64,000 bases of DNA, from IMG/VR virus record IMGVR_UViG_3300030380_006185, positions 92,274-156,273 of that record; one strand, 5' to 3'. The DNA is from a virus. The position numbers were made by a program, and so were the translations under genes. The notes under the pieces were generated by a model that was not told the DNA's origin, searched no databases, and saw only the letters and a program-made list of their open reading frames with translations. This document shows, piece by piece, positions 1 through 64,000 of the stretch (positions are counted from its first letter, which is position 1; every line of letters starts with the position of its first letter).

Positions 1-548
1 GGAACATATTCTATTACTTTATTTTTTGCTTTATCTCCTAAAACAAGTTCATTTATAAGCTTTGTTTGTTTGGAAATAGCTAAAAGTGCATCACATGACT
101 CGTAAAATGATTTATTATAAAGAGGAGTTGGATAATCATCCCAAATATTCAAATAAATAATTGGAACCTCTTGTCTAATTTCATTTTCCATAGCAAACAA
201 CCACTCAAAATATCTTGGATCAGTAATAATCATTATAGCATCAGGCTTTTCAGTAGCCATTAATTGTCTAACTAAATTCCCATCTCCATAACCATCTACA
301 GGATATAAAAATACTGAGGAATCTTCTATTTCTGCATTTTTATTTGTATCGGAAGATAAATCAAATCTTTTACCTTTTTCAGGGTGTTTTATAGCTCCTG
401 CTACATTAACCCAATTAAAGTGTTGGCAAGTATTAATTACCATTTCACGAGCAACTGTTGCTACTCCTGAGTGGACTCTAATATCATCGCAAATTAATAG
501 GATTTTTTTTCTCTCATTTTGAGGGAGATAACCAAATTTTTCTTTCAT
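1..548 (-). CDS. Glycosyltransferase (GT-B/GT4-like), N-terminal part; runs off the window
   Basis: Manual translation MKEKFGYLPQNERKKILLICDDIRVHSGVATVARE...PDAIMIITDPRYF...CDALLAISK; not in ORF track. Confidence 0.7.
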   Translation of the reverse strand, partial: MKEKFGYLPQNERKKILLICDDIRVHSGVATVAREMVINTCQHFNWVNVAGAIKHPEKGKRFDLSSDTNKNAEIEDSSVFLYPVDGYGDGNLVRQLMATEKPDAIMIITDPRYFEWLFAMENEIRQEVPIIYLNIWDDYPTPLYNKSFYESCDALLAISKQTKLINELVLGDKAKNKVIEYV

Positions 549-584
549 ATAACTTTTTTATTTTTTAAATATAAAACTTAGATT

Positions 585-773
585 TTAATCTTCCAAGCTT
601 AAATTTGTGTGGTTATGAATTTGTTTTCTAAATTCTTCATCCGTTAAATATAAATGGATTGCTCTTTCGGATAATTTTTGAAATGAAAACTTTCTCTTAA
701 TACATTCTACTTTAAATGTTTCAAACAGTGTTTTATCAATTTTTACACTAGTTAATTGTTGATCTTTTGACAT
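585..773 (-). CDS. Small putative DNA-binding protein (ribbon-helix-helix-like)
   Basis: 62 aa; TSVKID strand followed by two predicted helices. Confidence 0.35.
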   Translation of the reverse strand: MSKDQQLTSVKIDKTLFETFKVECIKRKFSFQKLSERAIHLYLTDEEFRKQIHNHTNLSLED

Positions 774-817
774 TATATTCTTATTTTAATATTGTTGGAT
801 ATACATATATGAGTATT

Positions 818-1753
818 TTAGTAAGTCGCAGAACATAAGTGAGTTTTGTTAAAAGGACACCAATGACAGTTTTTATGTGGAGTTGGTTGATGATCTTTAT
901 CTAAATACCCATCTTGACCAAATGCTTCATTTATAAAATTATTAAGGGATTTTTGAACTCTATTCATCTTAACTTTACCTGAGGGGGGTGTGAATGTTTG
1001 GATTCTTCTAATTACAAATTCTTTACTTTCGTATAGTTTACGTTTAACGATAAAAAACTCAACCTCTATTTTTTCAACGGGAACATTATATAGTTCAGCA
1101 AAATATTTTTTATACAACACCAATTGAAGTTGTTTATTTTCATCTGATTTCATTGTTTTATTCCAACCAGATTTGCTTGTTTTAATATCTATAATTTTAA
1201 ATGTTTGGGTTGGTTCATGATACATTACAACATCTAAATATCCCTGTAATAATAGGTTAGGTTTATATTTATGAGGTGTTACTTTAACAGGTACTTCACA
1301 TCCAACTAAATGCCAACCACGTTTTGAAAAATATTTTTTCTTTCTTTTAGCAAATTCTCTAATTATTTCAACTCCATCTTCATAAAACTCTCTTAGCTCT
1401 TCTGGGGATGAGAAATGTTGTTTATTATTGGATTTGTATTGTTTGATATATTCTTCTCTAAGAGTTTCCTCTAACATTTCAGAGGTATTTATTCGATCTG
1501 CTTCAGCATAGCTTTTATCATACATTACTGTAAGGTAATGTTGTAATACTTCGTGCAAAGCGGTTCCAAATACAGTATGGATACTTGAGGTGAATTGTTT
1601 ATGACCTTCTCTATATTGTAATGACCATTTTTTAGGGCATTCATTAAACATAGATAGTTGAGAATAAGAAATTGCCTTTTGATAAGCAAAATTTATCTCA
1701 GGCAATTGTTTCTCTCTAATCTCTTTGAGGATAGAGGGTTTTTTCTTTGACAT
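818..1753 (-). CDS. PD-(D/E)XK nuclease, Cas4/AddB/RecB-like, probable Fe-S
   Basis: SYSQL..F..CP, GTALHEVL, GYLDVV, IIDIKT, QLVLY, C-terminal CHWCP..C; start moved to MSKKKP downstream of the promoter motif. Confidence 0.8.
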   Translation of the reverse strand: MSKKKPSILKEIREKQLPEINFAYQKAISYSQLSMFNECPKKWSLQYREGHKQFTSSIHTVFGTALHEVLQHYLTVMYDKSYAEADRINTSEMLEETLREEYIKQYKSNNKQHFSSPEELREFYEDGVEIIREFAKRKKKYFSKRGWHLVGCEVPVKVTPHKYKPNLLLQGYLDVVMYHEPTQTFKIIDIKTSKSGWNKTMKSDENKQLQLVLYKKYFAELYNVPVEKIEVEFFIVKRKLYESKEFVIRRIQTFTPPSGKVKMNRVQKSLNNFINEAFGQDGYLDKDHQPTPHKNCHWCPFNKTHLCSATY

Positions 1754-1766
1754 AACTATAAAATAC

Positions 1767-1793
1767 AAAAAAAGCCTGTCAAAGACAAGCTTT
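1767..1793 (-). terminator. Hairpin with T-tract overlapping the nuclease promoter
   Basis: AAGCTTGTC-ttt-GACAGGCTT-TTTTT. Confidence 0.6.
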
Positions 1794-1818
1794 AATTTAA
1801 TTTATATAAGAGTTTAGT

Positions 1819-2163
1819 TTATTTTCTATTATAATCGTCTTCAATTCTTACTATATCATCTTCTCCAAAATACGAGCCGTGTTGGACTTCTATAAAGACT
1901 AAATCTTTTTCTTCTTTATTTTCAACTCTATGTTTTACACCTTGAGGAATTAAAACAGTTTCTCCATACTCATAATTACGTATTTCATCATCAAGAGTTA
2001 TAGTGGCAACCCCAGAAACAACTGTCCACACCTCACTTCTTTTAAAATGATATTGGTAACTAAGTCTACCTCCTGGGATAACAGTTATTTGTTTTACTTT
2101 ACATTTTTCATTTGAGAGGAGAATTTCGTATTTACCCCAAGGTCTACTTTCATTTTCTTCCAT
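1819..2163 (-). CDS. Mannose-6-phosphate isomerase type II C-terminal cupin protein
   Basis: RPWG, LSYQYH..RSEVW, HRVEN, EVQHGSYFGEDDIVRIEDDY. Confidence 0.85.
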   Translation of the reverse strand: MEENESRPWGKYEILLSNEKCKVKQITVIPGGRLSYQYHFKRSEVWTVVSGVATITLDDEIRNYEYGETVLIPQGVKHRVENKEEKDLVFIEVQHGSYFGEDDIVRIEDDYNRK

Positions 2164-2169
2164 AGTGTT

Positions 2170-2592
2170 TTATTTTTTTAATAGCCAACTACTAGATTGT
2201 ATCTTGTCACCAAGCCCATCTAAAAGTTTTATCCCTAATTCATTGCAAATTGGACTTTCTGGGATAGATTGGTTGTTTTGGTCTCCTCCATTGGCAAAAT
2301 ATAATTCCCATGTTTTACCATATTCATTATGGATATGTTTTAGGGTTTCTATTTGCGTTCTGTCTTCATCTATAGAAATTAAAGCATGTCCAACATATTT
2401 TATAGAACTTACTATTTCTAATCTTTCATTTTCTTCTTGGAATTCTTTTGATCCCTTTAATTCTCTTTGTAGGTCAGAATTAACTATAGCTATGACATAA
2501 TCATCACTAAATTCTTTAGCTTTTCTTAAAAGTTCTAGGTGTCCTTTATGGATGGGGTTAAAATATCCACTAACTATAACTACTTTTCTCAT
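2170..2592 (-). CDS. Cytidylyltransferase-like (TagD/RfaE-II family)
   Basis: SGYFNPIHKGH (HxGH), FANGGD, KIQSSSWL. Confidence 0.85.
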   Translation of the reverse strand: MRKVVIVSGYFNPIHKGHLELLRKAKEFSDDYVIAIVNSDLQRELKGSKEFQEENERLEIVSSIKYVGHALISIDEDRTQIETLKHIHNEYGKTWELYFANGGDQNNQSIPESPICNELGIKLLDGLGDKIQSSSWLLKK

Positions 2593-2594
2593 TT

Positions 2595-2663
2595 TTAACA
2601 ATTACAGCAGTTACAGCTACAACTAGTTTTACATTTACATGTTTGGCAGTTACAATCTTTCAT
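2595..2663 (-). CDS. Metallothionein-like 22-aa Cys-rich peptide
   Basis: MKDCNCQTCKCKTSCSCNCCNC*; 9 Cys; fills the gap between neighbours; not in ORF track. Confidence 0.6.
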   Translation of the reverse strand: MKDCNCQTCKCKTSCSCNCCNC

Positions 2664-2669
2664 TTTTTT

Positions 2670-2906
2670 TTATTTTATGATTCCGGCTCTCACCATCATT
2701 TTTTTTCTTTCAGCTAGTGCTTCTTCTCCACCCATTATAGCTTCAAAATCAATCATCCCTAACTCACCAGCAACTCTACTCAATTCAATCATATTATTTG
2801 CTACTTTACGGAGTTCTTCATCAGATGAAGCATCATCTTTAGCAAATTCTAGTACTCGAAGGAGTAAAGGGATTGATAATTCAACTGTAGTTTTTGGGTT
2901 TCTCAT
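2670..2906 (-). CDS. Hypothetical (possible virion) protein with C-terminal MMVRAGI motif
   Basis: ORF track; downstream of late promoter motif at 3308. Confidence 0.5.
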   Translation of the reverse strand: MRNPKTTVELSIPLLLRVLEFAKDDASSDEELRKVANNMIELSRVAGELGMIDFEAIMGGEEALAERKKMMVRAGIIK

Positions 2907-3292
2907 TATGCAAATTTTGCTCTTACTGCAGCTCCTAAATCCGCATCATTAGAATGTTTTTTAATCATTTTTCTAACTTCTCCTCTAATAGCTTCTGCAC
3001 TAGCATCAATTCCTACTGCTTCTTCCATTGTATCATCTTCTTCATAGTATGATTCTTTTACATCATCTTCCTCATACATACCTTCTTTAACTTCTTTTTC
3101 CTCTTTTTCTTCTCCTTCATTCATAAAATGCTCAAAAGCCATTTCATAATCTGATTTTTCACGAGGTGGGATTTGGGTAATTGCTTCAACTCCAACGATT
3201 CCACCAGCCATGTAGTGTTCGTTTAAGTTTTCTTTTTCTTCATTAACAGGCACTCCTGCTAATTTTTGCATTCGATTTAATTCTTTTGACAT
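2906..3292 (-). CDS. Acidic hypothetical protein, possible head-internal/scaffold-like
   Basis: N-terminal RMQKLAGV, repeated (L/V/M)xE sites, late promoter motif upstream. Confidence 0.5.
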   Translation of the reverse strand: MSKELNRMQKLAGVPVNEEKENLNEHYMAGGIVGVEAITQIPPREKSDYEMAFEHFMNEGEEKEEKEVKEGMYEEDDVKESYYEEDDTMEEAVGIDASAEAIRGEVRKMIKKHSNDADLGAAVRAKFA

Positions 3293-3315
3293 TTTATAGT
3301 ATTTTATTATAAATA

Positions 3316-3525
3316 TTAACCTTTTATTGTTCTTTCAATTTTTTCAAGATAAAGTATAGCATCCATATGTTCTTGTTTAGCATGTTCTATCCAATCTAGG
3401 ATGCCTAAGTCTGTTCTATCTAAATCTGTATTGTATTTTTCTTTTCCAAATTTAGCTCTTTCAATAAATTGATCAATAACTGAATCAACTATTGAGTCTG
3501 TTTTTTCAATTTTTCTTTTTTTCAT
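3316..3525 (-). CDS. Small protein, possibly all-alpha NTP pyrophosphatase-like
   Basis: RAKFGKEKY...DWIEHAKQEHMDAILYL; start moved to MKKRK. Confidence 0.35.
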   Translation of the reverse strand: MKKRKIEKTDSIVDSVIDQFIERAKFGKEKYNTDLDRTDLGILDWIEHAKQEHMDAILYLEKIERTIKG

Positions 3526-3727
3526 GTATGTACCAAGGTAAAGTGTCTTTTTTCTTTTTAGGTTTTTCATACCAACCTACATTAGGAAGAATTGTACCTA
3601 AATGACTTTTATCTAATAATTCAATGTTATAGGTTTTAGGAGATTTAATTTCTATTATTTCTCCTGTATAGCTTTCTCCTAAAAATGTACAATGTACTTT
3701 ATCTCCTATTTTTAGTTTTTTACCCAC
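3506..3727 (-). CDS. Hypothetical small beta-barrel-like protein
   Basis: KIGDKV...YTGEIIEI pattern. Confidence 0.4.
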   Translation of the reverse strand: MGKKLKIGDKVHCTFLGESYTGEIIEIKSPKTYNIELLDKSHLGTILPNVGWYEKPKKKKDTLPWYIHEKKKN

Positions 3728-4178
3728 TTTTTAATAGTTTTTTAGATTCTTTTTCATCAACACCCATAGTATGGAGTATATTTAGGGTTTCTTTCTTTTT
3801 TAAAACTTCTAAGTATCTAGCAGCTGTAAATTTACCACATTGAAAATAGTCACTTAAAATTTCTACAAGTTGTGGATTAGGGGATTTTTTCTTACTTTTT
3901 ATATACTTTAAGAAAACCTTCTTTTTTGGAATCATTTCTCTATAAATATTATAGGTTTGTATTTTATTATCGTAAGGTATAGTTTGGACATGATTAGTCA
4001 ATTCAACGTAATTTACATTCATAGACACAAACCGATGAATCATATAGGAGTTAAAACAATCCCATGATTCATCAGTAAAACAATTAGCAGGTGTTTTATA
4101 TAGAGTGATTTCATTTAACCACCCCCATATATTTTTTATCTGCTTTCTGCCTGGTCTAGGGTATCTACTAGTCTTCAA
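3720..4178 (-). CDS. Probable clamp loader small subunit (T4 gp62-like)
   Basis: FNSYMIHRFVSM..., IPKKKVFLKYIK; near the RFC gene. Confidence 0.55.
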   Translation of the reverse strand: MKTSRYPRPGRKQIKNIWGWLNEITLYKTPANCFTDESWDCFNSYMIHRFVSMNVNYVELTNHVQTIPYDNKIQTYNIYREMIPKKKVFLKYIKSKKKSPNPQLVEILSDYFQCGKFTAARYLEVLKKKETLNILHTMGVDEKESKKLLKSG

Positions 4179-4422
4179 TAGTCATATCTTTATATTCTTC
4201 TCTAATTTCAGGTGGAATAGAATCTTTAAGAATTTTCTTTGATTCTAAATCATAAAATACAGGGATAGGCATAAGCATATCTTCATCTGTTCCTGTTACA
4301 AATTTGGATACTTTACGAATTACTACCGCTTGTCCAAATAATTTACCTCCATCGAATCCCTCTACTGCTGTAGTGTTTGTTAGGTCAATGTTTGGTTGTT
4401 GTGGGGGTGCTTGATTTTGCAT
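4168..4422 (-). CDS. Hypothetical protein
   Basis: ORF track, tight operon packing. Confidence 0.6.
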   Translation of the reverse strand: MQNQAPPQQPNIDLTNTTAVEGFDGGKLFGQAVVIRKVSKFVTGTDEDMLMPIPVFYDLESKKILKDSIPPEIREEYKDMTIED

Positions 4423-4432
4423 TATTTATTAT

Positions 4433-5341
4433 TTATTTAATTGTTTCTATTATTTTGGCTATTGCCGACATTATATTAATCTCTTTATCAATTCGGAAAT
4501 TTGCTTGAAAAAGATGTTCATTTAGTATTATAGTTACTGATCCTTCCTTATCTTTAGCATATACTGAAATATGTTCAAATAGTAAGCGGTATAGTTCTTC
4601 AAAATCTTTTACACCACTATCTGCTATAATTTGTCTTATTTTAATCCAGTTTTTTGTTTGGGTAAGTTCTTTTAGTACTTCTTTAGTATAATTGTTTGAA
4701 GCTAAAACTGATTCATTTATTTTAAGTTTACCATCTTGGTTAGATAATTGGATTGTATTCAACATTTTTCTAACATCAGGATAGTTTTTATTTACTATAG
4801 TAGCTACTTCTTTAACATCATGTGAAATACTTTCTTTTTCCATTACATCTGCTAAATGTTTTGCAATAACTGATTTTGATGGTGGAACAATTTTAAGTAC
4901 TTGACAACGTGATTGTATTGGATCAATAATTCTCTCAACAAAATTACACGTTAATATAAAGCGAGTTGAACGAGAAAATGTTTCAATTACGTTTCTAAGT
5001 GCTGCTTGTCCATTTATAGTAATAAAATCTGCTTCATCTAAGATAACTACTTTTATACCATTCCAAGAAGCAGCAGAAGCGAATCCTTTTACTTTTTCTC
5101 TGATTGTATCAATTCCATTTTCATCACTTGCGTTAATATAAAGATGGTCACAGTTTAGATTTTTAACTATAAGTTTAGCTAGTGTAGTTTTACCTGTTCC
5201 AGCAGGTCCATAGAATATAAAGTTTTGGATGTCGTTTTGGTCAAGATATTTTTGAATTGTCTCTTTGACTTGTTCATTTCCTACATAATCTTGTAAAACA
5301 GTAGGACGGTATTTTTCAACTAACAAAGTGTTGTCTTTCAT
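4433..5341 (-). CDS. Clamp loader AAA+ subunit (RFC small / T4 gp44-like)
   Basis: LVEKYRP, GPAGTGKT, INASDE, ILDEAD, SRC. Confidence 0.95.
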   Translation of the reverse strand: MKDNTLLVEKYRPTVLQDYVGNEQVKETIQKYLDQNDIQNFIFYGPAGTGKTTLAKLIVKNLNCDHLYINASDENGIDTIREKVKGFASAASWNGIKVVILDEADFITINGQAALRNVIETFSRSTRFILTCNFVERIIDPIQSRCQVLKIVPPSKSVIAKHLADVMEKESISHDVKEVATIVNKNYPDVRKMLNTIQLSNQDGKLKINESVLASNNYTKEVLKELTQTKNWIKIRQIIADSGVKDFEELYRLLFEHISVYAKDKEGSVTIILNEHLFQANFRIDKEINIMSAIAKIIETIK

Positions 5342-5358
5342 AACTTATTTTTATAACC

Positions 5359-5389
5359 TAATTATACAAAAACTTTTACCAATAGGCAA
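5359..5389 (-). promoter_or_regulatory. Putative early/middle promoter TTG-N20-TAyaTTwA (representative of 11 copies)
   Basis: Copies at 566-596, 1758-1788, 5359-5389, 12843-12873, 14143-14173, 19039-19069, 24741-24771, 25572-25602, 31931-31961, 34927-34957, 36694-36724. Confidence 0.7.
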
Positions 5390-5392
5390 GTT

Positions 5393-6058
5393 TTATTTTT
5401 TAAAATATTGATTATAAGTTGTTTCTACAAATTCATCATAAACAGGATGAAACATATATTCATCGATTCCCCTTCTAAGGATATCATCAGTTGTTATAAG
5501 AAATTCTCTTGGGGTGTATGTACCAGCATCATCTCTTATCCATTGTTTAATGTCTTCTTCAGTAAAACCTCTATATGTAGCAATATCAACTTTTTTAAAT
5601 TTTATATAATCTTTTATATCCTTAACTATTTTTGATTGTTTTGAATATAGAAAACTTTTTAATTCTTCAGGAGTACCAAGTTTATTTTCATTAATTGCGC
5701 TATGTATTTCCTCTAAAGTATCTATTTCTAATTCACTTTCAAATCCATACCTATTAGAAAGTTTAGTTAAAATATTTTTAACTTTAATTTTATCTTTTCT
5801 ATTAACTAGTATTTTAAGATTTTTATCACTAATCCCATGATCATTTTCTACTGCAGCGTCAAAAGATTGAAGAAGGGATTCAACGTCATTTCTAAATTTT
5901 TTATATTTTTTTTCAAAATATGGTTCCCCTACTTTATCACTGTAGGTCATTAAATACAAGTGGACTAAATCATCTTTTGGTTTATAATCTATTGTACGAA
6001 GTTCTAATACCTTAGATATTTCCTCTTTGATAAGTTGTTTTAGTTGGGAATGTTTCAT
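5393..6058 (-). CDS. Leader-A array protein with a second internal leader remnant
   Basis: MKHSQLKQLIKEEI; internal EEIHSAINE. Confidence 0.7.
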   Translation of the reverse strand: MKHSQLKQLIKEEISKVLELRTIDYKPKDDLVHLYLMTYSDKVGEPYFEKKYKKFRNDVESLLQSFDAAVENDHGISDKNLKILVNRKDKIKVKNILTKLSNRYGFESELEIDTLEEIHSAINENKLGTPEELKSFLYSKQSKIVKDIKDYIKFKKVDIATYRGFTEEDIKQWIRDDAGTYTPREFLITTDDILRRGIDEYMFHPVYDEFVETTYNQYFKK

Positions 6059-6060
6059 TT

Positions 6061-6672
6061 TTATCTTTTTGGAAGTCTTCTCTTTAAAAGTAACTTATAG
6101 TCATAATCAACCATTTTATCTAAACCTGAATGGAATCCACGATTTCCACCCTCACGGTAGAAAAAGAAATATAATTTATGTTTAGGTGAATAATAATATT
6201 CAGATGAAAGTGATGTTGACAATGGTGTTTTTTTATAATTTTGTTCTATAGCTTGTTTAAATTCATCACGTGTCATACCATCAGTAGCTACATAAAGTTG
6301 TGTATGACCTAATGCCCCACTTGAAGTTCCTTCAACGTATGCTTTTATTGCTATACCCTTTTCTTCTAGTTCTTTAGCTAAAGCAGAAGCATCGTTCCAT
6401 ACTTTACTATCAGTACGAACTTCATCAATTGGAAGAGAATTAACTTGAGCTTCTGCATCTCTTACCATTTTAAAGAATTTAGGTAAATCTTTTTTACTAA
6501 TTTTAAGGTATGCGTCTCCACCATATGAATCACTACCTATAATAAAATACAAGTTACCATCAACACCAAATTTTAAATTTGCTACACCCAACATCTTAGA
6601 TAAATGTTTACCTTCATTTAATACGCTACGTATTTCCTCTTTAATAAGTTTTTTTAGTTGTGAGTGTTTCAT
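6061..6672 (-). CDS. Leader-A array protein
   Basis: MKHSQLKKLIKEEIRSVLNE. Confidence 0.7.
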   Translation of the reverse strand: MKHSQLKKLIKEEIRSVLNEGKHLSKMLGVANLKFGVDGNLYFIIGSDSYGGDAYLKISKKDLPKFFKMVRDAEAQVNSLPIDEVRTDSKVWNDASALAKELEEKGIAIKAYVEGTSSGALGHTQLYVATDGMTRDEFKQAIEQNYKKTPLSTSLSSEYYYSPKHKLYFFFYREGGNRGFHSGLDKMVDYDYKLLLKRRLPKR

Positions 6673-7001
6673 CTTATTTTATTTAAAATGCTGTTAAAAA
6701 TTTCTATCTCATCAGAAAAGAAATTATCTCCCTTATTTTGCATTTCTTCAACCTTCATTTCTAGAAAATAAATTAATTTTCTTCTCTCTATAGGAGTAAG
6801 CTCAAGCGATTCATTTAATAGCTTATTTTCAGCTAATTGTACTTTTTTATTATAATGTGATTTTAGAACCATATTTATAGCATCTCTAAACTTCCAAAAG
6901 GGAGTTGAATATACTAAAGTTCTAATTTTACCTGCTAAATCAATTGTTGAAGCATTAGATATTTCTTCTTTAATAAGTTTTTTTAGTTGTGAGTGTTTCA
7001 T
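6669..7001 (-). CDS. Leader-A array protein with an internal leader-B remnant
   Basis: MKHSQLKKLIKEEI; internal LAENKLLNE. Confidence 0.7.
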   Translation of the reverse strand: MKHSQLKKLIKEEISNASTIDLAGKIRTLVYSTPFWKFRDAINMVLKSHYNKKVQLAENKLLNESLELTPIERRKLIYFLEMKVEEMQNKGDNFFSDEIEIFNSILNKIR

Positions 7002-7483
7002 GATACGCTTTTTGTAATCTTCAGTTGTTTTAAATCTTTTAAATATTCATCTGTCATTACAAGAATTACTCCCATTTTGTAATGTGGTTGTTGAGAGGTA
7101 AATGAAAGTTCAGTTACTTTTGGGTTGAATCTAGGAGGTTTGTTATTGTAATATTGTATTTGATATACACCAAATTCTTTTCCTTCACCTTCTTTATCGG
7201 GGTGAGGGTCTTGTGGATAGTTCCCTTCAAATTGGTTATATTGAATATGTGAAAACATTGGAGATGTTGTTTTTTCAGGTGTCATCAAGTTCAATGTAGC
7301 TTCTTTCATACTACTAACTGCGTTTGGGAAGTATCGTTTAATAACTTCCATATCTTCAGCATCAGGTTTATTTCGTTCAACGTATTTTACAATTTTATCA
7401 CCTGAAAAATTTTTGTAGGTGGCTTCATTTAATGCGCTACGTATTTCCTCTTTGATGAGTTGTTTTAATTCGGAGTGTTTCAT
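6998..7483 (-). CDS. Leader-A array protein
   Basis: MKHSELKQLIKEEIRSALNE. Confidence 0.7.
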   Translation of the reverse strand: MKHSELKQLIKEEIRSALNEATYKNFSGDKIVKYVERNKPDAEDMEVIKRYFPNAVSSMKEATLNLMTPEKTTSPMFSHIQYNQFEGNYPQDPHPDKEGEGKEFGVYQIQYYNNKPPRFNPKVTELSFTSQQPHYKMGVILVMTDEYLKDLKQLKITKSVS

Positions 7484-7484
7484 C

Positions 7485-7724
7485 TTATTTTTGTGAAAAT
7501 CGAAAATATTTTCTTATTGTATCCTTAATATCCAACTCATTATTTTTCCAGTATTTTTCATCAAAAGAATCATAATCATCACCAGGTTGTGCTTCTAACC
7601 CCTTTTCATATGCTACTTGAAAATGAATTTTAAGAGCATTTGTTAATGAGGTATCTGGGAATTGGGTATCTTCATTTAATAGCTTATTTTCAGCTAAATA
7701 TTTTTTTAAGTCAAAGTTTTTCAT
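7485..7724 (-). CDS. Leader-B array protein
   Basis: MKNFDLKKYLAENKLLNE. Confidence 0.7.
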   Translation of the reverse strand: MKNFDLKKYLAENKLLNEDTQFPDTSLTNALKIHFQVAYEKGLEAQPGDDYDSFDEKYWKNNELDIKDTIRKYFRFSQK

Positions 7725-7730
7725 TTTATT

Positions 7731-7967
7731 TTATATATTGTTACTAATTTCTTTTAATTTTGAAATAATTGCTTTAATTTCTTTACTATAAAGTTGTATA
7801 TTTTCTTTTTCATCAAACATGTATTCTCTAACATTTGAATTTAAAATGTTATTTAACTGTTCAATAGATCGATCAAATGCATCTTTAAAGGTATTAGGTT
7901 TATTATAAAAGTTTTCATTTAATAGCTTATTTTCAGCTAAATATTTTTTTAAATTAAAGTTTTCCAT
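7731..7967 (-). CDS. Leader-B array protein
   Basis: MENFNLKKYLAENKLLNE; start moved to the leader Met. Confidence 0.7.
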   Translation of the reverse strand: MENFNLKKYLAENKLLNENFYNKPNTFKDAFDRSIEQLNNILNSNVREYMFDEKENIQLYSKEIKAIISKLKEISNNI

Positions 7968-7968
7968 T

Positions 7969-8520
7969 TTAATCAAATTTATAATATTTCTTTTTGTTCC
8001 TTATAGTACCTAATAATATGTTATTTATTACGTCTGTAACTGTTTTTAAACTTCTATCTAATTCCTCTTCAGATTGATCATTTTTTACTGCAGTCATAAA
8101 AACATCATCTAATGCTTTTACTATGGATTTTCTTAGTGGATTATATAATTCTACTGATACTCCAGATACATAATTTCGGTGCATTGGATTAGCTTCAATC
8201 TCATTCACTTCATTTAGTTCTCCTTCACTACGTAAATGTCCTACTACATATTCTTTATATCTTTCAATTATATCTAATATAGTAAAATTGTCTGGAAATT
8301 GGTTTGCTGTAGTTCTTTGTAACATTTCTTTATCAGTGTATCTGTTGGAATATTCAGGGTGTGCCTTGTCAAACCCATCCATTGAACCAAACTGAGCCTT
8401 CCATGATTTTCTTTTATATGCTTCTGATCCTTTATTTTCGGGGTCTTGGTTAGGATCATATTCATTTAAAGCATTATGTACTTCTTCTTTAATAAGTTGT
8501 TTTAGTTCTGATGGTTTCAT
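7969..8520 (-). CDS. Leader-A array protein
   Basis: MKPSELKQLIKEEVHNALNE. Confidence 0.7.
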   Translation of the reverse strand: MKPSELKQLIKEEVHNALNEYDPNQDPENKGSEAYKRKSWKAQFGSMDGFDKAHPEYSNRYTDKEMLQRTTANQFPDNFTILDIIERYKEYVVGHLRSEGELNEVNEIEANPMHRNYVSGVSVELYNPLRKSIVKALDDVFMTAVKNDQSEEELDRSLKTVTDVINNILLGTIRNKKKYYKFD

Positions 8521-8726
8521 TAATAGTATCCTCCTCTATATTTTAAAGTTTTTGCTATTGGCTCTAGTTTTGATGCTAAAGCAACTTTACCATCTTTAGA
8601 TAAAATATCACCTAAATCTTTTACTGCTTTAACAATTCCATCAATTTTTTCTAATTCTTCATCAAAATTTTCTTCTTTCACTAGCTTATTTTCAGCTAAG
8701 TATTTTTTTAAATTAAATTCTTTCAT
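8520..8726 (-). CDS. Leader-B array protein
   Basis: MKEFNLKKYLAENKLVKEE. Confidence 0.7.
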   Translation of the reverse strand: MKEFNLKKYLAENKLVKEENFDEELEKIDGIVKAVKDLGDILSKDGKVALASKLEPIAKTLKYRGGYY

Positions 8727-8737
8727 TTTAATTAAAT

Positions 8738-9013
8738 TTACATTTTATATATTGTTGGCAAGTCATTTTTTGATACAGTATCACCTAATTCAATTACCCA
8801 ATAAGCACTTTCTGGTAGACCCATTTCTTTTCCAATAACCGCTCGTATTTCTTCTAAAGTTGCTTCTCTGGTAAGTTCAAGAAAATCTCCATAGGATTCA
8901 TAACGATCTATACTATATTTTAGTACTCTGTATATTCCAGGTTTGAAGATTTCTGTTTCCTCATTTAATAGCTTATTTTCAGCTAAGTATTTTTTTAAAT
9001 TAAATTCTTTCAT
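8738..9013 (-). CDS. Leader-B array protein
   Basis: MKEFNLKKYLAENKLLNEE. Confidence 0.7.
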   Translation of the reverse strand: MKEFNLKKYLAENKLLNEETEIFKPGIYRVLKYSIDRYESYGDFLELTREATLEEIRAVIGKEMGLPESAYWVIELGDTVSKNDLPTIYKM

Positions 9014-9963
9014 AATCCTGCTCTTTTTTGCATTAAATATAGATCTAAATCAAATTCTATACCTTCTTTTAATGACGCCTTTTTAATTAATAGTTTTTGT
9101 CTTTGATCAGGTGAAATACCTGTTACAACTAGTTTATATTTTCTTTTACCATCTACCTCAACTGGTTCAGTTTTATAATTTGCAGATGGAACATCTCCAA
9201 TTTCTTTTTGAAATTGTTTTCTAATTTTTTCTACTTTATCTAAAGAATCAGCCATAGCAGAAAGTGGTGGAACAACTTTTTTTTCAGGTTTTTTAATTAC
9301 CTCACCTGCATCGTCTGTTTTTTCAACATCAACAATTTCATACTCTAAACCTGAGTTATCCATTATTGTTTTCATTACTTTTTGAAGGTATGGTTTTGGT
9401 TTGTAAGGGCTGTTTTCTAATGGGAAAATAATTTTACCATCTTTTACATTAAAATGAACATCTTTTTCTAATCTACCAGCATACTTTTTTAAGTTAGCTG
9501 GTGTTTTTAATGGGAAATAATTTTTACCATATCTACCAATAAAATCTTTTGGGAGTTGTTTTCCCTCTAATGTATATAAATAATCTTCTATTTCACCTTC
9601 ATTTCCTGCAGTTTGCCATTCTTCAAATCCTGCTTTTGCTTGCTCCATTGCTTTTTCATAATCTTCGGGAGCTCGTTTTTTGATATCAATAAGTTTAAAC
9701 CCTTTTGCATCATTAGATCTTTCTGTCCAATCATTCCAAGCTGCTCTTGTTTTTTGAGCAGGAACAGAAGGTCCAAATGCTTTTTGTATAGCTTTTGGGT
9801 CACGTAGGTTTTGAGCATAGATACCATAGTTGTCTATATTATCTAAAGCGTCTAATGCAGCTGGTATATCTGTAGGTTGGATAGCAAGGTCGTATTGAAC
9901 CTTAAGTTGCTTCATTCCATCTTCTTCACCCTCTACCTCTCTTAAAATATCTGTTAATTTCAT
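9010..9963 (-). CDS. Array protein with MKLTDILRE leader and C-terminal MQKRAGL motif
   Basis: ORF track; 317 aa. Confidence 0.7.
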   Translation of the reverse strand: MKLTDILREVEGEEDGMKQLKVQYDLAIQPTDIPAALDALDNIDNYGIYAQNLRDPKAIQKAFGPSVPAQKTRAAWNDWTERSNDAKGFKLIDIKKRAPEDYEKAMEQAKAGFEEWQTAGNEGEIEDYLYTLEGKQLPKDFIGRYGKNYFPLKTPANLKKYAGRLEKDVHFNVKDGKIIFPLENSPYKPKPYLQKVMKTIMDNSGLEYEIVDVEKTDDAGEVIKKPEKKVVPPLSAMADSLDKVEKIRKQFQKEIGDVPSANYKTEPVEVDGKRKYKLVVTGISPDQRQKLLIKKASLKEGIEFDLDLYLMQKRAGL

Positions 9964-10223
9964 ATTTGGGCAATAGTTGGGTGTGGCCTATAATCAGGGT
10001 ATTTTTCTTTAAAATGAGTTTTTAAATGATGAGCTATTGCTAAATATGCGTTTTCTGCTTTTTCTGCTGTACGAATATCGTCTGATTTAAGAGCAAGAAT
10101 AGCATTTGAAAATTTTGCTTGAGCTATTGCTAAGTTTTCTGCTGCTCTACTTTCAAATTGGCCTATATACTGTTCCTCAAGTTTATTTTCAGCTAAATAT
10201 TTTTTTAGATTAAAATTGTCCAT
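9960..10223 (-). CDS. Leader-B array protein, first gene of the array
   Basis: MDNFNLKKYLAENKLEE. Confidence 0.7.
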   Translation of the reverse strand: MDNFNLKKYLAENKLEEQYIGQFESRAAENLAIAQAKFSNAILALKSDDIRTAEKAENAYLAIAHHLKTHFKEKYPDYRPHPTIAQI

Positions 10224-10236
10224 TTGATTATTTTGT

Positions 10237-10244
10237 TATAAATA
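10237..10244 (-). promoter_or_regulatory. Putative late promoter TATTTATA heading the leader array
   Basis: Same octamer lies shortly upstream of structural genes (44587, 47302, 48759, 49364, 51097, 52876, 53946, 56319) and at 3308. Confidence 0.65.
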
Positions 10245-10247
10245 TAT

Positions 10248-10277
10248 AAAAAAGGGGACCAATTACATTGGATCCCC
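10248..10277 (-). terminator. Intrinsic terminator closing the groES-groEL operon
   Basis: GGGGATCCAAT-gta-ATTGGTCCCC followed by a T-tract. Confidence 0.75.
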
Positions 10278-10526
10278 GTAAATATTATATCTTTTAGTTG
10301 GTTCAGGAAGTATTTCCTCTTCTTCACTTCTTATAGCAAATAATTTACTATCTAAAGGTGCTAAACGAAATTCAACTTTTTCTTGGTTTTTATCAAACCA
10401 TGCTTCTAAAGCATCAGTTATTGATTCATGAATTATTTCTTTTTCATCATTAACAAGTACCCACCTGTCTCCAGGTGGTACTCGTGTTGCAATTAATTCA
10501 TTTATTTCTACTACTTGTGTTTCCAT
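10263..10526 (-). CDS. Hypothetical protein
   Basis: ORF track. Confidence 0.6.
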   Translation of the reverse strand: METQVVEINELIATRVPPGDRWVLVNDEKEIIHESITDALEAWFDKNQEKVEFRLAPLDSKLFAIRSEEEEILPEPTKRYNIYGDPM

Positions 10527-10527
10527 A

Positions 10528-12462
<1,935 letters not shown>

Positions 12463-12466
<4 letters not shown>

Positions 12467-12819
12467 AATTCTACTTTGTTTAATAATGTTTCTAATCCGT
12501 TTCTTACTTCTTCCCAAGAACTAATATAGTCTTGGATTGAACTATATTCTCCTGGGTTGTTGTAAAATTTTTCTTTTGCTATTCTGTTTAAGGCATTTCT
12601 AAAACTTGAATAATAACCTACAGTTTTTTCAACTTCTTTACCTGTTGCTTTTCTTCCAGCAAACCCACGAGTAGAAATTGATTTTTCTATCACAGTAAAG
12701 TTTGTTGCATCTTTAGAAATATAAAAGGGTTCCATTAGTGGATCTTTTATAATACAATAAGATAAATTTTGTGTTTGTGTGTCTTTTGAGGGACGTCCTC
12801 TTTTTGTAGTTTTTGGCAT
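12463..12819 (-). CDS. Hypothetical protein with KRGRP basic motif
   Basis: ORF track. Confidence 0.6.
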
Positions 12820-12863
12820 AACTAAATTTAAATTTGTTCGTATAAATGTACAAATAAAATTGC

Positions 12864-13379
12864 GCTAGAGCACGCTTTTTTTAATAAAACTTACTTAATT
12901 TTAATTGATTTTGGTTTTGAACTTTCAGCTAAAGGAATAAATACTTCAAGCAATCCATTTTCTAGTTTAGCTTCTGTTTGAGCTAAATCAAATTTGGGAG
13001 CTATTTTATACCCTAGGTTAAAAGATTTTTTAGACAAACCATGATAAATTGTTCCTTCAGGAACGTTTTCATTTTTGTCATTTTTTTCATAACTAATTTT
13101 TAATACATCATCTTCAATATCTATTATAATATCTTTCTTAGTTAAACCAGTACAAGCAATCTCAAAATTGAGGCCTTTACTATTATAAAAAATATTTAGT
13201 GGATGTGGTTGTTTGGAATTTAATGCAGGTGCAAATTGGTCTTGCGCATTAAAAAAATTGCGGAATAAAATATCGAAAGGACTATGTTGCCTTTCATAAA
13301 ATTCTAATGTACTCATATCATTAATTATTGTGAGCGCCTTAGCTGCTCGGGTTTATAAAAACATAACTTGTGCTCTAGC
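12864..13379. repeat. 10-bp perfect inverted repeat flanking hsp20
   Basis: gctagagcac at 12864-12873 and gtgctctagc at 13370-13379. Confidence 0.7.
12891..13316 (-). CDS. Small heat shock protein (Hsp20/IbpA family)
   Basis: PLNI, AKLENGLLEVFIP, C-terminal IKIK. Confidence 0.92.
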   Translation of the reverse strand: MSTLEFYERQHSPFDILFRNFFNAQDQFAPALNSKQPHPLNIFYNSKGLNFEIACTGLTKKDIIIDIEDDVLKISYEKNDKNENVPEGTIYHGLSKKSFNLGYKIAPKFDLAQTEAKLENGLLEVFIPLAESSKPKSIKIK

Positions 13380-13403
13380 TACAATGTTATTTGTTAATAC
13401 ATA

Positions 13404-14138
13404 TTAAAAAGCACTTTCTTCTTTACGAATCATGTAATAAGTGCTTGTGGTATTTTCAGATTTAAATTCTAATTTAAGTAAACCTTGATAACTTAAACAT
13501 AAAGTTCCTTCCTCTAGATCTTTATTTACATTTAAAATAGTTTTAAACATATCTGAATTAAAAGGAATGCTTACATCTGCTTGTCTTATTTCTCCTGTTA
13601 GATTATAAGTAATTTTATTGTTATGACCTTGTTCATCTCCAAAAGTAACTACACATAAATCATCTCCATCTAAATCTGTATCTGGGGATATAGTCATGTT
13701 TCCTATACCCGCTAAAGCAGATTTTGCTTTAACTAAATTATCTACTTGTTCTTTTTCAAGTGGTAAAACCATATCCCATTTAGGTTCATCTACTGTACCT
13801 GGTTTGGCTATAAGTAAAGGATCAGATAAAGCATATGTTAAATTAAAATCACTATCAGCTAAAAACATTTTAGTGTAAACAGCTTTTGTTTTTTCAAAAT
13901 TAATTAAAAGATCACCTGAAGTTATATTTACTAAACTAAGTAGTTTTTTAGTGTCAAAAATAGCTAAATTACTATCTTCAACATTTATATCAGTATGAGT
14001 AACATTTCCTATTACTTCTTTATTTATAGACATAAAGTCTATATTTAATTTTTTATCTTGTATATTCCATTTAACAGACTCTATCTCACCAAGATAATAT
14101 TTGTTTATAACACTTTGTAAAACTAATTTATTAACCAT
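13404..14138 (-). CDS. Probable DNA sliding clamp (gp45/PCNA-like)
   Basis: 244 aa, two-domain clamp-like pattern, directly downstream of the polymerase. Confidence 0.6.
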   Translation of the reverse strand: MVNKLVLQSVINKYYLGEIESVKWNIQDKKLNIDFMSINKEVIGNVTHTDINVEDSNLAIFDTKKLLSLVNITSGDLLINFEKTKAVYTKMFLADSDFNLTYALSDPLLIAKPGTVDEPKWDMVLPLEKEQVDNLVKAKSALAGIGNMTISPDTDLDGDDLCVVTFGDEQGHNNKITYNLTGEIRQADVSIPFNSDMFKTILNVNKDLEEGTLCLSYQGLLKLEFKSENTTSTYYMIRKEESAF

Positions 14139-14170
14139 ATTTTAAATATAATAATTTTTTATTAAATAAC

Positions 14171-15103
14171 CTAACTAAAATTGAAAAACTTGTCTTTATA
14201 TGGATTTAAATTTAATGACCAACCTAAATCATCATAAAAACCCTCTAACTTATTTAGTAATATAGCATCAAATATTTTTTGTCTATCAGCATATTTTTCC
14301 ATAAACTCCTCTATTTTAGGTGGTAAATCAAAATCTAAAAACCCTAATGTATCTATCTGGTATGGGTTTGGTTTTAGGTAAATGAATTTAATTTTATCAC
14401 CTTGTGCTATATAAGAATGTTTAGTGTTTAATTTCCAAAATCTAATTAAATCGTTATATACAGCAGCAGCTTTAGCACTTACAGGGGCACCTTTAATCAT
14501 TTGGGTAAACATTTCACCTGCTTTAGGTTTACGACCCATATACTTGTTTAATGTTTTTACTCCTGTTGGGTTGCCTAATTTAACTAAAGGGATATCTCCA
14601 TTTAAGATTTGGTTTTTGAATTCTTTAACTTTTTGATCTACATCAGTTTGTGTAGAACCCTTCAAAACATCAATTAAAATATCTTTAAAAAACTTACCTA
14701 ATACAGGTGGAAAATTTGCTTTTTTAAACTCAAGACCTTTTATATCAAGTGACTCTTTTACTATACCTTCTTGTTTAGTAATCCATTGAGCATATCTTCT
14801 AGTTTTTCTAAAATAAGCTGATCTGATTACACATTCAGTCTTCATTTCAAGTCTATGAGTAGGGACATTAAAACATTCTTTAGCTAGTGTATTATAAGAA
14901 TCTGTGATAATATCTTGATATTTAAGGGCTACCTTTTCAAGTTTTTCATCCTTATCTTCATCAGACATTTTATCAAAATCAGGATAGAAGTGTTTTAGGA
15001 TAGGTTCAGCATGAAAGTAGTTGCTATCTGTGTCTACATAAGCACAGTAGTTTACATCACCTTCATCACAAATCATCCACGGTACGTCTTCTATATGCTT
15101 CAT
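14171..15103 (-). CDS. Family B DNA polymerase, C-terminal subunit (palm motif C and thumb)
   Basis: YVDTDS, RRYA, IKGLE, GDKIKFIYL; start moved to MKHIED. Confidence 0.9.
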   Translation of the reverse strand: MKHIEDVPWMICDEGDVNYCAYVDTDSNYFHAEPILKHFYPDFDKMSDEDKDEKLEKVALKYQDIITDSYNTLAKECFNVPTHRLEMKTECVIRSAYFRKTRRYAQWITKQEGIVKESLDIKGLEFKKANFPPVLGKFFKDILIDVLKGSTQTDVDQKVKEFKNQILNGDIPLVKLGNPTGVKTLNKYMGRKPKAGEMFTQMIKGAPVSAKAAAVYNDLIRFWKLNTKHSYIAQGDKIKFIYLKPNPYQIDTLGFLDFDLPPKIEEFMEKYADRQKIFDAILLNKLEGFYDDLGWSLNLNPYKDKFFNFS

Positions 15104-15104
15104 T

Positions 15105-15368
15105 TTAAAATCTTTGATCAATTCCAGGTGCTACCATTTTACCACTTGGTTTTTCTCCTTTTGAGGTAAGCACTTCATGAGGTGGAACTACTTCTATTTT
15201 AACACCTTGTATTTTACATTTGCCTCCTTGTTTAAGGAATTTTTTAAATAATATTTCTTGTTTTTCTGTCCAAGATTCACTTCTTTTTATTATAGTTTGT
15301 TTATCTACTATAACATTATCAAATTTAACTTGAACATTTTTTCTTATTGATTGTGGGGAAAGTGCCAT
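15105..15368 (-). CDS. Hypothetical basic protein between the two polB halves
   Basis: 87 aa, abuts both pol genes. Confidence 0.6.
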   Translation of the reverse strand: MALSPQSIRKNVQVKFDNVIVDKQTIIKRSESWTEKQEILFKKFLKQGGKCKIQGVKIEVVPPHEVLTSKGEKPSGKMVAPGIDQRF

Positions 15369-17143
15369 TATATTTCTGTTTTCATTAGTTTATTAATATG
15401 TCTATTTGCTGCTAAAGCTGATTCCTGAATGATTCTCCATCCACTTAATGTAATTGCTTCGCTCAATATTGCTTCATTCATCGCGTATCTAAATGTAGGT
15501 AAGGCAGTTGCACCATACAAACTATTCAGCAAAATTTTCATTGTATATTGCTTTAAATGAAACGAAGCACCTAATTCAGAATTACCTGATTTATATGCTT
15601 TTTTCATAGCATTTTTATATTTTACCCTTTCATCAAACCATTTATTCAAAATAATTGAAAGTACTGATTGTTTATCTGTTCTAAAAAATGTACCATTTGC
15701 AGAAACAGCCATTTCCATATCCTCAATTAAGTTAATTAAATTACCTACTTCAATTTGAGTGCGTTTACCTTTAGCATTTTCAATAGTAAGTTCTTCTTGT
15801 GGGTCTTTTTTCTTTAAATCATTTAAACCTAAATAGTTATTTCTAGAAGGGGAATAATATGTTGATTTTGTCTCCTTATCAGTAACCATATAAGGTCTAT
15901 ATTTTAGGTTTTCAGGTAAAGTTTGACTTATAATTCTACCTACCATTGTTTCTTTACCTATATTTAAAGACATAATAATACAAGGATATAGTGAAGTTAA
16001 ATCTTCATCAAACATATATTTGTATACACCTGCTTTAGGACAAAACAGATAACCACCTGCATATCCTTTTTTCTTTTTAGGGTTTGGTTCTTTTCTAGGT
16101 GGTATTATACCTTCAGATAATAGATAAGCTGAAATGGCTCCATCTTGTGTAACTGTATTGTGGTATACTTCTCCATAGTTGTGTTTTCCTTTATGGGATA
16201 AGTTTTTAGTTAATGCTAGATATTCTAATTTTTTGTCTAATTCAACTAAAATTTCAACATCACGAAAGTTATATTCTATAAATGTTTCAATATCTTCTTC
16301 AAATAGTCTATCTAAAGAACCATTATATTCTATTTTATTTAAACCAGCATACTTTTCACCTAATGCATCTAACTTCCAACTTGGTTCATCTTCCCAACTA
16401 TATTTTTTATGTAAACGCATATAATCAAGTGACTCAACCCCCGCTATCTCTATTGGTTGGTTTGAATCATATATCTCATTTGTTTTAAAACTACGTTTTT
16501 CTTTTACTTTTAAAATAGGAGATAAATACTCAACCATTTCTTCACCTAGTACATTTTTAATTCTATAGTACAAGTAAGGAATATCAAAATAATCACTATT
16601 ATAACCTACAAGGATATCTGGGTCTAGTTCTCTCATGTAAGTGAGGAATTTAGATAGTAATACTTCTTCATTGTAAACAGGGATTATTTCTTTATTCCCA
16701 TTTACTGTTGGTTGGATTTGTTGTTTTGGATCAAGAATAATGATTTTCCATTCATCTTCTTGTTTAAAATACCAAGCAATTGAAGTAACCTTTTTAGGTG
16801 CAGATTGAATATATTCAGGAGTTAAAGCATCTCCCATTTCAATCTCAATATCAAAAAATATCTCTTTATGAGTAGTTGAAGGTTCATCATTAATTCCATA
16901 CTTATCAATTAAGAAATTTTGATAAGGTGACATATCATGAAAATGAAGACCTGGTGTGTCTCTTTTCCATTTATATATCTTTTTTAATGGTTCACCATTT
17001 AGACCTTTGTACTTTGCTTCACTTTCACTACATTCAACATAAGCAGGAGAGGACCATTCACTAGTTGAATAGCCCTCATCAGTCCATAGGTGGATTAAAT
17101 ATTTATTATAACTTTTATATTCAGCAAAACACTTTTTGTACAT
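15368..17143 (-). CDS. Family B DNA polymerase, N-terminal subunit (3'-5' exonuclease, motifs A and B)
   Basis: FDIEI, GYNSDYFDIPY, YNFRDV, DLTSLYP, KILLNSLYG. Confidence 0.93.
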   Translation of the reverse strand: MYKKCFAEYKSYNKYLIHLWTDEGYSTSEWSSPAYVECSESEAKYKGLNGEPLKKIYKWKRDTPGLHFHDMSPYQNFLIDKYGINDEPSTTHKEIFFDIEIEMGDALTPEYIQSAPKKVTSIAWYFKQEDEWKIIILDPKQQIQPTVNGNKEIIPVYNEEVLLSKFLTYMRELDPDILVGYNSDYFDIPYLYYRIKNVLGEEMVEYLSPILKVKEKRSFKTNEIYDSNQPIEIAGVESLDYMRLHKKYSWEDEPSWKLDALGEKYAGLNKIEYNGSLDRLFEEDIETFIEYNFRDVEILVELDKKLEYLALTKNLSHKGKHNYGEVYHNTVTQDGAISAYLLSEGIIPPRKEPNPKKKKGYAGGYLFCPKAGVYKYMFDEDLTSLYPCIIMSLNIGKETMVGRIISQTLPENLKYRPYMVTDKETKSTYYSPSRNNYLGLNDLKKKDPQEELTIENAKGKRTQIEVGNLINLIEDMEMAVSANGTFFRTDKQSVLSIILNKWFDERVKYKNAMKKAYKSGNSELGASFHLKQYTMKILLNSLYGATALPTFRYAMNEAILSEAITLSGWRIIQESALAANRHINKLMKTEI

Positions 17144-17146
17144 ATT

Positions 17147-17362
17147 CTACTTACTTGAGGTAGATTTCTTTTTAGTAGTTGTTTTCTTTGTTGTTGATTT
17201 TGTATTTAAAGATGGTTCTTTAATCAATTCAATTTCTTTATCTAAACTATCAACAATCCCTATTAAAGTACTATGTGGTATTCTAGATATTACAGTTCTT
17301 GGAATATTATTCAAATGTGTTCTTAAACTATTTGATAGTTGTTTTAAATTTTCTTTATTCAT
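17147..17362 (-). CDS. Hypothetical protein
   Basis: ORF track. Confidence 0.5.
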   Translation of the reverse strand: MNKENLKQLSNSLRTHLNNIPRTVISRIPHSTLIGIVDSLDKEIELIKEPSLNTKSTTKKTTTKKKSTSSK

Positions 17363-17367
17363 TATTT

Positions 17368-17967
17368 TTATTTTTTTAAGTTTAAAAATTGTTTTAAATT
17401 TGGTCTAAAGTAGTTTATATTTTTCATTACTTTTCTATCACGTGTTCTATAGACGATATAATAGTCTTCAACCTTTTCATAGTGACATGCTTCCTTTTGC
17501 TCTTCGGCACGTACTCTAACGGTCTCTTGTGCCTCTTCTTCACTAGAACAAGCTTTTGACATATTCGATGCTTGTACTTCTTGATACGCTGGCCATATTT
17601 GGTCTTTAAGACCATGTAACATAGTGCCGTTGCCCAGGGAAACGTAGGCAATGTCACATAAAGCATCAAGAACTTCAACAATGTTTCCTGTTTCACAGGC
17701 TTCTTTATATTCTTCGAGCTCTTCAAGGATGAAGTCATATACAAACTGCCATTCCTTTTTTTCTGGGATTGTAGGTTCATAGTTATTTGGTTTACCCATT
17801 GTGTGATTAAATTCTTCTACCTCACTTACAAATGGTATATAATTTGGTTGTGGTTCTGGTTGTAAAGGATTTACTTCTTCTGTTAGTCTTTCATAGTACG
17901 GATTTAGTTCTCCGGTTTGGGGGTCGTGAGTAGGAATTAAATCTACTACATTTTTTCCTTTATTCAT
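17368..17967 (-). CDS. MazG/PRA-PH-like nucleoside triphosphate pyrophosphohydrolase
   Basis: EELEEY...EVLDALCDIAYV...EVQASNMSK. Confidence 0.85.
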   Translation of the reverse strand: MNKGKNVVDLIPTHDPQTGELNPYYERLTEEVNPLQPEPQPNYIPFVSEVEEFNHTMGKPNNYEPTIPEKKEWQFVYDFILEELEEYKEACETGNIVEVLDALCDIAYVSLGNGTMLHGLKDQIWPAYQEVQASNMSKACSSEEEAQETVRVRAEEQKEACHYEKVEDYYIVYRTRDRKVMKNINYFRPNLKQFLNLKK

Positions 17968-17983
17968 AATTTTATATTTAGTT

Positions 17984-19021
17984 TTAAGAAATGTGAATTA
18001 AACTTGACCATAGCTCATGAGGTACATCACTACTAAAGTTACTATCAGGAGCTAACATAACTGAAATAGCATCATGAGAATGGAGTGATTCTTGGTGTGA
18101 ACATACCACTCTAAAATCTTTAATTCTTTTATCTTCTATTAATTGTTCATATAATAGTCTAGCAGCATCTTCAACAAATTTTAGATATGAACCATTTAGT
18201 TCTGCAAACGCCATTTCATCTTCTCGTTTAACCATTACTTGGGTTTCTGTTTGAAGTGCTTCAATACACATTTCTTGTAAGTCCTCAATCCAAACCATAT
18301 CATCAAATTCTACAGATACTCTAGTTACAGATCTTTGTGAATGGGATACTGTTGCTTTATTTCTATATTTTCTAGCAAACTCAGCTAATTCATAAGAGCA
18401 AGGACAAGCTGATGAGTATACAAAGTCAAAGTGAATAATTTTTCTTAGTTCACCTTGTTTATTTAAATCACCTTCTAAAGTAACATCATAATATTGATAT
18501 CCAGCATTATCAGATCTTAGTGACTTTTGGATTATAGGGTATGAAAATTTAAGTGATATTTTAGAATCAAATGATTTCAATTTATCTTGGTAAGCAGACA
18601 AAACAGTTTCTAATTTATCTATACTAAAAGTATCATTTTTAAATTCATAAAATGATCTCATAATACGAGACATATTAATTCCTTTTTTATGAGCTTCAAG
18701 TGATACAGTTCCTGTTACTTTAGTTTCTAATTCTAAAATACCATTATCTCTTGTTTTATATTTTAAAGGTAATCTAAAGTTATGAATTCCAACTTGTTGA
18801 ATCTCAACAGGAGAACCTTGAATAAGTGAAGAAGGGCCATTCTGTAAATCTGGGAATGTTTCAATATCTTCTTTAGTAGGGCTATAATCTACATCATATT
18901 CTCTATTAGGTTCATCATATTTAATTGAGTAATCATTTTCAGGGGGAGATTTATAAGATTTAACGTCTCCTACCCATTCATACTTTTTAATAAATTTCTT
19001 TTTTGTTTTGTTTTTTAACAT
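17984..19021 (-). CDS. folE2: GTP cyclohydrolase IB
   Basis: PDLQ, KGINMSR, SACPCS, HSQRS, VKREDE, FVEDAAR, ESLHSHDA; start moved downstream of the promoter motif. Confidence 0.92.
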   Translation of the reverse strand: MLKNKTKKKFIKKYEWVGDVKSYKSPPENDYSIKYDEPNREYDVDYSPTKEDIETFPDLQNGPSSLIQGSPVEIQQVGIHNFRLPLKYKTRDNGILELETKVTGTVSLEAHKKGINMSRIMRSFYEFKNDTFSIDKLETVLSAYQDKLKSFDSKISLKFSYPIIQKSLRSDNAGYQYYDVTLEGDLNKQGELRKIIHFDFVYSSACPCSYELAEFARKYRNKATVSHSQRSVTRVSVEFDDMVWIEDLQEMCIEALQTETQVMVKREDEMAFAELNGSYLKFVEDAARLLYEQLIEDKRIKDFRVVCSHQESLHSHDAISVMLAPDSNFSSDVPHELWSSLIHIS

Positions 19022-19055
19022 ATAATCTATTTTTAATGTAAATATAAAAAATTTT

Positions 19056-19484
19056 TTAGTTTTTTCCAACCATTACTTTATAATCTTGTATAGGTTTTGA
19101 ATCTTTATTTTCCCAAGGATAAACAATCCAATCATTACTTTCAAATTTACAAGCATAGTAACGAGGTTCATACTTTGAAGTATGAGGTTTGTAATGGAGA
19201 ACAGCAGTGTAATATTCATACAAATTTTGGAGAGTTTCTCCACTATCACAAATATCATCTACAAATAATGTTTCATTATGAGGATGTCTTTCAGATAAAG
19301 AATGATAAGGTATTCTCATTTTATGAGATAACATAATAGCAGGAGTAAGCCCTCCTCTAGGTATTCCACATATATGAGTAAATTCTTTACCTGATTCTAA
19401 AATGTTTTTATGTAAGGTATCAACTAGTTCTTCTACCTCTTTCCAACTTATGTATATTTTTTTTATTTTATCTTTTTCCACCAT
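19056..19484 (-). CDS. Type I phosphoribosyltransferase (xanthine-guanine PRT-like)
   Basis: GIPRGGL, LFVDDICDSGET, WIVYPWE. Confidence 0.9.
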   Translation of the reverse strand: MVEKDKIKKIYISWKEVEELVDTLHKNILESGKEFTHICGIPRGGLTPAIMLSHKMRIPYHSLSERHPHNETLFVDDICDSGETLQNLYEYYTAVLHYKPHTSKYEPRYYACKFESNDWIVYPWENKDSKPIQDYKVMVGKN

Positions 19485-19851
19485 AATATTTTATTCCGTG
19501 ACCTTCAGCTATTAATACTTCTTGTAATGTAGGAGAAGGGGGTTCATGTTTAAGTGATTGATCTTTATAAAAATCTATTAATTGAATTTCTCCTAAACAT
19601 CTACCAAATTTACCTACTCCAAAAGATCTTAAAATAAACCTATTTTCATTTTTTTTCAAAATTTCTATAACTCTATTTTTTGCAGCTAAACCTTTTTTCT
19701 TTTCTTCTAAATCTCTTGTACGGGATTCAGGGGCATCCATACCATGTAATCTAATTCTTATTTTTTTAAAAGTACTAAACCCTAAATCTACCATAGCGTC
19801 AATAGTATCACCATCAACTACTTTTATTACTGTTGCATTATACTCAAACAT
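19468..19851 (-). CDS. Thermonuclease (SNase) family protein
   Basis: VVDGDTID, RIRLHGMDAPE, GKFGRCLG. Confidence 0.9.
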   Translation of the reverse strand: MFEYNATVIKVVDGDTIDAMVDLGFSTFKKIRIRLHGMDAPESRTRDLEEKKKGLAAKNRVIEILKKNENRFILRSFGVGKFGRCLGEIQLIDFYKDQSLKHEPPSPTLQEVLIAEGHGIKYYGGKR

Positions 19852-19862
19852 GCCTTATATTT

Positions 19863-20648
19863 TTACACTCCTCTTTCTGTGTCAAATGCTATTATATGGT
19901 CTCTACCTGTTAAATTATAGCCATATTCAGCACATAAATCAAATACTAAAGGATACATTTTAATTAATTCTTTTCTTGTATCACCCGCAGGCATTATAAA
20001 TGTTTTATGTTTTGGTATTTCCATTTTAATTCTAAAGTCCTCTATTTCTTTTAAACACTCATCAGTACCATCCCAAACTGGTTTATAATGATAATCAGTG
20101 TGGTAGTCTAATGTTTTTCTAATAGCACTATAATTTAGTCTTAATTTATTATGTTGCTTAATCATTCTTTCATCTGTTTCTTTTCCATTAGGTGTTAAAG
20201 CACCTAATTTAGGAACAGAATTAGAAAATTTAGGAGATAGAGAAATCAAACCTAATGGAAAATCAGTTTTAAGAAAATGAGAACCTTCAGTTTCAATAGT
20301 AATAAGAATGCCTCTTTGATTTGCAAAATGAGTTAACTCATTTACTAATTTAGGATGCATTGTAGGAGAACCACCTGTTAACATCATTTCTTTTACATGG
20401 GGGTTTTCATCATATATTTTAATAATATCATTAAAATTAAATGTTCCTTTTTCTGGGTGGATGCTTGTGTACCAAGAATCACACCACCCTCCTTCTTCTC
20501 CAAAGTAACACCTGTGAGTGCACCCAGTTGTTCTAACTGCAATGGTAGGTCTTCCAAATCGGCTACCTTCAGATTGAACACACCTATATAATTCTAGTAT
20601 AGGTAATCTTTTATCAAAATCTTTTATTCTTCCTAATGGTTTTTCCAT
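19863..20648 (-). CDS. queE: 7-carboxy-7-deazaguanine synthase (radical SAM)
   Basis: VQSEG, RTTGCTHRC...WCDS, LTGGSP, IETEG, SLSPK. Confidence 0.9.
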   Translation of the reverse strand: MEKPLGRIKDFDKRLPILELYRCVQSEGSRFGRPTIAVRTTGCTHRCYFGEEGGWCDSWYTSIHPEKGTFNFNDIIKIYDENPHVKEMMLTGGSPTMHPKLVNELTHFANQRGILITIETEGSHFLKTDFPLGLISLSPKFSNSVPKLGALTPNGKETDERMIKQHNKLRLNYSAIRKTLDYHTDYHYKPVWDGTDECLKEIEDFRIKMEIPKHKTFIMPAGDTRKELIKMYPLVFDLCAEYGYNLTGRDHIIAFDTERGV

Positions 20649-20710
20649 ACTATTTTATTAAAATATATTTAATTTTTATGTTGTTATAAGTAACTGTTGA
20701 TATCCAATAA

Positions 20711-21172
20711 TTATTCTCCATAAATTGCTGTATTTTTTCCATGTTCCATAAATTCAACTTGTACTACTCTTACTCGTCCATCTGTTTCTTCCTCAACAAA
20801 CATATTAAGTTTATTGTAGATATACTCAGCAAATTTTTCTGCACCAGTAGCATCTATTACTCTTAATTGGATTAAATTTTGTGCATCCATCATTCTAAAT
20901 GAATCCAATTCGGGGTCGTCGTTTGCAGCAATTAATGTGTGATCAAACATGTAATCCATCCAGTCTTTAGGGGACATACCATCTATTTGGGTTTTAGCTC
21001 GTTTCATTCCTCCAAAGTCCCAAACCCAATTTCTATGGTCAAGTAACCCTTCAAAAGTTACTTTAAATGATACTCCATACCCATGTAAATAACTACAATG
21101 TGTTTCTTTTGCTCTCCATTGACGGAATACTGTACTAAATCCGTCAAATATTTTAGTTGATTGATGTTTCAT
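20711..21172 (-). CDS. queD: 6-carboxy-tetrahydropterin synthase
   Basis: HCSYLHGY, WVWDFG, FDHT, GAEKFA; between queC and queE. Confidence 0.85.
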   Translation of the reverse strand: MKHQSTKIFDGFSTVFRQWRAKETHCSYLHGYGVSFKVTFEGLLDHRNWVWDFGGMKRAKTQIDGMSPKDWMDYMFDHTLIAANDDPELDSFRMMDAQNLIQLRVIDATGAEKFAEYIYNKLNMFVEEETDGRVRVVQVEFMEHGKNTAIYGE

Positions 21173-22038
21173 TATTTTATATTTAATTGTTCTTTTTCAT
21201 ACTCTGAAAGTACTTGTTCAACATATATTCTTGCTGTTTCCCATTTTACAGGGCCTGTTTCATCAGCATATCTTACAGGATCAGGTCTTCCCAATTTAAT
21301 AAATGCTTCTACTCGTTCAACTGAACTAGCTGATTTGTAATCTGAAAACCAATTATCACCTGAAGTAGATATAATTTGGATTGGTTTGTAACTTGTATTT
21401 GTACGAGAATAAACTTCATCAAAATCAAAACCTAAATATTTACATAGTTTTTCTCCATCTTGTAAGATAGTAAATTTATCACCTTCAAGATAAGGTGTAA
21501 AGTAACCTACTTTATCAGCATCCCAATTGCCTATTCTAAAAGCTGCATCGTCTGCATCTCTAAACTCTTGTCTGCAATCTGGGTAAATAGCATGATCACC
21601 TGCATGGATACCAAGTGCAATATCACAACCTTCACCTGTTTGGTTTGCTCTAGATAATGCTACTGCTTGTGTAATAGAGGCAAATATTTTATTTCTATTA
21701 GGTACAACAGTTGCTTTCATATTATCTTCAGCATAATGACCTTCGGGTACTTCATCTCCACCATCCACTAAAGCAGAATCAAGTAAATCAACTAAACCAT
21801 CTAGCTTAATTACTCTATATTTAACACCAGGATGTGAATCCCCATGTACTCCAATATTAATCATTACCTCATTATTAATATAATCTACTAATGATTGAGC
21901 GCGTTCTAACTCAACTCTATGTTTTTGTCCATAATCAAATGAAATAGCTGTTACCGTGTCATATTCTTTAAGACAACGTAACAACAATGTACTGGAATCC
22001 ATTCCTCCAGATAGGGAAACTACAACATGTTTTTCCAT
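21172..22038 (-). CDS. queC: 7-cyano-7-deazaguanine synthase (Zn-Cys-less variant)
   Basis: SGGMDS, FDYGQKH, VPNRN, HAGDHAIYPDCR. Confidence 0.92.
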   Translation of the reverse strand: MEKHVVVSLSGGMDSSTLLLRCLKEYDTVTAISFDYGQKHRVELERAQSLVDYINNEVMINIGVHGDSHPGVKYRVIKLDGLVDLLDSALVDGGDEVPEGHYAEDNMKATVVPNRNKIFASITQAVALSRANQTGEGCDIALGIHAGDHAIYPDCRQEFRDADDAAFRIGNWDADKVGYFTPYLEGDKFTILQDGEKLCKYLGFDFDEVYSRTNTSYKPIQIISTSGDNWFSDYKSASSVERVEAFIKLGRPDPVRYADETGPVKWETARIYVEQVLSEYEKEQLNIK

Positions 22039-22205
22039 AATTCTTCGTTATTTAAATGTTTAAATTCTTCTATTGTTAATCCTTTCATTAACATAAATGC
22101 TTCAAAATCTATGTCTAATAAACGATAATAATCATACCAATTTTCTTTCCATTCTTCACGGAATTTTTCAAATTCAATTTTTTTATTTAAATCTTTTTCA
22201 GTCAT
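22020..22205 (-). CDS. Hypothetical protein (MTEKDLNKK...)
   Basis: Start moved to the ATGA overlap with the upstream mini-gene. Confidence 0.55.
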   Translation of the reverse strand: MTEKDLNKKIEFEKFREEWKENWYDYYRLLDIDFEAFMLMKGLTIEEFKHLNNEELWKNML

Positions 22206-22294
22206 TCTATCATCATTATTAATATCATTATTATGGAAAAGATTACTATACCTAACCATGCTTCAAAACAACCTGTATTTTCTTCTTTACTCAT
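22202..22294 (-). CDS. 30-aa single-TM mini-protein (junction array)
   Basis: MSKEENTGCFEAWLGIVIFSIIMILIMMIE*. Confidence 0.55.
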   Translation of the reverse strand: MSKEENTGCFEAWLGIVIFSIIMILIMMIE

Positions 22295-22457
22295 CTTCTA
22301 TGTTTTTTATTTTTTTAATAATAAACTCAGATGATATAAGTTCTCTTACCCATCCTTCAATACCATTAAACCCATTTTTAATAATGTCATTACATATATT
22401 TTTAGTATAGTTAATAACTAATTCTTCAAATTCTTTTCTTGAAATTTCTTTACTCAT
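22287..22457 (-). CDS. 56-aa mini-protein (junction array)
   Basis: MSKEISRKEFEELV...KNIEDE*. Confidence 0.6.
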   Translation of the reverse strand: MSKEISRKEFEELVINYTKNICNDIIKNGFNGIEGWVRELISSEFIIKKIKNIEDE

Positions 22458-22469
22458 TTTTGTTTTGGT

Positions 22470-22766
22470 TTATACAATTTGTGCAATCAATTCATCCTTA
22501 TTAGTAAAGACATCTTCTTGACTATACCAATCGTATGAACTTTGGGTACTTTTTGTATGTGGATGTATGAAATCTCTTTTTGTTTCTATAAGATAATCTA
22601 TTTCAATACCCGACATTTCAGTAAAAGTTCCATCTAAATTACCCTTAGTATAAGGTTGTTGTTCGGTAACTCTAATCTTGTCTATCCTATTTTTACTTAT
22701 CTTTTTATCTCTTAATACATAGACATCTTGCCCTACTTCATACTTTACATTATATTGTTTACTCAT
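22470..22766 (-). CDS. Hypothetical protein (junction array)
   Basis: MSKQYNVKYEVGQ... Confidence 0.65.
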   Translation of the reverse strand: MSKQYNVKYEVGQDVYVLRDKKISKNRIDKIRVTEQQPYTKGNLDGTFTEMSGIEIDYLIETKRDFIHPHTKSTQSSYDWYSQEDVFTNKDELIAQIV

Positions 22767-22960
22767 CTTTGTTTTGGTTTTAAGTATTCTTCAATATCTC
22801 TTGACATCTCATCAAAGGTTATCCCTTGTGTGTCTGCCATATCTTGAATCTGTTTATCAGTAAGTACTAAAAAGTTAGCCTTAGGTTTTCTGTTCTTATG
22901 AATTTCATTAGCTTCCTTTAGTAACTTACTGACTAATTTCTTATCTTCTTCTTTACTCAT
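22763..22960 (-). CDS. Hypothetical protein (junction array)
   Basis: MSKEE...KPKQR*. Confidence 0.65.
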   Translation of the reverse strand: MSKEEDKKLVSKLLKEANEIHKNRKPKANFLVLTDKQIQDMADTQGITFDEMSRDIEEYLKPKQR

Positions 22961-23214
22961 CTTTGTTTTGGTTTATTTATAAGTAACTTTGTTAATTCTT
23001 CTTCAACATCAGGATGATAATATACATCAAGTCCATTCCACCAACTAACAAAAGATTCTTCACCCATTCGTTTCTTTAATTGTTTCTTCTTCTTTCTGGG
23101 TAATCTACCGTACCATTCTTTATTATTTTCACAAACTTTCCATTCATGTTGTAATGGTATCACCTCACCCTTAACCTCAATGGTTTCTAACTGTATGTTA
23201 ATCTCTTTACTCAT
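22957..23214 (-). CDS. Hypothetical protein (junction array)
   Basis: MSKEI...RLPRKKKK...KPKQR*. Confidence 0.65.
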   Translation of the reverse strand: MSKEINIQLETIEVKGEVIPLQHEWKVCENNKEWYGRLPRKKKKQLKKRMGEESFVSWWNGLDVYYHPDVEEELTKLLINKPKQR

Positions 23215-23359
23215 CTTTGTTTTGGTTTAAGTATTCTTGAAAATTTATTGTTCTATCAACTTCTTTTAGTGTTTCTTCCACCACCATTTTTAGTGTTTCA
23301 TCTTCAGATTCAACCACCCATCCCTTTTTATGAACCCATTTGTAATTTACTTCTTTCAT
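23207..23359 (-). CDS. 50-aa mini-protein (junction array)
   Basis: MKEVNYKWVHKKGW...EYLNQNKDE*. Confidence 0.6.
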   Translation of the reverse strand: MKEVNYKWVHKKGWVVESEDETLKMVVEETLKEVDRTINFQEYLNQNKDE

Positions 23360-23517
23360 CTTTGTTTTGGTTTAAGTGTTCTGATAGATTTAGGGATATA
23401 GGGTAATATTTTAACCTTACCGCCATACTCTTCTTTAATGGACTTTATTATAGTTTCTTTCATTTCTTTAGTATACGAACTAAAATCTTCTGGTGTATGT
23501 ACTGTTATTTTACTCAT
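23356..23517 (-). CDS. 53-aa mini-protein (junction array)
   Basis: MSKITVHTPEDF...LKPKQR*. Confidence 0.6.
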   Translation of the reverse strand: MSKITVHTPEDFSSYTKEMKETIIKSIKEEYGGKVKILPYIPKSIRTLKPKQR

Positions 23518-23529
23518 CTTTGTTTGGGT

Positions 23530-23658
23530 TTATCTAGTTTCATAATAACCTTTGCCTTTGTAATTCACATTTTTGTCTTTTCCAATGTAAAACAAGAACC
23601 ATATAATGGTAATAATAAAAACCAATTTAAGTATTAATCCAATATCAATTCTTCTCAT
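23530..23658 (-). CDS. 42-aa single-TM mini-protein (junction array)
   Basis: MRRIDIGLILKLVFIITIIWFLFYIGKDKNVNYKGKGYYETR*. Confidence 0.6.
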   Translation of the reverse strand: MRRIDIGLILKLVFIITIIWFLFYIGKDKNVNYKGKGYYETR

Positions 23659-23851
23659 CTTTGTTTTGGTTTTTAATATTCAACACCCATTCCAGTAAAT
23701 CAACCATACTACATTGTGTTTCGAATTGATGATGTTTTTCAGATATGCCCCACAAACCCCCATTTGGTGGATTATTTAAGAAATGAGATAATTCATCTTT
23801 ATGTTTATTCATTTCTATTAATTTTTCATATATTTCTTCTCTACTTCTCAT
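23645..23851 (-). CDS. Hypothetical protein (junction array)
   Basis: MRSREEI...LLEWVL...NQNKDEKN*. Confidence 0.65.
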   Translation of the reverse strand: MRSREEIYEKLIEMNKHKDELSHFLNNPPNGGLWGISEKHHQFETQCSMVDLLEWVLNIKNQNKDEKN

Positions 23852-24093
23852 CTTCTTTGTTTTTGTTTAGTATCAATAATATGCTCACCATCACCTAGAT
23901 GTAATGTTTCCATATGGATTTTAGCTGAATAAAGGTAATCCTTTTTCCATCCAAAAATATCATCGGTCTGATAACCGTTTCCCATCAAGTATCTTTCAGC
24001 ATGTAGTTTAGTTTCAAAATACATATAAGACTTAGTATTATACTTACCATCATATTGATTGAAGTTTATAATTGCTATTGTTTTGTTACTCAT
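23848..24093 (-). CDS. Hypothetical protein (junction array)
   Basis: MSNKT...KQKQRR*. Confidence 0.65.
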   Translation of the reverse strand: MSNKTIAIINFNQYDGKYNTKSYMYFETKLHAERYLMGNGYQTDDIFGWKKDYLYSAKIHMETLHLGDGEHIIDTKQKQRR

Positions 24094-24105
24094 CTTTGTT
24101 TTAGT

Positions 24106-24222
24106 TTATAATTTAGTTATTGAATATAATAAAATACTTATGACAATTCCTATAAAAATACCAATAGTAATTCCTTTTGATAAAGCCCAGTTCATATCTC
24201 TAACGTAATCTTCGTGTCTCAT
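24106..24222 (-). CDS. 38-aa single-TM mini-protein (junction array)
   Basis: MRHEDYVRDMNWALSKGITIGIFIGIVISILLYSITKL*. Confidence 0.6.
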   Translation of the reverse strand: MRHEDYVRDMNWALSKGITIGIFIGIVISILLYSITKL

Positions 24223-24725
24223 CTTCTTTGTTTTGGTGGTCTACCTCTTCTTTCTATTGATCTACCAGAGCGATCAAATGTTTTTAAACAATACATATAA
24301 AATTCTTCTGTTGTACCATCAAAATTTATAATATGCTCTTCATACTCATCTTTTGTCATAACAAATTCTCGTAAAAAACCTTTTTGTAGTGCTTCTAATT
24401 TAGCAGTTTCATCTTTTTCAAAATCTTCAATTAATCGTTTTCTTCGAGCTAAATCGACTTGGTTTGATTCAATTAATCTTTGATGATCATTACCATAAGA
24501 TTTAAATACTTCATTAAGTTCTATCTCAGTTAATTTCCACTGCCAGTAATAATGTGAAAATTCATATTCACCGTTTTTAATACGATCTAAAAATGTTGAT
24601 TTTTTTGGTAATGGTGGGGTTTTTGTTGTATATCGTCTCCACCAAAAGAATTGATTATAATTTAAGGGTTGTAACTGTTTTATTTTTTGTTTTACAGTTT
24701 TTTCATCAGACGTATTGTATAACAT
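24219..24725 (-). CDS. Hypothetical protein heading the junction array
   Basis: 168 aa, ends RRGRPPKQRR; own promoter motif at 24741. Confidence 0.7.
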   Translation of the reverse strand: MLYNTSDEKTVKQKIKQLQPLNYNQFFWWRRYTTKTPPLPKKSTFLDRIKNGEYEFSHYYWQWKLTEIELNEVFKSYGNDHQRLIESNQVDLARRKRLIEDFEKDETAKLEALQKGFLREFVMTKDEYEEHIINFDGTTEEFYMYCLKTFDRSGRSIERRGRPPKQRR

Positions 24726-24772
24726 AACCTTTAATTTGTAGTAATATAAGAAAAAAACTTGTAATCTCCAAG

Positions 24773-25567
24773 CTATAATCCGTTTATTTCACGAAACTTT
24801 TTAACATTATACTCTATAAACTCTAAATTAGCATCCTTTTCTTCTATATCTTGAAAATTATTCATATTTGCCTCTGGTTTATGAGGTAAACCTAAATCAA
24901 AATACATTTTTTGTTCAATGCCCGCCATTACTGGGTTTGATGTATCTATTGATTCAATACATTTCATGTTTTTATATAATCCAAATTCAATTGGGGAAGC
25001 AGTGCCTAATAAATGTACTCTATCTGTTGGGGATAATATTCCATCTTTTATTAAATTGTTTATAACCATATATCTACCAATTGCTTTACCAAAATCTTTA
25101 TTTGGGTGGGGGCAAACATCATTATAATATGAAGCACCGTATGAATATGCTATTTTTTTATATCCTAAATCTTTATACATTTGAGTACATAACGCTGCAT
25201 AATGTTGTGTTTTAGCTTGTACTACTGCAACCTTAGTAACTCCTTCAGGTAATTCAATTTGAGACCATATTTTAGCATTTCTAACTGATTCGCTATAATC
25301 TTCCCAAACATCAGGTACTATAAATTCATCAGGTTTAATTTCTTTAATCCAATGTAGTAAACGATCTGTATTATATGCTTCTCCTAATTCATGTAGTGAA
25401 TTATCCATTACAACATATCTACCTATACTTTTAACATTATTAAAAAATGTTCTATACTCTTCATTTTGATCTAATAAATGAGGTAAACAATAATCATAGT
25501 CATTAAATTCAAGACTTTTACTTAATAAACAAAATGGTACTTCGTGAGATATTTTTACTTTTTTCAT
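24773..25567 (-). CDS. TGT-fold protein, putative DpdA-type 7-deazaguanine transglycosylase
   Basis: VMDNS, IVPDV, AVVQ, VHLLG, SIDTS motifs in TGT order; same cluster as queCDE/folE2. Confidence 0.65.
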   Translation of the reverse strand: MKKVKISHEVPFCLLSKSLEFNDYDYCLPHLLDQNEEYRTFFNNVKSIGRYVVMDNSLHELGEAYNTDRLLHWIKEIKPDEFIVPDVWEDYSESVRNAKIWSQIELPEGVTKVAVVQAKTQHYAALCTQMYKDLGYKKIAYSYGASYYNDVCPHPNKDFGKAIGRYMVINNLIKDGILSPTDRVHLLGTASPIEFGLYKNMKCIESIDTSNPVMAGIEQKMYFDLGLPHKPEANMNNFQDIEEKDANLEFIEYNVKKFREINGL

Positions 25568-25608
25568 AACCTAAATATAATTAATAACCTTTAAAAAAAC
25601 ACGTAACC

Positions 25609-26631
25609 TTAATAAGTTTTAGTGTTATCTTCGTCTATTTCTTTTATTTTTTGTTGTAAATTTTGTATAGCAATCCCTGATTTTTTACTAGATGCTCCTT
25701 GTTTTTGGATTTTTTGGATTTCATCTAAATATTGTTGTTTTTCTTTTGAAATTAGAGGGGGAGATGAAGGTAAAATGATTTTAGGGGTTGGTTGTTTTTT
25801 AACTAATGTTCTTTTTTTTTCTTTATATAAGTTAACTTTAGGTTTATTTTTTAAAAATAAATTATTTGCAGAAATAAGTAACATAACAGCTAAGGGATCA
25901 AAAACAAATATAAAAACTAATATAAACCAATTTACTACTTGGTCAGTATCTTTTCCTGTAATATTAGCAACATATTTTAAAGGTCCAATTTCAGCAGCAA
26001 CATCTGAGTTAGTTTCTAGGTCTAATATATTTAAATCAAGTTGGGTTACACTATCATTTAAAGCATCTTGTTTTAAAGCTATACTATCTCTTCTAGCAGT
26101 TTGAGAATCTAATTGTTGTTGTATAATTCTACGAGTTGAAGATGATTGAGTAGTTATAAGTTGCCCTTCACTATTAGTATATTGAATAACATTATTACCT
26201 AAACTTTCACTTAATTGAATAATTTGAGTATTTATATCTTGTTGTTCTTTTGATATGTTTTTTATTTGTTGTTTATATCTATCTCGTTTTTTTACTTGAA
26301 CTTCAACTTGTTTATCTACTGCTTGCATTTTATAGGATGTTTCTTGATATGCAGAAACTAAAAATCCGTAAATTCCAAGTGAGGTTATAGCCATCAATGC
26401 AATTAAAGCTGTAATAAGGTATGTTTTTTTAAGCCAATGGATAGTCTTCCAGAATCTTTCTAAATATGAAGCAGTAATCAGTTTAGATGCTTCAAGTATG
26501 CCAGCCATTATAATAACTGCTGTTGCTTGTGATGCAAATAACTTACTAATACCAAAAACACTATAATATGCCGCTACTGTTGCTAAACTTAAAGCAGCTA
26601 CTAAAATTAATATTGGGAAAAATCGTTTCAT
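25609..26631 (-). CDS. Membrane protein with long coiled coil
   Basis: About 3 N-terminal TMs, coiled coil, FVFDPLAV TM; start moved to MKRFF. Confidence 0.7.
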   Translation of the reverse strand: MKRFFPILILVAALSLATVAAYYSVFGISKLFASQATAVIIMAGILEASKLITASYLERFWKTIHWLKKTYLITALIALMAITSLGIYGFLVSAYQETSYKMQAVDKQVEVQVKKRDRYKQQIKNISKEQQDINTQIIQLSESLGNNVIQYTNSEGQLITTQSSSTRRIIQQQLDSQTARRDSIALKQDALNDSVTQLDLNILDLETNSDVAAEIGPLKYVANITGKDTDQVVNWFILVFIFVFDPLAVMLLISANNLFLKNKPKVNLYKEKKRTLVKKQPTPKIILPSSPPLISKEKQQYLDEIQKIQKQGASSKKSGIAIQNLQQKIKEIDEDNTKTY

Positions 26632-26639
26632 AGCGTGTA

Positions 26640-26665
26640 AAATAAGGAGCCCCTCTTGGGGCTCC
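26640..26665 (-). terminator. Intrinsic terminator
   Basis: GGAGCCCC-aaga-GGGGCTCC-ttattt. Confidence 0.8.
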
Positions 26666-26683
26666 AAATATTTTTAAATAAAA

Positions 26684-26839
26684 TTATGATTTAAAAGCAA
26701 GTAAGAATTCTCTTACTCCAATACCGAATGCAATACCTGCATATAATACAGCACCTTTTAACAATAATGCAACACCAACTCCACCTGCTAAAGCAGCTCG
26801 GAACCATGATGAGTTTACGATTGATTTGATTTTATTCAT
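26684..26839 (-). CDS. 51-aa hydrophobic protein in the lysis cassette
   Basis: MNKIKSIVNSSWFRAALAGGVGVALLFKGAVLYAGIAFGIGVREFLLAFKS*; not in ORF track. Confidence 0.6.
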   Translation of the reverse strand: MNKIKSIVNSSWFRAALAGGVGVALLLKGAVLYAGIAFGIGVREFLLAFKS

Positions 26840-26858
26840 TATATTGATTTTTGGGGGT

Positions 26859-27563
26859 TTATACTATTTTACTAGATTCAACTTCTTGAATCATTTGGAA
26901 ATGAACTTTAGCTATTCTATCTCTACCTTCTTCTGATAAAAGATACTTGTGACAGTTATCTGAATTAGTCATAAAAAAATTTTCAGAAAGTATTGCAGGC
27001 ATTGAAGTATTAATAAGAACGTAAAAATTAGATTCTTGATCTACATCACCATCTGAATAGGTGTCTTTTCTCATGTATTCTCCTGGAAACTCTCTAAGTG
27101 CTTTTTCAAATAATATAGTAGCTATATCATCCGATTTAGTTTCACCTACTGAAGTATACACTGACCACCCATTAGCAGACTCACTACTAAATCCATTAGC
27201 ATGTACACTTACATATATGCATTTTTGTGATGAAGATTTTGCTATTTGGTTGGCTGTTTTAACACGTTCTGAAAGGCTTATATCTTCTTGAGTGTCAACT
27301 AAATTAATATATTCGATTCCTGCTTCATTGCACATTTTAACTAAACGATTTACAATTGCTCTATTAAATTCTCCTTCAAATAATTGAGTCCCATCAGGCC
27401 ACACAGGTGATCTTTTGCCTGGTGTTTGGTATACCCCATCTATAATACCACCATGCCCATTATCAAATATCCAAAGATAATTTGATTTAGGTGTTGGGTT
27501 ATTTTGGGTAACAGTAAGATCATATTCTGTCCCACAATTAGGACATTTTATTGTTTTATCCAT
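26859..27563 (-). CDS. N-acetylmuramoyl-L-alanine amidase (Amidase_3) endolysin with N-terminal CxxC
   Basis: DNGHGG, EGEFN, LSERV, VSVHAN, PAILSENFFM; start moved to MDKTIKCPNC. Confidence 0.9.
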   Translation of the reverse strand: MDKTIKCPNCGTEYDLTVTQNNPTPKSNYLWIFDNGHGGIIDGVYQTPGKRSPVWPDGTQLFEGEFNRAIVNRLVKMCNEAGIEYINLVDTQEDISLSERVKTANQIAKSSSQKCIYVSVHANGFSSESANGWSVYTSVGETKSDDIATILFEKALREFPGEYMRKDTYSDGDVDQESNFYVLINTSMPAILSENFFMTNSDNCHKYLLSEEGRDRIAKVHFQMIQEVESSKIV

Positions 27564-27801
27564 TGGAGTCTGTTTTATTTGTTTTAGAGTTAGCAAAGGC
27601 TTTAATTGTTGAAACACCCAACATAGTGGCTGAGAAGATAAGCATTGAGTCAAATAATCTTTCATTTATTGAAAAAAAATGAAAACCATCACCTATAAAG
27701 GCAATACAAACAAGAATCCCAGAAATAATACCCATTGTTTTTTTAGAGGAATATTTACTGTCGTTTAGGTCTTCTTTAAAAATATCTTTTACAAACTTCA
27801 T
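27556..27801 (-). CDS. Putative holin (2 TM)
   Basis: 81 aa, two hydrophobic segments, overlaps the endolysin start. Confidence 0.55.
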   Translation of the reverse strand: MKFVKDIFKEDLNDSKYSSKKTMGIISGILVCIAFIGDGFHFFSINERLFDSMLIFSATMLGVSTIKAFANSKTNKTDSNG

Positions 27802-27825
27802 AGTGTTGTTTGTTAATAAATATTG

Positions 27826-29535
27826 TTAACCGTCACAACTTACACAATCTGCAATTCTTGATCCTAAATCTCCTTTAATTACTGAGTCTGTTCTTAGGTA
27901 ATAAAGGGTTTTTATTCCTAATTTCCATGCTTCTATATGAACTTGATTTATCCATCTAGGTGAGTCAGTTGGTGAAAAACATAAATTAAGAGATTGAGTT
28001 TGATCTATATATTTTTGTCTAATAGCAGCTTGCTGAACTAAACCTAATTGATTAATTTCTGCAAAAGTTAAAAATACTTCTTTATCATCTTCATTTAATA
28101 CTTCACTTGGTAAATTTTGAACAGACCCATCATCTGCTAAAATTTGATCCCATACTTTATCTATATCATGACCTTTTTCTCTTAGAAGATTTTGTAAATC
28201 TGGATTTTTAACAATAAATGTGCCTTTAGCACCATTAAATGTGTACATATTAGCAGGATAAGGCTCAATACCAGCTGAGCAGTTGCTAATTCTAGAATTG
28301 GAGACAGTAGGGGCAATAGCTAAAACATGAGTATTTCTCATTCCAGTACCTTTACACCATAAAGGTTCACCGTATTCTTGGGCTAATTGTCTACTTGCTG
28401 CTTCTGCTTTAAGTTTTATATTACTAAAAATGGTGTGTGTCCAAGCTGTAGAAGCAATTGAATTAAAAGGTAAATTTTTCTTTTGTAAAAAGGTATGCCA
28501 ACCCATTACTCCTAAACCTAATGCTCTGCCTTTTGAAGCATGTCTATGTGTACGCTTCATAGATTCTTGTCCACTAGTTTTATCTATAAATTCTTGCATT
28601 ACACCATCTAAAAAGTAAACAGCAGTTTCAACTACATCAGTATCTTTCCATTCATCGTATTTAGCTAAATTTAATGAAGATAAACAACATATAAATGAAT
28701 GCTCTTCGTCTGTGTGTAGTGTTATTTCAGAACAAATATTAGTCATAGACACGTTTAAATTATTCATTAAATATGCCATAGGATTATCTTTATTAATGTT
28801 ATCTTCAAACATTATATAAGGTTCACCTGTTTCAACCCGTGACTTTAAAATTTCTAACCATAAATCCATTGCTTCTTGATCTCGATCATTTAATTTTCTC
28901 ATAAAGGTATCATCAACAACTACACATTGGTGTAAATTTAAACACTGTCTATTTGGGTCACCTTTAGGTCTACGAATTTGTAAAAATTCTTTAATATCTG
29001 GGTGGTTAATATTTAGATTAACAGATGCTGCTCCTCTTCTTACTGATCCTTGGTTGGTTGCTATAATGGTTGAATCATAAATTTTAGCCCAAGGTACTAC
29101 ACCTTCACTTTTACCATTTCCTCTAATTGAAGCACCTCTTCCTCTAATTTTAGATAAAGAAATACCAACACCCCCACCATAAGAAGTTAATCTCATTAGT
29201 TCAGCATTTGTTAAACCAATACCTCTAACTGAGTCAGGAGTATCAATTCCAAAACATGAGATAGGTAAACCTCTATCTGTTCCAGTATTTGATAAGACAG
29301 GGGAAGCTAAACCAATCCACCCATTCCAAATATATTTAAAAAACTTTCCTGCTAAATCAGGTCGTTCTAATCTATCAGCAACTGCATTAGCTACTCTTCT
29401 ATATGCTTTTTTAGGTGTTTCACCTGGGAGGAGATATCCCTTTGAGATTGTAGACAAAGCTACTTCATCTAAAAATTCAGGGTAATCTTTACCTTTTTCC
29501 CATTGTGTATAATCTGCAATTAAATTGTTATCCAT
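27826..29535 (-). CDS. nrdA: Class I ribonucleotide reductase alpha subunit, no ATP cone
   Basis: LPISCF, GGGVG, TNICSEI, IAPTVS, DQTQSLN, KTLYYLR, C-terminal CVSC. Confidence 0.95.
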   Translation of the reverse strand: MDNNLIADYTQWEKGKDYPEFLDEVALSTISKGYLLPGETPKKAYRRVANAVADRLERPDLAGKFFKYIWNGWIGLASPVLSNTGTDRGLPISCFGIDTPDSVRGIGLTNAELMRLTSYGGGVGISLSKIRGRGASIRGNGKSEGVVPWAKIYDSTIIATNQGSVRRGAASVNLNINHPDIKEFLQIRRPKGDPNRQCLNLHQCVVVDDTFMRKLNDRDQEAMDLWLEILKSRVETGEPYIMFEDNINKDNPMAYLMNNLNVSMTNICSEITLHTDEEHSFICCLSSLNLAKYDEWKDTDVVETAVYFLDGVMQEFIDKTSGQESMKRTHRHASKGRALGLGVMGWHTFLQKKNLPFNSIASTAWTHTIFSNIKLKAEAASRQLAQEYGEPLWCKGTGMRNTHVLAIAPTVSNSRISNCSAGIEPYPANMYTFNGAKGTFIVKNPDLQNLLREKGHDIDKVWDQILADDGSVQNLPSEVLNEDDKEVFLTFAEINQLGLVQQAAIRQKYIDQTQSLNLCFSPTDSPRWINQVHIEAWKLGIKTLYYLRTDSVIKGDLGSRIADCVSCDG

Positions 29536-29540
29536 AACTT

Positions 29541-30530
29541 TTAAAATATTGAAGTGGAATCCCACTCTAAGTGTCCTTTACTATAATTTGTTACTCTATT
29601 AGCAAAAAAGTCTGTATGTTGCTTTCCAGCACTTAATGAATCAAACCATTTCATGTTTTTAACTGAAGTCATATCAACATCTAATATAATGGGTCTATAT
29701 CCTAAGTCTGATAGTTTTGTATTGACTCTATTTTTAATAAAATTTTGTAGGTCATATTTTGAACATCCTTCAAGATCACCTAATTCATAAACTTTATCTA
29801 TAAAATCTAATTCAAGTTGAAGAGAAAGTAATGCAGCTTCATTAATTGATGCTTCTAATTCAGGTGTTTTTAAATGTGGGTTTTCTTCTAATAATGTTCT
29901 AAATAACCAACACCCTGCTTCTGAGTGCATTGATTCATCTCTAATACTCCATTCAACAATTTGTCCTACACCTTTTAATTTGTTTCTCATTTTAAATGAA
30001 AGTAAAACAGCAAATGAAGAAAATAAATTTACACCTTCTGTAAATGCAGAAAATACAGCTAACGATTTAGCTCTTTCATGCCAATCTACTTCTCCATTAA
30101 ATGAATCTCTAACATCCATTAATGTTTCTATTTTAGCCATTGTGGTTTCATCTTCTAAAAATTCACTAAAATCATCTAATCCTAATTCTTCATTCAATAA
30201 AGAATAAGCTTCAGCGTGAATAGTTTCCATAGCACCAAAAGTTGTGGCCATTGCTATAATTTCAGGTTTTCTAAACCATTTTGTAACTAATCCTGTCCAA
30301 TAATCATTTACAACGGTTTCAGTTTGTGCAAACCCTTTTAAAATTGAACCTATTATATTTTTTTCAGTTTCTGTAAGATTTTGTTTCCAGTCATTTACAT
30401 CTGACATCATAGGTACTTCTGTGTGTATCCAATGAGCTTGTTGTTGTTTTAGCCAATAGTCAAAGGCTTGGGGGTATTCAAAAGGTTTATAGACTATTCT
30501 TTCTTGTAGTAAGTTTGTTTTTTTAGACAT
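29541..30530 (-). CDS. nrdB: Ribonucleotide reductase beta subunit
   Basis: ETIHAEAY, EGVNLFSSF, RDESMH, DFFANRVTNY. Confidence 0.95.
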   Translation of the reverse strand: MSKKTNLLQERIVYKPFEYPQAFDYWLKQQQAHWIHTEVPMMSDVNDWKQNLTETEKNIIGSILKGFAQTETVVNDYWTGLVTKWFRKPEIIAMATTFGAMETIHAEAYSLLNEELGLDDFSEFLEDETTMAKIETLMDVRDSFNGEVDWHERAKSLAVFSAFTEGVNLFSSFAVLLSFKMRNKLKGVGQIVEWSIRDESMHSEAGCWLFRTLLEENPHLKTPELEASINEAALLSLQLELDFIDKVYELGDLEGCSKYDLQNFIKNRVNTKLSDLGYRPIILDVDMTSVKNMKWFDSLSAGKQHTDFFANRVTNYSKGHLEWDSTSIF

Positions 30531-30551
30531 TTTTTTAATAAAATTTTTAGG

Positions 30552-31913
30552 TTATGAATTTAATTCAAAGAACTTTCTTTTTAACATTTGACGATCTAAA
30601 TTGTCAAAATTATCATGACTTGAAGAATTTGGTAATACAACGGTATCAGCTTCATCATCATAGACATCTCCAATCTCTATTTTTCCAATAGTTGTGTCTA
30701 CATTTACTTGATAGGTAAGGCCATCCATCCCATATCGGTTTTTCATAATGTGAAATCTTCCTGTTCCGTTAACTTTATCTTCTTTTTTCCGTGATAGAGA
30801 GATTGACAGATCTGTTATCATCATTTTATCGTAGCTACCAGCTGCTTTGTCACCTTCTATGACATTATCTTTAGCGCCTGCTCTATTTACTTGGGAAACC
30901 GACCATATCGGTATATTTAGTTGTCTTGCCAATCCCTTTGTACTAGTATAAATATCATCAATTTCACCTTTACGATCAACTGTTTTCTTTTTTGTTGAAA
31001 GTAAATCAATATAATCAATAAGAATTAGATCAGGTTTGATTCCTAAATCAGTAACTTTTTTAATATGCGCTTCTATTGTAGACATAGTAGTTTTACCCAT
31101 AGGATATTCTTTAATTATTAATTCGCCTGGGAGTTCGGGTACTGTTTCTTCTACTTTAGTTTTATGTTTTTCTAATGTATCTACAGGTACACTAGTAAAG
31201 AAAGCATCATATCGTCTACCTGTATAAGATTCACTTAATTCTAGTGTATAATGGATTACATTATATCCCATTTTAACAGCAAACCCACCCAAAGCAACTA
31301 ATGTCCAAGATTTACCACCACCTGGGTTACCAAATATTAATCCTAAGTCACCATTACCTAAACCACCTTGTATTAATTGGTTTATAGGTTCCCAAGGAGT
31401 TGGGACAATTGTTCTATGATCTTCTCTATATCTAGACTCTACATCTTTTCTATATTCATGTCCTATATTTTTATCTTGACCAGCTTTCATAGCTGCTTCA
31501 ATCATAAATTTTATAGAATCATAATCCCCTGCTTTAAGTAAATCAACACTATTTAATAATGCTTTTTTAAGTTGTTGGTTTTTACAAAATGCAGAGAATT
31601 CTTCTTGAACATAAGCTAAATCATCAATATCTGCTTTATATGCTTCACGAAGTTGTTCTCTAATTGAAACTTGAAGTACTTCATTCTCTACTTTTTTCAT
31701 TTCAACTTTTAAAATATCCATTGAAATAGTAGTATGATATTTTTCATAATAATCTAATATTTCATTTATAACCCATTTATGTGCTGGGTTGGTGAAATAT
31801 TCACTATCTAAAACATCATTTATATTTTGTAAAAAATTCTTATGTGTTAACAGGGAAGAAATTACTTTCATTTGAAAGACTGGTCCATATTCGTCAATTG
31901 ATTTTAACGTCAT
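30552..31913 (-). CDS. DnaB-like replicative helicase
   Basis: GNPGGGKS, TLEL, IDYIDL, SQVNR, KNRYG. Confidence 0.92.
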   Translation of the reverse strand: MTLKSIDEYGPVFQMKVISSLLTHKNFLQNINDVLDSEYFTNPAHKWVINEILDYYEKYHTTISMDILKVEMKKVENEVLQVSIREQLREAYKADIDDLAYVQEEFSAFCKNQQLKKALLNSVDLLKAGDYDSIKFMIEAAMKAGQDKNIGHEYRKDVESRYREDHRTIVPTPWEPINQLIQGGLGNGDLGLIFGNPGGGKSWTLVALGGFAVKMGYNVIHYTLELSESYTGRRYDAFFTSVPVDTLEKHKTKVEETVPELPGELIIKEYPMGKTTMSTIEAHIKKVTDLGIKPDLILIDYIDLLSTKKKTVDRKGEIDDIYTSTKGLARQLNIPIWSVSQVNRAGAKDNVIEGDKAAGSYDKMMITDLSISLSRKKEDKVNGTGRFHIMKNRYGMDGLTYQVNVDTTIGKIEIGDVYDDEADTVVLPNSSSHDNFDNLDRQMLKRKFFELNS

Positions 31914-31946
31914 TTTTTATAACTTTTATTTAAATGTAACAATAAT

Positions 31947-32975
31947 TTATTTGTCTTCCAACAAATTTTCAAAAACTTCTTTAATCCATATATCAACATT
32001 TCTTATTAAACCTCCAAGTTGGTCTTGTTGATACATTTCTACAAATTGTGAAGGTAAATAGTTTAAAGGTTCATTTTCTACAAACTTATCTATAAACATT
32101 TTATCCTTATCATCCATCATAGGATTTGACAGATCCATAACCTTATATTTATTTTCTAATAATTCTATATCGTGTAAAACACGAGCATATATTACATGAT
32201 CTTTTAATTTTTCTTCACATAAATCTAATAGATCATCAAAAGACATATTTTTTTCTGTAAGTTCAGGAAATAATTTATATAATTTTTTAAGTCCTAATCC
32301 TTTAATACCTGGTATTCCATCAGAGTTATCTCCCATTAATAATTTATATAGTAAAAAATTGTGAGGTGTAACTTTAAATTTATCCTTTACAGTTTGACTT
32401 ACATAAAACTCTTTTTCAATTGGTCTATAAACAACAGTGTTTTCATCAACTAATTGAAGATAATCTTTATCACTAGATACTATAAAAGCCCTATCATCAG
32501 GTTTAGTAGGTAATGTTTGAGCTAAATAAGCTATAATATCATCTGCTTCTACTTTATCAATTGATATAGTTTTTACTGGAAGGGTTTTTAGGTACTGAAT
32601 TATTCTGGTGATTTGGTCAACTTTAGCTTGGTCTTCTTCTTCTATGTTATCAAATATATCCCAATTAGTAATTCTATTTACATTCCTATTAGATTTATAT
32701 TCAGGGATAATGTTTTTTCTATTATTAGAAGACCCAACCCCATCAAACACAACATATACTTGAGTTGGTTGGATATGTTTAATCAAAAAACCAAGTGATC
32801 GAAAAAATCCCCCTAAACCTCCAATATGTGCCCCATCGGGGTTGACAGCTCTTATAACACTAAAATTTCTGAAAAACAAATTTAAGCCGTCGATGAGCAT
32901 ATATCGTTCGGTTGTTGGCAATTCTTGTCCGTTTTCTTGAATATTATCAAGGAGGTTTAGAAGGTCTTTTTTCAT
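31947..32975 (-). CDS. 5'-3' exonuclease / flap endonuclease (T4 RNase H-like)
   Basis: IDG.N, VFDG, YKSNR, EADDII, SSDKD, GDNSDGIPG; start moved to MKKDLL. Confidence 0.92.
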   Translation of the reverse strand: MKKDLLNLLDNIQENGQELPTTERYMLIDGLNLFFRNFSVIRAVNPDGAHIGGLGGFFRSLGFLIKHIQPTQVYVVFDGVGSSNNRKNIIPEYKSNRNVNRITNWDIFDNIEEEDQAKVDQITRIIQYLKTLPVKTISIDKVEADDIIAYLAQTLPTKPDDRAFIVSSDKDYLQLVDENTVVYRPIEKEFYVSQTVKDKFKVTPHNFLLYKLLMGDNSDGIPGIKGLGLKKLYKLFPELTEKNMSFDDLLDLCEEKLKDHVIYARVLHDIELLENKYKVMDLSNPMMDDKDKMFIDKFVENEPLNYLPSQFVEMYQQDQLGGLIRNVDIWIKEVFENLLEDK

Positions 32976-32982
32976 ATAACTT

Positions 32983-34059
32983 TTATTCTGGTTCAGTAAC
33001 AAAGGCTTCAACTTGTGAAGTATCGGAATTTTCTTCAATTATATTAAAGTCTCCTCCACCTAACACACGTCTCCACTCTTCTACTTGTGATTCTTTGTAT
33101 TTCTTTAAATCTTTATCTGTGTCTGTAATAAATCCATGAGGGGTCATAATAATTCTTCCTCTAGATTGTATACCATTAATGTGATTTTTATCAATCTGTA
33201 AATTGGTTCGTTTAGCAAATTCTACTTGTTTACCATCTTTGATAGCTTTTAGCTTGGATGTTCCAGAATCTGCAATATTTCCAAATGTTACTACAAATGT
33301 AGCATCAAACCACATTGCAAAACCACCTTTATTCATTAATTTAGGTTGTCCCATAGGTACAACAGGTTTAGCTGCCCAAACTTTATTAACACAAACTAAA
33401 GTATTCGTGTATTTTGAGCTTTCTTTACGTGATAATGTAATACGCTGGTTAACATTATTTCCGAATTGAGTTGACATAGCACCTGCATTCCATTCATTGT
33501 TGTTTTTGTTTGATTTAACAGACATTTCACAAGGTACAGAACCAATTGAATCCCATAAAAATAAGAGATCATATGGTAAATTACCTTTCTTTTGTTCATC
33601 CATTAAATCTAAAATAAATGCAGCAACATCTTCAATTGTGTTAATAGATTCTCTATCAACATAAATAAATTGACCTTCATAATCAATTAATTCACCTGTA
33701 TTTTCATCTAATATTTCATTAACTTCAAAGCCCATCATCTTAGCATGCTCCCAAGACCACTTCATTTCAGTTACAATAAAAACAGGTAATATACCACGTT
33801 TTTGGGCAGCAACTGCTGCCTCAAGTAACGCGGTAGTTTTTCCTGTGTCTGAATGTCCTCTAAGTAAAACAATATGACCTAAAGGTATTCCTGGTACTGA
33901 TGTAACTTCTTGAAATGCCGGTGAAAGTGGGATCCAATCTTGTGCTTTAAATTTAACATTAGATGCTAAACCTTTTTTGTTTTTAAAACTATTTAAATTA
34001 AAACTAGATTTCAATTCCTTATCTACTGCTTCTGACAGTGATTTTCTTTTTCTTGGCAT
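32983..34059 (-). CDS. RecA/UvsX-like recombinase
   Basis: GIPLG, GHSDTGKT, LWDSIG. Confidence 0.85.
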   Translation of the reverse strand: MPRKRKSLSEAVDKELKSSFNLNSFKNKKGLASNVKFKAQDWIPLSPAFQEVTSVPGIPLGHIVLLRGHSDTGKTTALLEAAVAAQKRGILPVFIVTEMKWSWEHAKMMGFEVNEILDENTGELIDYEGQFIYVDRESINTIEDVAAFILDLMDEQKKGNLPYDLLFLWDSIGSVPCEMSVKSNKNNNEWNAGAMSTQFGNNVNQRITLSRKESSKYTNTLVCVNKVWAAKPVVPMGQPKLMNKGGFAMWFDATFVVTFGNIADSGTSKLKAIKDGKQVEFAKRTNLQIDKNHINGIQSRGRIIMTPHGFITDTDKDLKKYKESQVEEWRRVLGGGDFNIIEENSDTSQVEAFVTEPE

Positions 34060-34069
34060 ATAAATTTAT

Positions 34070-34897
34070 TTAAAAGGGTAAACCGTCTTCTTCGTCAAAC
34101 ATCTCACTGAATTTATCAGCTTTAGTTTCTTTCTTTTTAGTAGAGAGGCTATAATTTGATTCAACTTTTTCATCATCAAAACCACTTGCAGGTTCAGAAG
34201 AAATTTCTCCTTCTTCATCTGTTGGGTCTAACCATTCTTGTAAAGCACCTTTAAGAGTGTCAAAAGGGAGTGGACGATAAGTTTCTTTAGGGTTTTGTTG
34301 GTCATCTAACCATGTTTCAACTTGCGCCTTATCTTTTGATAGTGGGGTTTGCTTCATTGAAGGGGAGATAGTTGTTTTGTTGTACTGAGTACCATTAGTA
34401 TCAGGTCCAGTAGTAACTAATTTAATGTCTCTACCATTTACAATATCTGTGAAATCACCTACTTCTTCATCAGCAGCTAAATTCAAAAATGCTTCATATA
34501 CTTGTTTACCAAATTCCCACATTTGAACACCTTCTGATTCCTGTCCTCTAACAACTACAGGTACAAAAGTACGGGTTTTTGGATCTAACTTTTTAGCTAG
34601 AGACCAATTCTCTTTATCATTAGTACCTCTAAGTTGCTTTGCAAACTCAGCAATTGGATCTTTTTCATCCCAATTTAGTGGAGAAGCTAGCATTCTAAAT
34701 TTACCAATATTATAATAAAATTGCATTTCAGTAAAAGGATATTCTTTATTGTATTTAAATGGTACAACTCTTACTGTTTGTTTACCTATTGAAGGTTTGA
34801 ATTTTTTTAACTGAGGGTAATCAGATTTGTTACTTCCATTGTTATTGGAAGATTTTTGGAATGTGTCAAGTTTTTTCTTGATTGCATCTAGATTCAT
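34070..34897 (-). CDS. Single-stranded DNA-binding protein (gp32-like)
   Basis: VRVVP, DPIAEF, GRDI, acidic tail ending DGLPF. Confidence 0.8.
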   Translation of the reverse strand: MNLDAIKKKLDTFQKSSNNNGSNKSDYPQLKKFKPSIGKQTVRVVPFKYNKEYPFTEMQFYYNIGKFRMLASPLNWDEKDPIAEFAKQLRGTNDKENWSLAKKLDPKTRTFVPVVVRGQESEGVQMWEFGKQVYEAFLNLAADEEVGDFTDIVNGRDIKLVTTGPDTNGTQYNKTTISPSMKQTPLSKDKAQVETWLDDQQNPKETYRPLPFDTLKGALQEWLDPTDEEGEISSEPASGFDDEKVESNYSLSTKKKETKADKFSEMFDEEDGLPF

Positions 34898-34957
34898 AAT
34901 AATAACTAATTTAAAAATTTATAACTGTAATATAATAACTAATTTTTAAACAACCAA

Positions 34958-35419
34958 CTATAATTCAATAATCTTATGAATTTTTGTATTCAATTGTTTA
35001 ATTTCGTTGTGTTGGGTGAGAAGGATACAATTTCTGTAGTGTTGCCAATTAATTGGGAACTTAGTATCTACTACTCCACCATTTAACTTTTTTATAAGCT
35101 CGTTTAGAGCATTTATCGTATATAAGGTATTCGATTCTTTTTTTCTATGAACAAGGATTGTATTTTCAGGTATATCATTTATATTACCTTGATCTACATT
35201 ATATGTTACAACGTATTCATTGTTACTTTTAACCTGTAATGCAAACATTTTGTTGTACATTATAACATACTGGCTAGATAGAGATTCAACTAGATTATCC
35301 AGCTCATCTAAAGTAGTAAAAGTACAAAATAATCTATTATTCATTGACGTAAGGTCTATAGAACTATTAAAGTCATATATGTTATACGTATTGGGGGAAG
35401 TTTCTAAGGTGTTAAGCAT
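34958..35419 (-). CDS. Hypothetical protein
   Basis: ORF track; start uncertain. Confidence 0.6.
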   Translation of the reverse strand: MLNTLETSPNTYNIYDFNSSIDLTSMNNRLFCTFTTLDELDNLVESLSSQYVIMYNKMFALQVKSNNEYVVTYNVDQGNINDIPENTILVHRKKESNTLYTINALNELIKKLNGGVVDTKFPINWQHYRNCILLTQHNEIKQLNTKIHKIIEL

Positions 35420-36689
35420 AACTTGTTGGTGCAAAACTATAATCTTTGCCTGTTTTTGTTTTAATTTGTAAATTTCTTTGTTTAAATATTTCTTTAATTT
35501 GTTCTAAAACCTCTGTTTCTGTTTCATCATAATCTAATAAAAATGAATCATAAACATACAATACGAGTTTAGTCTTTTTCCCTCGTAAAAGTTTAAAAAT
35601 ATCCCATATTATAAGAACATTAGTTGAGGTTTCCAAGTTTTGTAGTAAATAATTTAAAAGTTTTTGTGGATTCATATTATCCAATTTATCCTTTTCAAAT
35701 CTATACTTAGATATTGGACACTCAATGTATCCTTTTGCTTGAAACTCTTCCCATAATTCATTCGTATATACTTTTACTTTCTTAAAATACGGAAGATGTT
35801 CATACTTTTCCCAAATCCCTCCGTAGATTTGTTTAAACGTAATTTCTTTGGCTTTATTGTAGTTAACTCCGTACATTTCAGCAAAAGACTCATGAACATC
35901 CACAGTATGAAAGTTATAATCACAGAGACTAGCCAAAAGGGTAGGATGGTAAGCACTAATATCCATTTCAATAAACTGTTGATTACGTGGTCTAAAACAT
36001 TTTCTTTCTCCATTTTCTTTATTTAATGCCGAGTAGTTTACACCTCCATATCTATTAGAGGGTCTCATCGTTGTTGTGTTAAAATTATATTGTGTGTATA
36101 CATAACCATCATTGGTGCCTTTATCAAAATAGTGTTGATACAACGTGTTATCTACTTTGATTCCCGCTTGTTCTATCATATTAAACACAATTGCTGCTCT
36201 ATTGTTGTAGAAAGTATTGGGTTTTGTGAATGTAAAATTTCTATAATTTTCTTCACATACCTCATAGTGTTTAACTATTGGTATTAACGGATTAGTATGC
36301 ACACGCCCACCACTATTTTGGTTAATGTGGTTGTGAGCAGGTGTTAATTCTGGTATATACGTAGTAAGGGATGGGGTTGGTTGTAGTAAGCTGCTGAATG
36401 GGATTTCTTTTATGTAGTGTAGAAATTCTTTTTTATCCCTTATGTGTATGTTTTCTATGCTGTTTAATACTTTTATTCCTTCCCCTATGTCAAAGTTTAT
36501 TGTTTCACTATGATTTATTGGGATAATATATCCTTTTGTATCGGTTGTTGGTCTAATGTAAATAGCACATATATTGTTTTCTACAGGGTGTAGAAATGGT
36601 GATGTTGGGATTATCTCAACATACGCTTCTTTGTGTTTGATTTGACAAAGGTGGTCTATCTTAGTTTGATTTTCTATAAGCCAATACAT
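35412..36689 (-). CDS. Compact family A DNA polymerase-like protein
   Basis: TTMRPS, MDISAYHP (motif A), AKEITFKQIYG (B), NYLLQ, YVYDSF (C). Confidence 0.75.
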   Translation of the reverse strand: MYWLIENQTKIDHLCQIKHKEAYVEIIPTSPFLHPVENNICAIYIRPTTDTKGYIIPINHSETINFDIGEGIKVLNSIENIHIRDKKEFLHYIKEIPFSSLLQPTPSLTTYIPELTPAHNHINQNSGGRVHTNPLIPIVKHYEVCEENYRNFTFTKPNTFYNNRAAIVFNMIEQAGIKVDNTLYQHYFDKGTNDGYVYTQYNFNTTTMRPSNRYGGVNYSALNKENGERKCFRPRNQQFIEMDISAYHPTLLASLCDYNFHTVDVHESFAEMYGVNYNKAKEITFKQIYGGIWEKYEHLPYFKKVKVYTNELWEEFQAKGYIECPISKYRFEKDKLDNMNPQKLLNYLLQNLETSTNVLIIWDIFKLLRGKKTKLVLYVYDSFLLDYDETETEVLEQIKEIFKQRNLQIKTKTGKDYSFAPTSYA

Positions 36690-36729
36690 AAGATTAAGAT
36701 ACTAAAAAATACTTAGATAAACAAATATT

Positions 36730-37623
36730 TTAGTATCCTCCCCCACTAGAATATCCTCCTCCTAAATTAATTGAAGGGGGTGATGGTGGTTGAGAGGAAG
36801 AAACTTGAGTAGACATAATAGGGTTAATTGGGGTTAACAAATTATGTTTTTTCTTAGTGTGAATAGCACCTACCATAGCTCCCTTTTCAGGATGGATATG
36901 ATATGAACCAATATATTCTTTTCCATCGGGAGTTTTAAATTCTCCTCCATTTGTGTATAGGTTTTCTTGAGTAGAGGGTTGTTGGTAAAATTGAGAAAAA
37001 CTATTTTTAAAATATTGAGAAAAACCAAACCATTTTTTCTTTTTTTCAATAGATTCAGATAATTTCTTATTTAATGTAAATACTTGTTCTTTTTCTCCTT
37101 TTAGATACCACATTAGTTCTGTAGTAGAATATAAATCAAAAGCTATAGAAGAATTTTTAGATTTAAGTAAATTACAAGTTTCTTTATTTATTTCAAAATA
37201 TTTTAATTCATTATTTTTTTTACAAAAATATCTTTTAAAAACCCCTAATTCATAATCTTTTTCAGTTGGTAAAGTAAAAGATTTTGAAGGTGACTTTCTT
37301 TGGATAAAGTTATTATCTTTATCAAAATAATTTTTATTTAAAGTTGCTCTATAGAAATTTTTATCTTGTTCAGCTACAAGAGGAGAAATACCTTCAGATT
37401 CAAAAGGATCACTAGGAGTGTTATAATTTGAAAAAGGGGAATCAATAGGGGTGGGAACCAATTTTAGATTAGGGCCATCTGATGGGGTTTTTCCTGTAAA
37501 AGTTTCTCCATTAGAAAGTTTATAGTAATCTCCTTTATATGGTTCTCCACTGGAAGCAAGTATTAGTTCTTTTCCAGTGGTTTTTTGGTTGGGTAGTATT
37601 TGGGATTTTGGGTAATATGGCAT
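36730..37623 (-). CDS. Hypothetical virion/baseplate-region protein
   Basis: Position in tail operon; His-rich YHIH...H...H module. Confidence 0.5.
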   Translation of the reverse strand: MPYYPKSQILPNQKTTGKELILASSGEPYKGDYYKLSNGETFTGKTPSDGPNLKLVPTPIDSPFSNYNTPSDPFESEGISPLVAEQDKNFYRATLNKNYFDKDNNFIQRKSPSKSFTLPTEKDYELGVFKRYFCKKNNELKYFEINKETCNLLKSKNSSIAFDLYSTTELMWYLKGEKEQVFTLNKKLSESIEKKKKWFGFSQYFKNSFSQFYQQPSTQENLYTNGGEFKTPDGKEYIGSYHIHPEKGAMVGAIHTKKKHNLLTPINPIMSTQVSSSQPPSPPSINLGGGYSSGGGY

Positions 37624-37635
37624 ATTTTTTTAATT

Positions 37636-40600
37636 TTAAACAGATCCCCAATATTCAAAGTGCCAAATTTCATCTAAACCACCATTATCAGCTAATCTAT
37701 GTGGATTATACCAACCATATTTAGCACCAATAGAAGCTATATCATAATATGCCTGTGTTTTTCTACCTTCTAAATTAGTAGCAGGGTCTCCACTTCCACC
37801 TATAACTCTATAAAGATTACCAAAATCTAAAGCACCTCCCCAACCATGAGGAGATGATCCAGCTTTAGCAATAGTGTTTCCAGGTCCTAATCCCTCTTGA
37901 TGAACTACGCTTCTATAAGCACTAGATACTCTAAAAGGTATTCCTTTTGTTTTCATTTCATCTCTCCACTTGTACCAAGCTTTAGCTGCTGAAGGGTGGA
38001 GCATATATTCTGCTCTTTTAGTTGCAGGATTAATATAATATTTAGCTGCACCTTGGGTTTCTCCTATAAATACTAAAACTTTAGAATCAGTTTGTTTTAA
38101 TTTACCATTTTCTTGTTTATTAGTTCGTTGTTGTCTAGCAACTGGGGATGAAGAATAGCTTATTGCTCCTTGTCTTGTAGGATTAATAATTGGAGCTTGG
38201 TCTTCATTAAATGCTCTTTCAAGATTTGCAATAGCAGCAGCTTGTTGAGGCGGTAACTTTTTACGGTATTTATTTGCTTCTGTACTTGCTACTTTTTCCC
38301 ATTCACTTACATCAGTAGCAATAATATCTAAAATTTGTGATTGCATTTTGGTATAAGTATCAAAATATTTAAGGATTTTATTGTCTCTTATTATAGATTC
38401 CCTTGAAACCATGACAGTAGCTAATTTAGTTTCCCAGTCGTTATTTTTTATACTATGATCTACATTTTTTAAAATAAATTTCATAGTGTTTGTATAGTTT
38501 TTTGGAAGAAATCTAGTGTCTATATTTAAAGAATTATATATTTTAAACCCGGATATCCCATCCATTGTTAAACCAAAACTAATAGGTAAAAATCCTTGTG
38601 AAGGTGATGAGTATGCTTTATCTGATATAGTAAATAATCTAGCATTAATATATTTGTAAAATTCTGTCCCTATAGCAATATTAGAATTTATAGCATCTGC
38701 AGATAAAGTAACTAATTCAGGGTTACCTGCAAGACCTACAGCATCAGCTGCGTCTTTAAAAAAACCTTCTGTGATTGATTGTGGTGCTGTATATCCAAAT
38801 CCTTTATGTTTACTACTCCATATATCTCTTTTATAACTTATTAAAGGATCTAAATGATCTCCATTATCATCCCTAGCATCTTCTTCTTGTTCAACCTCTA
38901 ACTTTTCTTTAAATGGGTCAACCAAACCTTGGTTCCATTTTGAAAAAGCTGTAGCTTCTGTTCCTTTTACATATCCTCCAGCTGTTGCTCCTATAGTAAT
39001 AGTAGTAGCTAAGTTATTAGTTAATTCTGTTTTTACATCAAAATTTCTAACAAAGTTTGATTCATATAAATTAGAATTGTTTGCTCCATCTGAGTATCCT
39101 AATATTCTAAATTGGTAAGCGTCTTCATAATCATCTCTTCTTAAACTACCATCAACAATATTTAATGTATTTTTTTCTTCATCTATTATAGGTTCTAAAT
39201 TATTAACACCTCCTAAAGCTTTATTTATATCAGTACACAAGGATGATATCATTTTAAATAAATTTAAATCTCCTTTATCATTTTTATTACTATCAATAAT
39301 TTTATTTATATGTTCGGCATTTAAGTATATATTCATAGTACGTGCTTCAAGAGTATCTCCTACATGCCATCCAGGAAGTGAAGTATAATATTGTTTAGGG
39401 TTAAGTCCCTCAAAAAAATCATTAGAACCTATATCTTCACTACAACGTACTACACAAACTCTAGGGTCTAAGGAAATCTGGTGGGGGATTCTGTACATTT
39501 TATTTTCTTCAACACCAGTATCGATTTCTAGTATTTTACCTCCATTTGAACCTACATTTGTATCATAAGGTATAATAAATTTTCTTATATAATCTAATAA
39601 AAAACCAAATCTTATATATAACCCATTAGGGTTAATGGTTTTTGCGCCTGCTGCTGCATTGTCTAAAAGGTTATAATTGATATAAAACAAATCTTTAAGA
39701 TCTTGTCCAGCTTGTAACGCACTTCTATCTAGATTAACTTTAAAAAAAACTTCATAGTTGGGAATAAGATAAGAAGTAACACCTGCTATAGCACCTCCAA
39801 TTAAAAGAGATGTCCCAAGTGTAAAAGGAGCAAGTACAGCAGCTGTGACCCCTACTGCAGTGGATGCTGCAATATCTGTTGCCACATTACTTTTTATATA
39901 AACATAACTTCCAGGTTCTTGTATATTTTCTAATTCTGTTTTTGAGGATACTTGTTTAGCACTTGGGTAATATTTTTCAAGGTAATCATTAATTTCATTT
40001 TCAAAAGAAAATTCTTTATCACCTCTAATAGTCATAAAATTACCTATTTTAAAAGCACTATCAACAAAATTACTACTATATCCTTCTAAATTTTTATCAT
40101 CTAATGTACAAGGCACATCATTCCCATTTGTTAATTCATTATCACTTAATTCACTCAAACCTAATAGATTAAGAAATAAAAACGCAGAGATAGAATTATC
40201 AACTGGTTGGGGGGGTGTTTTATTAGCATCAACTGCTCCAGTTTCTGTCGTACCTTCTACATTATTTACTGATTGGAATAAGTTATAGGCTTCATTTATA
40301 AATTGTCCTACTGTTGATGTAGGTGTTAGATTACACTTTAAAGATTCTATAATATCCCCAAAAGTTTTAAGTTTTATAGTTATAGAATACTTTCCAGTAT
40401 CATCCACAGACCAATCATAATTTACTACTTTTCCTACAATTGCATCATAGTTACCATTTGTTGCTATTCTATAGTCAGAAATATATTCATAGAGTTGACG
40501 GAAACCTACCCCTTCAGTATTCCAAAAGTTATCTCTAAAAAAACCATCATCACTATCTACTATAGAAACTCCTAATGAAGATAATTGTCCTTCATTATCT

Positions 40601-41166
40601 ACATACAAAGACCACCCCCATTCTATAAACATAGTGTACCCTAATCTTAAATAAAGTAAATCTATTAATTTAAATTGCTCTGGGCCATATGCAAAAACTT
40701 TTACTGTGATATCTTTAATAGAGCCGCGGTTTAAAGCTTTTACATCTATACTTTCTATACCTGGCATAGGGACAGTACCGAATTGTGTGTAAACTTCACT
40801 AGTTGGATTTACACCATATATTCCATTTTCCATACCAAACAAATTATCAAATCCATTTTTACCGTTTACCCCACGAGGATTTACAATATTATTTTCATTA
40901 TCGTATTTCGCTGAAAGTCCTGAACTTAATATGTGTTGTTTGGCTAATCTTTTACCATCATATCTTTCATCTATATTTTCCTCTGCTCTTCTGTCTGGTT
41001 CTAGAATTACACTTGAAGCCATTTTTGCCCAAGCTGTTTTTGAATTTAAATAAGAAATCTGTTCAGGTGTACGTTTAGAATTTACACCTGTTCCATGAAC
41101 TTGTTGTCTAATATTTATTTGGTCTATTAAATATTGTTGTAATTCTTGTCCTATTAATTTTGGCAT
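37636..41166 (-). CDS. Baseplate hub-like protein with C-terminal M15 (VanY-like) peptidase
   Basis: PMPGIES..., GYTMFIEWGWS; C-terminal SAYRS, SPHGWGGALD, EIWHFEY. Confidence 0.7.
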   Translation of the reverse strand: MPKLIGQELQQYLIDQINIRQQVHGTGVNSKRTPEQISYLNSKTAWAKMASSVILEPDRRAEENIDERYDGKRLAKQHILSSGLSAKYDNENNIVNPRGVNGKNGFDNLFGMENGIYGVNPTSEVYTQFGTVPMPGIESIDVKALNRGSIKDITVKVFAYGPEQFKLIDLLYLRLGYTMFIEWGWSLYVDNEGQLSSLGVSIVDSDDGFFRDNFWNTEGVGFRQLYEYISDYRIATNGNYDAIVGKVVNYDWSVDDTGKYSITIKLKTFGDIIESLKCNLTPTSTVGQFINEAYNLFQSVNNVEGTTETGAVDANKTPPQPVDNSISAFLFLNLLGLSELSDNELTNGNDVPCTLDDKNLEGYSSNFVDSAFKIGNFMTIRGDKEFSFENEINDYLEKYYPSAKQVSSKTELENIQEPGSYVYIKSNVATDIAASTAVGVTAAVLAPFTLGTSLLIGGAIAGVTSYLIPNYEVFFKVNLDRSALQAGQDLKDLFYINYNLLDNAAAGAKTINPNGLYIRFGFLLDYIRKFIIPYDTNVGSNGGKILEIDTGVEENKMYRIPHQISLDPRVCVVRCSEDIGSNDFFEGLNPKQYYTSLPGWHVGDTLEARTMNIYLNAEHINKIIDSNKNDKGDLNLFKMISSLCTDINKALGGVNNLEPIIDEEKNTLNIVDGSLRRDDYEDAYQFRILGYSDGANNSNLYESNFVRNFDVKTELTNNLATTITIGATAGGYVKGTEATAFSKWNQGLVDPFKEKLEVEQEEDARDDNGDHLDPLISYKRDIWSSKHKGFGYTAPQSITEGFFKDAADAVGLAGNPELVTLSADAINSNIAIGTEFYKYINARLFTISDKAYSSPSQGFLPISFGLTMDGISGFKIYNSLNIDTRFLPKNYTNTMKFILKNVDHSIKNNDWETKLATVMVSRESIIRDNKILKYFDTYTKMQSQILDIIATDVSEWEKVASTEANKYRKKLPPQQAAAIANLERAFNEDQAPIINPTRQGAISYSSSPVARQQRTNKQENGKLKQTDSKVLVFIGETQGAAKYYINPATKRAEYMLHPSAAKAWYKWRDEMKTKGIPFRVSSAYRSVVHQEGLGPGNTIAKAGSSPHGWGGALDFGNLYRVIGGSGDPATNLEGRKTQAYYDIASIGAKYGWYNPHRLADNGGLDEIWHFEYWGSV

Positions 41167-41187
41167 TTTTATAACATTTTATATTTT

Positions 41188-41559
41188 TTAATACCCTCCA
41201 CCAGAACTATTATTTCCTTTTTTACCTATATTAGGAGTTGATTTATAACTGTTAATAGATGCAAAATTAGATAATATCTGTGGTAGCCTTGAACTTGATG
41301 GTATTCTAATTTGGGCACCTATTTCAGGTACTAAAGAATCAGGGGTTGTACTATTAACATTAGCTATAGATATTATCCACCATAAAGAACTATTTCCATA
41401 ATAAGCTTGGGATAAGATATCATATCTATCACCTCTAGTAGTATACAAATAAGTATCTGAAGTATCACGGGGGATTTCAGGGTATTTTACATTCTGGTAT
41501 CTTTTAATGGGAGACTCAGGTGTTGAAAAGGTTTTAAAAGGTTGATATCTATTTGACAT
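41188..41559 (-). CDS. LysM-like baseplate wedge protein
   Basis: GDRYDILSQAYYGNSSLWWIISIAN...GAQIRIP. Confidence 0.75.
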   Translation of the reverse strand: MSNRYQPFKTFSTPESPIKRYQNVKYPEIPRDTSDTYLYTTRGDRYDILSQAYYGNSSLWWIISIANVNSTTPDSLVPEIGAQIRIPSSSRLPQILSNFASINSYKSTPNIGKKGNNSSGGGY

Positions 41560-41574
41560 AATTTTTATTTATTT

Positions 41575-44340
41575 TTAATCCATAAATGACATATCAGATA
41601 AATCGGTATTATAAGTGTAGGTTGGATTAGCAAAACTTTTTTGAACATCTTTAGCTTGTCTACTGTAATAATCCTGACTGAATTGTGTACCAACATTTGC
41701 AGCGGTCATTGAGTCTTGTATTATTGGGTCCATTTTTATTTCATTTGGATTGTATTGGGAAGTACCTAAAGCTTGCACTTTTTTTCTTAAAGCATCTACA
41801 TCTATTACATCTTCTGATGTATCAACTACTGTAGTTGTTGGTGGTGGTACAGGTTCAGTTAAAGTTTCTTTATCCCTAGTAGTTTTTAATGGGACTCCTG
41901 AGTATGGTAGTCTCATGTTATGGGTAATATATCTATTATGGTTACCAACTTCAGGTCTAAAGTCATGGATTGGTGTAAAGTTCATAGAAACATCAATCAT
42001 AAAAGGTAATTCATCTAACCCTTTACCTTCACCAATAATTAATTCCCAAGAAGATTCAGGGGGTATTTTATAACTTAGTGAAGTTATAATTCCATACTGC
42101 TCATAAACGTATTCACCTAATGTAAGTAAAGCAATGTTTCCAGCCATATACCCATTAGCTGAATAAGCTGGGGCTAAAGATGATGCTAAGTAATTAAGTT
42201 TTGAGTATATAGCAGGCATCTCAGCTTGAGACATAACAACAACTTTAAAACTTAAACTCATTTTGCGATCAAACCCATTATATTTATAAAGTTTTTCTGC
42301 TCTTCCCATATATTTTTGTCCACTCCATTCAGCAGTATAGTCATCACTAACATCTTCTATAAGTGCTCTAAAATTCATGTAAGCTGCATTTTGTGGGATG
42401 AATGGGTCTAATACCCCTATTCTAAAATGAGCAAAGTCATTTGCATTTTTCCTATATTGGTAATCACCTTTTCCTGTTTTGCCAGTATAAGGTGCTTTTG
42501 CATTAATTTTATCTAAAGCTTTAGTTCTACTTCCTTGAGTAGCACCAGGATCACCCGCATGTACTCTATTTTCTAAAACTATTTTGGGAAATCTATCATC
42601 AGTAGTATTAGCTGTGTATACAATATTACGTTTAGATAAAATTTCATTTAAGGTTGGGGTTAAGTTATTAATATAATCTCTTCGTGGAATTAAAGTAGGT
42701 TTATTATCCTCTCCCCTTTTATATACACTTCTGTTTTCATCTCCAAAGTAAAAGTTAGCATCACCTCTTGTTAAACCTTTTCTTGAATCTCCTAAACCAG
42801 AGGATAAGATTTGAAGTGGTCCATCAATATTATCAGGGTCAAATTGTGCAGCTTCTAAATCAGCTATTTCTTTTTTAAGTTTATCTATATTAATATTTAT
42901 TCTAGCTACAGCTGCTGCTTTTTCAATTTCATTATACTCTTCAAATTCTGTTACTTGAATATTAGTTAGTGAATTATAACCACTTTGTAAAAATGATCTT
43001 GAAATACCTGAACTATTATTTAAGGCTGACATATAACTTTGGGAAGGGGTAAAATTCTTTAGTTTTATTTTTTTACCTAAAAGTGGGGTGTTTTTAGAAG
43101 CTTCGGCATTTTGTATTCTTGTTTTTAATGCTTTAATTTTTTCTTTTTTGATTTTTTCATAATCAATTTTAAAACCTTCTATTGTACTTTCAACTAAAGG
43201 TTTAATTGCTATGTTATATGCAGTAGAAGCTTTTATTGGGAATTGGTTTTTTTCTTTTTGGTGGTGTCTGCCTGGGATTTTAATAGAATAATCCATGGAC
43301 ATTTTTCCCATGTTTTTAACTCTATTATATAAAGATTGATATGTATTAAATCCTATACCTTTTAAATTACTTGGGTCAGAGGGAAACTCATTACTTACTA
43401 TTAAAGAAGCATTATCTGTGCCATATATACTAATTGGAACAAATTTACTATAGTCTAAAGAATCTTCAAATATAGGAACTCCATCAACATAGTTGATATA
43501 TGTTTTATTAGAAGGTAATATTTTACCACTTAGATATTCACCACGAGTTCTTTCATCTTTATAAAAAGAACTGTTTATACCTGTTCTTAAAGGAGTAACC
43601 CCATCAGGCATAGTAGCAAATTTAATACCTGTTTCTCCTATACCTAAAGTAGATCCAGCTCCACCACTATATTTATAAAGTAGTTCTGGGAATAGTTCAA
43701 ATTGATTGAGTTGTTTTGTACTCCAAAAATTTAAAAGTCTATTAGAAAAGCTATTTTCACCTGTGTATTCTATATTCCCTTTGGAATTTGTTTTAGCTGA
43801 ATTGTTTTCAGGTTTGTTTAATATGGAAGCAACTTTTGAATATGGAGTAATAGAAAGATTTTCTTTAATTCCAGTTGGGTCAATACCTTGTTTATTTAAG
43901 TGCCCTCCTATAAAATTCCCAGCTGCTTGTAGTATAGTTGAAGCGGGGGTGTATATACCTTCATTAATTGTACCTTTACCATATGCAATATTAGGAGAAT
44001 AAGCACTACCTCCACCAAAATCATCAGGGGATGTTGAAGCGACTTCTGTTTTTGTTGATATTCTTGAAAGGAGATTTTGTTTTGCTGTAAAAAGAAGACC
44101 ACTTGGGTTTTTAAAATCAAAAAAGTATTTTGATAACCTTGCAGTATCATCAAGTGCTCTTAAAGGAGCTCTAAGTCCCCCTCTAAGTAAACCATCCCCA
44201 TCTAAAGCAGATAAAGGTTGATTTGAAATTGGTTTTTTAATATAGGGTTGCCCACTATCACCACCTCCTGGTCTGTCTTTACCAAATTTTAGTGATTTAA
44301 ATGAGGTATCCCCATTATTTAATTTTATTAAAAGACCCAT
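41575..44340 (-). CDS. Baseplate / tube-initiator-like structural protein
   Basis: C-terminal W...YMGRAE..Y.YNGFDRKMSLSF module; follows the tape measure gene. Confidence 0.55.
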   Translation of the reverse strand: MGLLIKLNNGDTSFKSLKFGKDRPGGGDSGQPYIKKPISNQPLSALDGDGLLRGGLRAPLRALDDTARLSKYFFDFKNPSGLLFTAKQNLLSRISTKTEVASTSPDDFGGGSAYSPNIAYGKGTINEGIYTPASTILQAAGNFIGGHLNKQGIDPTGIKENLSITPYSKVASILNKPENNSAKTNSKGNIEYTGENSFSNRLLNFWSTKQLNQFELFPELLYKYSGGAGSTLGIGETGIKFATMPDGVTPLRTGINSSFYKDERTRGEYLSGKILPSNKTYINYVDGVPIFEDSLDYSKFVPISIYGTDNASLIVSNEFPSDPSNLKGIGFNTYQSLYNRVKNMGKMSMDYSIKIPGRHHQKEKNQFPIKASTAYNIAIKPLVESTIEGFKIDYEKIKKEKIKALKTRIQNAEASKNTPLLGKKIKLKNFTPSQSYMSALNNSSGISRSFLQSGYNSLTNIQVTEFEEYNEIEKAAAVARININIDKLKKEIADLEAAQFDPDNIDGPLQILSSGLGDSRKGLTRGDANFYFGDENRSVYKRGEDNKPTLIPRRDYINNLTPTLNEILSKRNIVYTANTTDDRFPKIVLENRVHAGDPGATQGSRTKALDKINAKAPYTGKTGKGDYQYRKNANDFAHFRIGVLDPFIPQNAAYMNFRALIEDVSDDYTAEWSGQKYMGRAEKLYKYNGFDRKMSLSFKVVVMSQAEMPAIYSKLNYLASSLAPAYSANGYMAGNIALLTLGEYVYEQYGIITSLSYKIPPESSWELIIGEGKGLDELPFMIDVSMNFTPIHDFRPEVGNHNRYITHNMRLPYSGVPLKTTRDKETLTEPVPPPTTTVVDTSEDVIDVDALRKKVQALGTSQYNPNEIKMDPIIQDSMTAANVGTQFSQDYYSRQAKDVQKSFANPTYTYNTDLSDMSFMD

Positions 44341-44359
44341 TTATATGTATATTTTTTTA

Positions 44360-44572
44360 CTATTCAGGTGGAGTATCCAAATATTTTGGAGGAGTAGTAC
44401 CATCTAAATCTAATTCTGAAGGAGTTGGGAAACCAGGCATTGTAGGGTTTCCATTAATTGAATAAGTTTTATGTAGAGTTGATTCTGCTTGGCTAGGGGC
44501 AGATGGAGGAGTTTCTCCATTAAGTCCACTTAAATCAGATCCTTCTTGTTGTAATTTATTTAAAATTCCCAT
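44360..44572 (-). CDS. Small structural-region protein
   Basis: Late promoter motif at 44587. Confidence 0.55.
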   Translation of the reverse strand: MGILNKLQQEGSDLSGLNGETPPSAPSQAESTLHKTYSINGNPTMPGFPTPSELDLDGTTPPKYLDTPPE

Positions 44573-44610
44573 GGTTATTGTTTTATTATAAATATAGTAA
44601 ATTGTTAAAA

Positions 44611-47286
44611 TTATTGAATTGCAATCCCAGAAACTTGATTAAATTTAAATGCTCCTGATAGATTTTGGTTTAATTGAGATATTCCTGCTACAATATCACC
44701 ATTTCCTACAGGTTTTGATTCTGAGGGTTTTGAAGTTGAATTTGCTACTTGAATTTGACCTTTAGGGGCAGATACCATATCATCAGCAAATAAATCAGTT
44801 CCTGCTATAACAGTGTCTTTATTATTTAATTGAATTGCTCCTTCAGGTCCAAATAAAGTACGATCACCATATCCACCAGTACCCTTTCCAGGAGAAAGAA
44901 CATCATCACCTTTTGATACACCTGCAAGAAGGCCAAATCCTGCTGATAAAATTCCAGCTGCTGCGATTCCACCTAATACTGATCCCACAATAGGAATTGC
45001 AGATAATGAAGCGAATGCTGAGTATGCAGCCATAACAATAGCAATACTAGCTATTCCCTTTAGAATTTTTCCAACTATACCCAAATTAGGGAGAAACTCT
45101 CCTATTTTTTCTCCTACCATTGTAAATCCATCCCCTATGAATCCTATAAATTCAGCTATTTTTTTTATAGGATATAATATCATTTGAACCATTGCAACAA
45201 AAGGTGGAAGAATATTTTGTATAATATTCACAAGAGGATCAACCATTTGTAAAATAGGTTCAGCTATAGTTACAAAAATTTCTTTCATTTGTTCTAATGA
45301 ATCATTAAATCTTTGTTGGATGTTTTGTTGCTTAACCATTTGGTCAAGTTGTCCATCTTTTAGCATTTGGGCAGCTTTTTCAGCACCATATTTTTGCTTG
45401 GCTGCTTCATAAGCTTCTTTTTCTTTATCACTTAACTCTCCACCTATAGCTGCTAGAGCTTCTTGTTCTATAAGAACCCCAGCTAATTCATCTCTAGACA
45501 TACCTGCAGCTTTAGCAAAAGCTTCTTGAGCTATACGATTCATCTTACCAAAATCTTTAGCTGTTCCTATTTGAGAAGAAATTTCTTGTGCCATTCCTGC
45601 TAAATCATTATCTAAAGCTAGTTGTCGAGCTTTTTCAAAATTTAGGTCTTTACCTGTAAGTAATTCAGCTTCTAATTCAGAAGCTATAGAGGATTCAAAA
45701 TTTAATAATGAATCAGCTATCCCTTCAAGCTTACCAAACTCCATTCCCAAAGATTTTACTATAGTCATTTGTTTAGCTAAACCTTCTACTCCCCCTTCTA
45801 CTGATAATTTTGCGGCATTTGAAATATTTGCCATATCAGCCATTAACTGTTTAGTATTGACTGCTACACCTAATCTATACGATTCTATTTTTGCGGTTGC
45901 TTGGAATGTTTCAAATGAGTCTTTATATCCTTTACCTGTAGCTGCACCTATTTTAAATAAAGCATTTTGGGTGTCATAAGAAATTCCTGCTTGTTTATTT
46001 AATTTAGTCATAGTGACTAAAGTTTCTTCAGAAACCATACCACTAGTGCCCATTTCTTGGTTAACAGCCATTAAGGATTCTTGTAAGCCTTTAGTATTTA
46101 CGGCAGAATCCATTGCAGAAGTAGCTATACCACGTAAGTTATCTCTTACTCTTAGGGATTCTTGATAAGACATATTTAATCCCTTAGCTAACTCTCCTGC
46201 TTGTTGATCTCCAGATATGAGAGCATCAACAATCATTTTAATTGTTCCAAGTATAAGAGTTGCAGGGCTTAATAAGTTTGTCATTAAAGACTTACCTAAT
46301 GATTTTACACCACCTTTTAAAACTTGGAATTGTTTACCCATTTTAGATAAACCAGCATTTTTTTCACTTATAGCATCTTTTTCTGCTAATAAATCTTTTA
46401 ATCCTTTTCCACCAAATCCTGCTTTAATTTGTTTATCTGAAAGTTTTCCTCTTTTTTCTGCAAGTTCATCTTCTAAGTCTGATTGGCGTTTTATATCATC
46501 TGCTATATCTTTCGATATGCTTTTCATTTTCTTTTGTGCCTCATCTAAACCTAGTTTTTCACCAAGGCTGCCTAGTCCTAATTTATTTAAAGCTGCTCCT
46601 AATCCTTGAATACTTGCTGCTCCTACATCAAAATTGTCAGCAACATCTTGTGTATATTTTTCAGCACTATCTAATTCTTTATTTAATACAGTTAAACCGG
46701 CATTTTGATCATTTAACAGACTTGAAACTTGAGCATGGTTTTTTTCTATAAAACCTAACTGTTTTTCAAGTTTTTTAGCTTCATTAAGTTCTTTTATATA
46801 ACTTTTACCTGATATCTTTCTTTGAGCTACTATAGCTTTTTGAGCTGTAATTTGAGATTGGAGTTCAGCAGATTCTCTTTCTAAACCTATTTTAGAATCT
46901 TGTAATCTATTTTTTTGAACTTTTGCTAAATTTTTAAGATTTTGAATCTCTTTTACAGATAAATCTGAATATCCTTTTTGATTATCTTGGAGTTTTTGGG
47001 CAATACTTAATAAACCACCCATTGCCTTTTTAGACTGGCTTATTGAATTAGAAGATTTTTTAAGGCTACTTAATATATCGTTAAATGAGCTTATAGATAC
47101 ATCTAATTCAGAATTAAATTCTTTTTGTTGTTGAAGTAAATCTCTATATATAGAATTTATTGCTTCAGCATTTTGCTCAAGAGGTTTTAAATTAGCAGTA
47201 TTTATATTTTTACCAAATTGGCCAGAAAGTCTTTCAATGGTTTTTATTTTTCTTTCTAATTCTTCTATATCTTTTTTAAGAGCCAT
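44611..47286 (-). CDS. Tape measure protein
   Basis: 891 aa Ala/Leu-rich helical protein with hydrophobic segment; follows the chaperone pair. Confidence 0.8.
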   Translation of the reverse strand: MALKKDIEELERKIKTIERLSGQFGKNINTANLKPLEQNAEAINSIYRDLLQQQKEFNSELDVSISSFNDILSSLKKSSNSISQSKKAMGGLLSIAQKLQDNQKGYSDLSVKEIQNLKNLAKVQKNRLQDSKIGLERESAELQSQITAQKAIVAQRKISGKSYIKELNEAKKLEKQLGFIEKNHAQVSSLLNDQNAGLTVLNKELDSAEKYTQDVADNFDVGAASIQGLGAALNKLGLGSLGEKLGLDEAQKKMKSISKDIADDIKRQSDLEDELAEKRGKLSDKQIKAGFGGKGLKDLLAEKDAISEKNAGLSKMGKQFQVLKGGVKSLGKSLMTNLLSPATLILGTIKMIVDALISGDQQAGELAKGLNMSYQESLRVRDNLRGIATSAMDSAVNTKGLQESLMAVNQEMGTSGMVSEETLVTMTKLNKQAGISYDTQNALFKIGAATGKGYKDSFETFQATAKIESYRLGVAVNTKQLMADMANISNAAKLSVEGGVEGLAKQMTIVKSLGMEFGKLEGIADSLLNFESSIASELEAELLTGKDLNFEKARQLALDNDLAGMAQEISSQIGTAKDFGKMNRIAQEAFAKAAGMSRDELAGVLIEQEALAAIGGELSDKEKEAYEAAKQKYGAEKAAQMLKDGQLDQMVKQQNIQQRFNDSLEQMKEIFVTIAEPILQMVDPLVNIIQNILPPFVAMVQMILYPIKKIAEFIGFIGDGFTMVGEKIGEFLPNLGIVGKILKGIASIAIVMAAYSAFASLSAIPIVGSVLGGIAAAGILSAGFGLLAGVSKGDDVLSPGKGTGGYGDRTLFGPEGAIQLNNKDTVIAGTDLFADDMVSAPKGQIQVANSTSKPSESKPVGNGDIVAGISQLNQNLSGAFKFNQVSGIAIQ

Positions 47287-47325
47287 CTAAGGATATTTTA
47301 TTATAAATATTTAAGGATATAATCT

Positions 47326-47623
47326 TTATTTATAAGTTGAGGGGCGTTTATTTTGTGCACCTTTTAAAAACTGTGGTGCTTTTACTTTACCATCTGCACC
47401 AATAACAGTTTTAGATCCAGGTTTTGAAGAATTTTCATATGCTTTTTTCTCTTCATCGTAGAATTTTTGAATTTCATTGAATGTAAAGCGACGAAGCCAT
47501 ATAGGCATAGTATACACTGTCTCCCAGTCATACCCACCTTTACCATGAAATACTATTTGATGTATTTGTTGAAATATTGCAGCTCTGGTTTCAGCTACTG
47601 TATTAGAAGTCAGGCCAAAAAAA
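47326..47623 (-). CDS. Tail assembly chaperone second frame (gpGT/gp51-like), probably expressed by frameshift
   Basis: IVFHGKGGYDWETVYTMPIWLRRF; overlaps the upstream gene at a T7 run. Confidence 0.6.
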
Positions 47624-48331
47624 GTTAACCCCAACTGGAATATTGACTCTATTTTCAGCGCCATCGGGAAAAAAAGTTAGATCAACATCGGGTTGAATTT
47701 CTTTAACATGTTCTCTTAATGCTCTTGAATCTTTGGCTAAGAGATAATTATCAACAAAATCTCGAATGTCTTTTGTTTCTGTCTTCCCCTCCACAGAAGT
47801 AATCATATATTTTAAACGAGTTGTTAATTCAGGAGAAGCATCTTTATTTATCTTTTTTAAACTATCTAGTTCACGTTGAACATCTCTTTCATCTTTATGA
47901 GTTAAAAGTTTAAAAGTAATGTGATTTTTGGAATGTGGGAGAGTAAATTCAAACTGATTTTTTCCTTCTTTAAATAAAGATTCATCTATATCTTTATTTT
48001 CAATTTGTGATAAATCAACTATTTGATCTTCCCCAGCATATGAAAATTTATATTCTGATCCATATCCTAGAATACGGGCGGCAACCATAATTGCATTTTT
48101 ATCTCCTACTAATAATGAACTATAATCAACTTTAGATACAATTAAAGATTGCATTAGTTTATCTAATACTGTTCCTTTTGAAATGTAAGATTGGTTAGTT
48201 AAGATATCTTCTTCTTTTGCGGTCATATATTTCATTTCTATTTTACCGCTTTTTAATCCTGATTCTTCAGAATATAATAATCCTTTTGAAGGTAACTCTA
48301 CAACTTCTGTAGGTAACTTAAATTCACTCAT
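47603..48331 (-). CDS. Tail/baseplate hub assembly chaperone (gp26-like)
   Basis: VELPSKG, YMTAKEEDIL, ends NFFWPDF. Confidence 0.7.
   Translation of the reverse strand: MSEFKLPTEVVELPSKGLLYSEESGLKSGKIEMKYMTAKEEDILTNQSYISKGTVLDKLMQSLIVSKVDYSSLLVGDKNAIMVAARILGYGSEYKFSYAGEDQIVDLSQIENKDIDESLFKEGKNQFEFTLPHSKNHITFKLLTHKDERDVQRELDSLKKINKDASPELTTRLKYMITSVEGKTETKDIRDFVDNYLLAKDSRALREHVKEIQPDVDLTFFPDGAENRVNIPVGVNFFWPDF
47617..47623 (-). other. Putative ribosomal frameshift site (T7)
   Basis: AAC TTT TTT TGG (frame 0) versus ACT TTT TTT GGC (+1). Confidence 0.55.
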
Positions 48332-48372
48332 AATTTTTATTTAAAATAACTTTATTGTTTGATATACATATA

Positions 48373-48744
48373 TTAAATCTGTGAGATATTATCCTCTCCT
48401 ACAAAGAAAGCTTTAACTCCTGGTACTTTTCTAATATCCTGGGCTATTTCCATCATTTTTTCTCTGTTAAATCCACCTTTTGTAATCCAAGGGTATCCAT
48501 CTACTTTAACACTTAATATAGCTTTAAATTTATTTAAATTTTGATCAGCATAAGCAAGTGGTTCTGTTGATGAAATAACAGTAATTCCAGGAATTGCTCT
48601 AATATCAGAATATATTTCTTTTTGAGGGCGTTCTTTAATGTCAGTAATTAAAGTACCTACCATTTTGTATTTATCTTGATAGTCCTCATTTATAGCTTTT
48701 TTTAGCTCTTCTTTTACTAACGTACGTAAACTATTATATTTCAT
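48373..48744 (-). CDS. Hypothetical protein with leader-A-like N-terminus
   Basis: MKYNSLRTLVKEELKKAINE; late promoter motif at 48759; start moved. Confidence 0.65.
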   Translation of the reverse strand: MKYNSLRTLVKEELKKAINEDYQDKYKMVGTLITDIKERPQKEIYSDIRAIPGITVISSTEPLAYADQNLNKFKAILSVKVDGYPWITKGGFNREKMMEIAQDIRKVPGVKAFFVGEDNISQI

Positions 48745-48793
48745 TCGTGTGTATATGTTATAAATATAATAAAATCTAATTAGATAACCAAGG

Positions 48794-48828
48794 AAAAATA
48801 AAAGCTCCACGTATTAAGTAGAGCTTTT
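48794..48828 (-). terminator. Intrinsic terminator after the tail tube gene
   Basis: AAAGCTCTAC...GTGGAGCTTT-atttttc. Confidence 0.65.
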
Positions 48829-48849
48829 AAATATATTTTAAAATTAATT

Positions 48850-49338
48850 TTAGTAATTCAATATACAGTAATCTGGTTGTACTTCAAGAGTTATATTTAC
48901 AGCTGTTCCATCATCATCCCAGCTATAATCTCCAAAGTTAGCACTTGTAATCATAGCACCTTTAATAATCCATTCGTTTACAACATCACCAACTGGTCCT
49001 AAACCATTAAATGTGATATCTTTTTTATAGAAATCAGAATAACCATCTCTACCTGTTACTGATTCATGGTGTAGTCTTACCCATTCCATTACTGTTTGTG
49101 AACCTGCAGGTGTAATTGCTTCATACATTGTAAAAGTAATAGTGTTCCAAATTGTTTTACCTTTTACGTAACGTTGGACATTAATATGGTTAAGCGCTAC
49201 TGCTGTTTGACTTAAGTTAATAGCAGACATTCCTTTTACTAAAAACGAAGGCATTCCGTCCATGTATAAGATAAACCTGTTAGTCATTCTAGGTTCAAAT
49301 GCTGTATAAAAAATTTCGTTTGGATTTAAAATTGCCAT
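48850..49338 (-). CDS. Tail tube protein (gp19-like)
   Basis: FEPRMTNRF, KGKTIWNTITFT, EW, YKKD, LEVQPDYC; follows the sheath genes. Confidence 0.85.
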   Translation of the reverse strand: MAILNPNEIFYTAFEPRMTNRFILYMDGMPSFLVKGMSAINLSQTAVALNHINVQRYVKGKTIWNTITFTMYEAITPAGSQTVMEWVRLHHESVTGRDGYSDFYKKDITFNGLGPVGDVVNEWIIKGAMITSANFGDYSWDDDGTAVNITLEVQPDYCILNY

Positions 49339-49387
49339 TTTGTTATTTTATTTTTTGTTCTATTATAAATATCTAATTCTTTAATTT

Positions 49388-51082
49388 TTATGATGGGAAT
49401 TCTGCACCAGTAGGCATTAAAATAAAATCTACTGATATAAATTCTGCTGTTCTTGTAGGTTGAATATAAACCTGTCCGATTAATTGGTTTCTATCAATTA
49501 CATCAGGACCATTATTTGAATCATCCATTACTACTTTAAAGGCATATAAACCTTGTTTTTGTTGTACTGTTTCTAAATATGGGGTTACTCTAGCTAAGAA
49601 ACTATTTCTTGTTGTTGCTGTGTTTTGTTCAAATACTATAGTATCTGAGATTTGTCTAATGTAATTTTTTAATGAGATTAGTAAGCGTCTTACATTTACT
49701 CTATCTAATGCTGAAGCGTCTTTTTGTAGTGTTTTTTGTCCAAATACAACAACACCTTCTCTTGGTAATGTTGCTAATGGGTTAATATTTGCTTCATATA
49801 AACTATCTCTATTTCCTTGAGTTAATTTAAATTGAGTGCGTAATACACCAGATAAACCACCTCTATTAATACCTGCTGGAGCAAACCATGGGGCAGCTTT
49901 TTTATCGTTATTTGCATAAACACCTGGTATTAGTGTTGAAGCTGGTACCCATACATATCTTCCTGTTCCTGGATCTATAAGACTAACCCATGGGAAATAA
50001 GTTGCGGCATATGAAGTATCTCTACCTGATGCTTCTGAAATTGCAGTATTAATTCCTGAAGTGTGGTTTGTTGAATCGTATACTAGAATAGCATCTCCTC
50101 TTTCTTGTGTATTTGTAATTAAAGTTGATATTAAAGATGAATGTGATTCATCAGTTAATCCTGGAGCTGATATTACATTAAATTTATATGATTCAATATT
50201 GTTTAATAATGCTATAGCATTAGTATAGTTTGCAGCTACTAAACCTTGTGTTTGAGTTGAAACATCACCATAAAAATTAGCACCCGCACCTAAAGCACCA
50301 GTAGCAGCACCGAATGAACCACTTCCGATAACAGGAATAGATCCAGTAAATTCAGATTTCGCTATACCATTATTATCTAAATAGTTTGGTGTTAAATTTG
50401 AAATTGATTTTACCCTTACATAACGAGAAGCATTAGGGTAAGAACCTGAAATTTCTAATTGTTCTGTAGAGGGGTTATAGTTTAATTTTTGGTCTCCTAT
50501 TACTTTAGAAATGAATCTTTCAGAATAAGGGTCAAGACTAACATTATTCCAAACTTCAAGGTTAACTTTTTTATTTTCTTTATCATTTCCTTGTCTAACA
50601 ACTAAAGTAAAATTACCTGAAGAGGTATTGGCACTTGCAATTTCCCATCTTACATTATCTTTTGAACCAGAAGGTAAAATACCACCTGCTCCTTCAGTTG
50701 AAGTACTATTCATAATTTCTCCCTCAGAAATAGTTTCTAATATTAATGAATTAGTAGAATCTCCATTTTCAATAATAGAGGATGTTGCAGAAGTGTATGA
50801 ACCACTTACTACTCTAGTTACTAATAATGAATCTCCACCATTTTGGAAATAACTATATGCTGAAATTGAAGTAAAATATGAATAAACATTACTACCACTT
50901 TCTAATGTGTCACCAAAACGATTTACATAATCTGAATATGAAGTAACTAGTGTGGGTATTTCTACAGGACCTTTAACAGCAGGGCCTATAATTGCTGCAC
51001 CTGCTTGGACAGGTTGACCTACTAAAAAAGTATTGTCTATTTCATTTAATGTTACTCCAGGTGAAATTGAAAAATTTGCCAT
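49388..51082 (-). CDS. Tail sheath protein (copy 1)
   Basis: SPGV, WFAPAG.NRG, FGQKTL, DRVNVRRL, FEQN. Confidence 0.93.
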   Translation of the reverse strand: MANFSISPGVTLNEIDNTFLVGQPVQAGAAIIGPAVKGPVEIPTLVTSYSDYVNRFGDTLESGSNVYSYFTSISAYSYFQNGGDSLLVTRVVSGSYTSATSSIIENGDSTNSLILETISEGEIMNSTSTEGAGGILPSGSKDNVRWEIASANTSSGNFTLVVRQGNDKENKKVNLEVWNNVSLDPYSERFISKVIGDQKLNYNPSTEQLEISGSYPNASRYVRVKSISNLTPNYLDNNGIAKSEFTGSIPVIGSGSFGAATGALGAGANFYGDVSTQTQGLVAANYTNAIALLNNIESYKFNVISAPGLTDESHSSLISTLITNTQERGDAILVYDSTNHTSGINTAISEASGRDTSYAATYFPWVSLIDPGTGRYVWVPASTLIPGVYANNDKKAAPWFAPAGINRGGLSGVLRTQFKLTQGNRDSLYEANINPLATLPREGVVVFGQKTLQKDASALDRVNVRRLLISLKNYIRQISDTIVFEQNTATTRNSFLARVTPYLETVQQKQGLYAFKVVMDDSNNGPDVIDRNQLIGQVYIQPTRTAEFISVDFILMPTGAEFPS

Positions 51083-51130
51083 TTTCTATTTTTTATTATA
51101 AATATTAATTATCTTTTTAAAATACTATTA

Positions 51131-52855
51131 CTAAGCAGGAAAAGTTGCTCCTGTTGGTAATACATTAAAGTCTAGTACTATAAATTCAACTGATCTTGTT
51201 GGTTTTAAATATATTTGTCCAATTAATTGATTATTATCTATCACGTCAGGTGGATTATTTGATTCATCCATTATTACTCTATAATCAATTAAACCTTGTC
51301 TGTTTTGAACATCTGCTAAATAAGGGTTTACTTGAGATAAAAAGTTATTTCTAGTATTAACATCATTTTGTTCAAATACTAAAGTATCTGCTACTTGGGA
51401 AATAAAATCTTTTAATTCAATTAATAAACGTCTTACATTTACACGATCTAAAGCACTTCTTCTTTTTTGTAATGTTTTTTGTCCAAATACAACAACTCCA
51501 GTATTAGGAAAAGTTGAGATTGCATTTACTTTATTTTCATAAAGTGTATCTCTGTTTCCTTGGGTTAAATTTCTTTCTGCTCTAACTACTGTTGGAAGTA
51601 GTCCCCTTGTTTGTCCTGCAGGAGCAAACCATGGTTCAGCAATTCTATCATTAAACGCATATACTCCTGGTATCATTGTTGAAGCAGGAACCCAAATTTG
51701 AGTACCTAAATTAGGGTCAATAGTTTTAGTCCAAGGCCAATAAGTAGCAGCATACGAAGTATTATAATTCGCTGCATTTGTAGCTACTGGGGTTATATTT
51801 GATCCATATCCTGCAATATCAATTATAGCTATTGCATCTCCTCTTTCTTCAATTGCTGTAATTAGTTGAGTAGCTACAGGGGAATGGGTAGAGAAATTAG
51901 TTCCATCAGCTATTATACCAGGCATTGAAATCATATTATATCTAAATGCTTCTCTATTAGAAAGAAGTGAAATAGATTCTGTATAAGCAGAAGCAGGTAA
52001 ACCTTGTGTGTTACTATTATTTATATTTTCATAATAATTTCCTGATGATCCTGGAAGGTTAGTACCTGTAGCAGCTCCAAATGAACCACTTCCTAAAGAA
52101 GGTAAAGAACCTGTAAATTCAGGTTTTGCATCACCATCATTATCAAAATATTTTGGTGTTAATGTATTTACTTGTTTTACTCTAACATATCTAGATTGGT
52201 TTGGAAAGTCACCTTGAAGGTTAAGAAAATATTCTCCATTATCTTCTGAAACTGTTTGGGTTTGGTTTCCTATTACTTTTTCTACATAATTAGATGAATA
52301 TGGGTCTAGTGATAAATTACTCCATGTTTCTAATCTTGAAGGTGAAAGTGTTGTATCATCACCTCTTCTAATTACTAATTCAAATGTACCTTCATTTATA
52401 TTCCTATTTGTAATTTGCCATCTAATATTATCATCAGTACCATTTACTAATGAACCGTCAGCATTTTCTGATCCAGTGCTATTCATGATAATACCTTCTG
52501 TAAGTGTTTCTAACACAATAGATGCTGAAGTATTTGCATTTTCAATAATAGATGATGTTGCAGGAGTAAATGATCCACTTACTACACGTGTAACTAACAT
52601 TGAAGTACCACCATTCTGGAAGTAGTTATATATTGAAATAGAGGTAAAATATGAATATGTTTGACTACCACTTTCAAAAGTAGATCCAAACTTACTTTGA
52701 TAATCACTATATGTTGTACATATTGTTGGGATACCAACAGGTCCTTTAACTGTAGGTCCTATTATAGCGGCTCCTGCTTGGATTGGGGTTGATGTTATAA
52801 AAGATTGATCATTTTCAATTGCTAATACCCCGGGTGATACAATAGTTTCTGCCAT
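51131..52855 (-). CDS. Tail sheath protein (copy 2)
   Basis: Same motifs; full-length paralogue. Confidence 0.93.
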   Translation of the reverse strand: MAETIVSPGVLAIENDQSFITSTPIQAGAAIIGPTVKGPVGIPTICTTYSDYQSKFGSTFESGSQTYSYFTSISIYNYFQNGGTSMLVTRVVSGSFTPATSSIIENANTSASIVLETLTEGIIMNSTGSENADGSLVNGTDDNIRWQITNRNINEGTFELVIRRGDDTTLSPSRLETWSNLSLDPYSSNYVEKVIGNQTQTVSEDNGEYFLNLQGDFPNQSRYVRVKQVNTLTPKYFDNDGDAKPEFTGSLPSLGSGSFGAATGTNLPGSSGNYYENINNSNTQGLPASAYTESISLLSNREAFRYNMISMPGIIADGTNFSTHSPVATQLITAIEERGDAIAIIDIAGYGSNITPVATNAANYNTSYAATYWPWTKTIDPNLGTQIWVPASTMIPGVYAFNDRIAEPWFAPAGQTRGLLPTVVRAERNLTQGNRDTLYENKVNAISTFPNTGVVVFGQKTLQKRRSALDRVNVRRLLIELKDFISQVADTLVFEQNDVNTRNNFLSQVNPYLADVQNRQGLIDYRVIMDESNNPPDVIDNNQLIGQIYLKPTRSVEFIVLDFNVLPTGATFPA

Positions 52856-52902
52856 TTGTTAATAGATTATTTTGTTATAAATATATCATAGTTTAATTTA
52901 AA

Positions 52903-53175
52903 TTAATCTATTTTTTGGATCTCCCCCGAATCTGGTTTTATATTTATATCTCCATATTTATCAAACATGGATTTACTAAAATCTTTTTCACGTTGTGTTA
53001 AAGTTTGGAGAAAAATTTTACCTTTTTCTTTACGGTCTTCAAGTTGAAGTTTTGTAATTTCAATTTCACCTAACTCAACTATCAATGCTTGAGTTTGGGT
53101 TTGAATTTCTTTAAGTGTTTTTAATTCTTCTTCTGTTAAAAACTTTTTTTCTTCTTTATTTGTAACAATTGACAT
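52903..53175 (-). CDS. Small coiled-coil protein
   Basis: ORF track; ends KYGDINI..GEI. Confidence 0.55.
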   Translation of the reverse strand: MSIVTNKEEKKFLTEEELKTLKEIQTQTQALIVELGEIEITKLQLEDRKEKGKIFLQTLTQREKDFSKSMFDKYGDINIKPDSGEIQKID

Positions 53176-53186
53176 ATCTTTTATTT

Positions 53187-53921
53187 TTATAAATTAAATC
53201 TATATTTTAAAGCATTATAGTTTTGCAATACTTCTGTATCAGTTAGAATTTTATCATATAATTGTACGCAAGCTATACTACCACTCCAACTATTTTCAGC
53301 ATCTATACCACCAATTTTAACTTGATTATCTGTTACTTTAATACCACTAGAGTAATCTGTTGATTCAAATGCCGAACCATTTACAGATACTGATAGTTTT
53401 TGATTTATATTATCATGGCATCCAACTAAATAATACCAATTTCCCCTTTCAACACGTTCTGTAGAAACAAAAGATGTTTCAGTTGATCCATTATTAGATG
53501 CTTGAACACTAACACTACCTATTGAATTTGAAGAGGCTGAGATTTGTAATTTAAATACTTTATTATTTCCTGATGTGTCCCATTTAGAAATTATATCATT
53601 ATTTGTACCATAAGGAGCACCACCATCAAATAAAGTTCCTACATAAACCCAACAAGCGAATGATAAATCAGTATAAGTAGTAGAGTATGGGTTTTGAGCT
53701 TCTATTTTTCCAATAGAATTTAAAGAAAAAAATCCAAGATTATCAGTATTATAATTTACAGAACTACTTACACTACCTGTTAAGTTGTTTACTAAACTAT
53801 AAGTGGTAGAATCTGAAGTGTCTCCACTTCCAGAGATATATGATTTATGGTTAGCAGCATCTATATAAAATACTAAACCATCAGTAACTATTTGATTAAT
53901 ACCTCCTTGTACTTTGCTCAT
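53187..53921 (-). CDS. LamG/concanavalin A-like virion protein
   Basis: GLVFYIDAAN..SY, WYYL, YDKILT..EV.QNYNALK.RF. Confidence 0.75.
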   Translation of the reverse strand: MSKVQGGINQIVTDGLVFYIDAANHKSYISGSGDTSDSTTYSLVNNLTGSVSSSVNYNTDNLGFFSLNSIGKIEAQNPYSTTYTDLSFACWVYVGTLFDGGAPYGTNNDIISKWDTSGNNKVFKLQISASSNSIGSVSVQASNNGSTETSFVSTERVERGNWYYLVGCHDNINQKLSVSVNGSAFESTDYSSGIKVTDNQVKIGGIDAENSWSGSIACVQLYDKILTDTEVLQNYNALKYRFNL

Positions 53922-53974
53922 TTATCGTAAATTAGTTATTCTATTTATAAATATTTAAAAATTAGTTAATAAAA

Positions 53975-54670
53975 TTACAAACTAAATCTTGTCTTTAGTG
54001 CATTATAATTTTTTACAATCTCAGAAGGAGATAATATTCTATTATATATAGCACAATTAGATATGTAACCTTTCATAGAATAATTAGTAGTTGGAAAACT
54101 TGAACCTCCTAACCGATGAATAGAATCATTAAAAGAAATATTAGAATTTTCTAATAAAGTAGGAGATAAAACTGTATTGGTATAAATAGATCCTGTTCCT
54201 GTTGTATTGTTATAAGTAAAAACAGCATTGTTCCACTCATTAAAGGAAGAAGTAGAATTTATTAATGTAATGTCATCAGGAGTAGCAAAATCTACTGTTA
54301 TAGGTCTATTAGGAAGAGTATTATGTACTAATAATCTATTATCCCCATCTACTAAATTTCCTATTAAAGTACTATAAAGTGCTGACCCAACAGTTCCTGT
54401 TCCTGTTATTTTAAACCAAACAGAAATAGTAAAGTCTTCTACATTTTCTAAGGGAGGAATTTCAATGGTTGCATTAGCTCCTCCATCAAATGCCCAAGAT
54501 CCTGCAGCTTCACTTCCACTAAAGCTTACGCCGCTATAAATACTTCCTGTTTCATTATTAACAAGGTTATTACATATAGAACTACCACTAGTATAACAAC
54601 GAGGACTAGCAGAGTCTAAATAATATAATAAACCTTTTGATGAAATATTTGATCCTACTACTCCACTCAT
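53975..54670 (-). CDS. LamG/concanavalin A-like virion protein
   Basis: LLYYLDSA, FDG, FTISVW, YNRILS..EI..NYNALKTRF. Confidence 0.75.
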   Translation of the reverse strand: MSGVVGSNISSKGLLYYLDSASPRCYTSGSSICNNLVNNETGSIYSGVSFSGSEAAGSWAFDGGANATIEIPPLENVEDFTISVWFKITGTGTVGSALYSTLIGNLVDGDNRLLVHNTLPNRPITVDFATPDDITLINSTSSFNEWNNAVFTYNNTTGTGSIYTNTVLSPTLLENSNISFNDSIHRLGGSSFPTTNYSMKGYISNCAIYNRILSPSEIVKNYNALKTRFSL

Positions 54671-55440
54671 AATCCAAATCGGGTTTTAGTTGTATTATAA
54701 TTTCTTGCTACTTCATCGGATGATAAAGTTCTAGTATAAATTTGCACCATTGCTAACTCCCCTGAAAATCTATACGCCCCTGAAGATCCACCTTTTCCTA
54801 TATCTGGTTCATCTATAGCTGGATTTACTGAGCTGGTTCTGCTTTGAGAGATGGGGATAAGGGATGAGGTTACTTCAAGACCATTTATATAAAAAGTAGT
54901 AGTAGTTGTATTATCACCATTATTTTTACCTGTTACTGTAACATGATTAAATGGGTTTGGGTAACTAGATGTAGTAAAAAGTGAATATGTTGAGGATCTG
55001 GGAGAATGAAAAATACCATTAGTTATTACAACAATAATATTGTCATTTGTTATCCTAAACCATCCCCTCTGTGTTGAAGTTCCCATTGATCCTAAATAAA
55101 TAACAGCCCCCTGAATTCCAGTATACTCTCTGTTATGATTTACCCATGTAGAATAAGTAAAATTATCAGGCATATTTTTGATAGGGGAATTTGTTGCTTT
55201 CCAATAATCATCAGTCCCATCAAATTCAAAAATATTCCCATAAGATGAAGTTGCTATAGTAGCGCCCCCTTGTGAATCTAATCTTTTAAATATAGATGAT
55301 TCTGATCCTGAGGGTAGTTCAGGTCTTCCTAAGTTAAATATTTCAGTCCCACCAACACTACCACATTTTGGGTTTTGTGCATCAATGTAAAATACTAAAC
55401 TATTATCATTTACTATATTTGGTGAAAAACTAAAACTCAT
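54667..55440 (-). CDS. LamG/concanavalin A-like virion protein
   Basis: LVFYIDA, FDGTDDY, YTRTLS..EV..NYN..KTRFGL. Confidence 0.75.
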   Translation of the reverse strand: MSFSFSPNIVNDNSLVFYIDAQNPKCGSVGGTEIFNLGRPELPSGSESSIFKRLDSQGGATIATSSYGNIFEFDGTDDYWKATNSPIKNMPDNFTYSTWVNHNREYTGIQGAVIYLGSMGTSTQRGWFRITNDNIIVVITNGIFHSPRSSTYSLFTTSSYPNPFNHVTVTGKNNGDNTTTTTFYINGLEVTSSLIPISQSRTSSVNPAIDEPDIGKGGSSGAYRFSGELAMVQIYTRTLSSDEVARNYNTTKTRFGL

Positions 55441-55441
55441 T

Positions 55442-56305
55442 TTATATTGCTCTTACACTTGTTTTTATTACCCAATTATTTGAAGTAGCAGATCCTGTTA
55501 ACACAACATTTTCACCTGAAAATACAACCCCAAATCTAAATCCTAATGTATTTCCTATATCAGGAGAGGTGGTTTCTGATGATGTTATATTAGTTGTTCC
55601 AGGTATCCAAACAGAAGTTATTTTTCCTGATCTAGCATTTGAAGCAGATTTTGCTGTATATTCAAAGAATGCACTATTATATGAAGAAGTTGGAATACCA
55701 TCATATATTGTAGTATCCCCAGAATCAGCATTAACTGTAACTGAAGTGTGTAAAACAGGTGCAGCAAAATTTCCTATTGTAACTGTATCATCTGAAAATA
55801 CTTCTAAAATTGAAGTACCTGAAATGTCATTTACTGAAAATAGACTTCCTGAAAGTGAATCGGATATTGAAAACATTTCTCCTAATGAACCATTAACTAC
55901 AAGTATAGGGTTAGAGGAACCACTTCCTTCTACTGTTAATTGCTGATTTCCGGAACTTGAAACAGCAAATGAACCTGTTACATTTGAAGGTCCTATAACA
56001 GCTAAACTACCAGTTATTTCAGCTGATCCTGTAAATGGAAAACCTGCTCCACTGCCTCCACCAGCATTTTCAGCATATGAAGCTGTTACAGCATATGAAG
56101 AACTTAAGGAGTTCATAGCATATGAAGCTGTTAATTCGTTAACTATTGTTGGTTGACCAGTAATTGAACCTGTTACAGTTAGTGAACCTGATATTGTAAT
56201 ATCATAGTCATCAATCCCTGTAAAAGCATCTACAGATTGTGTAACATGAAATGCTTTAACTGTATTTCCTGTGGTTATTCCAGTTTTTGAGAGAGTCTTT
56301 GCCAT
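55442..56305 (-). CDS. Tail fibre-like Ser/Thr/Gly-rich structural protein
   Basis: ISGSL/ITGSL and TASYA repeats. Confidence 0.6.
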   Translation of the reverse strand: MAKTLSKTGITTGNTVKAFHVTQSVDAFTGIDDYDITISGSLTVTGSITGQPTIVNELTASYAMNSLSSSYAVTASYAENAGGGSGAGFPFTGSAEITGSLAVIGPSNVTGSFAVSSSGNQQLTVEGSGSSNPILVVNGSLGEMFSISDSLSGSLFSVNDISGTSILEVFSDDTVTIGNFAAPVLHTSVTVNADSGDTTIYDGIPTSSYNSAFFEYTAKSASNARSGKITSVWIPGTTNITSSETTSPDIGNTLGFRFGVVFSGENVVLTGSATSNNWVIKTSVRAI

Positions 56306-56334
56306 TTAAATATTTTATTATAAATATTGGTTTT

Positions 56335-56472
56335 TTATCTACCTTGACCTCTATAAGCTTTTTTATAATTTTTAGATTTTTTTAATTTAGAGGTGTTGTT
56401 TTTTGAATGAACACCAGGTCTTTTAATTTTTGAAACATCTTTTGAATTTGAAACTGAGGATAGTCTTGCCAT
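56335..56472 (-). CDS. 45-aa basic protein ending KKAYRGQGR
   Basis: MARLSSVSNSKDVSKIKRPGVHSKNNTSKLKKSKNYKKAYRGQGR*; not in ORF track. Confidence 0.65.
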   Translation of the reverse strand: MARLSSVSNSKDVSKIKRPGVHSKNNTSKLKKSKNYKKAYRGQGR

Positions 56473-56523
56473 TTTTTATTTTTGTTTTAATTTATGTATG
56501 AATATTTAATAATAAATATTAAA

Positions 56524-58101
56524 TTAGGCGGGAATAAATGGGATTGTTAGATCAACATAAGTAGACTCAGCGGCTGCAACTGCAGCATTATAAGCTGGGA
56601 TGTCTACAGTATTGTTTCCTTCATTAGTTATTGCCAAGAGGAAGTTATTTCCATCAAATTGTATATTCAACCAATTTGTAGTAAATGTATTTTCAGCATA
56701 TTGGCTACCAAAAGAACTAACATGACTATTAGAGAAAACATTAGTATCTGTAAAGTAGGTTTGAAGATATGTAACTAACTGTACACCTGTGCCAGTGAAT
56801 TCATCTCCTAAAGCTTCAGCTAGTAAATCATGGAAAGTATCCCAGTCATATCCTAGTCTTAAACCTTCATTTACAAAGCGCATTACTTCGTAAGCAAACC
56901 ACACATTTGTTACAGCATTGGCTAACCCATTTGCACTATTTACTCTATTAATTATTACATCAAAAATAGTATTAAATAATGTCATTCCAGTATCTATTTC
57001 CATCCATTGTAGTTCTTCTACAGATAAATGTGAAAAATCTAAAGGACCATCATAACCATAACCTAATTCATCTTCAGAAGTAGTTTCTGAATCTTCACTT
57101 TCTGGGGGAGATTCTAAAGGTAGACTTTCTGGGGGGCTTTCTAAATCTATATTTTCTGAGGGGGGTAAGGGTGGGTAAGGGCTAGGTGGTGATGATAAAA
57201 ATTCACTTCCTGCTCCTTCTACCTCTAATCCTATAATTACTTGAGATTTACTATTATATTTTTTAATAGATTTTAATTGTTTTTGTATATTATCTGGGAT
57301 AATATGTCCATGCATATTTAATGTAAATGTAGATTTTACTATTCTATCTTGTCCATCATTTAATTCTACTGTTGTTGTATATGAATCTATAGTAGCTTTA
57401 AATTTAAATCTTTCAGGATCACCCCAATATGAATCAGAAGCATAATTAATTGCTTCAACAATTTTATTTAGTTGGTCTATATAATAGGTTTGAATAGTAC
57501 AGCTATACTGTAGTTTTACATAATCTGGTATTATGTTAACTATAAATTGTTCAGTTGGTTTTCTATTATTTAAAGCATTAAAATTAGAATACGAATTTTT
57601 TGAATTATATGTTTTTTTAAATGTTGTAAATAAATTAGGAGTATTACCATCTAGTTTGTTGCCTACTGATCTATCTTTTTCAAATGAATCACGTTTAAAC
57701 ATAATGATAGGAGACATGATTCTACCTCTTTTATCTTTATAAAACCCATCTTTTTGAGCAGATTTCCATCTTTCAGGAGCACCGTAAATTATAGGTACTG
57801 CTATTCTTTTACCATTTTGAACAACAAATGGTTTTATTATATTTTGAAAATAATACATTATAGATTCATCTATATCTTGTAAACCTATTGTAAATGGTTT
57901 TGTTGTATCATTTTTAAATGAAAGTTGATTCGATCTATTATGATCTAAACCATTTTGTTCATTTGGTGTAAATTGAGTAAAATTACTAGGATTGTTTGGG
58001 TTACCTCTAGTGTCACCGTTTTCAGGGTTAACATAAGGGTTAACCAAATCATTTGAAATCTCTTTTTGAGATTTTGGGTTAGGTTTTCTGTTTTGAGGCA
58101 T
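56524..58101 (-). CDS. Tail terminator/neck-like protein (gp15-like) fused to an extra C-terminal domain
   Basis: LQDIDE, VPIIYGAPERW, PDYVKLQY; Pro/Ser/Glu linker then about 180-aa domain paralogous to 63273 gene. Confidence 0.55.
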   Translation of the reverse strand: MPQNRKPNPKSQKEISNDLVNPYVNPENGDTRGNPNNPSNFTQFTPNEQNGLDHNRSNQLSFKNDTTKPFTIGLQDIDESIMYYFQNIIKPFVVQNGKRIAVPIIYGAPERWKSAQKDGFYKDKRGRIMSPIIMFKRDSFEKDRSVGNKLDGNTPNLFTTFKKTYNSKNSYSNFNALNNRKPTEQFIVNIIPDYVKLQYSCTIQTYYIDQLNKIVEAINYASDSYWGDPERFKFKATIDSYTTTVELNDGQDRIVKSTFTLNMHGHIIPDNIQKQLKSIKKYNSKSQVIIGLEVEGAGSEFLSSPPSPYPPLPPSENIDLESPPESLPLESPPESEDSETTSEDELGYGYDGPLDFSHLSVEELQWMEIDTGMTLFNTIFDVIINRVNSANGLANAVTNVWFAYEVMRFVNEGLRLGYDWDTFHDLLAEALGDEFTGTGVQLVTYLQTYFTDTNVFSNSHVSSFGSQYAENTFTTNWLNIQFDGNNFLLAITNEGNNTVDIPAYNAAVAAAESTYVDLTIPFIPA

Positions 58102-58132
58102 ATCGATAATAAATATGAACTAATGGATAGAA

Positions 58133-58495
58133 CTATAATTTAGGTTCCCAATCTTTAGGTTTATTATTTAAACCTCTAAAAATTTCCTTTTCATAGTCTT
58201 CCATTTCCTCCCAAGTCTGTGGTTGGAACTTAAAATATATCCAAGTTACAGGTATAAAAGTCCAACAAGCAATAAAAGGAATAGCCCAATTTTCATTTTC
58301 TCCTAAATATAAAAGAAAAGATGTTATAAACGCAATTACCATAATATAAGTTATTGGGTGTAATTTAAACATAAAGAATTTTTTATTTTTTTCTGGGTGT
58401 ATAATGGGTCTATACAAATTAAATAGTACTCTTCTTATTTTTTTATATCCACTAGGGTGTTTTACTAATAGTCTTTCGATTCTTTCTTTTTCCAT
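58133..58495 (-). CDS. Small 2-TM membrane protein
   Basis: Two hydrophobic segments. Confidence 0.55.
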   Translation of the reverse strand: MEKERIERLLVKHPSGYKKIRRVLFNLYRPIIHPEKNKKFFMFKLHPITYIMVIAFITSFLLYLGENENWAIPFIACWTFIPVTWIYFKFQPQTWEEMEDYEKEIFRGLNNKPKDWEPKL

Positions 58496-58498
58496 TTC

Positions 58499-59233
58499 TT
58501 ATCTACCTTCTTTATCTAGAGTTATTTTTATATGTTCTATACCAGTAAATTCATTTACATCAGTTATCCAGCCACCTTCCCATTGACCGCTATAAACATG
58601 TTCAATATGATTATCATATAATAAATGGGAATCATGTACATGCATAACTTCATTTTTATATTCAGTAACATATTTTTTCCTATCTTCACCAAAAAAAGTA
58701 ACAAAATTGTTTTCTTTTAAATAATTTTCAATACCATCAGTAAATACTGAAGGTCCAGTTAAGGTGTGAACCATATGTTCGTATTTAAAATCATCACAAT
58801 TTTTAATTCTTTTAATAGACTCATCTATTACACTTTTTAATAAAGGACTACCTTTAGGTGCTCCAAACACCCATTGACACAAATTTACATCATGTGGGTA
58901 TTCTGGGGTTAAAATTAGATTTGTTTCTTTTTGGAATAATGAATCTAAATCATTACCTATAAATATAGTATCCATATCAGCATATATGCCTCCATAATGG
59001 TATATAACACAATATCTCCATAAATCAGCTTTCATTACTGAGACTGGGAGATTATGGTAGATTTCGTATATGTCAGGGAAGTTTTCTTTCATAAAATCAT
59101 CAGCTTTTTTATCACTAAAGAAATTATGGGTATAACCTTTTACATCCCAAGATTGGTAACAATCAAATAATCTATCATTATCCATAACATAAGCCATAGA
59201 TTTATGTGTTTGGTATATTGTTTTTGGTATCAT
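58499..59233 (-). CDS. GT32 / OCH1-like DXD glycosyltransferase
   Basis: IPKTIYQT, KADLWRY, GGIYADMD, TGP. Confidence 0.9.
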   Translation of the reverse strand: MIPKTIYQTHKSMAYVMDNDRLFDCYQSWDVKGYTHNFFSDKKADDFMKENFPDIYEIYHNLPVSVMKADLWRYCVIYHYGGIYADMDTIFIGNDLDSLFQKETNLILTPEYPHDVNLCQWVFGAPKGSPLLKSVIDESIKRIKNCDDFKYEHMVHTLTGPSVFTDGIENYLKENNFVTFFGEDRKKYVTEYKNEVMHVHDSHLLYDNHIEHVYSGQWEGGWITDVNEFTGIEHIKITLDKEGR

Positions 59234-59943
59234 TTTTTGTATATGTTTTTATCTCTATGTAATACTGAGTAGTGTGCAATAGGGGTTTCGTGGTATAAAT
59301 ATTTACCATGATTTATAGTTTTAGTTTTTATTATGGGTTTGTTATGGTGAAGAATAAAGTCCATAGTGCCATTATCATCTCCAAATCTTACAAATTCAAA
59401 ACCTAATTTATATGAAACATCACTAGACTCTATTAATTTTTTAAACATAGTTGGGCCTGTTGGACAAAATGAACTATCCCCATAATAATTAGATTCTATA
59501 TTTTTTATTATTTGTTCTATAGCCTCTAAATAAATTTTATTTTTTGGTTTAGATGCCATAAAAGCTATTTCAATTGCATTTCTTCTAGCATTAGGAATGT
59601 AATCACCCTCAACTAAAATTAAATTATCATTTTCAAAATCTATAAAACTATTTATTGGTTCAAGAAATGTTTGAGTTAAATCACTCCAAATACCACCATT
59701 TTGATAAAGTACACAATATCTAAATAGATCTGCTTTATAAGCTGTAGGTATTAATGTGTTATAGGCTTTTAAAATTCTACTATTAAAATTTTTTGTAATA
59801 AATTCTAAACATTGAAAATCATCAAAATAAACTAATTCACACTCTGGGTTGTGTTTTATGGTTTTATTAAAAATGGTTTCTATTTCATTAGGTAGATTTG
59901 ATTTTTTAAAGGGACCTGTTTTATATATGATTTTTGGAATCAT
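59230..59943 (-). CDS. GT32-like glycosyltransferase
   Basis: IPKIIY, KADLFRY, GGIWSD, TGP. Confidence 0.85.
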   Translation of the reverse strand: MIPKIIYKTGPFKKSNLPNEIETIFNKTIKHNPECELVYFDDFQCLEFITKNFNSRILKAYNTLIPTAYKADLFRYCVLYQNGGIWSDLTQTFLEPINSFIDFENDNLILVEGDYIPNARRNAIEIAFMASKPKNKIYLEAIEQIIKNIESNYYGDSSFCPTGPTMFKKLIESSDVSYKLGFEFVRFGDDNGTMDFILHHNKPIIKTKTINHGKYLYHETPIAHYSVLHRDKNIYKK

Positions 59944-60572
59944 TTTTTATGTTTAAACAAACTGTTAAAAATTTCAAAAAAATATTCATTATCTTCATCG
60001 TTACCATAACCTAAACCATGATTGTTTTCTTTTGTATACAATTCAAAAAAGGTAATATTACCCATTTTTGTTATTTCATGTTTTAAATCTTCATTATTTG
60101 GATAATTAATATGACATAAAAGATGATGATTTTGAGTTATATCTGATAATGTTTTATTTAATTTAAAAATTTCAGACATTAATAGCTCATCCATTTTATT
60201 TTCTAAGTTTTTATAAGAACATATAAATAATTTTTTGTCTTCTAATTTTATAAATTCTCTAAACCTATTAACACATCTAACATAATAATCATAATCTATT
60301 TTTTGTCTTGGGTCTTTATGATTAAAGAAGTTTTCATGGTATAAAGTGTGACCTGCTTGTCTTTCATTATGTGGTTCATTTAATGCTATGTCTGTATAAT
60401 ATTTAGGGTCTAAAAAATCCTGGAAATCATTTTTTAATACTTCTGAAGTAAATTTTGGGGTAGTAAATAGCCAATCAAAAGGTAATGACATTTCCCTAAC
60501 ATTTATCATATTAAGTAAAGCCGCAGAGAAGCAATAATTACCCACAGAACAAGCATGCTTAAATTCAACCAT
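59940..60572 (-). CDS. DUF1796-like putative papain-like protein
   Basis: SVGNYC...R..SLPFDW, HK, YVRCVNRF. Confidence 0.7.
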   Translation of the reverse strand: MVEFKHACSVGNYCFSAALLNMINVREMSLPFDWLFTTPKFTSEVLKNDFQDFLDPKYYTDIALNEPHNERQAGHTLYHENFFNHKDPRQKIDYDYYVRCVNRFREFIKLEDKKLFICSYKNLENKMDELLMSEIFKLNKTLSDITQNHHLLCHINYPNNEDLKHEITKMGNITFFELYTKENNHGLGYGNDEDNEYFFEIFNSLFKHKK

Positions 60573-60592
60573 TTTAAATTGTTTTATATGTG

Positions 60593-60642
60593 TATAAATA
60601 TAAAAAAAGAATTAACTATTTATTTATAGTAGAATATTTATA
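60593..60642. promoter_or_regulatory. Divergent pair of TATTTATA putative late promoters
   Basis: Minus-strand copy at 60593-60600; plus-strand copies at 60621 and 60635 before ATG 60646. Confidence 0.55.
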
Positions 60643-60645
60643 ATC

Positions 60646-61203
60646 ATGAAAGACAAAATAAAAAAACTCCAAACACAAAAAGTATTACAAGAATATAACT
60701 TACTAAATACTGATTATGAGTTAAAAGATAATGTAATACAAGAACATAAAGAAGAATTTTTAAAAAAAACTTTTAGGGAGAAAGATACTGATGAAAATGA
60801 AAAACCTAATATCTCTAAAACAGAAAAAGAAAAAATTATACACGATAGTGAAATAAATAGTAAAACTAAAAGTAAAATAAAAAAAATATATAGAGAAATT
60901 GTTAAACAAACCCACCCAGATAAAATGGATTCTGAGGTATTAAATGGTTATTATTTAGATGCAACTAAAGCTTATGATTCAAATGATATTTTAGAGTTAT
61001 ATATTATTTGTGAAAAATTAGATATAAATATAGAAATATCTGATGTAGAATTAGATTTATTTAATAAATTAATAGAGATTAAAAAAGAAAAAATTGATGT
61101 TTTAAAAAATTCATTTATTTGGGTTTGGATAAATTCTAAAACTGAAGAAGAAAGGAAAGACATTGAGGAAAGGTATATAACTTTTTGTAGGAACAATAGA
61201 TAA
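60646..61203 (+). CDS. J-domain-containing protein
   Basis: IKKIYREIVKQTHPDK...ATKAY. Confidence 0.7.
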   Translation: MKDKIKKLQTQKVLQEYNLLNTDYELKDNVIQEHKEEFLKKTFREKDTDENEKPNISKTEKEKIIHDSEINSKTKSKIKKIYREIVKQTHPDKMDSEVLNGYYLDATKAYDSNDILELYIICEKLDINIEISDVELDLFNKLIEIKKEKIDVLKNSFIWVWINSKTEEERKDIEERYITFCRNNR

Positions 61204-62022
61204 ATGTCAGATTTAATAACATATAATCAATTTGTTAAAAAATACAACAAAGTAAATATATTTGTTGAAGAGATACCTAAAATAATTTTTAGAACAGGGA
61301 AATGGGCAATTGAAGAAGTTCCTGATGTAGTAATGGGGGTTTATAAAGAAACTATTAAATTAAATCCTGGTTATAAGTTTGTTTATTTTGATAATAATGA
61401 TTGTTATAATTTTATTAAAGACTTTAATCCTAGTTATTTACTACACTATAATAAATTAATACCTACTGCTTATAAAGCAGATTTATTTAGGTACTTATTA
61501 CTCTATAAATATGGAGGGTGTTATGGTGATATGACACAAGAAATATATGTACCATACGATAAAATATGTGATGGGTTTGATAGAGTTTTTTGTAGGGATA
61601 GTTTAAGTGATAAATTAGGTTTATATAATGCATTAATGTGTGTAAAACCATTAGACTCTGTGGTATATCAGGTATTAGAAATAGTTAAAAAAAATATAGA
61701 AGAAAGAAATTACACACACTCTACTTTAGGTATAACTGGTCCAATAGCTTTGGGTCAGGCTTTTATGAGAGTTTTTGAAGATACTACTATTAATCTTAAA
61801 ACTTATAAAAAGAATATACCAAAAGAAATTAAATTAAATGAAAATAATAACTCTTTAATTTTAGATTATAAACTTGATGGGATAGGTAGAAAAATGATTT
61901 TTGATGAAAGGAATGGAGAAATAATAGGAAAACCTAAAATTGATAATCATGAAAATCTATTATATGATAGAAACAACATGCATTATTCCCGACTTTGGTA
62001 TAGTAAAAGAGTATTTAATTAA
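61204..62022 (+). CDS. GT32-like glycosyltransferase
   Basis: IPKIIF, LIPTAYKADLFRY, GGCYGD, ITGP. Confidence 0.85.
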   Translation: MSDLITYNQFVKKYNKVNIFVEEIPKIIFRTGKWAIEEVPDVVMGVYKETIKLNPGYKFVYFDNNDCYNFIKDFNPSYLLHYNKLIPTAYKADLFRYLLLYKYGGCYGDMTQEIYVPYDKICDGFDRVFCRDSLSDKLGLYNALMCVKPLDSVVYQVLEIVKKNIEERNYTHSTLGITGPIALGQAFMRVFEDTTINLKTYKKNIPKEIKLNENNNSLILDYKLDGIGRKMIFDERNGEIIGKPKIDNHENLLYDRNNMHYSRLWYSKRVFN

Positions 62023-63137
62023 TCTATTCTTCTATTTAAATCAGGATTCATTCTAAACTTGCTAAAATGCTCATCATATCTACGTTGTGCTAATTCTCTA
62101 ACTTTTATTTCTCTTTCTACTACTTCTTCAGAAACAAGATTTAATAATTCATTATATTGTTTTATAACATTTTTTTGACTATATTGACTGTAGTCTTGGT
62201 TTTTGTTAAAAGTATATTCACCATTAAATACAGTTCTTAAAGCTTTTCTATATTCAACATAATCAACATTTTCCCATTTAGATTCTTTTAAATAGATCCA
62301 ACTGTCTCCTGGGGATAAGAATATTGGGATTTCTCTGTTTGGTAATAGAATAGAATTTTCTTCATTTATAAAATCTCCATATCCACTAATTTTAGTATCT
62401 AAAGTAATTATATCTTTTTTTAACACTACAGCATCTAATAATGGAATACAAAATCCTTCCATATATGATAAACAAATATAACAATCTATACCTTTTTTTA
62501 GTGAGTGTAAATATTCTTTAGGTAATTTTTTATTTATGATAATTACTTCTGGGCGGTTGGGGTATTTTTTTAATAGTTTTTTAAGATGTAAAATTCTATT
62601 TTTTGGTACTTCATTTAATTTTATTACTAATCTAACATTATCTTCTTCAGTAAATTCTTTTAAAAAATTTCTTAATGTTCTATCAATATTCTTTCTATGT
62701 ATAGCAGTAGATTCTGTATAGAAGGTATATTTCTTTTCAGGGAATAAACTAGAAAAAAACCCATTGTCTTCATCTAACAAACTATTATCATAATAATTAG
62801 GTATTACTCTAATAGGTTTAGTAACTCCATTGTTTTCTAATAATTGTTTACTAATATTAGATGGTGTAACTATGTAATGAAAATTATTAATTTTTTCTAT
62901 AATATGTGGATGCATAACAGTTCCATCCATTGGTTGAATAAGTATTCTTCTACTGAATTTAGAAAAATCATCTAAATGGATATGGTTCATTAATAACATA
63001 TCACCTCTTCTAGTATAATTTAAAAGGTTATATTTTTCTTTAAATTCTTGTTTTAAATCCTCATTGATTATTTTTAGGCTTTCTCCACTCCTAGTCCATA
63101 CTAAGAGGTTTATTTTATTTTCTTTTTGAGTAGACAT
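62019..63137 (-). CDS. GT4 family glycosyltransferase
   Basis: TPS, VIPN, RKN, EGFCIPLLDA. Confidence 0.85.
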   Translation of the reverse strand: MSTQKENKINLLVWTRSGESLKIINEDLKQEFKEKYNLLNYTRRGDMLLMNHIHLDDFSKFSRRILIQPMDGTVMHPHIIEKINNFHYIVTPSNISKQLLENNGVTKPIRVIPNYYDNSLLDEDNGFFSSLFPEKKYTFYTESTAIHRKNIDRTLRNFLKEFTEEDNVRLVIKLNEVPKNRILHLKKLLKKYPNRPEVIIINKKLPKEYLHSLKKGIDCYICLSYMEGFCIPLLDAVVLKKDIITLDTKISGYGDFINEENSILLPNREIPIFLSPGDSWIYLKESKWENVDYVEYRKALRTVFNGEYTFNKNQDYSQYSQKNVIKQYNELLNLVSEEVVEREIKVRELAQRRYDEHFSKFRMNPDLNRRID

Positions 63138-63185
63138 ATATCTATAAGTATTTGATAATAAATATTTGTTAGATAAACAACAGTA

Positions 63186-63218
63186 AAATAAATATGGGGG
63201 TGCTTACACACCCCCATA
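63186..63218 (-). terminator. Intrinsic terminator
   Basis: TATGGGGGTG-tgtaag-CACCCCCATA-tttattt. Confidence 0.8.
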
Positions 63219-63272
63219 CTATTTTTTGTAAATTATACAATGATAATTACATTAAAAACTATTTAATTCAAA

Positions 63273-64000
63273 CTAAGCTGGTATAAATGGTGTTTCTATA
63301 TCAACATAAGTAGACTCAGCAGCTGAAACTGCAGGTTCGTATACATTTACCCTGTGGTTATTTTGTTGTGTACCACTACCACCTAGGGTCATAGACACTA
63401 AGTTAGTACTAAACTGGTGGTTTAAATAAGGAGTGTTAAATGTAGACTCAGCATATTGACTACCAAAATTATTGATCTGTTCACTATACCATATATTTGG
63501 ATTGGTAAGGCTATTTTGAATTAATGTAATTAATTCAGAAGTATTACCATTATAATCTAAAGCTTCAGCTAGTAAATCATGGAAAGTATCCCAATCATAT
63601 CCTTTCCGTAAACCAGAGTTAACATACTCCATAATCCTATATGTAAATGTTTTCCACATAAGAGCATTATCTAATCCATTGTCGAAATTAACTATTGAGA
63701 CTAAGTGATCAAATATAGTAAAATCAGAAGGAGTAGTTGTGTATCCTGTACCGTAAAGATTTGCTAAAGTATCCATTTCCATCCATTGTCGTTCTTCTGC
63801 AGATAAGTGTGAATAATCTGGGCCATTGTTATAGCCGTATCCGTATCCGTATCCGTATCCTACTTCCTCTTCAGATCCTGAATCAGCACTTCCTGAGGTT
63901 TCAGATAGTGATCCTGTTGCAGATGAGCTTCCTGTATCAGCACTTCCTGTATCAGCACTTCCTGTATCAGCACTTCCTGAATCTGGAGCTGGTGCAGTAG
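63273..64000 (-). CDS. C-terminal part of a protein (5' end outside the window): low-complexity linker plus domain paralogous to the 56524 gene C-terminus
   Basis: Frame is open to the window edge: ...SGSADTGSADTGSADTGS...GYGYGYGYGYNNGPDYSHLSAEERQWMEMDT...PFIPA*. Confidence 0.75.
   Translation of the reverse strand, partial: TAPAPDSGSADTGSADTGSADTGSSSATGSLSETSGSADSGSEEEVGYGYGYGYGYNNGPDYSHLSAEERQWMEMDTLANLYGTGYTTTPSDFTIFDHLVSIVNFDNGLDNALMWKTFTYRIMEYVNSGLRKGYDWDTFHDLLAEALDYNGNTSELITLIQNSLTNPNIWYSEQINNFGSQYAESTFNTPYLNHQFSTNLVSMTLGGSGTQQNNHRVNVYEPAVSAAESTYVDIETPFIPA
63928..63979. repeat. 15-bp tandem repeat, about 3.4 copies, encoding GSADT; nearby ccgtat x4 encoding GY
   Basis: cttcctgtatcagca repeated. 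Confidence 0.9.

Follow-up and report, generated by a model that had tools for sequence, protein, structure and literature searches.

What joins a run of unrelated mini-genes that all begin with the same short sequence? This question is raised by IMGVR_UViG_3300030380_006185, an uncultured Flavobacterium-type phage (genome 156,273 bp, 96% complete), in which 11 ORFs of 30-98 aa on the minus strand are each preceded by a linker of ~24 nt, T-AAACCAAAACAAAG-ATG-AGT-AAA. The linker is asymmetric, occurs in one orientation and stands directly before the ATG of ORFs from unrelated families. An initial annotation of a 64,000-nt stretch of this genome (the window) had taken the array for an integron-like, possibly recombinase-independent system of gene capture. 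Our preferred reading, which we hold to be probable, is that the sequence serves as a translational stop/start linker and at the same time as a short-homology crossover point. It would resemble in its working the promoter-early stem-loops (PeSLs) of T4-type phages (Arbiol et al. 2010, PMC2839356; Comeau et al. 2014, PMC4122927) without being a PeSL.

Anatomy of the array and its linker

As first noted, the array lies between a DpdA-like gene and queC; g01 adjoins it on the DpdA side and g13 on the queC side. The repeat itself was confirmed at 11 junctions before the 30-98 aa ORFs, and the junction ATGs (24222, 24093, 23851, 23658, 23517, 23359, 23214, 22960, 22766, 22457 and 22294) are spaced 129-309 nt apart. 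Ten linker copies are good and one, before g12, is decayed in its 5' half. Five are exact matches to the 14-mer AAACCAAAACAAAG and four carry one mismatch, including J3 (before g04), which has an additional AAG ahead of the ATG. J1, within the 3' end of g01, combines the same AAG insertion with two mismatches. From the 5' flank to the 3' flank, the features are:

24773..25567, minus strand: DpdA-like gene, 5' flank; named from context and the initial annotation
24726..24772, minus strand: promoter-like box and AAAGGTT-ATG leader, before g01
24219..24725, minus strand: g01, 168 aa, lineage-conserved; anchors the 5' side of the array and runs into J1
24214..24240, minus strand: J1 (g01 to g02), variant CCACCAAAACAAAG-AAG-ATGA; the TGA of ATGA stops g01
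24106..24222, minus strand: g02, 38 aa, single hydrophobic segment; 99.1% nt identity in G001 site B
24085..24108, minus strand: J2, one mismatch; TAA at -15 stops g02
23848..24093, minus strand: g03, 81 aa; 97.9% nt identity in G001 site A
23843..23869, minus strand: J3, AAG-insertion variant; g03 tail KQKQRR-stop
23645..23851, minus strand: g04, 68 aa; 86-90% nt identity in G002 and G003, ORF open there
23650..23673, minus strand: J4, exact; third-frame read-through by g04, tail NQNKDEKN-stop
23530..23658, minus strand: g05, 42 aa, single hydrophobic segment; 99.2% nt identity in G001, 96.1% in G002
23509..23532, minus strand: J5, one mismatch; TAA at -15 stops g05
23356..23517, minus strand: g06, 53 aa
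23351..23374, minus strand: J6, exact; g06 tail LKPKQR-stop
23207..23359, minus strand: g07, 50 aa; 98.0% nt identity in G001 site A
23206..23229, minus strand: J7, exact, with 5' extension GAATACTT; g07 tail NQNKDE-stop, TAA at +6
22957..23214, minus strand: g08, 85 aa; 99.2% nt identity in G001 site A
22952..22975, minus strand: J8, exact; g08 tail NKPKQR-stop
22763..22960, minus strand: g09, 65 aa; 75-77% nt identity in G004, L022 and L051, ORF open there
22758..22781, minus strand: J9, exact, with GAATACTT extension as in J7; g09 tail LKPKQR-stop
22470..22766, minus strand: g10, 98 aa, phrog_25586; 88-98% aa identity in 10 further contigs
22449..22472, minus strand: J10, one mismatch; TAA at -15 stops g10
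22287..22457, minus strand: g11, 56 aa
22286..22309, minus strand: J11, decayed 5' half and intact 3' half GAAGATGAGTAAAGAA; g11 tail NIEDE-stop, TAA at +6
22202..22294, minus strand: g12, 30 aa, single hydrophobic segment; 93% aa identity in sister genome G006
22020..22259, minus strand: g13, small conserved gene, before queC in relatives; 3' anchor of the array, likely start codon ATG at 22205, overlapping the stop of g12 as ATGA
21172..22038, minus strand: queC, 3' flank

Homologues of the DpdA-like gene, which had no Pfam match, adjoin g01 and queC in 60+ relatives. Eighty relatives of g01 were found (35-97% aa), and R160, G161, R162, P163 and K165 of its C-terminal, AT-hook-like RGRP(P)K tail were invariant (alignment A1); the DNA encoding this tail is linker-like. 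The predicted structure of g01 was helical (pLDDT 87.8), with no PDB match for the model and no Pfam or PHROG match for the protein. Judging by its sequence pattern, the promoter-like box before g01 is probably where transcription of the array begins. The same TTTTT-(C)GTATATTAC ... AAAGGTT-ATG arrangement also precedes DpdA and at least six other minus-strand genes.

The linker was confined to the array. With at most one mismatch, nine matches were found in the 64-kb window, every one within the array, against a chance expectation of 0.10 on average and 1 at most (first-order Markov simulations). Matches to the 18-mer (at most two mismatches) across all 156,273 bp of the genome were likewise restricted to the array and to a single strand, and a control pattern gave 0. 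What had been surmised from the window, that the motif is not used ahead of core genes, therefore holds genome-wide.

Upstream genes read the linker in three frames, and the 5/3/3 split described initially was reproduced. Five genes end at the TGA of ATGA (tails of the ..KQR(R)-stop type), three end in the third frame (N(Q/I)..DE-type tails) and three at the 5'-edge TAA. The g07/g08 and g09/g10 junctions do share an extension, GAATACTTAAA(A)CC, with a 1-nt indel between them: J9 has one A more than J7, and this shifts the upstream frame. Conservation at the nucleotide and not the peptide level, as proposed, was supported. The three peptides described as single-TM (g02, g05 and g12) have one hydrophobic 19-mer each (mean Kyte-Doolittle 2.4-2.5), and the six array ORFs shorter than 60 aa would account for entries missing from the ORF track.

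Translational layout of the linker

Stops within the linker cover all frames (TAA at -15, TGA at +2, TAA at +6). The layout matches that of translationally coupled overlapping cistrons: one of these stops ends the upstream ORF at 10/11 junctions in the window, the exception being g04, which stops at +14 of J4. Among 346 junctions from 90 loci, the same was true of 234, comprising 104 at TAA(+6), 67 at TGA(+2) and 63 at TAA(-15), and the T at -15 was retained in 76-77% of junctions, including those where it is unused as a stop.

Neither an SD nor a G-rich core is present in the linker. An SD signal was also absent genome-wide (SD core in 4/111 long ORFs versus 4.2 in shuffles), with A-rich, SD-less leaders throughout this genome and likewise in G001, G002 and G006; the host of the closest cultured relative is Flavobacterium. 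The linker has A at -3, -6, -12 and -13, which are positive determinants measured in F. johnsoniae (PMC6847099). Junction DNA folded less stably than shuffles (z +0.25 to +1.58; six junctions, each folded with 30-nt flanks on both sides) and gave centroids that were open or nearly so. No inverted repeats were found at the junctions, and the linker showed neither a hairpin nor dyad symmetry.

These features fit a role in stop/start coupling and SD-less initiation. On the mRNA, the linker would punctuate a polycistronic run of accessory mini-genes that has no internal promoters or terminators. The upstream gene would be stopped in whichever frame it arrives, at the TAA (-15), TGA (+2) or TAA (+6), so that termination falls only a few bases from the following start codon. 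That start codon and its surroundings, an unstructured, A-rich and SD-less ATG AGT AAA, would be of the type used by Bacteroidia ribosomes.

The linker might be a translation signal only, kept for expression, with shuffling of cassettes due to ordinary phage mosaicism at gene boundaries. An SD-less, A-rich and unstructured sequence right at the start codon agrees with this, and the start-associated sequences (SAS) of Cluster K mycobacteriophages are a precedent for a start-associated repeat that is unconnected with recombination (Pope et al. 2011, PMC3203893). However, 70% of the ordinary genes of this genome carry A at -11, whereas the linker has C at -11, -10 and -5 and G at -1. These positions depart from the general leader, so the exact linker sequence is not explained by a translation optimum alone, and core genes do without it. 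Together with the exchange data below, this makes a purely translational signal unlikely in our view.

There was no excess of promoters or terminators within the array. Sigma-70-type sites were not above chance (41 found versus 39.9 expected), no Bacteroidota -33/-7 pair occurred on the coding strand between 20000 and 28000, and the sole terminator-like hairpin in the array span (23977-23964) lies within the g03 ORF, not at a junction. It is thus highly improbable that each linker holds a phage-specific promoter and each cassette is a (near-)leaderless transcription unit. Lying ~10-17 nt ahead of the ATG, the T-rich/A-rich 5' edge (A/T-T-T-AAACC) could correspond to a leaderless -10-like position, but the genome has a different promoter-like class, CGTATATTAC ... 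AAAGGTT-ATG, which precedes g01, and upstream genes overlap the next start by ≤8 nt, consistent with coupling.

Cassette turnover and exchange between phages

Gain, loss, replacement and reordering of cassettes in relatives broke at the motif, as had been predicted. Three sister contigs (L222, L223 and L224; g01 96-97% aa) aligned with the window as far as the first linker, where the alignments ended at J1 (window positions 24227, 24222 and 24219). Alignment resumed at 22305 in L222 and at 22190, the g13 start, in L224. Other cassettes with the same linker lay between (one in L222, at least five in L223 and two in L224). The sister genome G006 had 0 motif matches and no array, and its alignment resumed at J11.

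Exchange also reached across phages with dissimilar cores. Six cassettes (g02, g03, g05, g07, g08 and g10) were 97-99% nt identical, with the linker, in G001, a 380-kb record whose core proteins were far less similar (UvsX 43-50% aa, RNR 31-34% aa); this bore out the expectation that the same cassettes would occur in unrelated phages. Those common to site A of G001 stood there in the order 8,10,5,3,7, with g05 and not g04 as the neighbour of g03, and two copies of g12 (~90% nt) were also present in G001. The 10 further contigs with g10 placed it beside at least seven upstream and at least six downstream neighbours. From the window's own cassette order, only the g09/g10 adjacency recurred independently, and weakly, in L348, where a g09 homologue (66% aa) lies upstream of g10. 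No homologue of g06 or g11 was found among the fetched loci.

Across 159 inter-contig homology blocks from 90 loci, 78% of 5' ends and 62% of 3' ends fell within -30..+15 of a linker ATG, compared with 8% of random positions; every linker also marks a gene boundary, so this statistic cannot separate 'linker' from 'gene boundary'. Blocks of a single cassette made up 168/187. With regard to a purely translational signal, relatives of ~70% identity without this linker vary at the same locus, so plasticity there needs no linker, and G000 and G001 have larger accessory blocks in common that are also linker-free. That explanation sits poorly, however, with the single-cassette resolution of exchange, with cassette identities of 97-99% despite core-protein identities of 31-50%, and with the many different upstream neighbours of g10.

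All sequences are metagenome assemblies, in which reads misjoined at the repeated linker could mimic shuffling, and G001, with internal synteny at an offset of ~230 kb, may be two genomes joined in assembly. An artefact of this kind is nevertheless hardly credible as the source of the pattern. At 24-34 nt, the repeat is below the k-mer length with which assemblies usually end and far below read length, arrangements recur across independent samples (L343/L351; L345/L347; L022/L044/L080), and the sister contigs, from three samples, break at one same junction.

In addition to a 5'-3' exonuclease, the phage encodes two proteins of T4-type recombination:

32983..34059, minus strand: UvsX/RecA-like recombinase (PF00154, 28 bits)
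34070..34897, minus strand: gp32-like ssDNA-binding protein (PF08804, E 3e-14)

The former shared 67% aa identity with the recombinase annotated in Flavobacterium phage immuto. The 156-kb genome gave no match to a tyrosine or serine recombinase domain (PF00589, PF00239), which extends the reported lack of an integrase beyond the window. The possible independence from any recombinase, raised initially, does not mean a recombinase-free phage: with the UvsX/RecA-like and gp32-like proteins encoded, homologous recombination of the ordinary kind between short stretches in common would suffice, as for PeSLs. The UvsX/RecA-like recombinase is probably the enzyme behind the exchanges; the identical linker core of ~18-30 nt is short for RecA-type exchange.

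In our preferred reading of a stop/start linker that is also a crossover point, the linker would act on DNA as the only sequence common to otherwise unrelated cassettes. Through homologous or short-homology recombination, single cassettes would be deleted, inserted, replaced, reordered and passed among phages with the same hosts; the UvsX-like and gp32-like proteins would probably carry this out while the phage replicates and when phages co-infect. Recombination at the linkers may still be ongoing, and the linker may be kept for exchangeability as such.

Linker copies numbered 26 in G001, 18 in G002 and 29 in G003, clustered and all on one strand in each genome. An exact 18-mer scan of IMG/VR returned at least 119 stretches, many of them arrays, and 596 Gb of prokaryote genomes gave 94 exact matches, mostly single. 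The linker was absent from deposited phage records, and no paper on it was found in a literature search. Its exact conservation over 18-24 nt in >100 contigs of unrelated phages, its conserved C and G positions beyond general leader composition and its absence from host-type genomes would suit a dedicated factor that targets it, either a site-specific nuclease/recombinase or an RNA-binding regulator/RNase (cf. T4 RegA, RegB). Such a factor is distinctly unlikely, given that the genome lacks integrase/resolvase domains, the linker lacks a hairpin or dyad symmetry, and the predicted fold of g01 is not recombinase-like. Moreover, no standout gene was common to G000, G001 and G002 yet absent from linker-free G006, the sole candidates being tail-fibre-like Laminin_G_3 genes and sugar enzymes. 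If it did exist, this would be an integrase-less system of gene capture and co-regulation, and the arrays an accessory-gene pool common to unrelated phages of Flavobacterium-like hosts.

Relation to known systems and significance

The closest likeness in working is to PeSLs. In both cases short conserved regulatory sequences border small nonessential ORFans where the genome of a large lytic phage is plastic, the phage has T4-type recombination genes and no site-specific recombinase is involved, and single ORFs are inserted, deleted or replaced between close relatives by crossovers inside the repeats (here L222, L223, L224 and the 90 loci). A PeSL, however, consists of a sigma-70-like early promoter and a terminator hairpin between genes, whereas the linker has no promoter, hairpin or intergenic space and its junctions are unstructured. 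It is instead a stop/start overlap with a stop per frame, in what is probably one operon and in an SD-less host group, and the same linker recurs across phages whose cores are scarcely or not at all similar. For PeSLs, excised mini-circles that arise when neighbouring repeats recombine have been demonstrated by inverse PCR (PMC2839356; PMC4122927).

Like the linker, SAS are asymmetric repeats (~13 nt or more) that stand in a single orientation just ahead, by a few bases, of the ATG of non-structural genes of different families, with the upstream stop sometimes inside the repeat. Both are essentially missing from host genomes, and each has been proposed to act in translation initiation. In contrast, SAS have an SD core (AGGAG), are scattered over half the genome and are not tied to cassette exchange, whereas the linker is SD-less, takes in the start codon and first two codons, stands in tight arrays and marks recombination breakpoints.

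The integron analogy extends to one-directional arrays of small, mostly unknown cassettes, here seemingly without promoters of their own, behind a promoter-like region, bounded by a repeated site and varying in content between close relatives. It fails in mechanism: IntI, attI and attC, the imperfect palindrome that folds as single-stranded DNA, are all absent, and the linker (~24 nt) is not palindromic but translated, forming a stop/start overlap.

Short homologous 'linker' sequences between exchangeable modules were reportedly posited in Botstein's modular theory of phage evolution (discussed in PMC2839356). Here, too, functional units are exchanged at short conserved flanking sequences, but the unit is a single mini-gene, and one standard linker with a defined translational layout serves >100 contigs.

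The places and rules of exchange in phage mosaics are rarely so clear. In these arrays one sequence marks single-gene swaps, even between phages whose core proteins share 31-50% identity, which makes them a clean natural example of the 'linker' that modular-evolution theory predicts. The principle of PeSLs would thereby be extended from transcriptional to translational punctuation, in an SD-independent host group. The linker also offers a sequence handle for retrieving hundreds of fast-moving accessory mini-genes (411 linker-led ORFs in 290 protein clusters collected here), which may include genes for host take-over or anti-defence, and, as a compact natural stop/start element, it is a candidate expression linker for Bacteroidota.

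Organisation of the cassette array and its linker

The window forms the terminal 64 kb of a 156,273-bp IMG/VR virus record (96% complete), and every gene of the locus is carried on the minus strand:

25567-24773, minus strand, DpdA-like gene
24725-24219, minus strand, g01, the 5' anchor gene of the array
24222-22202, minus strand, g02-g12, eleven mini-ORF cassettes of 30-98 aa
ending at 22020, minus strand, g13, the 3' anchor gene
22038-21172, minus strand, queC

The start of every mini-ORF was located within a copy of a ~24-nt linker, T-AAACCAAAACAAAG-ATG-AGT-AAA. Its 14-mer query was exact in five copies and carried one mismatch in four; one of the latter, junction J3, had an additional AAG ahead of the ATG. 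The copy within the end of g01 (junction J1) had two mismatches and the same additional AAG, and the 5' half of the final copy was decayed. Matches with no more than one mismatch numbered nine, against 0.10 expected. The initial annotation had described a motif not noticed elsewhere in the window and read in three frames by the upstream genes, and both points were borne out. The whole genome contained no copies elsewhere and the linker was always on the coding strand. Five upstream genes stopped at the TGA of ATGA (ending ..KQR), three ran on to a third-frame stop (ending ..NKDE) and three stopped at the TAA of the 5' edge. The junction pair extended by GAATACTT was also confirmed, with a one-A difference shifting the frame of the upstream gene. 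Three single-TM peptides had been described, and g02, g05 and g12 each had one strongly hydrophobic segment.

Among 332 copies from other contigs, selected solely by an 18-mer of the linker, conservation extended beyond the 18-mer to a T at -15 (83%) and to the AGT AAA after the ATG (60-75%). Each of the three reading frames therefore meets a stop within the linker (TAA at -15, TGA at +2 and TAA at +6). Across 346 junctions from 90 loci, these served as the stop of the upstream ORF in 63, 67 and 104 cases, respectively. The T at -15 was retained in 76-77% of junctions even when unused as a stop. It is thus the nucleotide sequence that is conserved, in agreement with the earlier proposal.

Pfam and PHROGs searches with the proteins g01-g10 identified no family except phrog_25586 (function unknown) for g10, which matched only viral hypothetical clusters in the ESM-Atlas. 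Against 50,697 deposited phage records, the locus had no match (megablast, blastn), g01 retrieved nothing by tblastn, and 31-37-nt linker queries gave only chance-level single matches (E at least 0.1), so that the linker was absent from all of these records.

Cassette turnover in sister and unrelated phages

Relatives of g01 were found at 80 loci. Distant relatives had the order g01, DpdA, queC without an array, and in those at ~70% identity g01 and DpdA were separated by 2-5 kb of other genes that lacked the present linker, showing that the locus is plastic also in relatives that lack it. The gene order of the window was common to three sister contigs (L222, L223 and L224; g01 96-97% aa identity). 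As anticipated for cassette gain or loss, alignments of the sisters with the window broke at the motif (24227, 24222 or 24219, all inside J1). In L222, which belongs to genome G006, a single 99-aa cassette stood in the place of g02-g11 and the alignment restarted at 22305, inside J11, the g11/g12 junction. L224 had two different cassettes followed by a linker fused to g13, and L223 had at least five different cassettes. The replacement cassettes of the sisters were all linked by the same linker.

Several further differences were observed among these relatives. DpdA preceded g01 in the window and the three sisters; g01 preceded DpdA in all more distant relatives (L225-L301). In four relatives at ~70% identity (L226, L228, L234 and L252), several genes between g01 and DpdA were headed by another recurring leader, AAAATAAAAGTT-ATGA, and L252 carried both this leader and the linker studied here. 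The sister genome G006 was otherwise collinear with the window genome (80-97% nt identity) and lacked a counterpart of 26684-30530, a block that encodes an amidase, the two ribonucleotide reductase subunits and a small ORF and whose start coincides with a strong terminator-like hairpin (26646-26665). Three tandem paralogues with a Laminin_G_3 (concanavalin-like) domain at 53187-55440, probably receptor-binding proteins, were also missing in G006 and had distant matches in two other linker-bearing genomes, G001 and G002.

A search for the same cassettes with the same flanks in unrelated phages had also been proposed. The 380-kb record G001 contained copies of six cassettes (g02, g03, g05, g07, g08 and g10) with 97-99% nt identity, and two copies of g12 (~90% nt identity). 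These copies were split over two sites, and the order at site A was g08, x, g10, g05, g03, x, g07, compared to 3, 5, 7, 8, 10 in the window. All G001 cassette alignments were bounded by linkers: they began ~14-20 nt upstream of one linker ATG and stopped ~10 nt past the next. Core proteins of G001 were just 31-50% identical to those of the window genome, and 25/385 ORFs were common to G002 and the window genome.

Cassette g10 was found in ten more contigs, which came from several samples; its neighbours there were of at least seven kinds on the upstream side and at least six on the downstream side. In one (L348), a g09-like gene was upstream of g10, matching the window arrangement; an exact 38-nt probe of the window g09/g10 junction found nothing among metagenome contigs and a g10 start probe found seven. 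Homology between contigs was compared over 90 loci, giving 159 blocks of at least 85% identity. Block ends fell in the linker zone (-30 to +15 of the linker ATG) in 78% (5') and 62% (3') of cases versus 8% at random, a statistic that does not separate the linker from a gene boundary. A single cassette made up 168/187 blocks. Cassette ORFs were open in all homologues and changes at codon positions 1/2/3 numbered 76/37/71; the second position being least changed indicates that these ORFs are coding but fast-evolving.

Genes at 58133-62721 and 1819-2592 (three DXD glycosyltransferases and DUF1796 peptidase-like, DnaJ-like and cytidylyltransferase genes) were 76-95% identical (aa) to G001 and missing in G006. 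They represent a second, linker-free exchange route between the same two phages, which thus have accessory blocks without the linker in common. The G001 record (IMGVR_UViG_3300030102_006934), from the same IMG sample (3300030102) as the sister G006, itself contained collinear internal matches (64-76% nt identity, offset ~225-233 kb) and two UvsX-like genes. Two related genomes may have been merged here during assembly, or the record may contain a large duplication.

Linker distribution and expression context

The exact 18-mer occurred in at least 119 stretches in IMG/VR, many of them arrays. Among the matches listed, arrays reached 23 copies within 6.5 kb, and linker-led ORFs had a median length of 59 aa. 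G001, G002 and a third genome, G003, contained 26, 18 and 29 copies, respectively, in one or two clusters each and always on a single strand; the motif count was zero in G006 and in Flavobacterium phage immuto, whose UvsX-like recombinase was 67% identical to that of the window genome. In total, 411 linker-led ORFs fell into 290 protein clusters. A full-text literature search with the 14-mer did not retrieve any paper.

Shine-Dalgarno (SD) signals were absent from the long ORFs of the genome (4/111 versus 4.2 in shuffles), whose leaders were A-rich, and G001, G002 and G006 had the same pattern. In Flavobacterium johnsoniae, initiation is raised by A at -3, -6, -12 and -13 together with low structure (PMC6847099), and each of these four positions is an A in the linker. 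That the linker is nothing more than a host-type translation consensus was nevertheless rejected: 596 Gb of prokaryote genomes contained the 18-mer at close to the chance frequency (just 94 stretches from scattered taxa, almost all of them single), and it was unused by the other genes of the phage. The linker differed from ordinary leaders of the genome by C at -11, -10 and -5 and G at -1 (70% of ordinary leaders have A at -11) and no core gene carried it; therefore, its exact sequence is not simply the best start site.

Neither sigma-70-type nor Bacteroidota-type promoter boxes were in excess within the array, and the sole terminator-like hairpin in its span (23977-23964) was inside the g03 ORF and at no junction. 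A second start-associated class was located ahead of at least eight genes of the genome, all on the minus strand and including g01 and DpdA:

window 24726-24772 and 25568-25610, and genome 81266, 71035, 69333, 68460 and 63984, minus strand, promoter-like TTTTT-(C)GTATATTAC, a gap of 12-14 nt and AAAGGTT abutting the ATG

The minus strand contained 12 occurrences of AGGTTATG, compared to one on the plus strand. With a box before g01, no internal promoter excess and no terminator at a junction, the array would most simply be transcribed together with g01, as the distal portion of one transcript.

Recombination and comparison with known systems

The array had been likened to an integron, which was not upheld. 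The genome contained no tyrosine or serine recombinase domain, consistent with the reported lack of an integrase, no dyad symmetry was found at the linker, and junctions as single strands folded less stably than their own shuffles (folding z +0.25 to +1.58). The phage did encode a UvsX/RecA-like protein, a gp32-like protein, a 5'-3' exonuclease and a DnaB-like helicase. A search for genes common to the linker-bearing genomes (the window genome, G001 and G002) and missing from the linker-free sister G006 yielded just Laminin_G_3 and sugar-enzyme genes.

The constant 5' anchor g01 was predicted with confidence as a helical protein, with an invariant AT-hook-like C-terminal tail, RGRP(P)K, and an invariant NYNQF.WWR motif. 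As an array-associated recombinase it was dropped, since the confident model had no solved-structure match in the PDB and g01 also occurred in array-less relatives. The DNA encoding this tail (..CCACCAAAACAAAGAAGATGA) is similar to the linker, a possible reason for the docking of the array at g01. Across the 80 loci, g01 (24219-24725) always adjoined DpdA and queC, and its product may bind DNA as a partner of the 7-deazaguanine module.

The linker functions like the PeSLs of T4-type phages (PMC2839356, PMC4122927), but lacks their defining promoter and terminator. Its layout is that of the start-associated sequences of mycobacteriophages (PMC3203893), without their SD core, and it is not an integron. 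Judged from sequence comparison, the linker is likely to be a translational stop/start element that also acts as a crossover point for general short-homology recombination. With its three built-in stops, neither a join of any kind nor a 1-nt slip in the A runs would be harmful.
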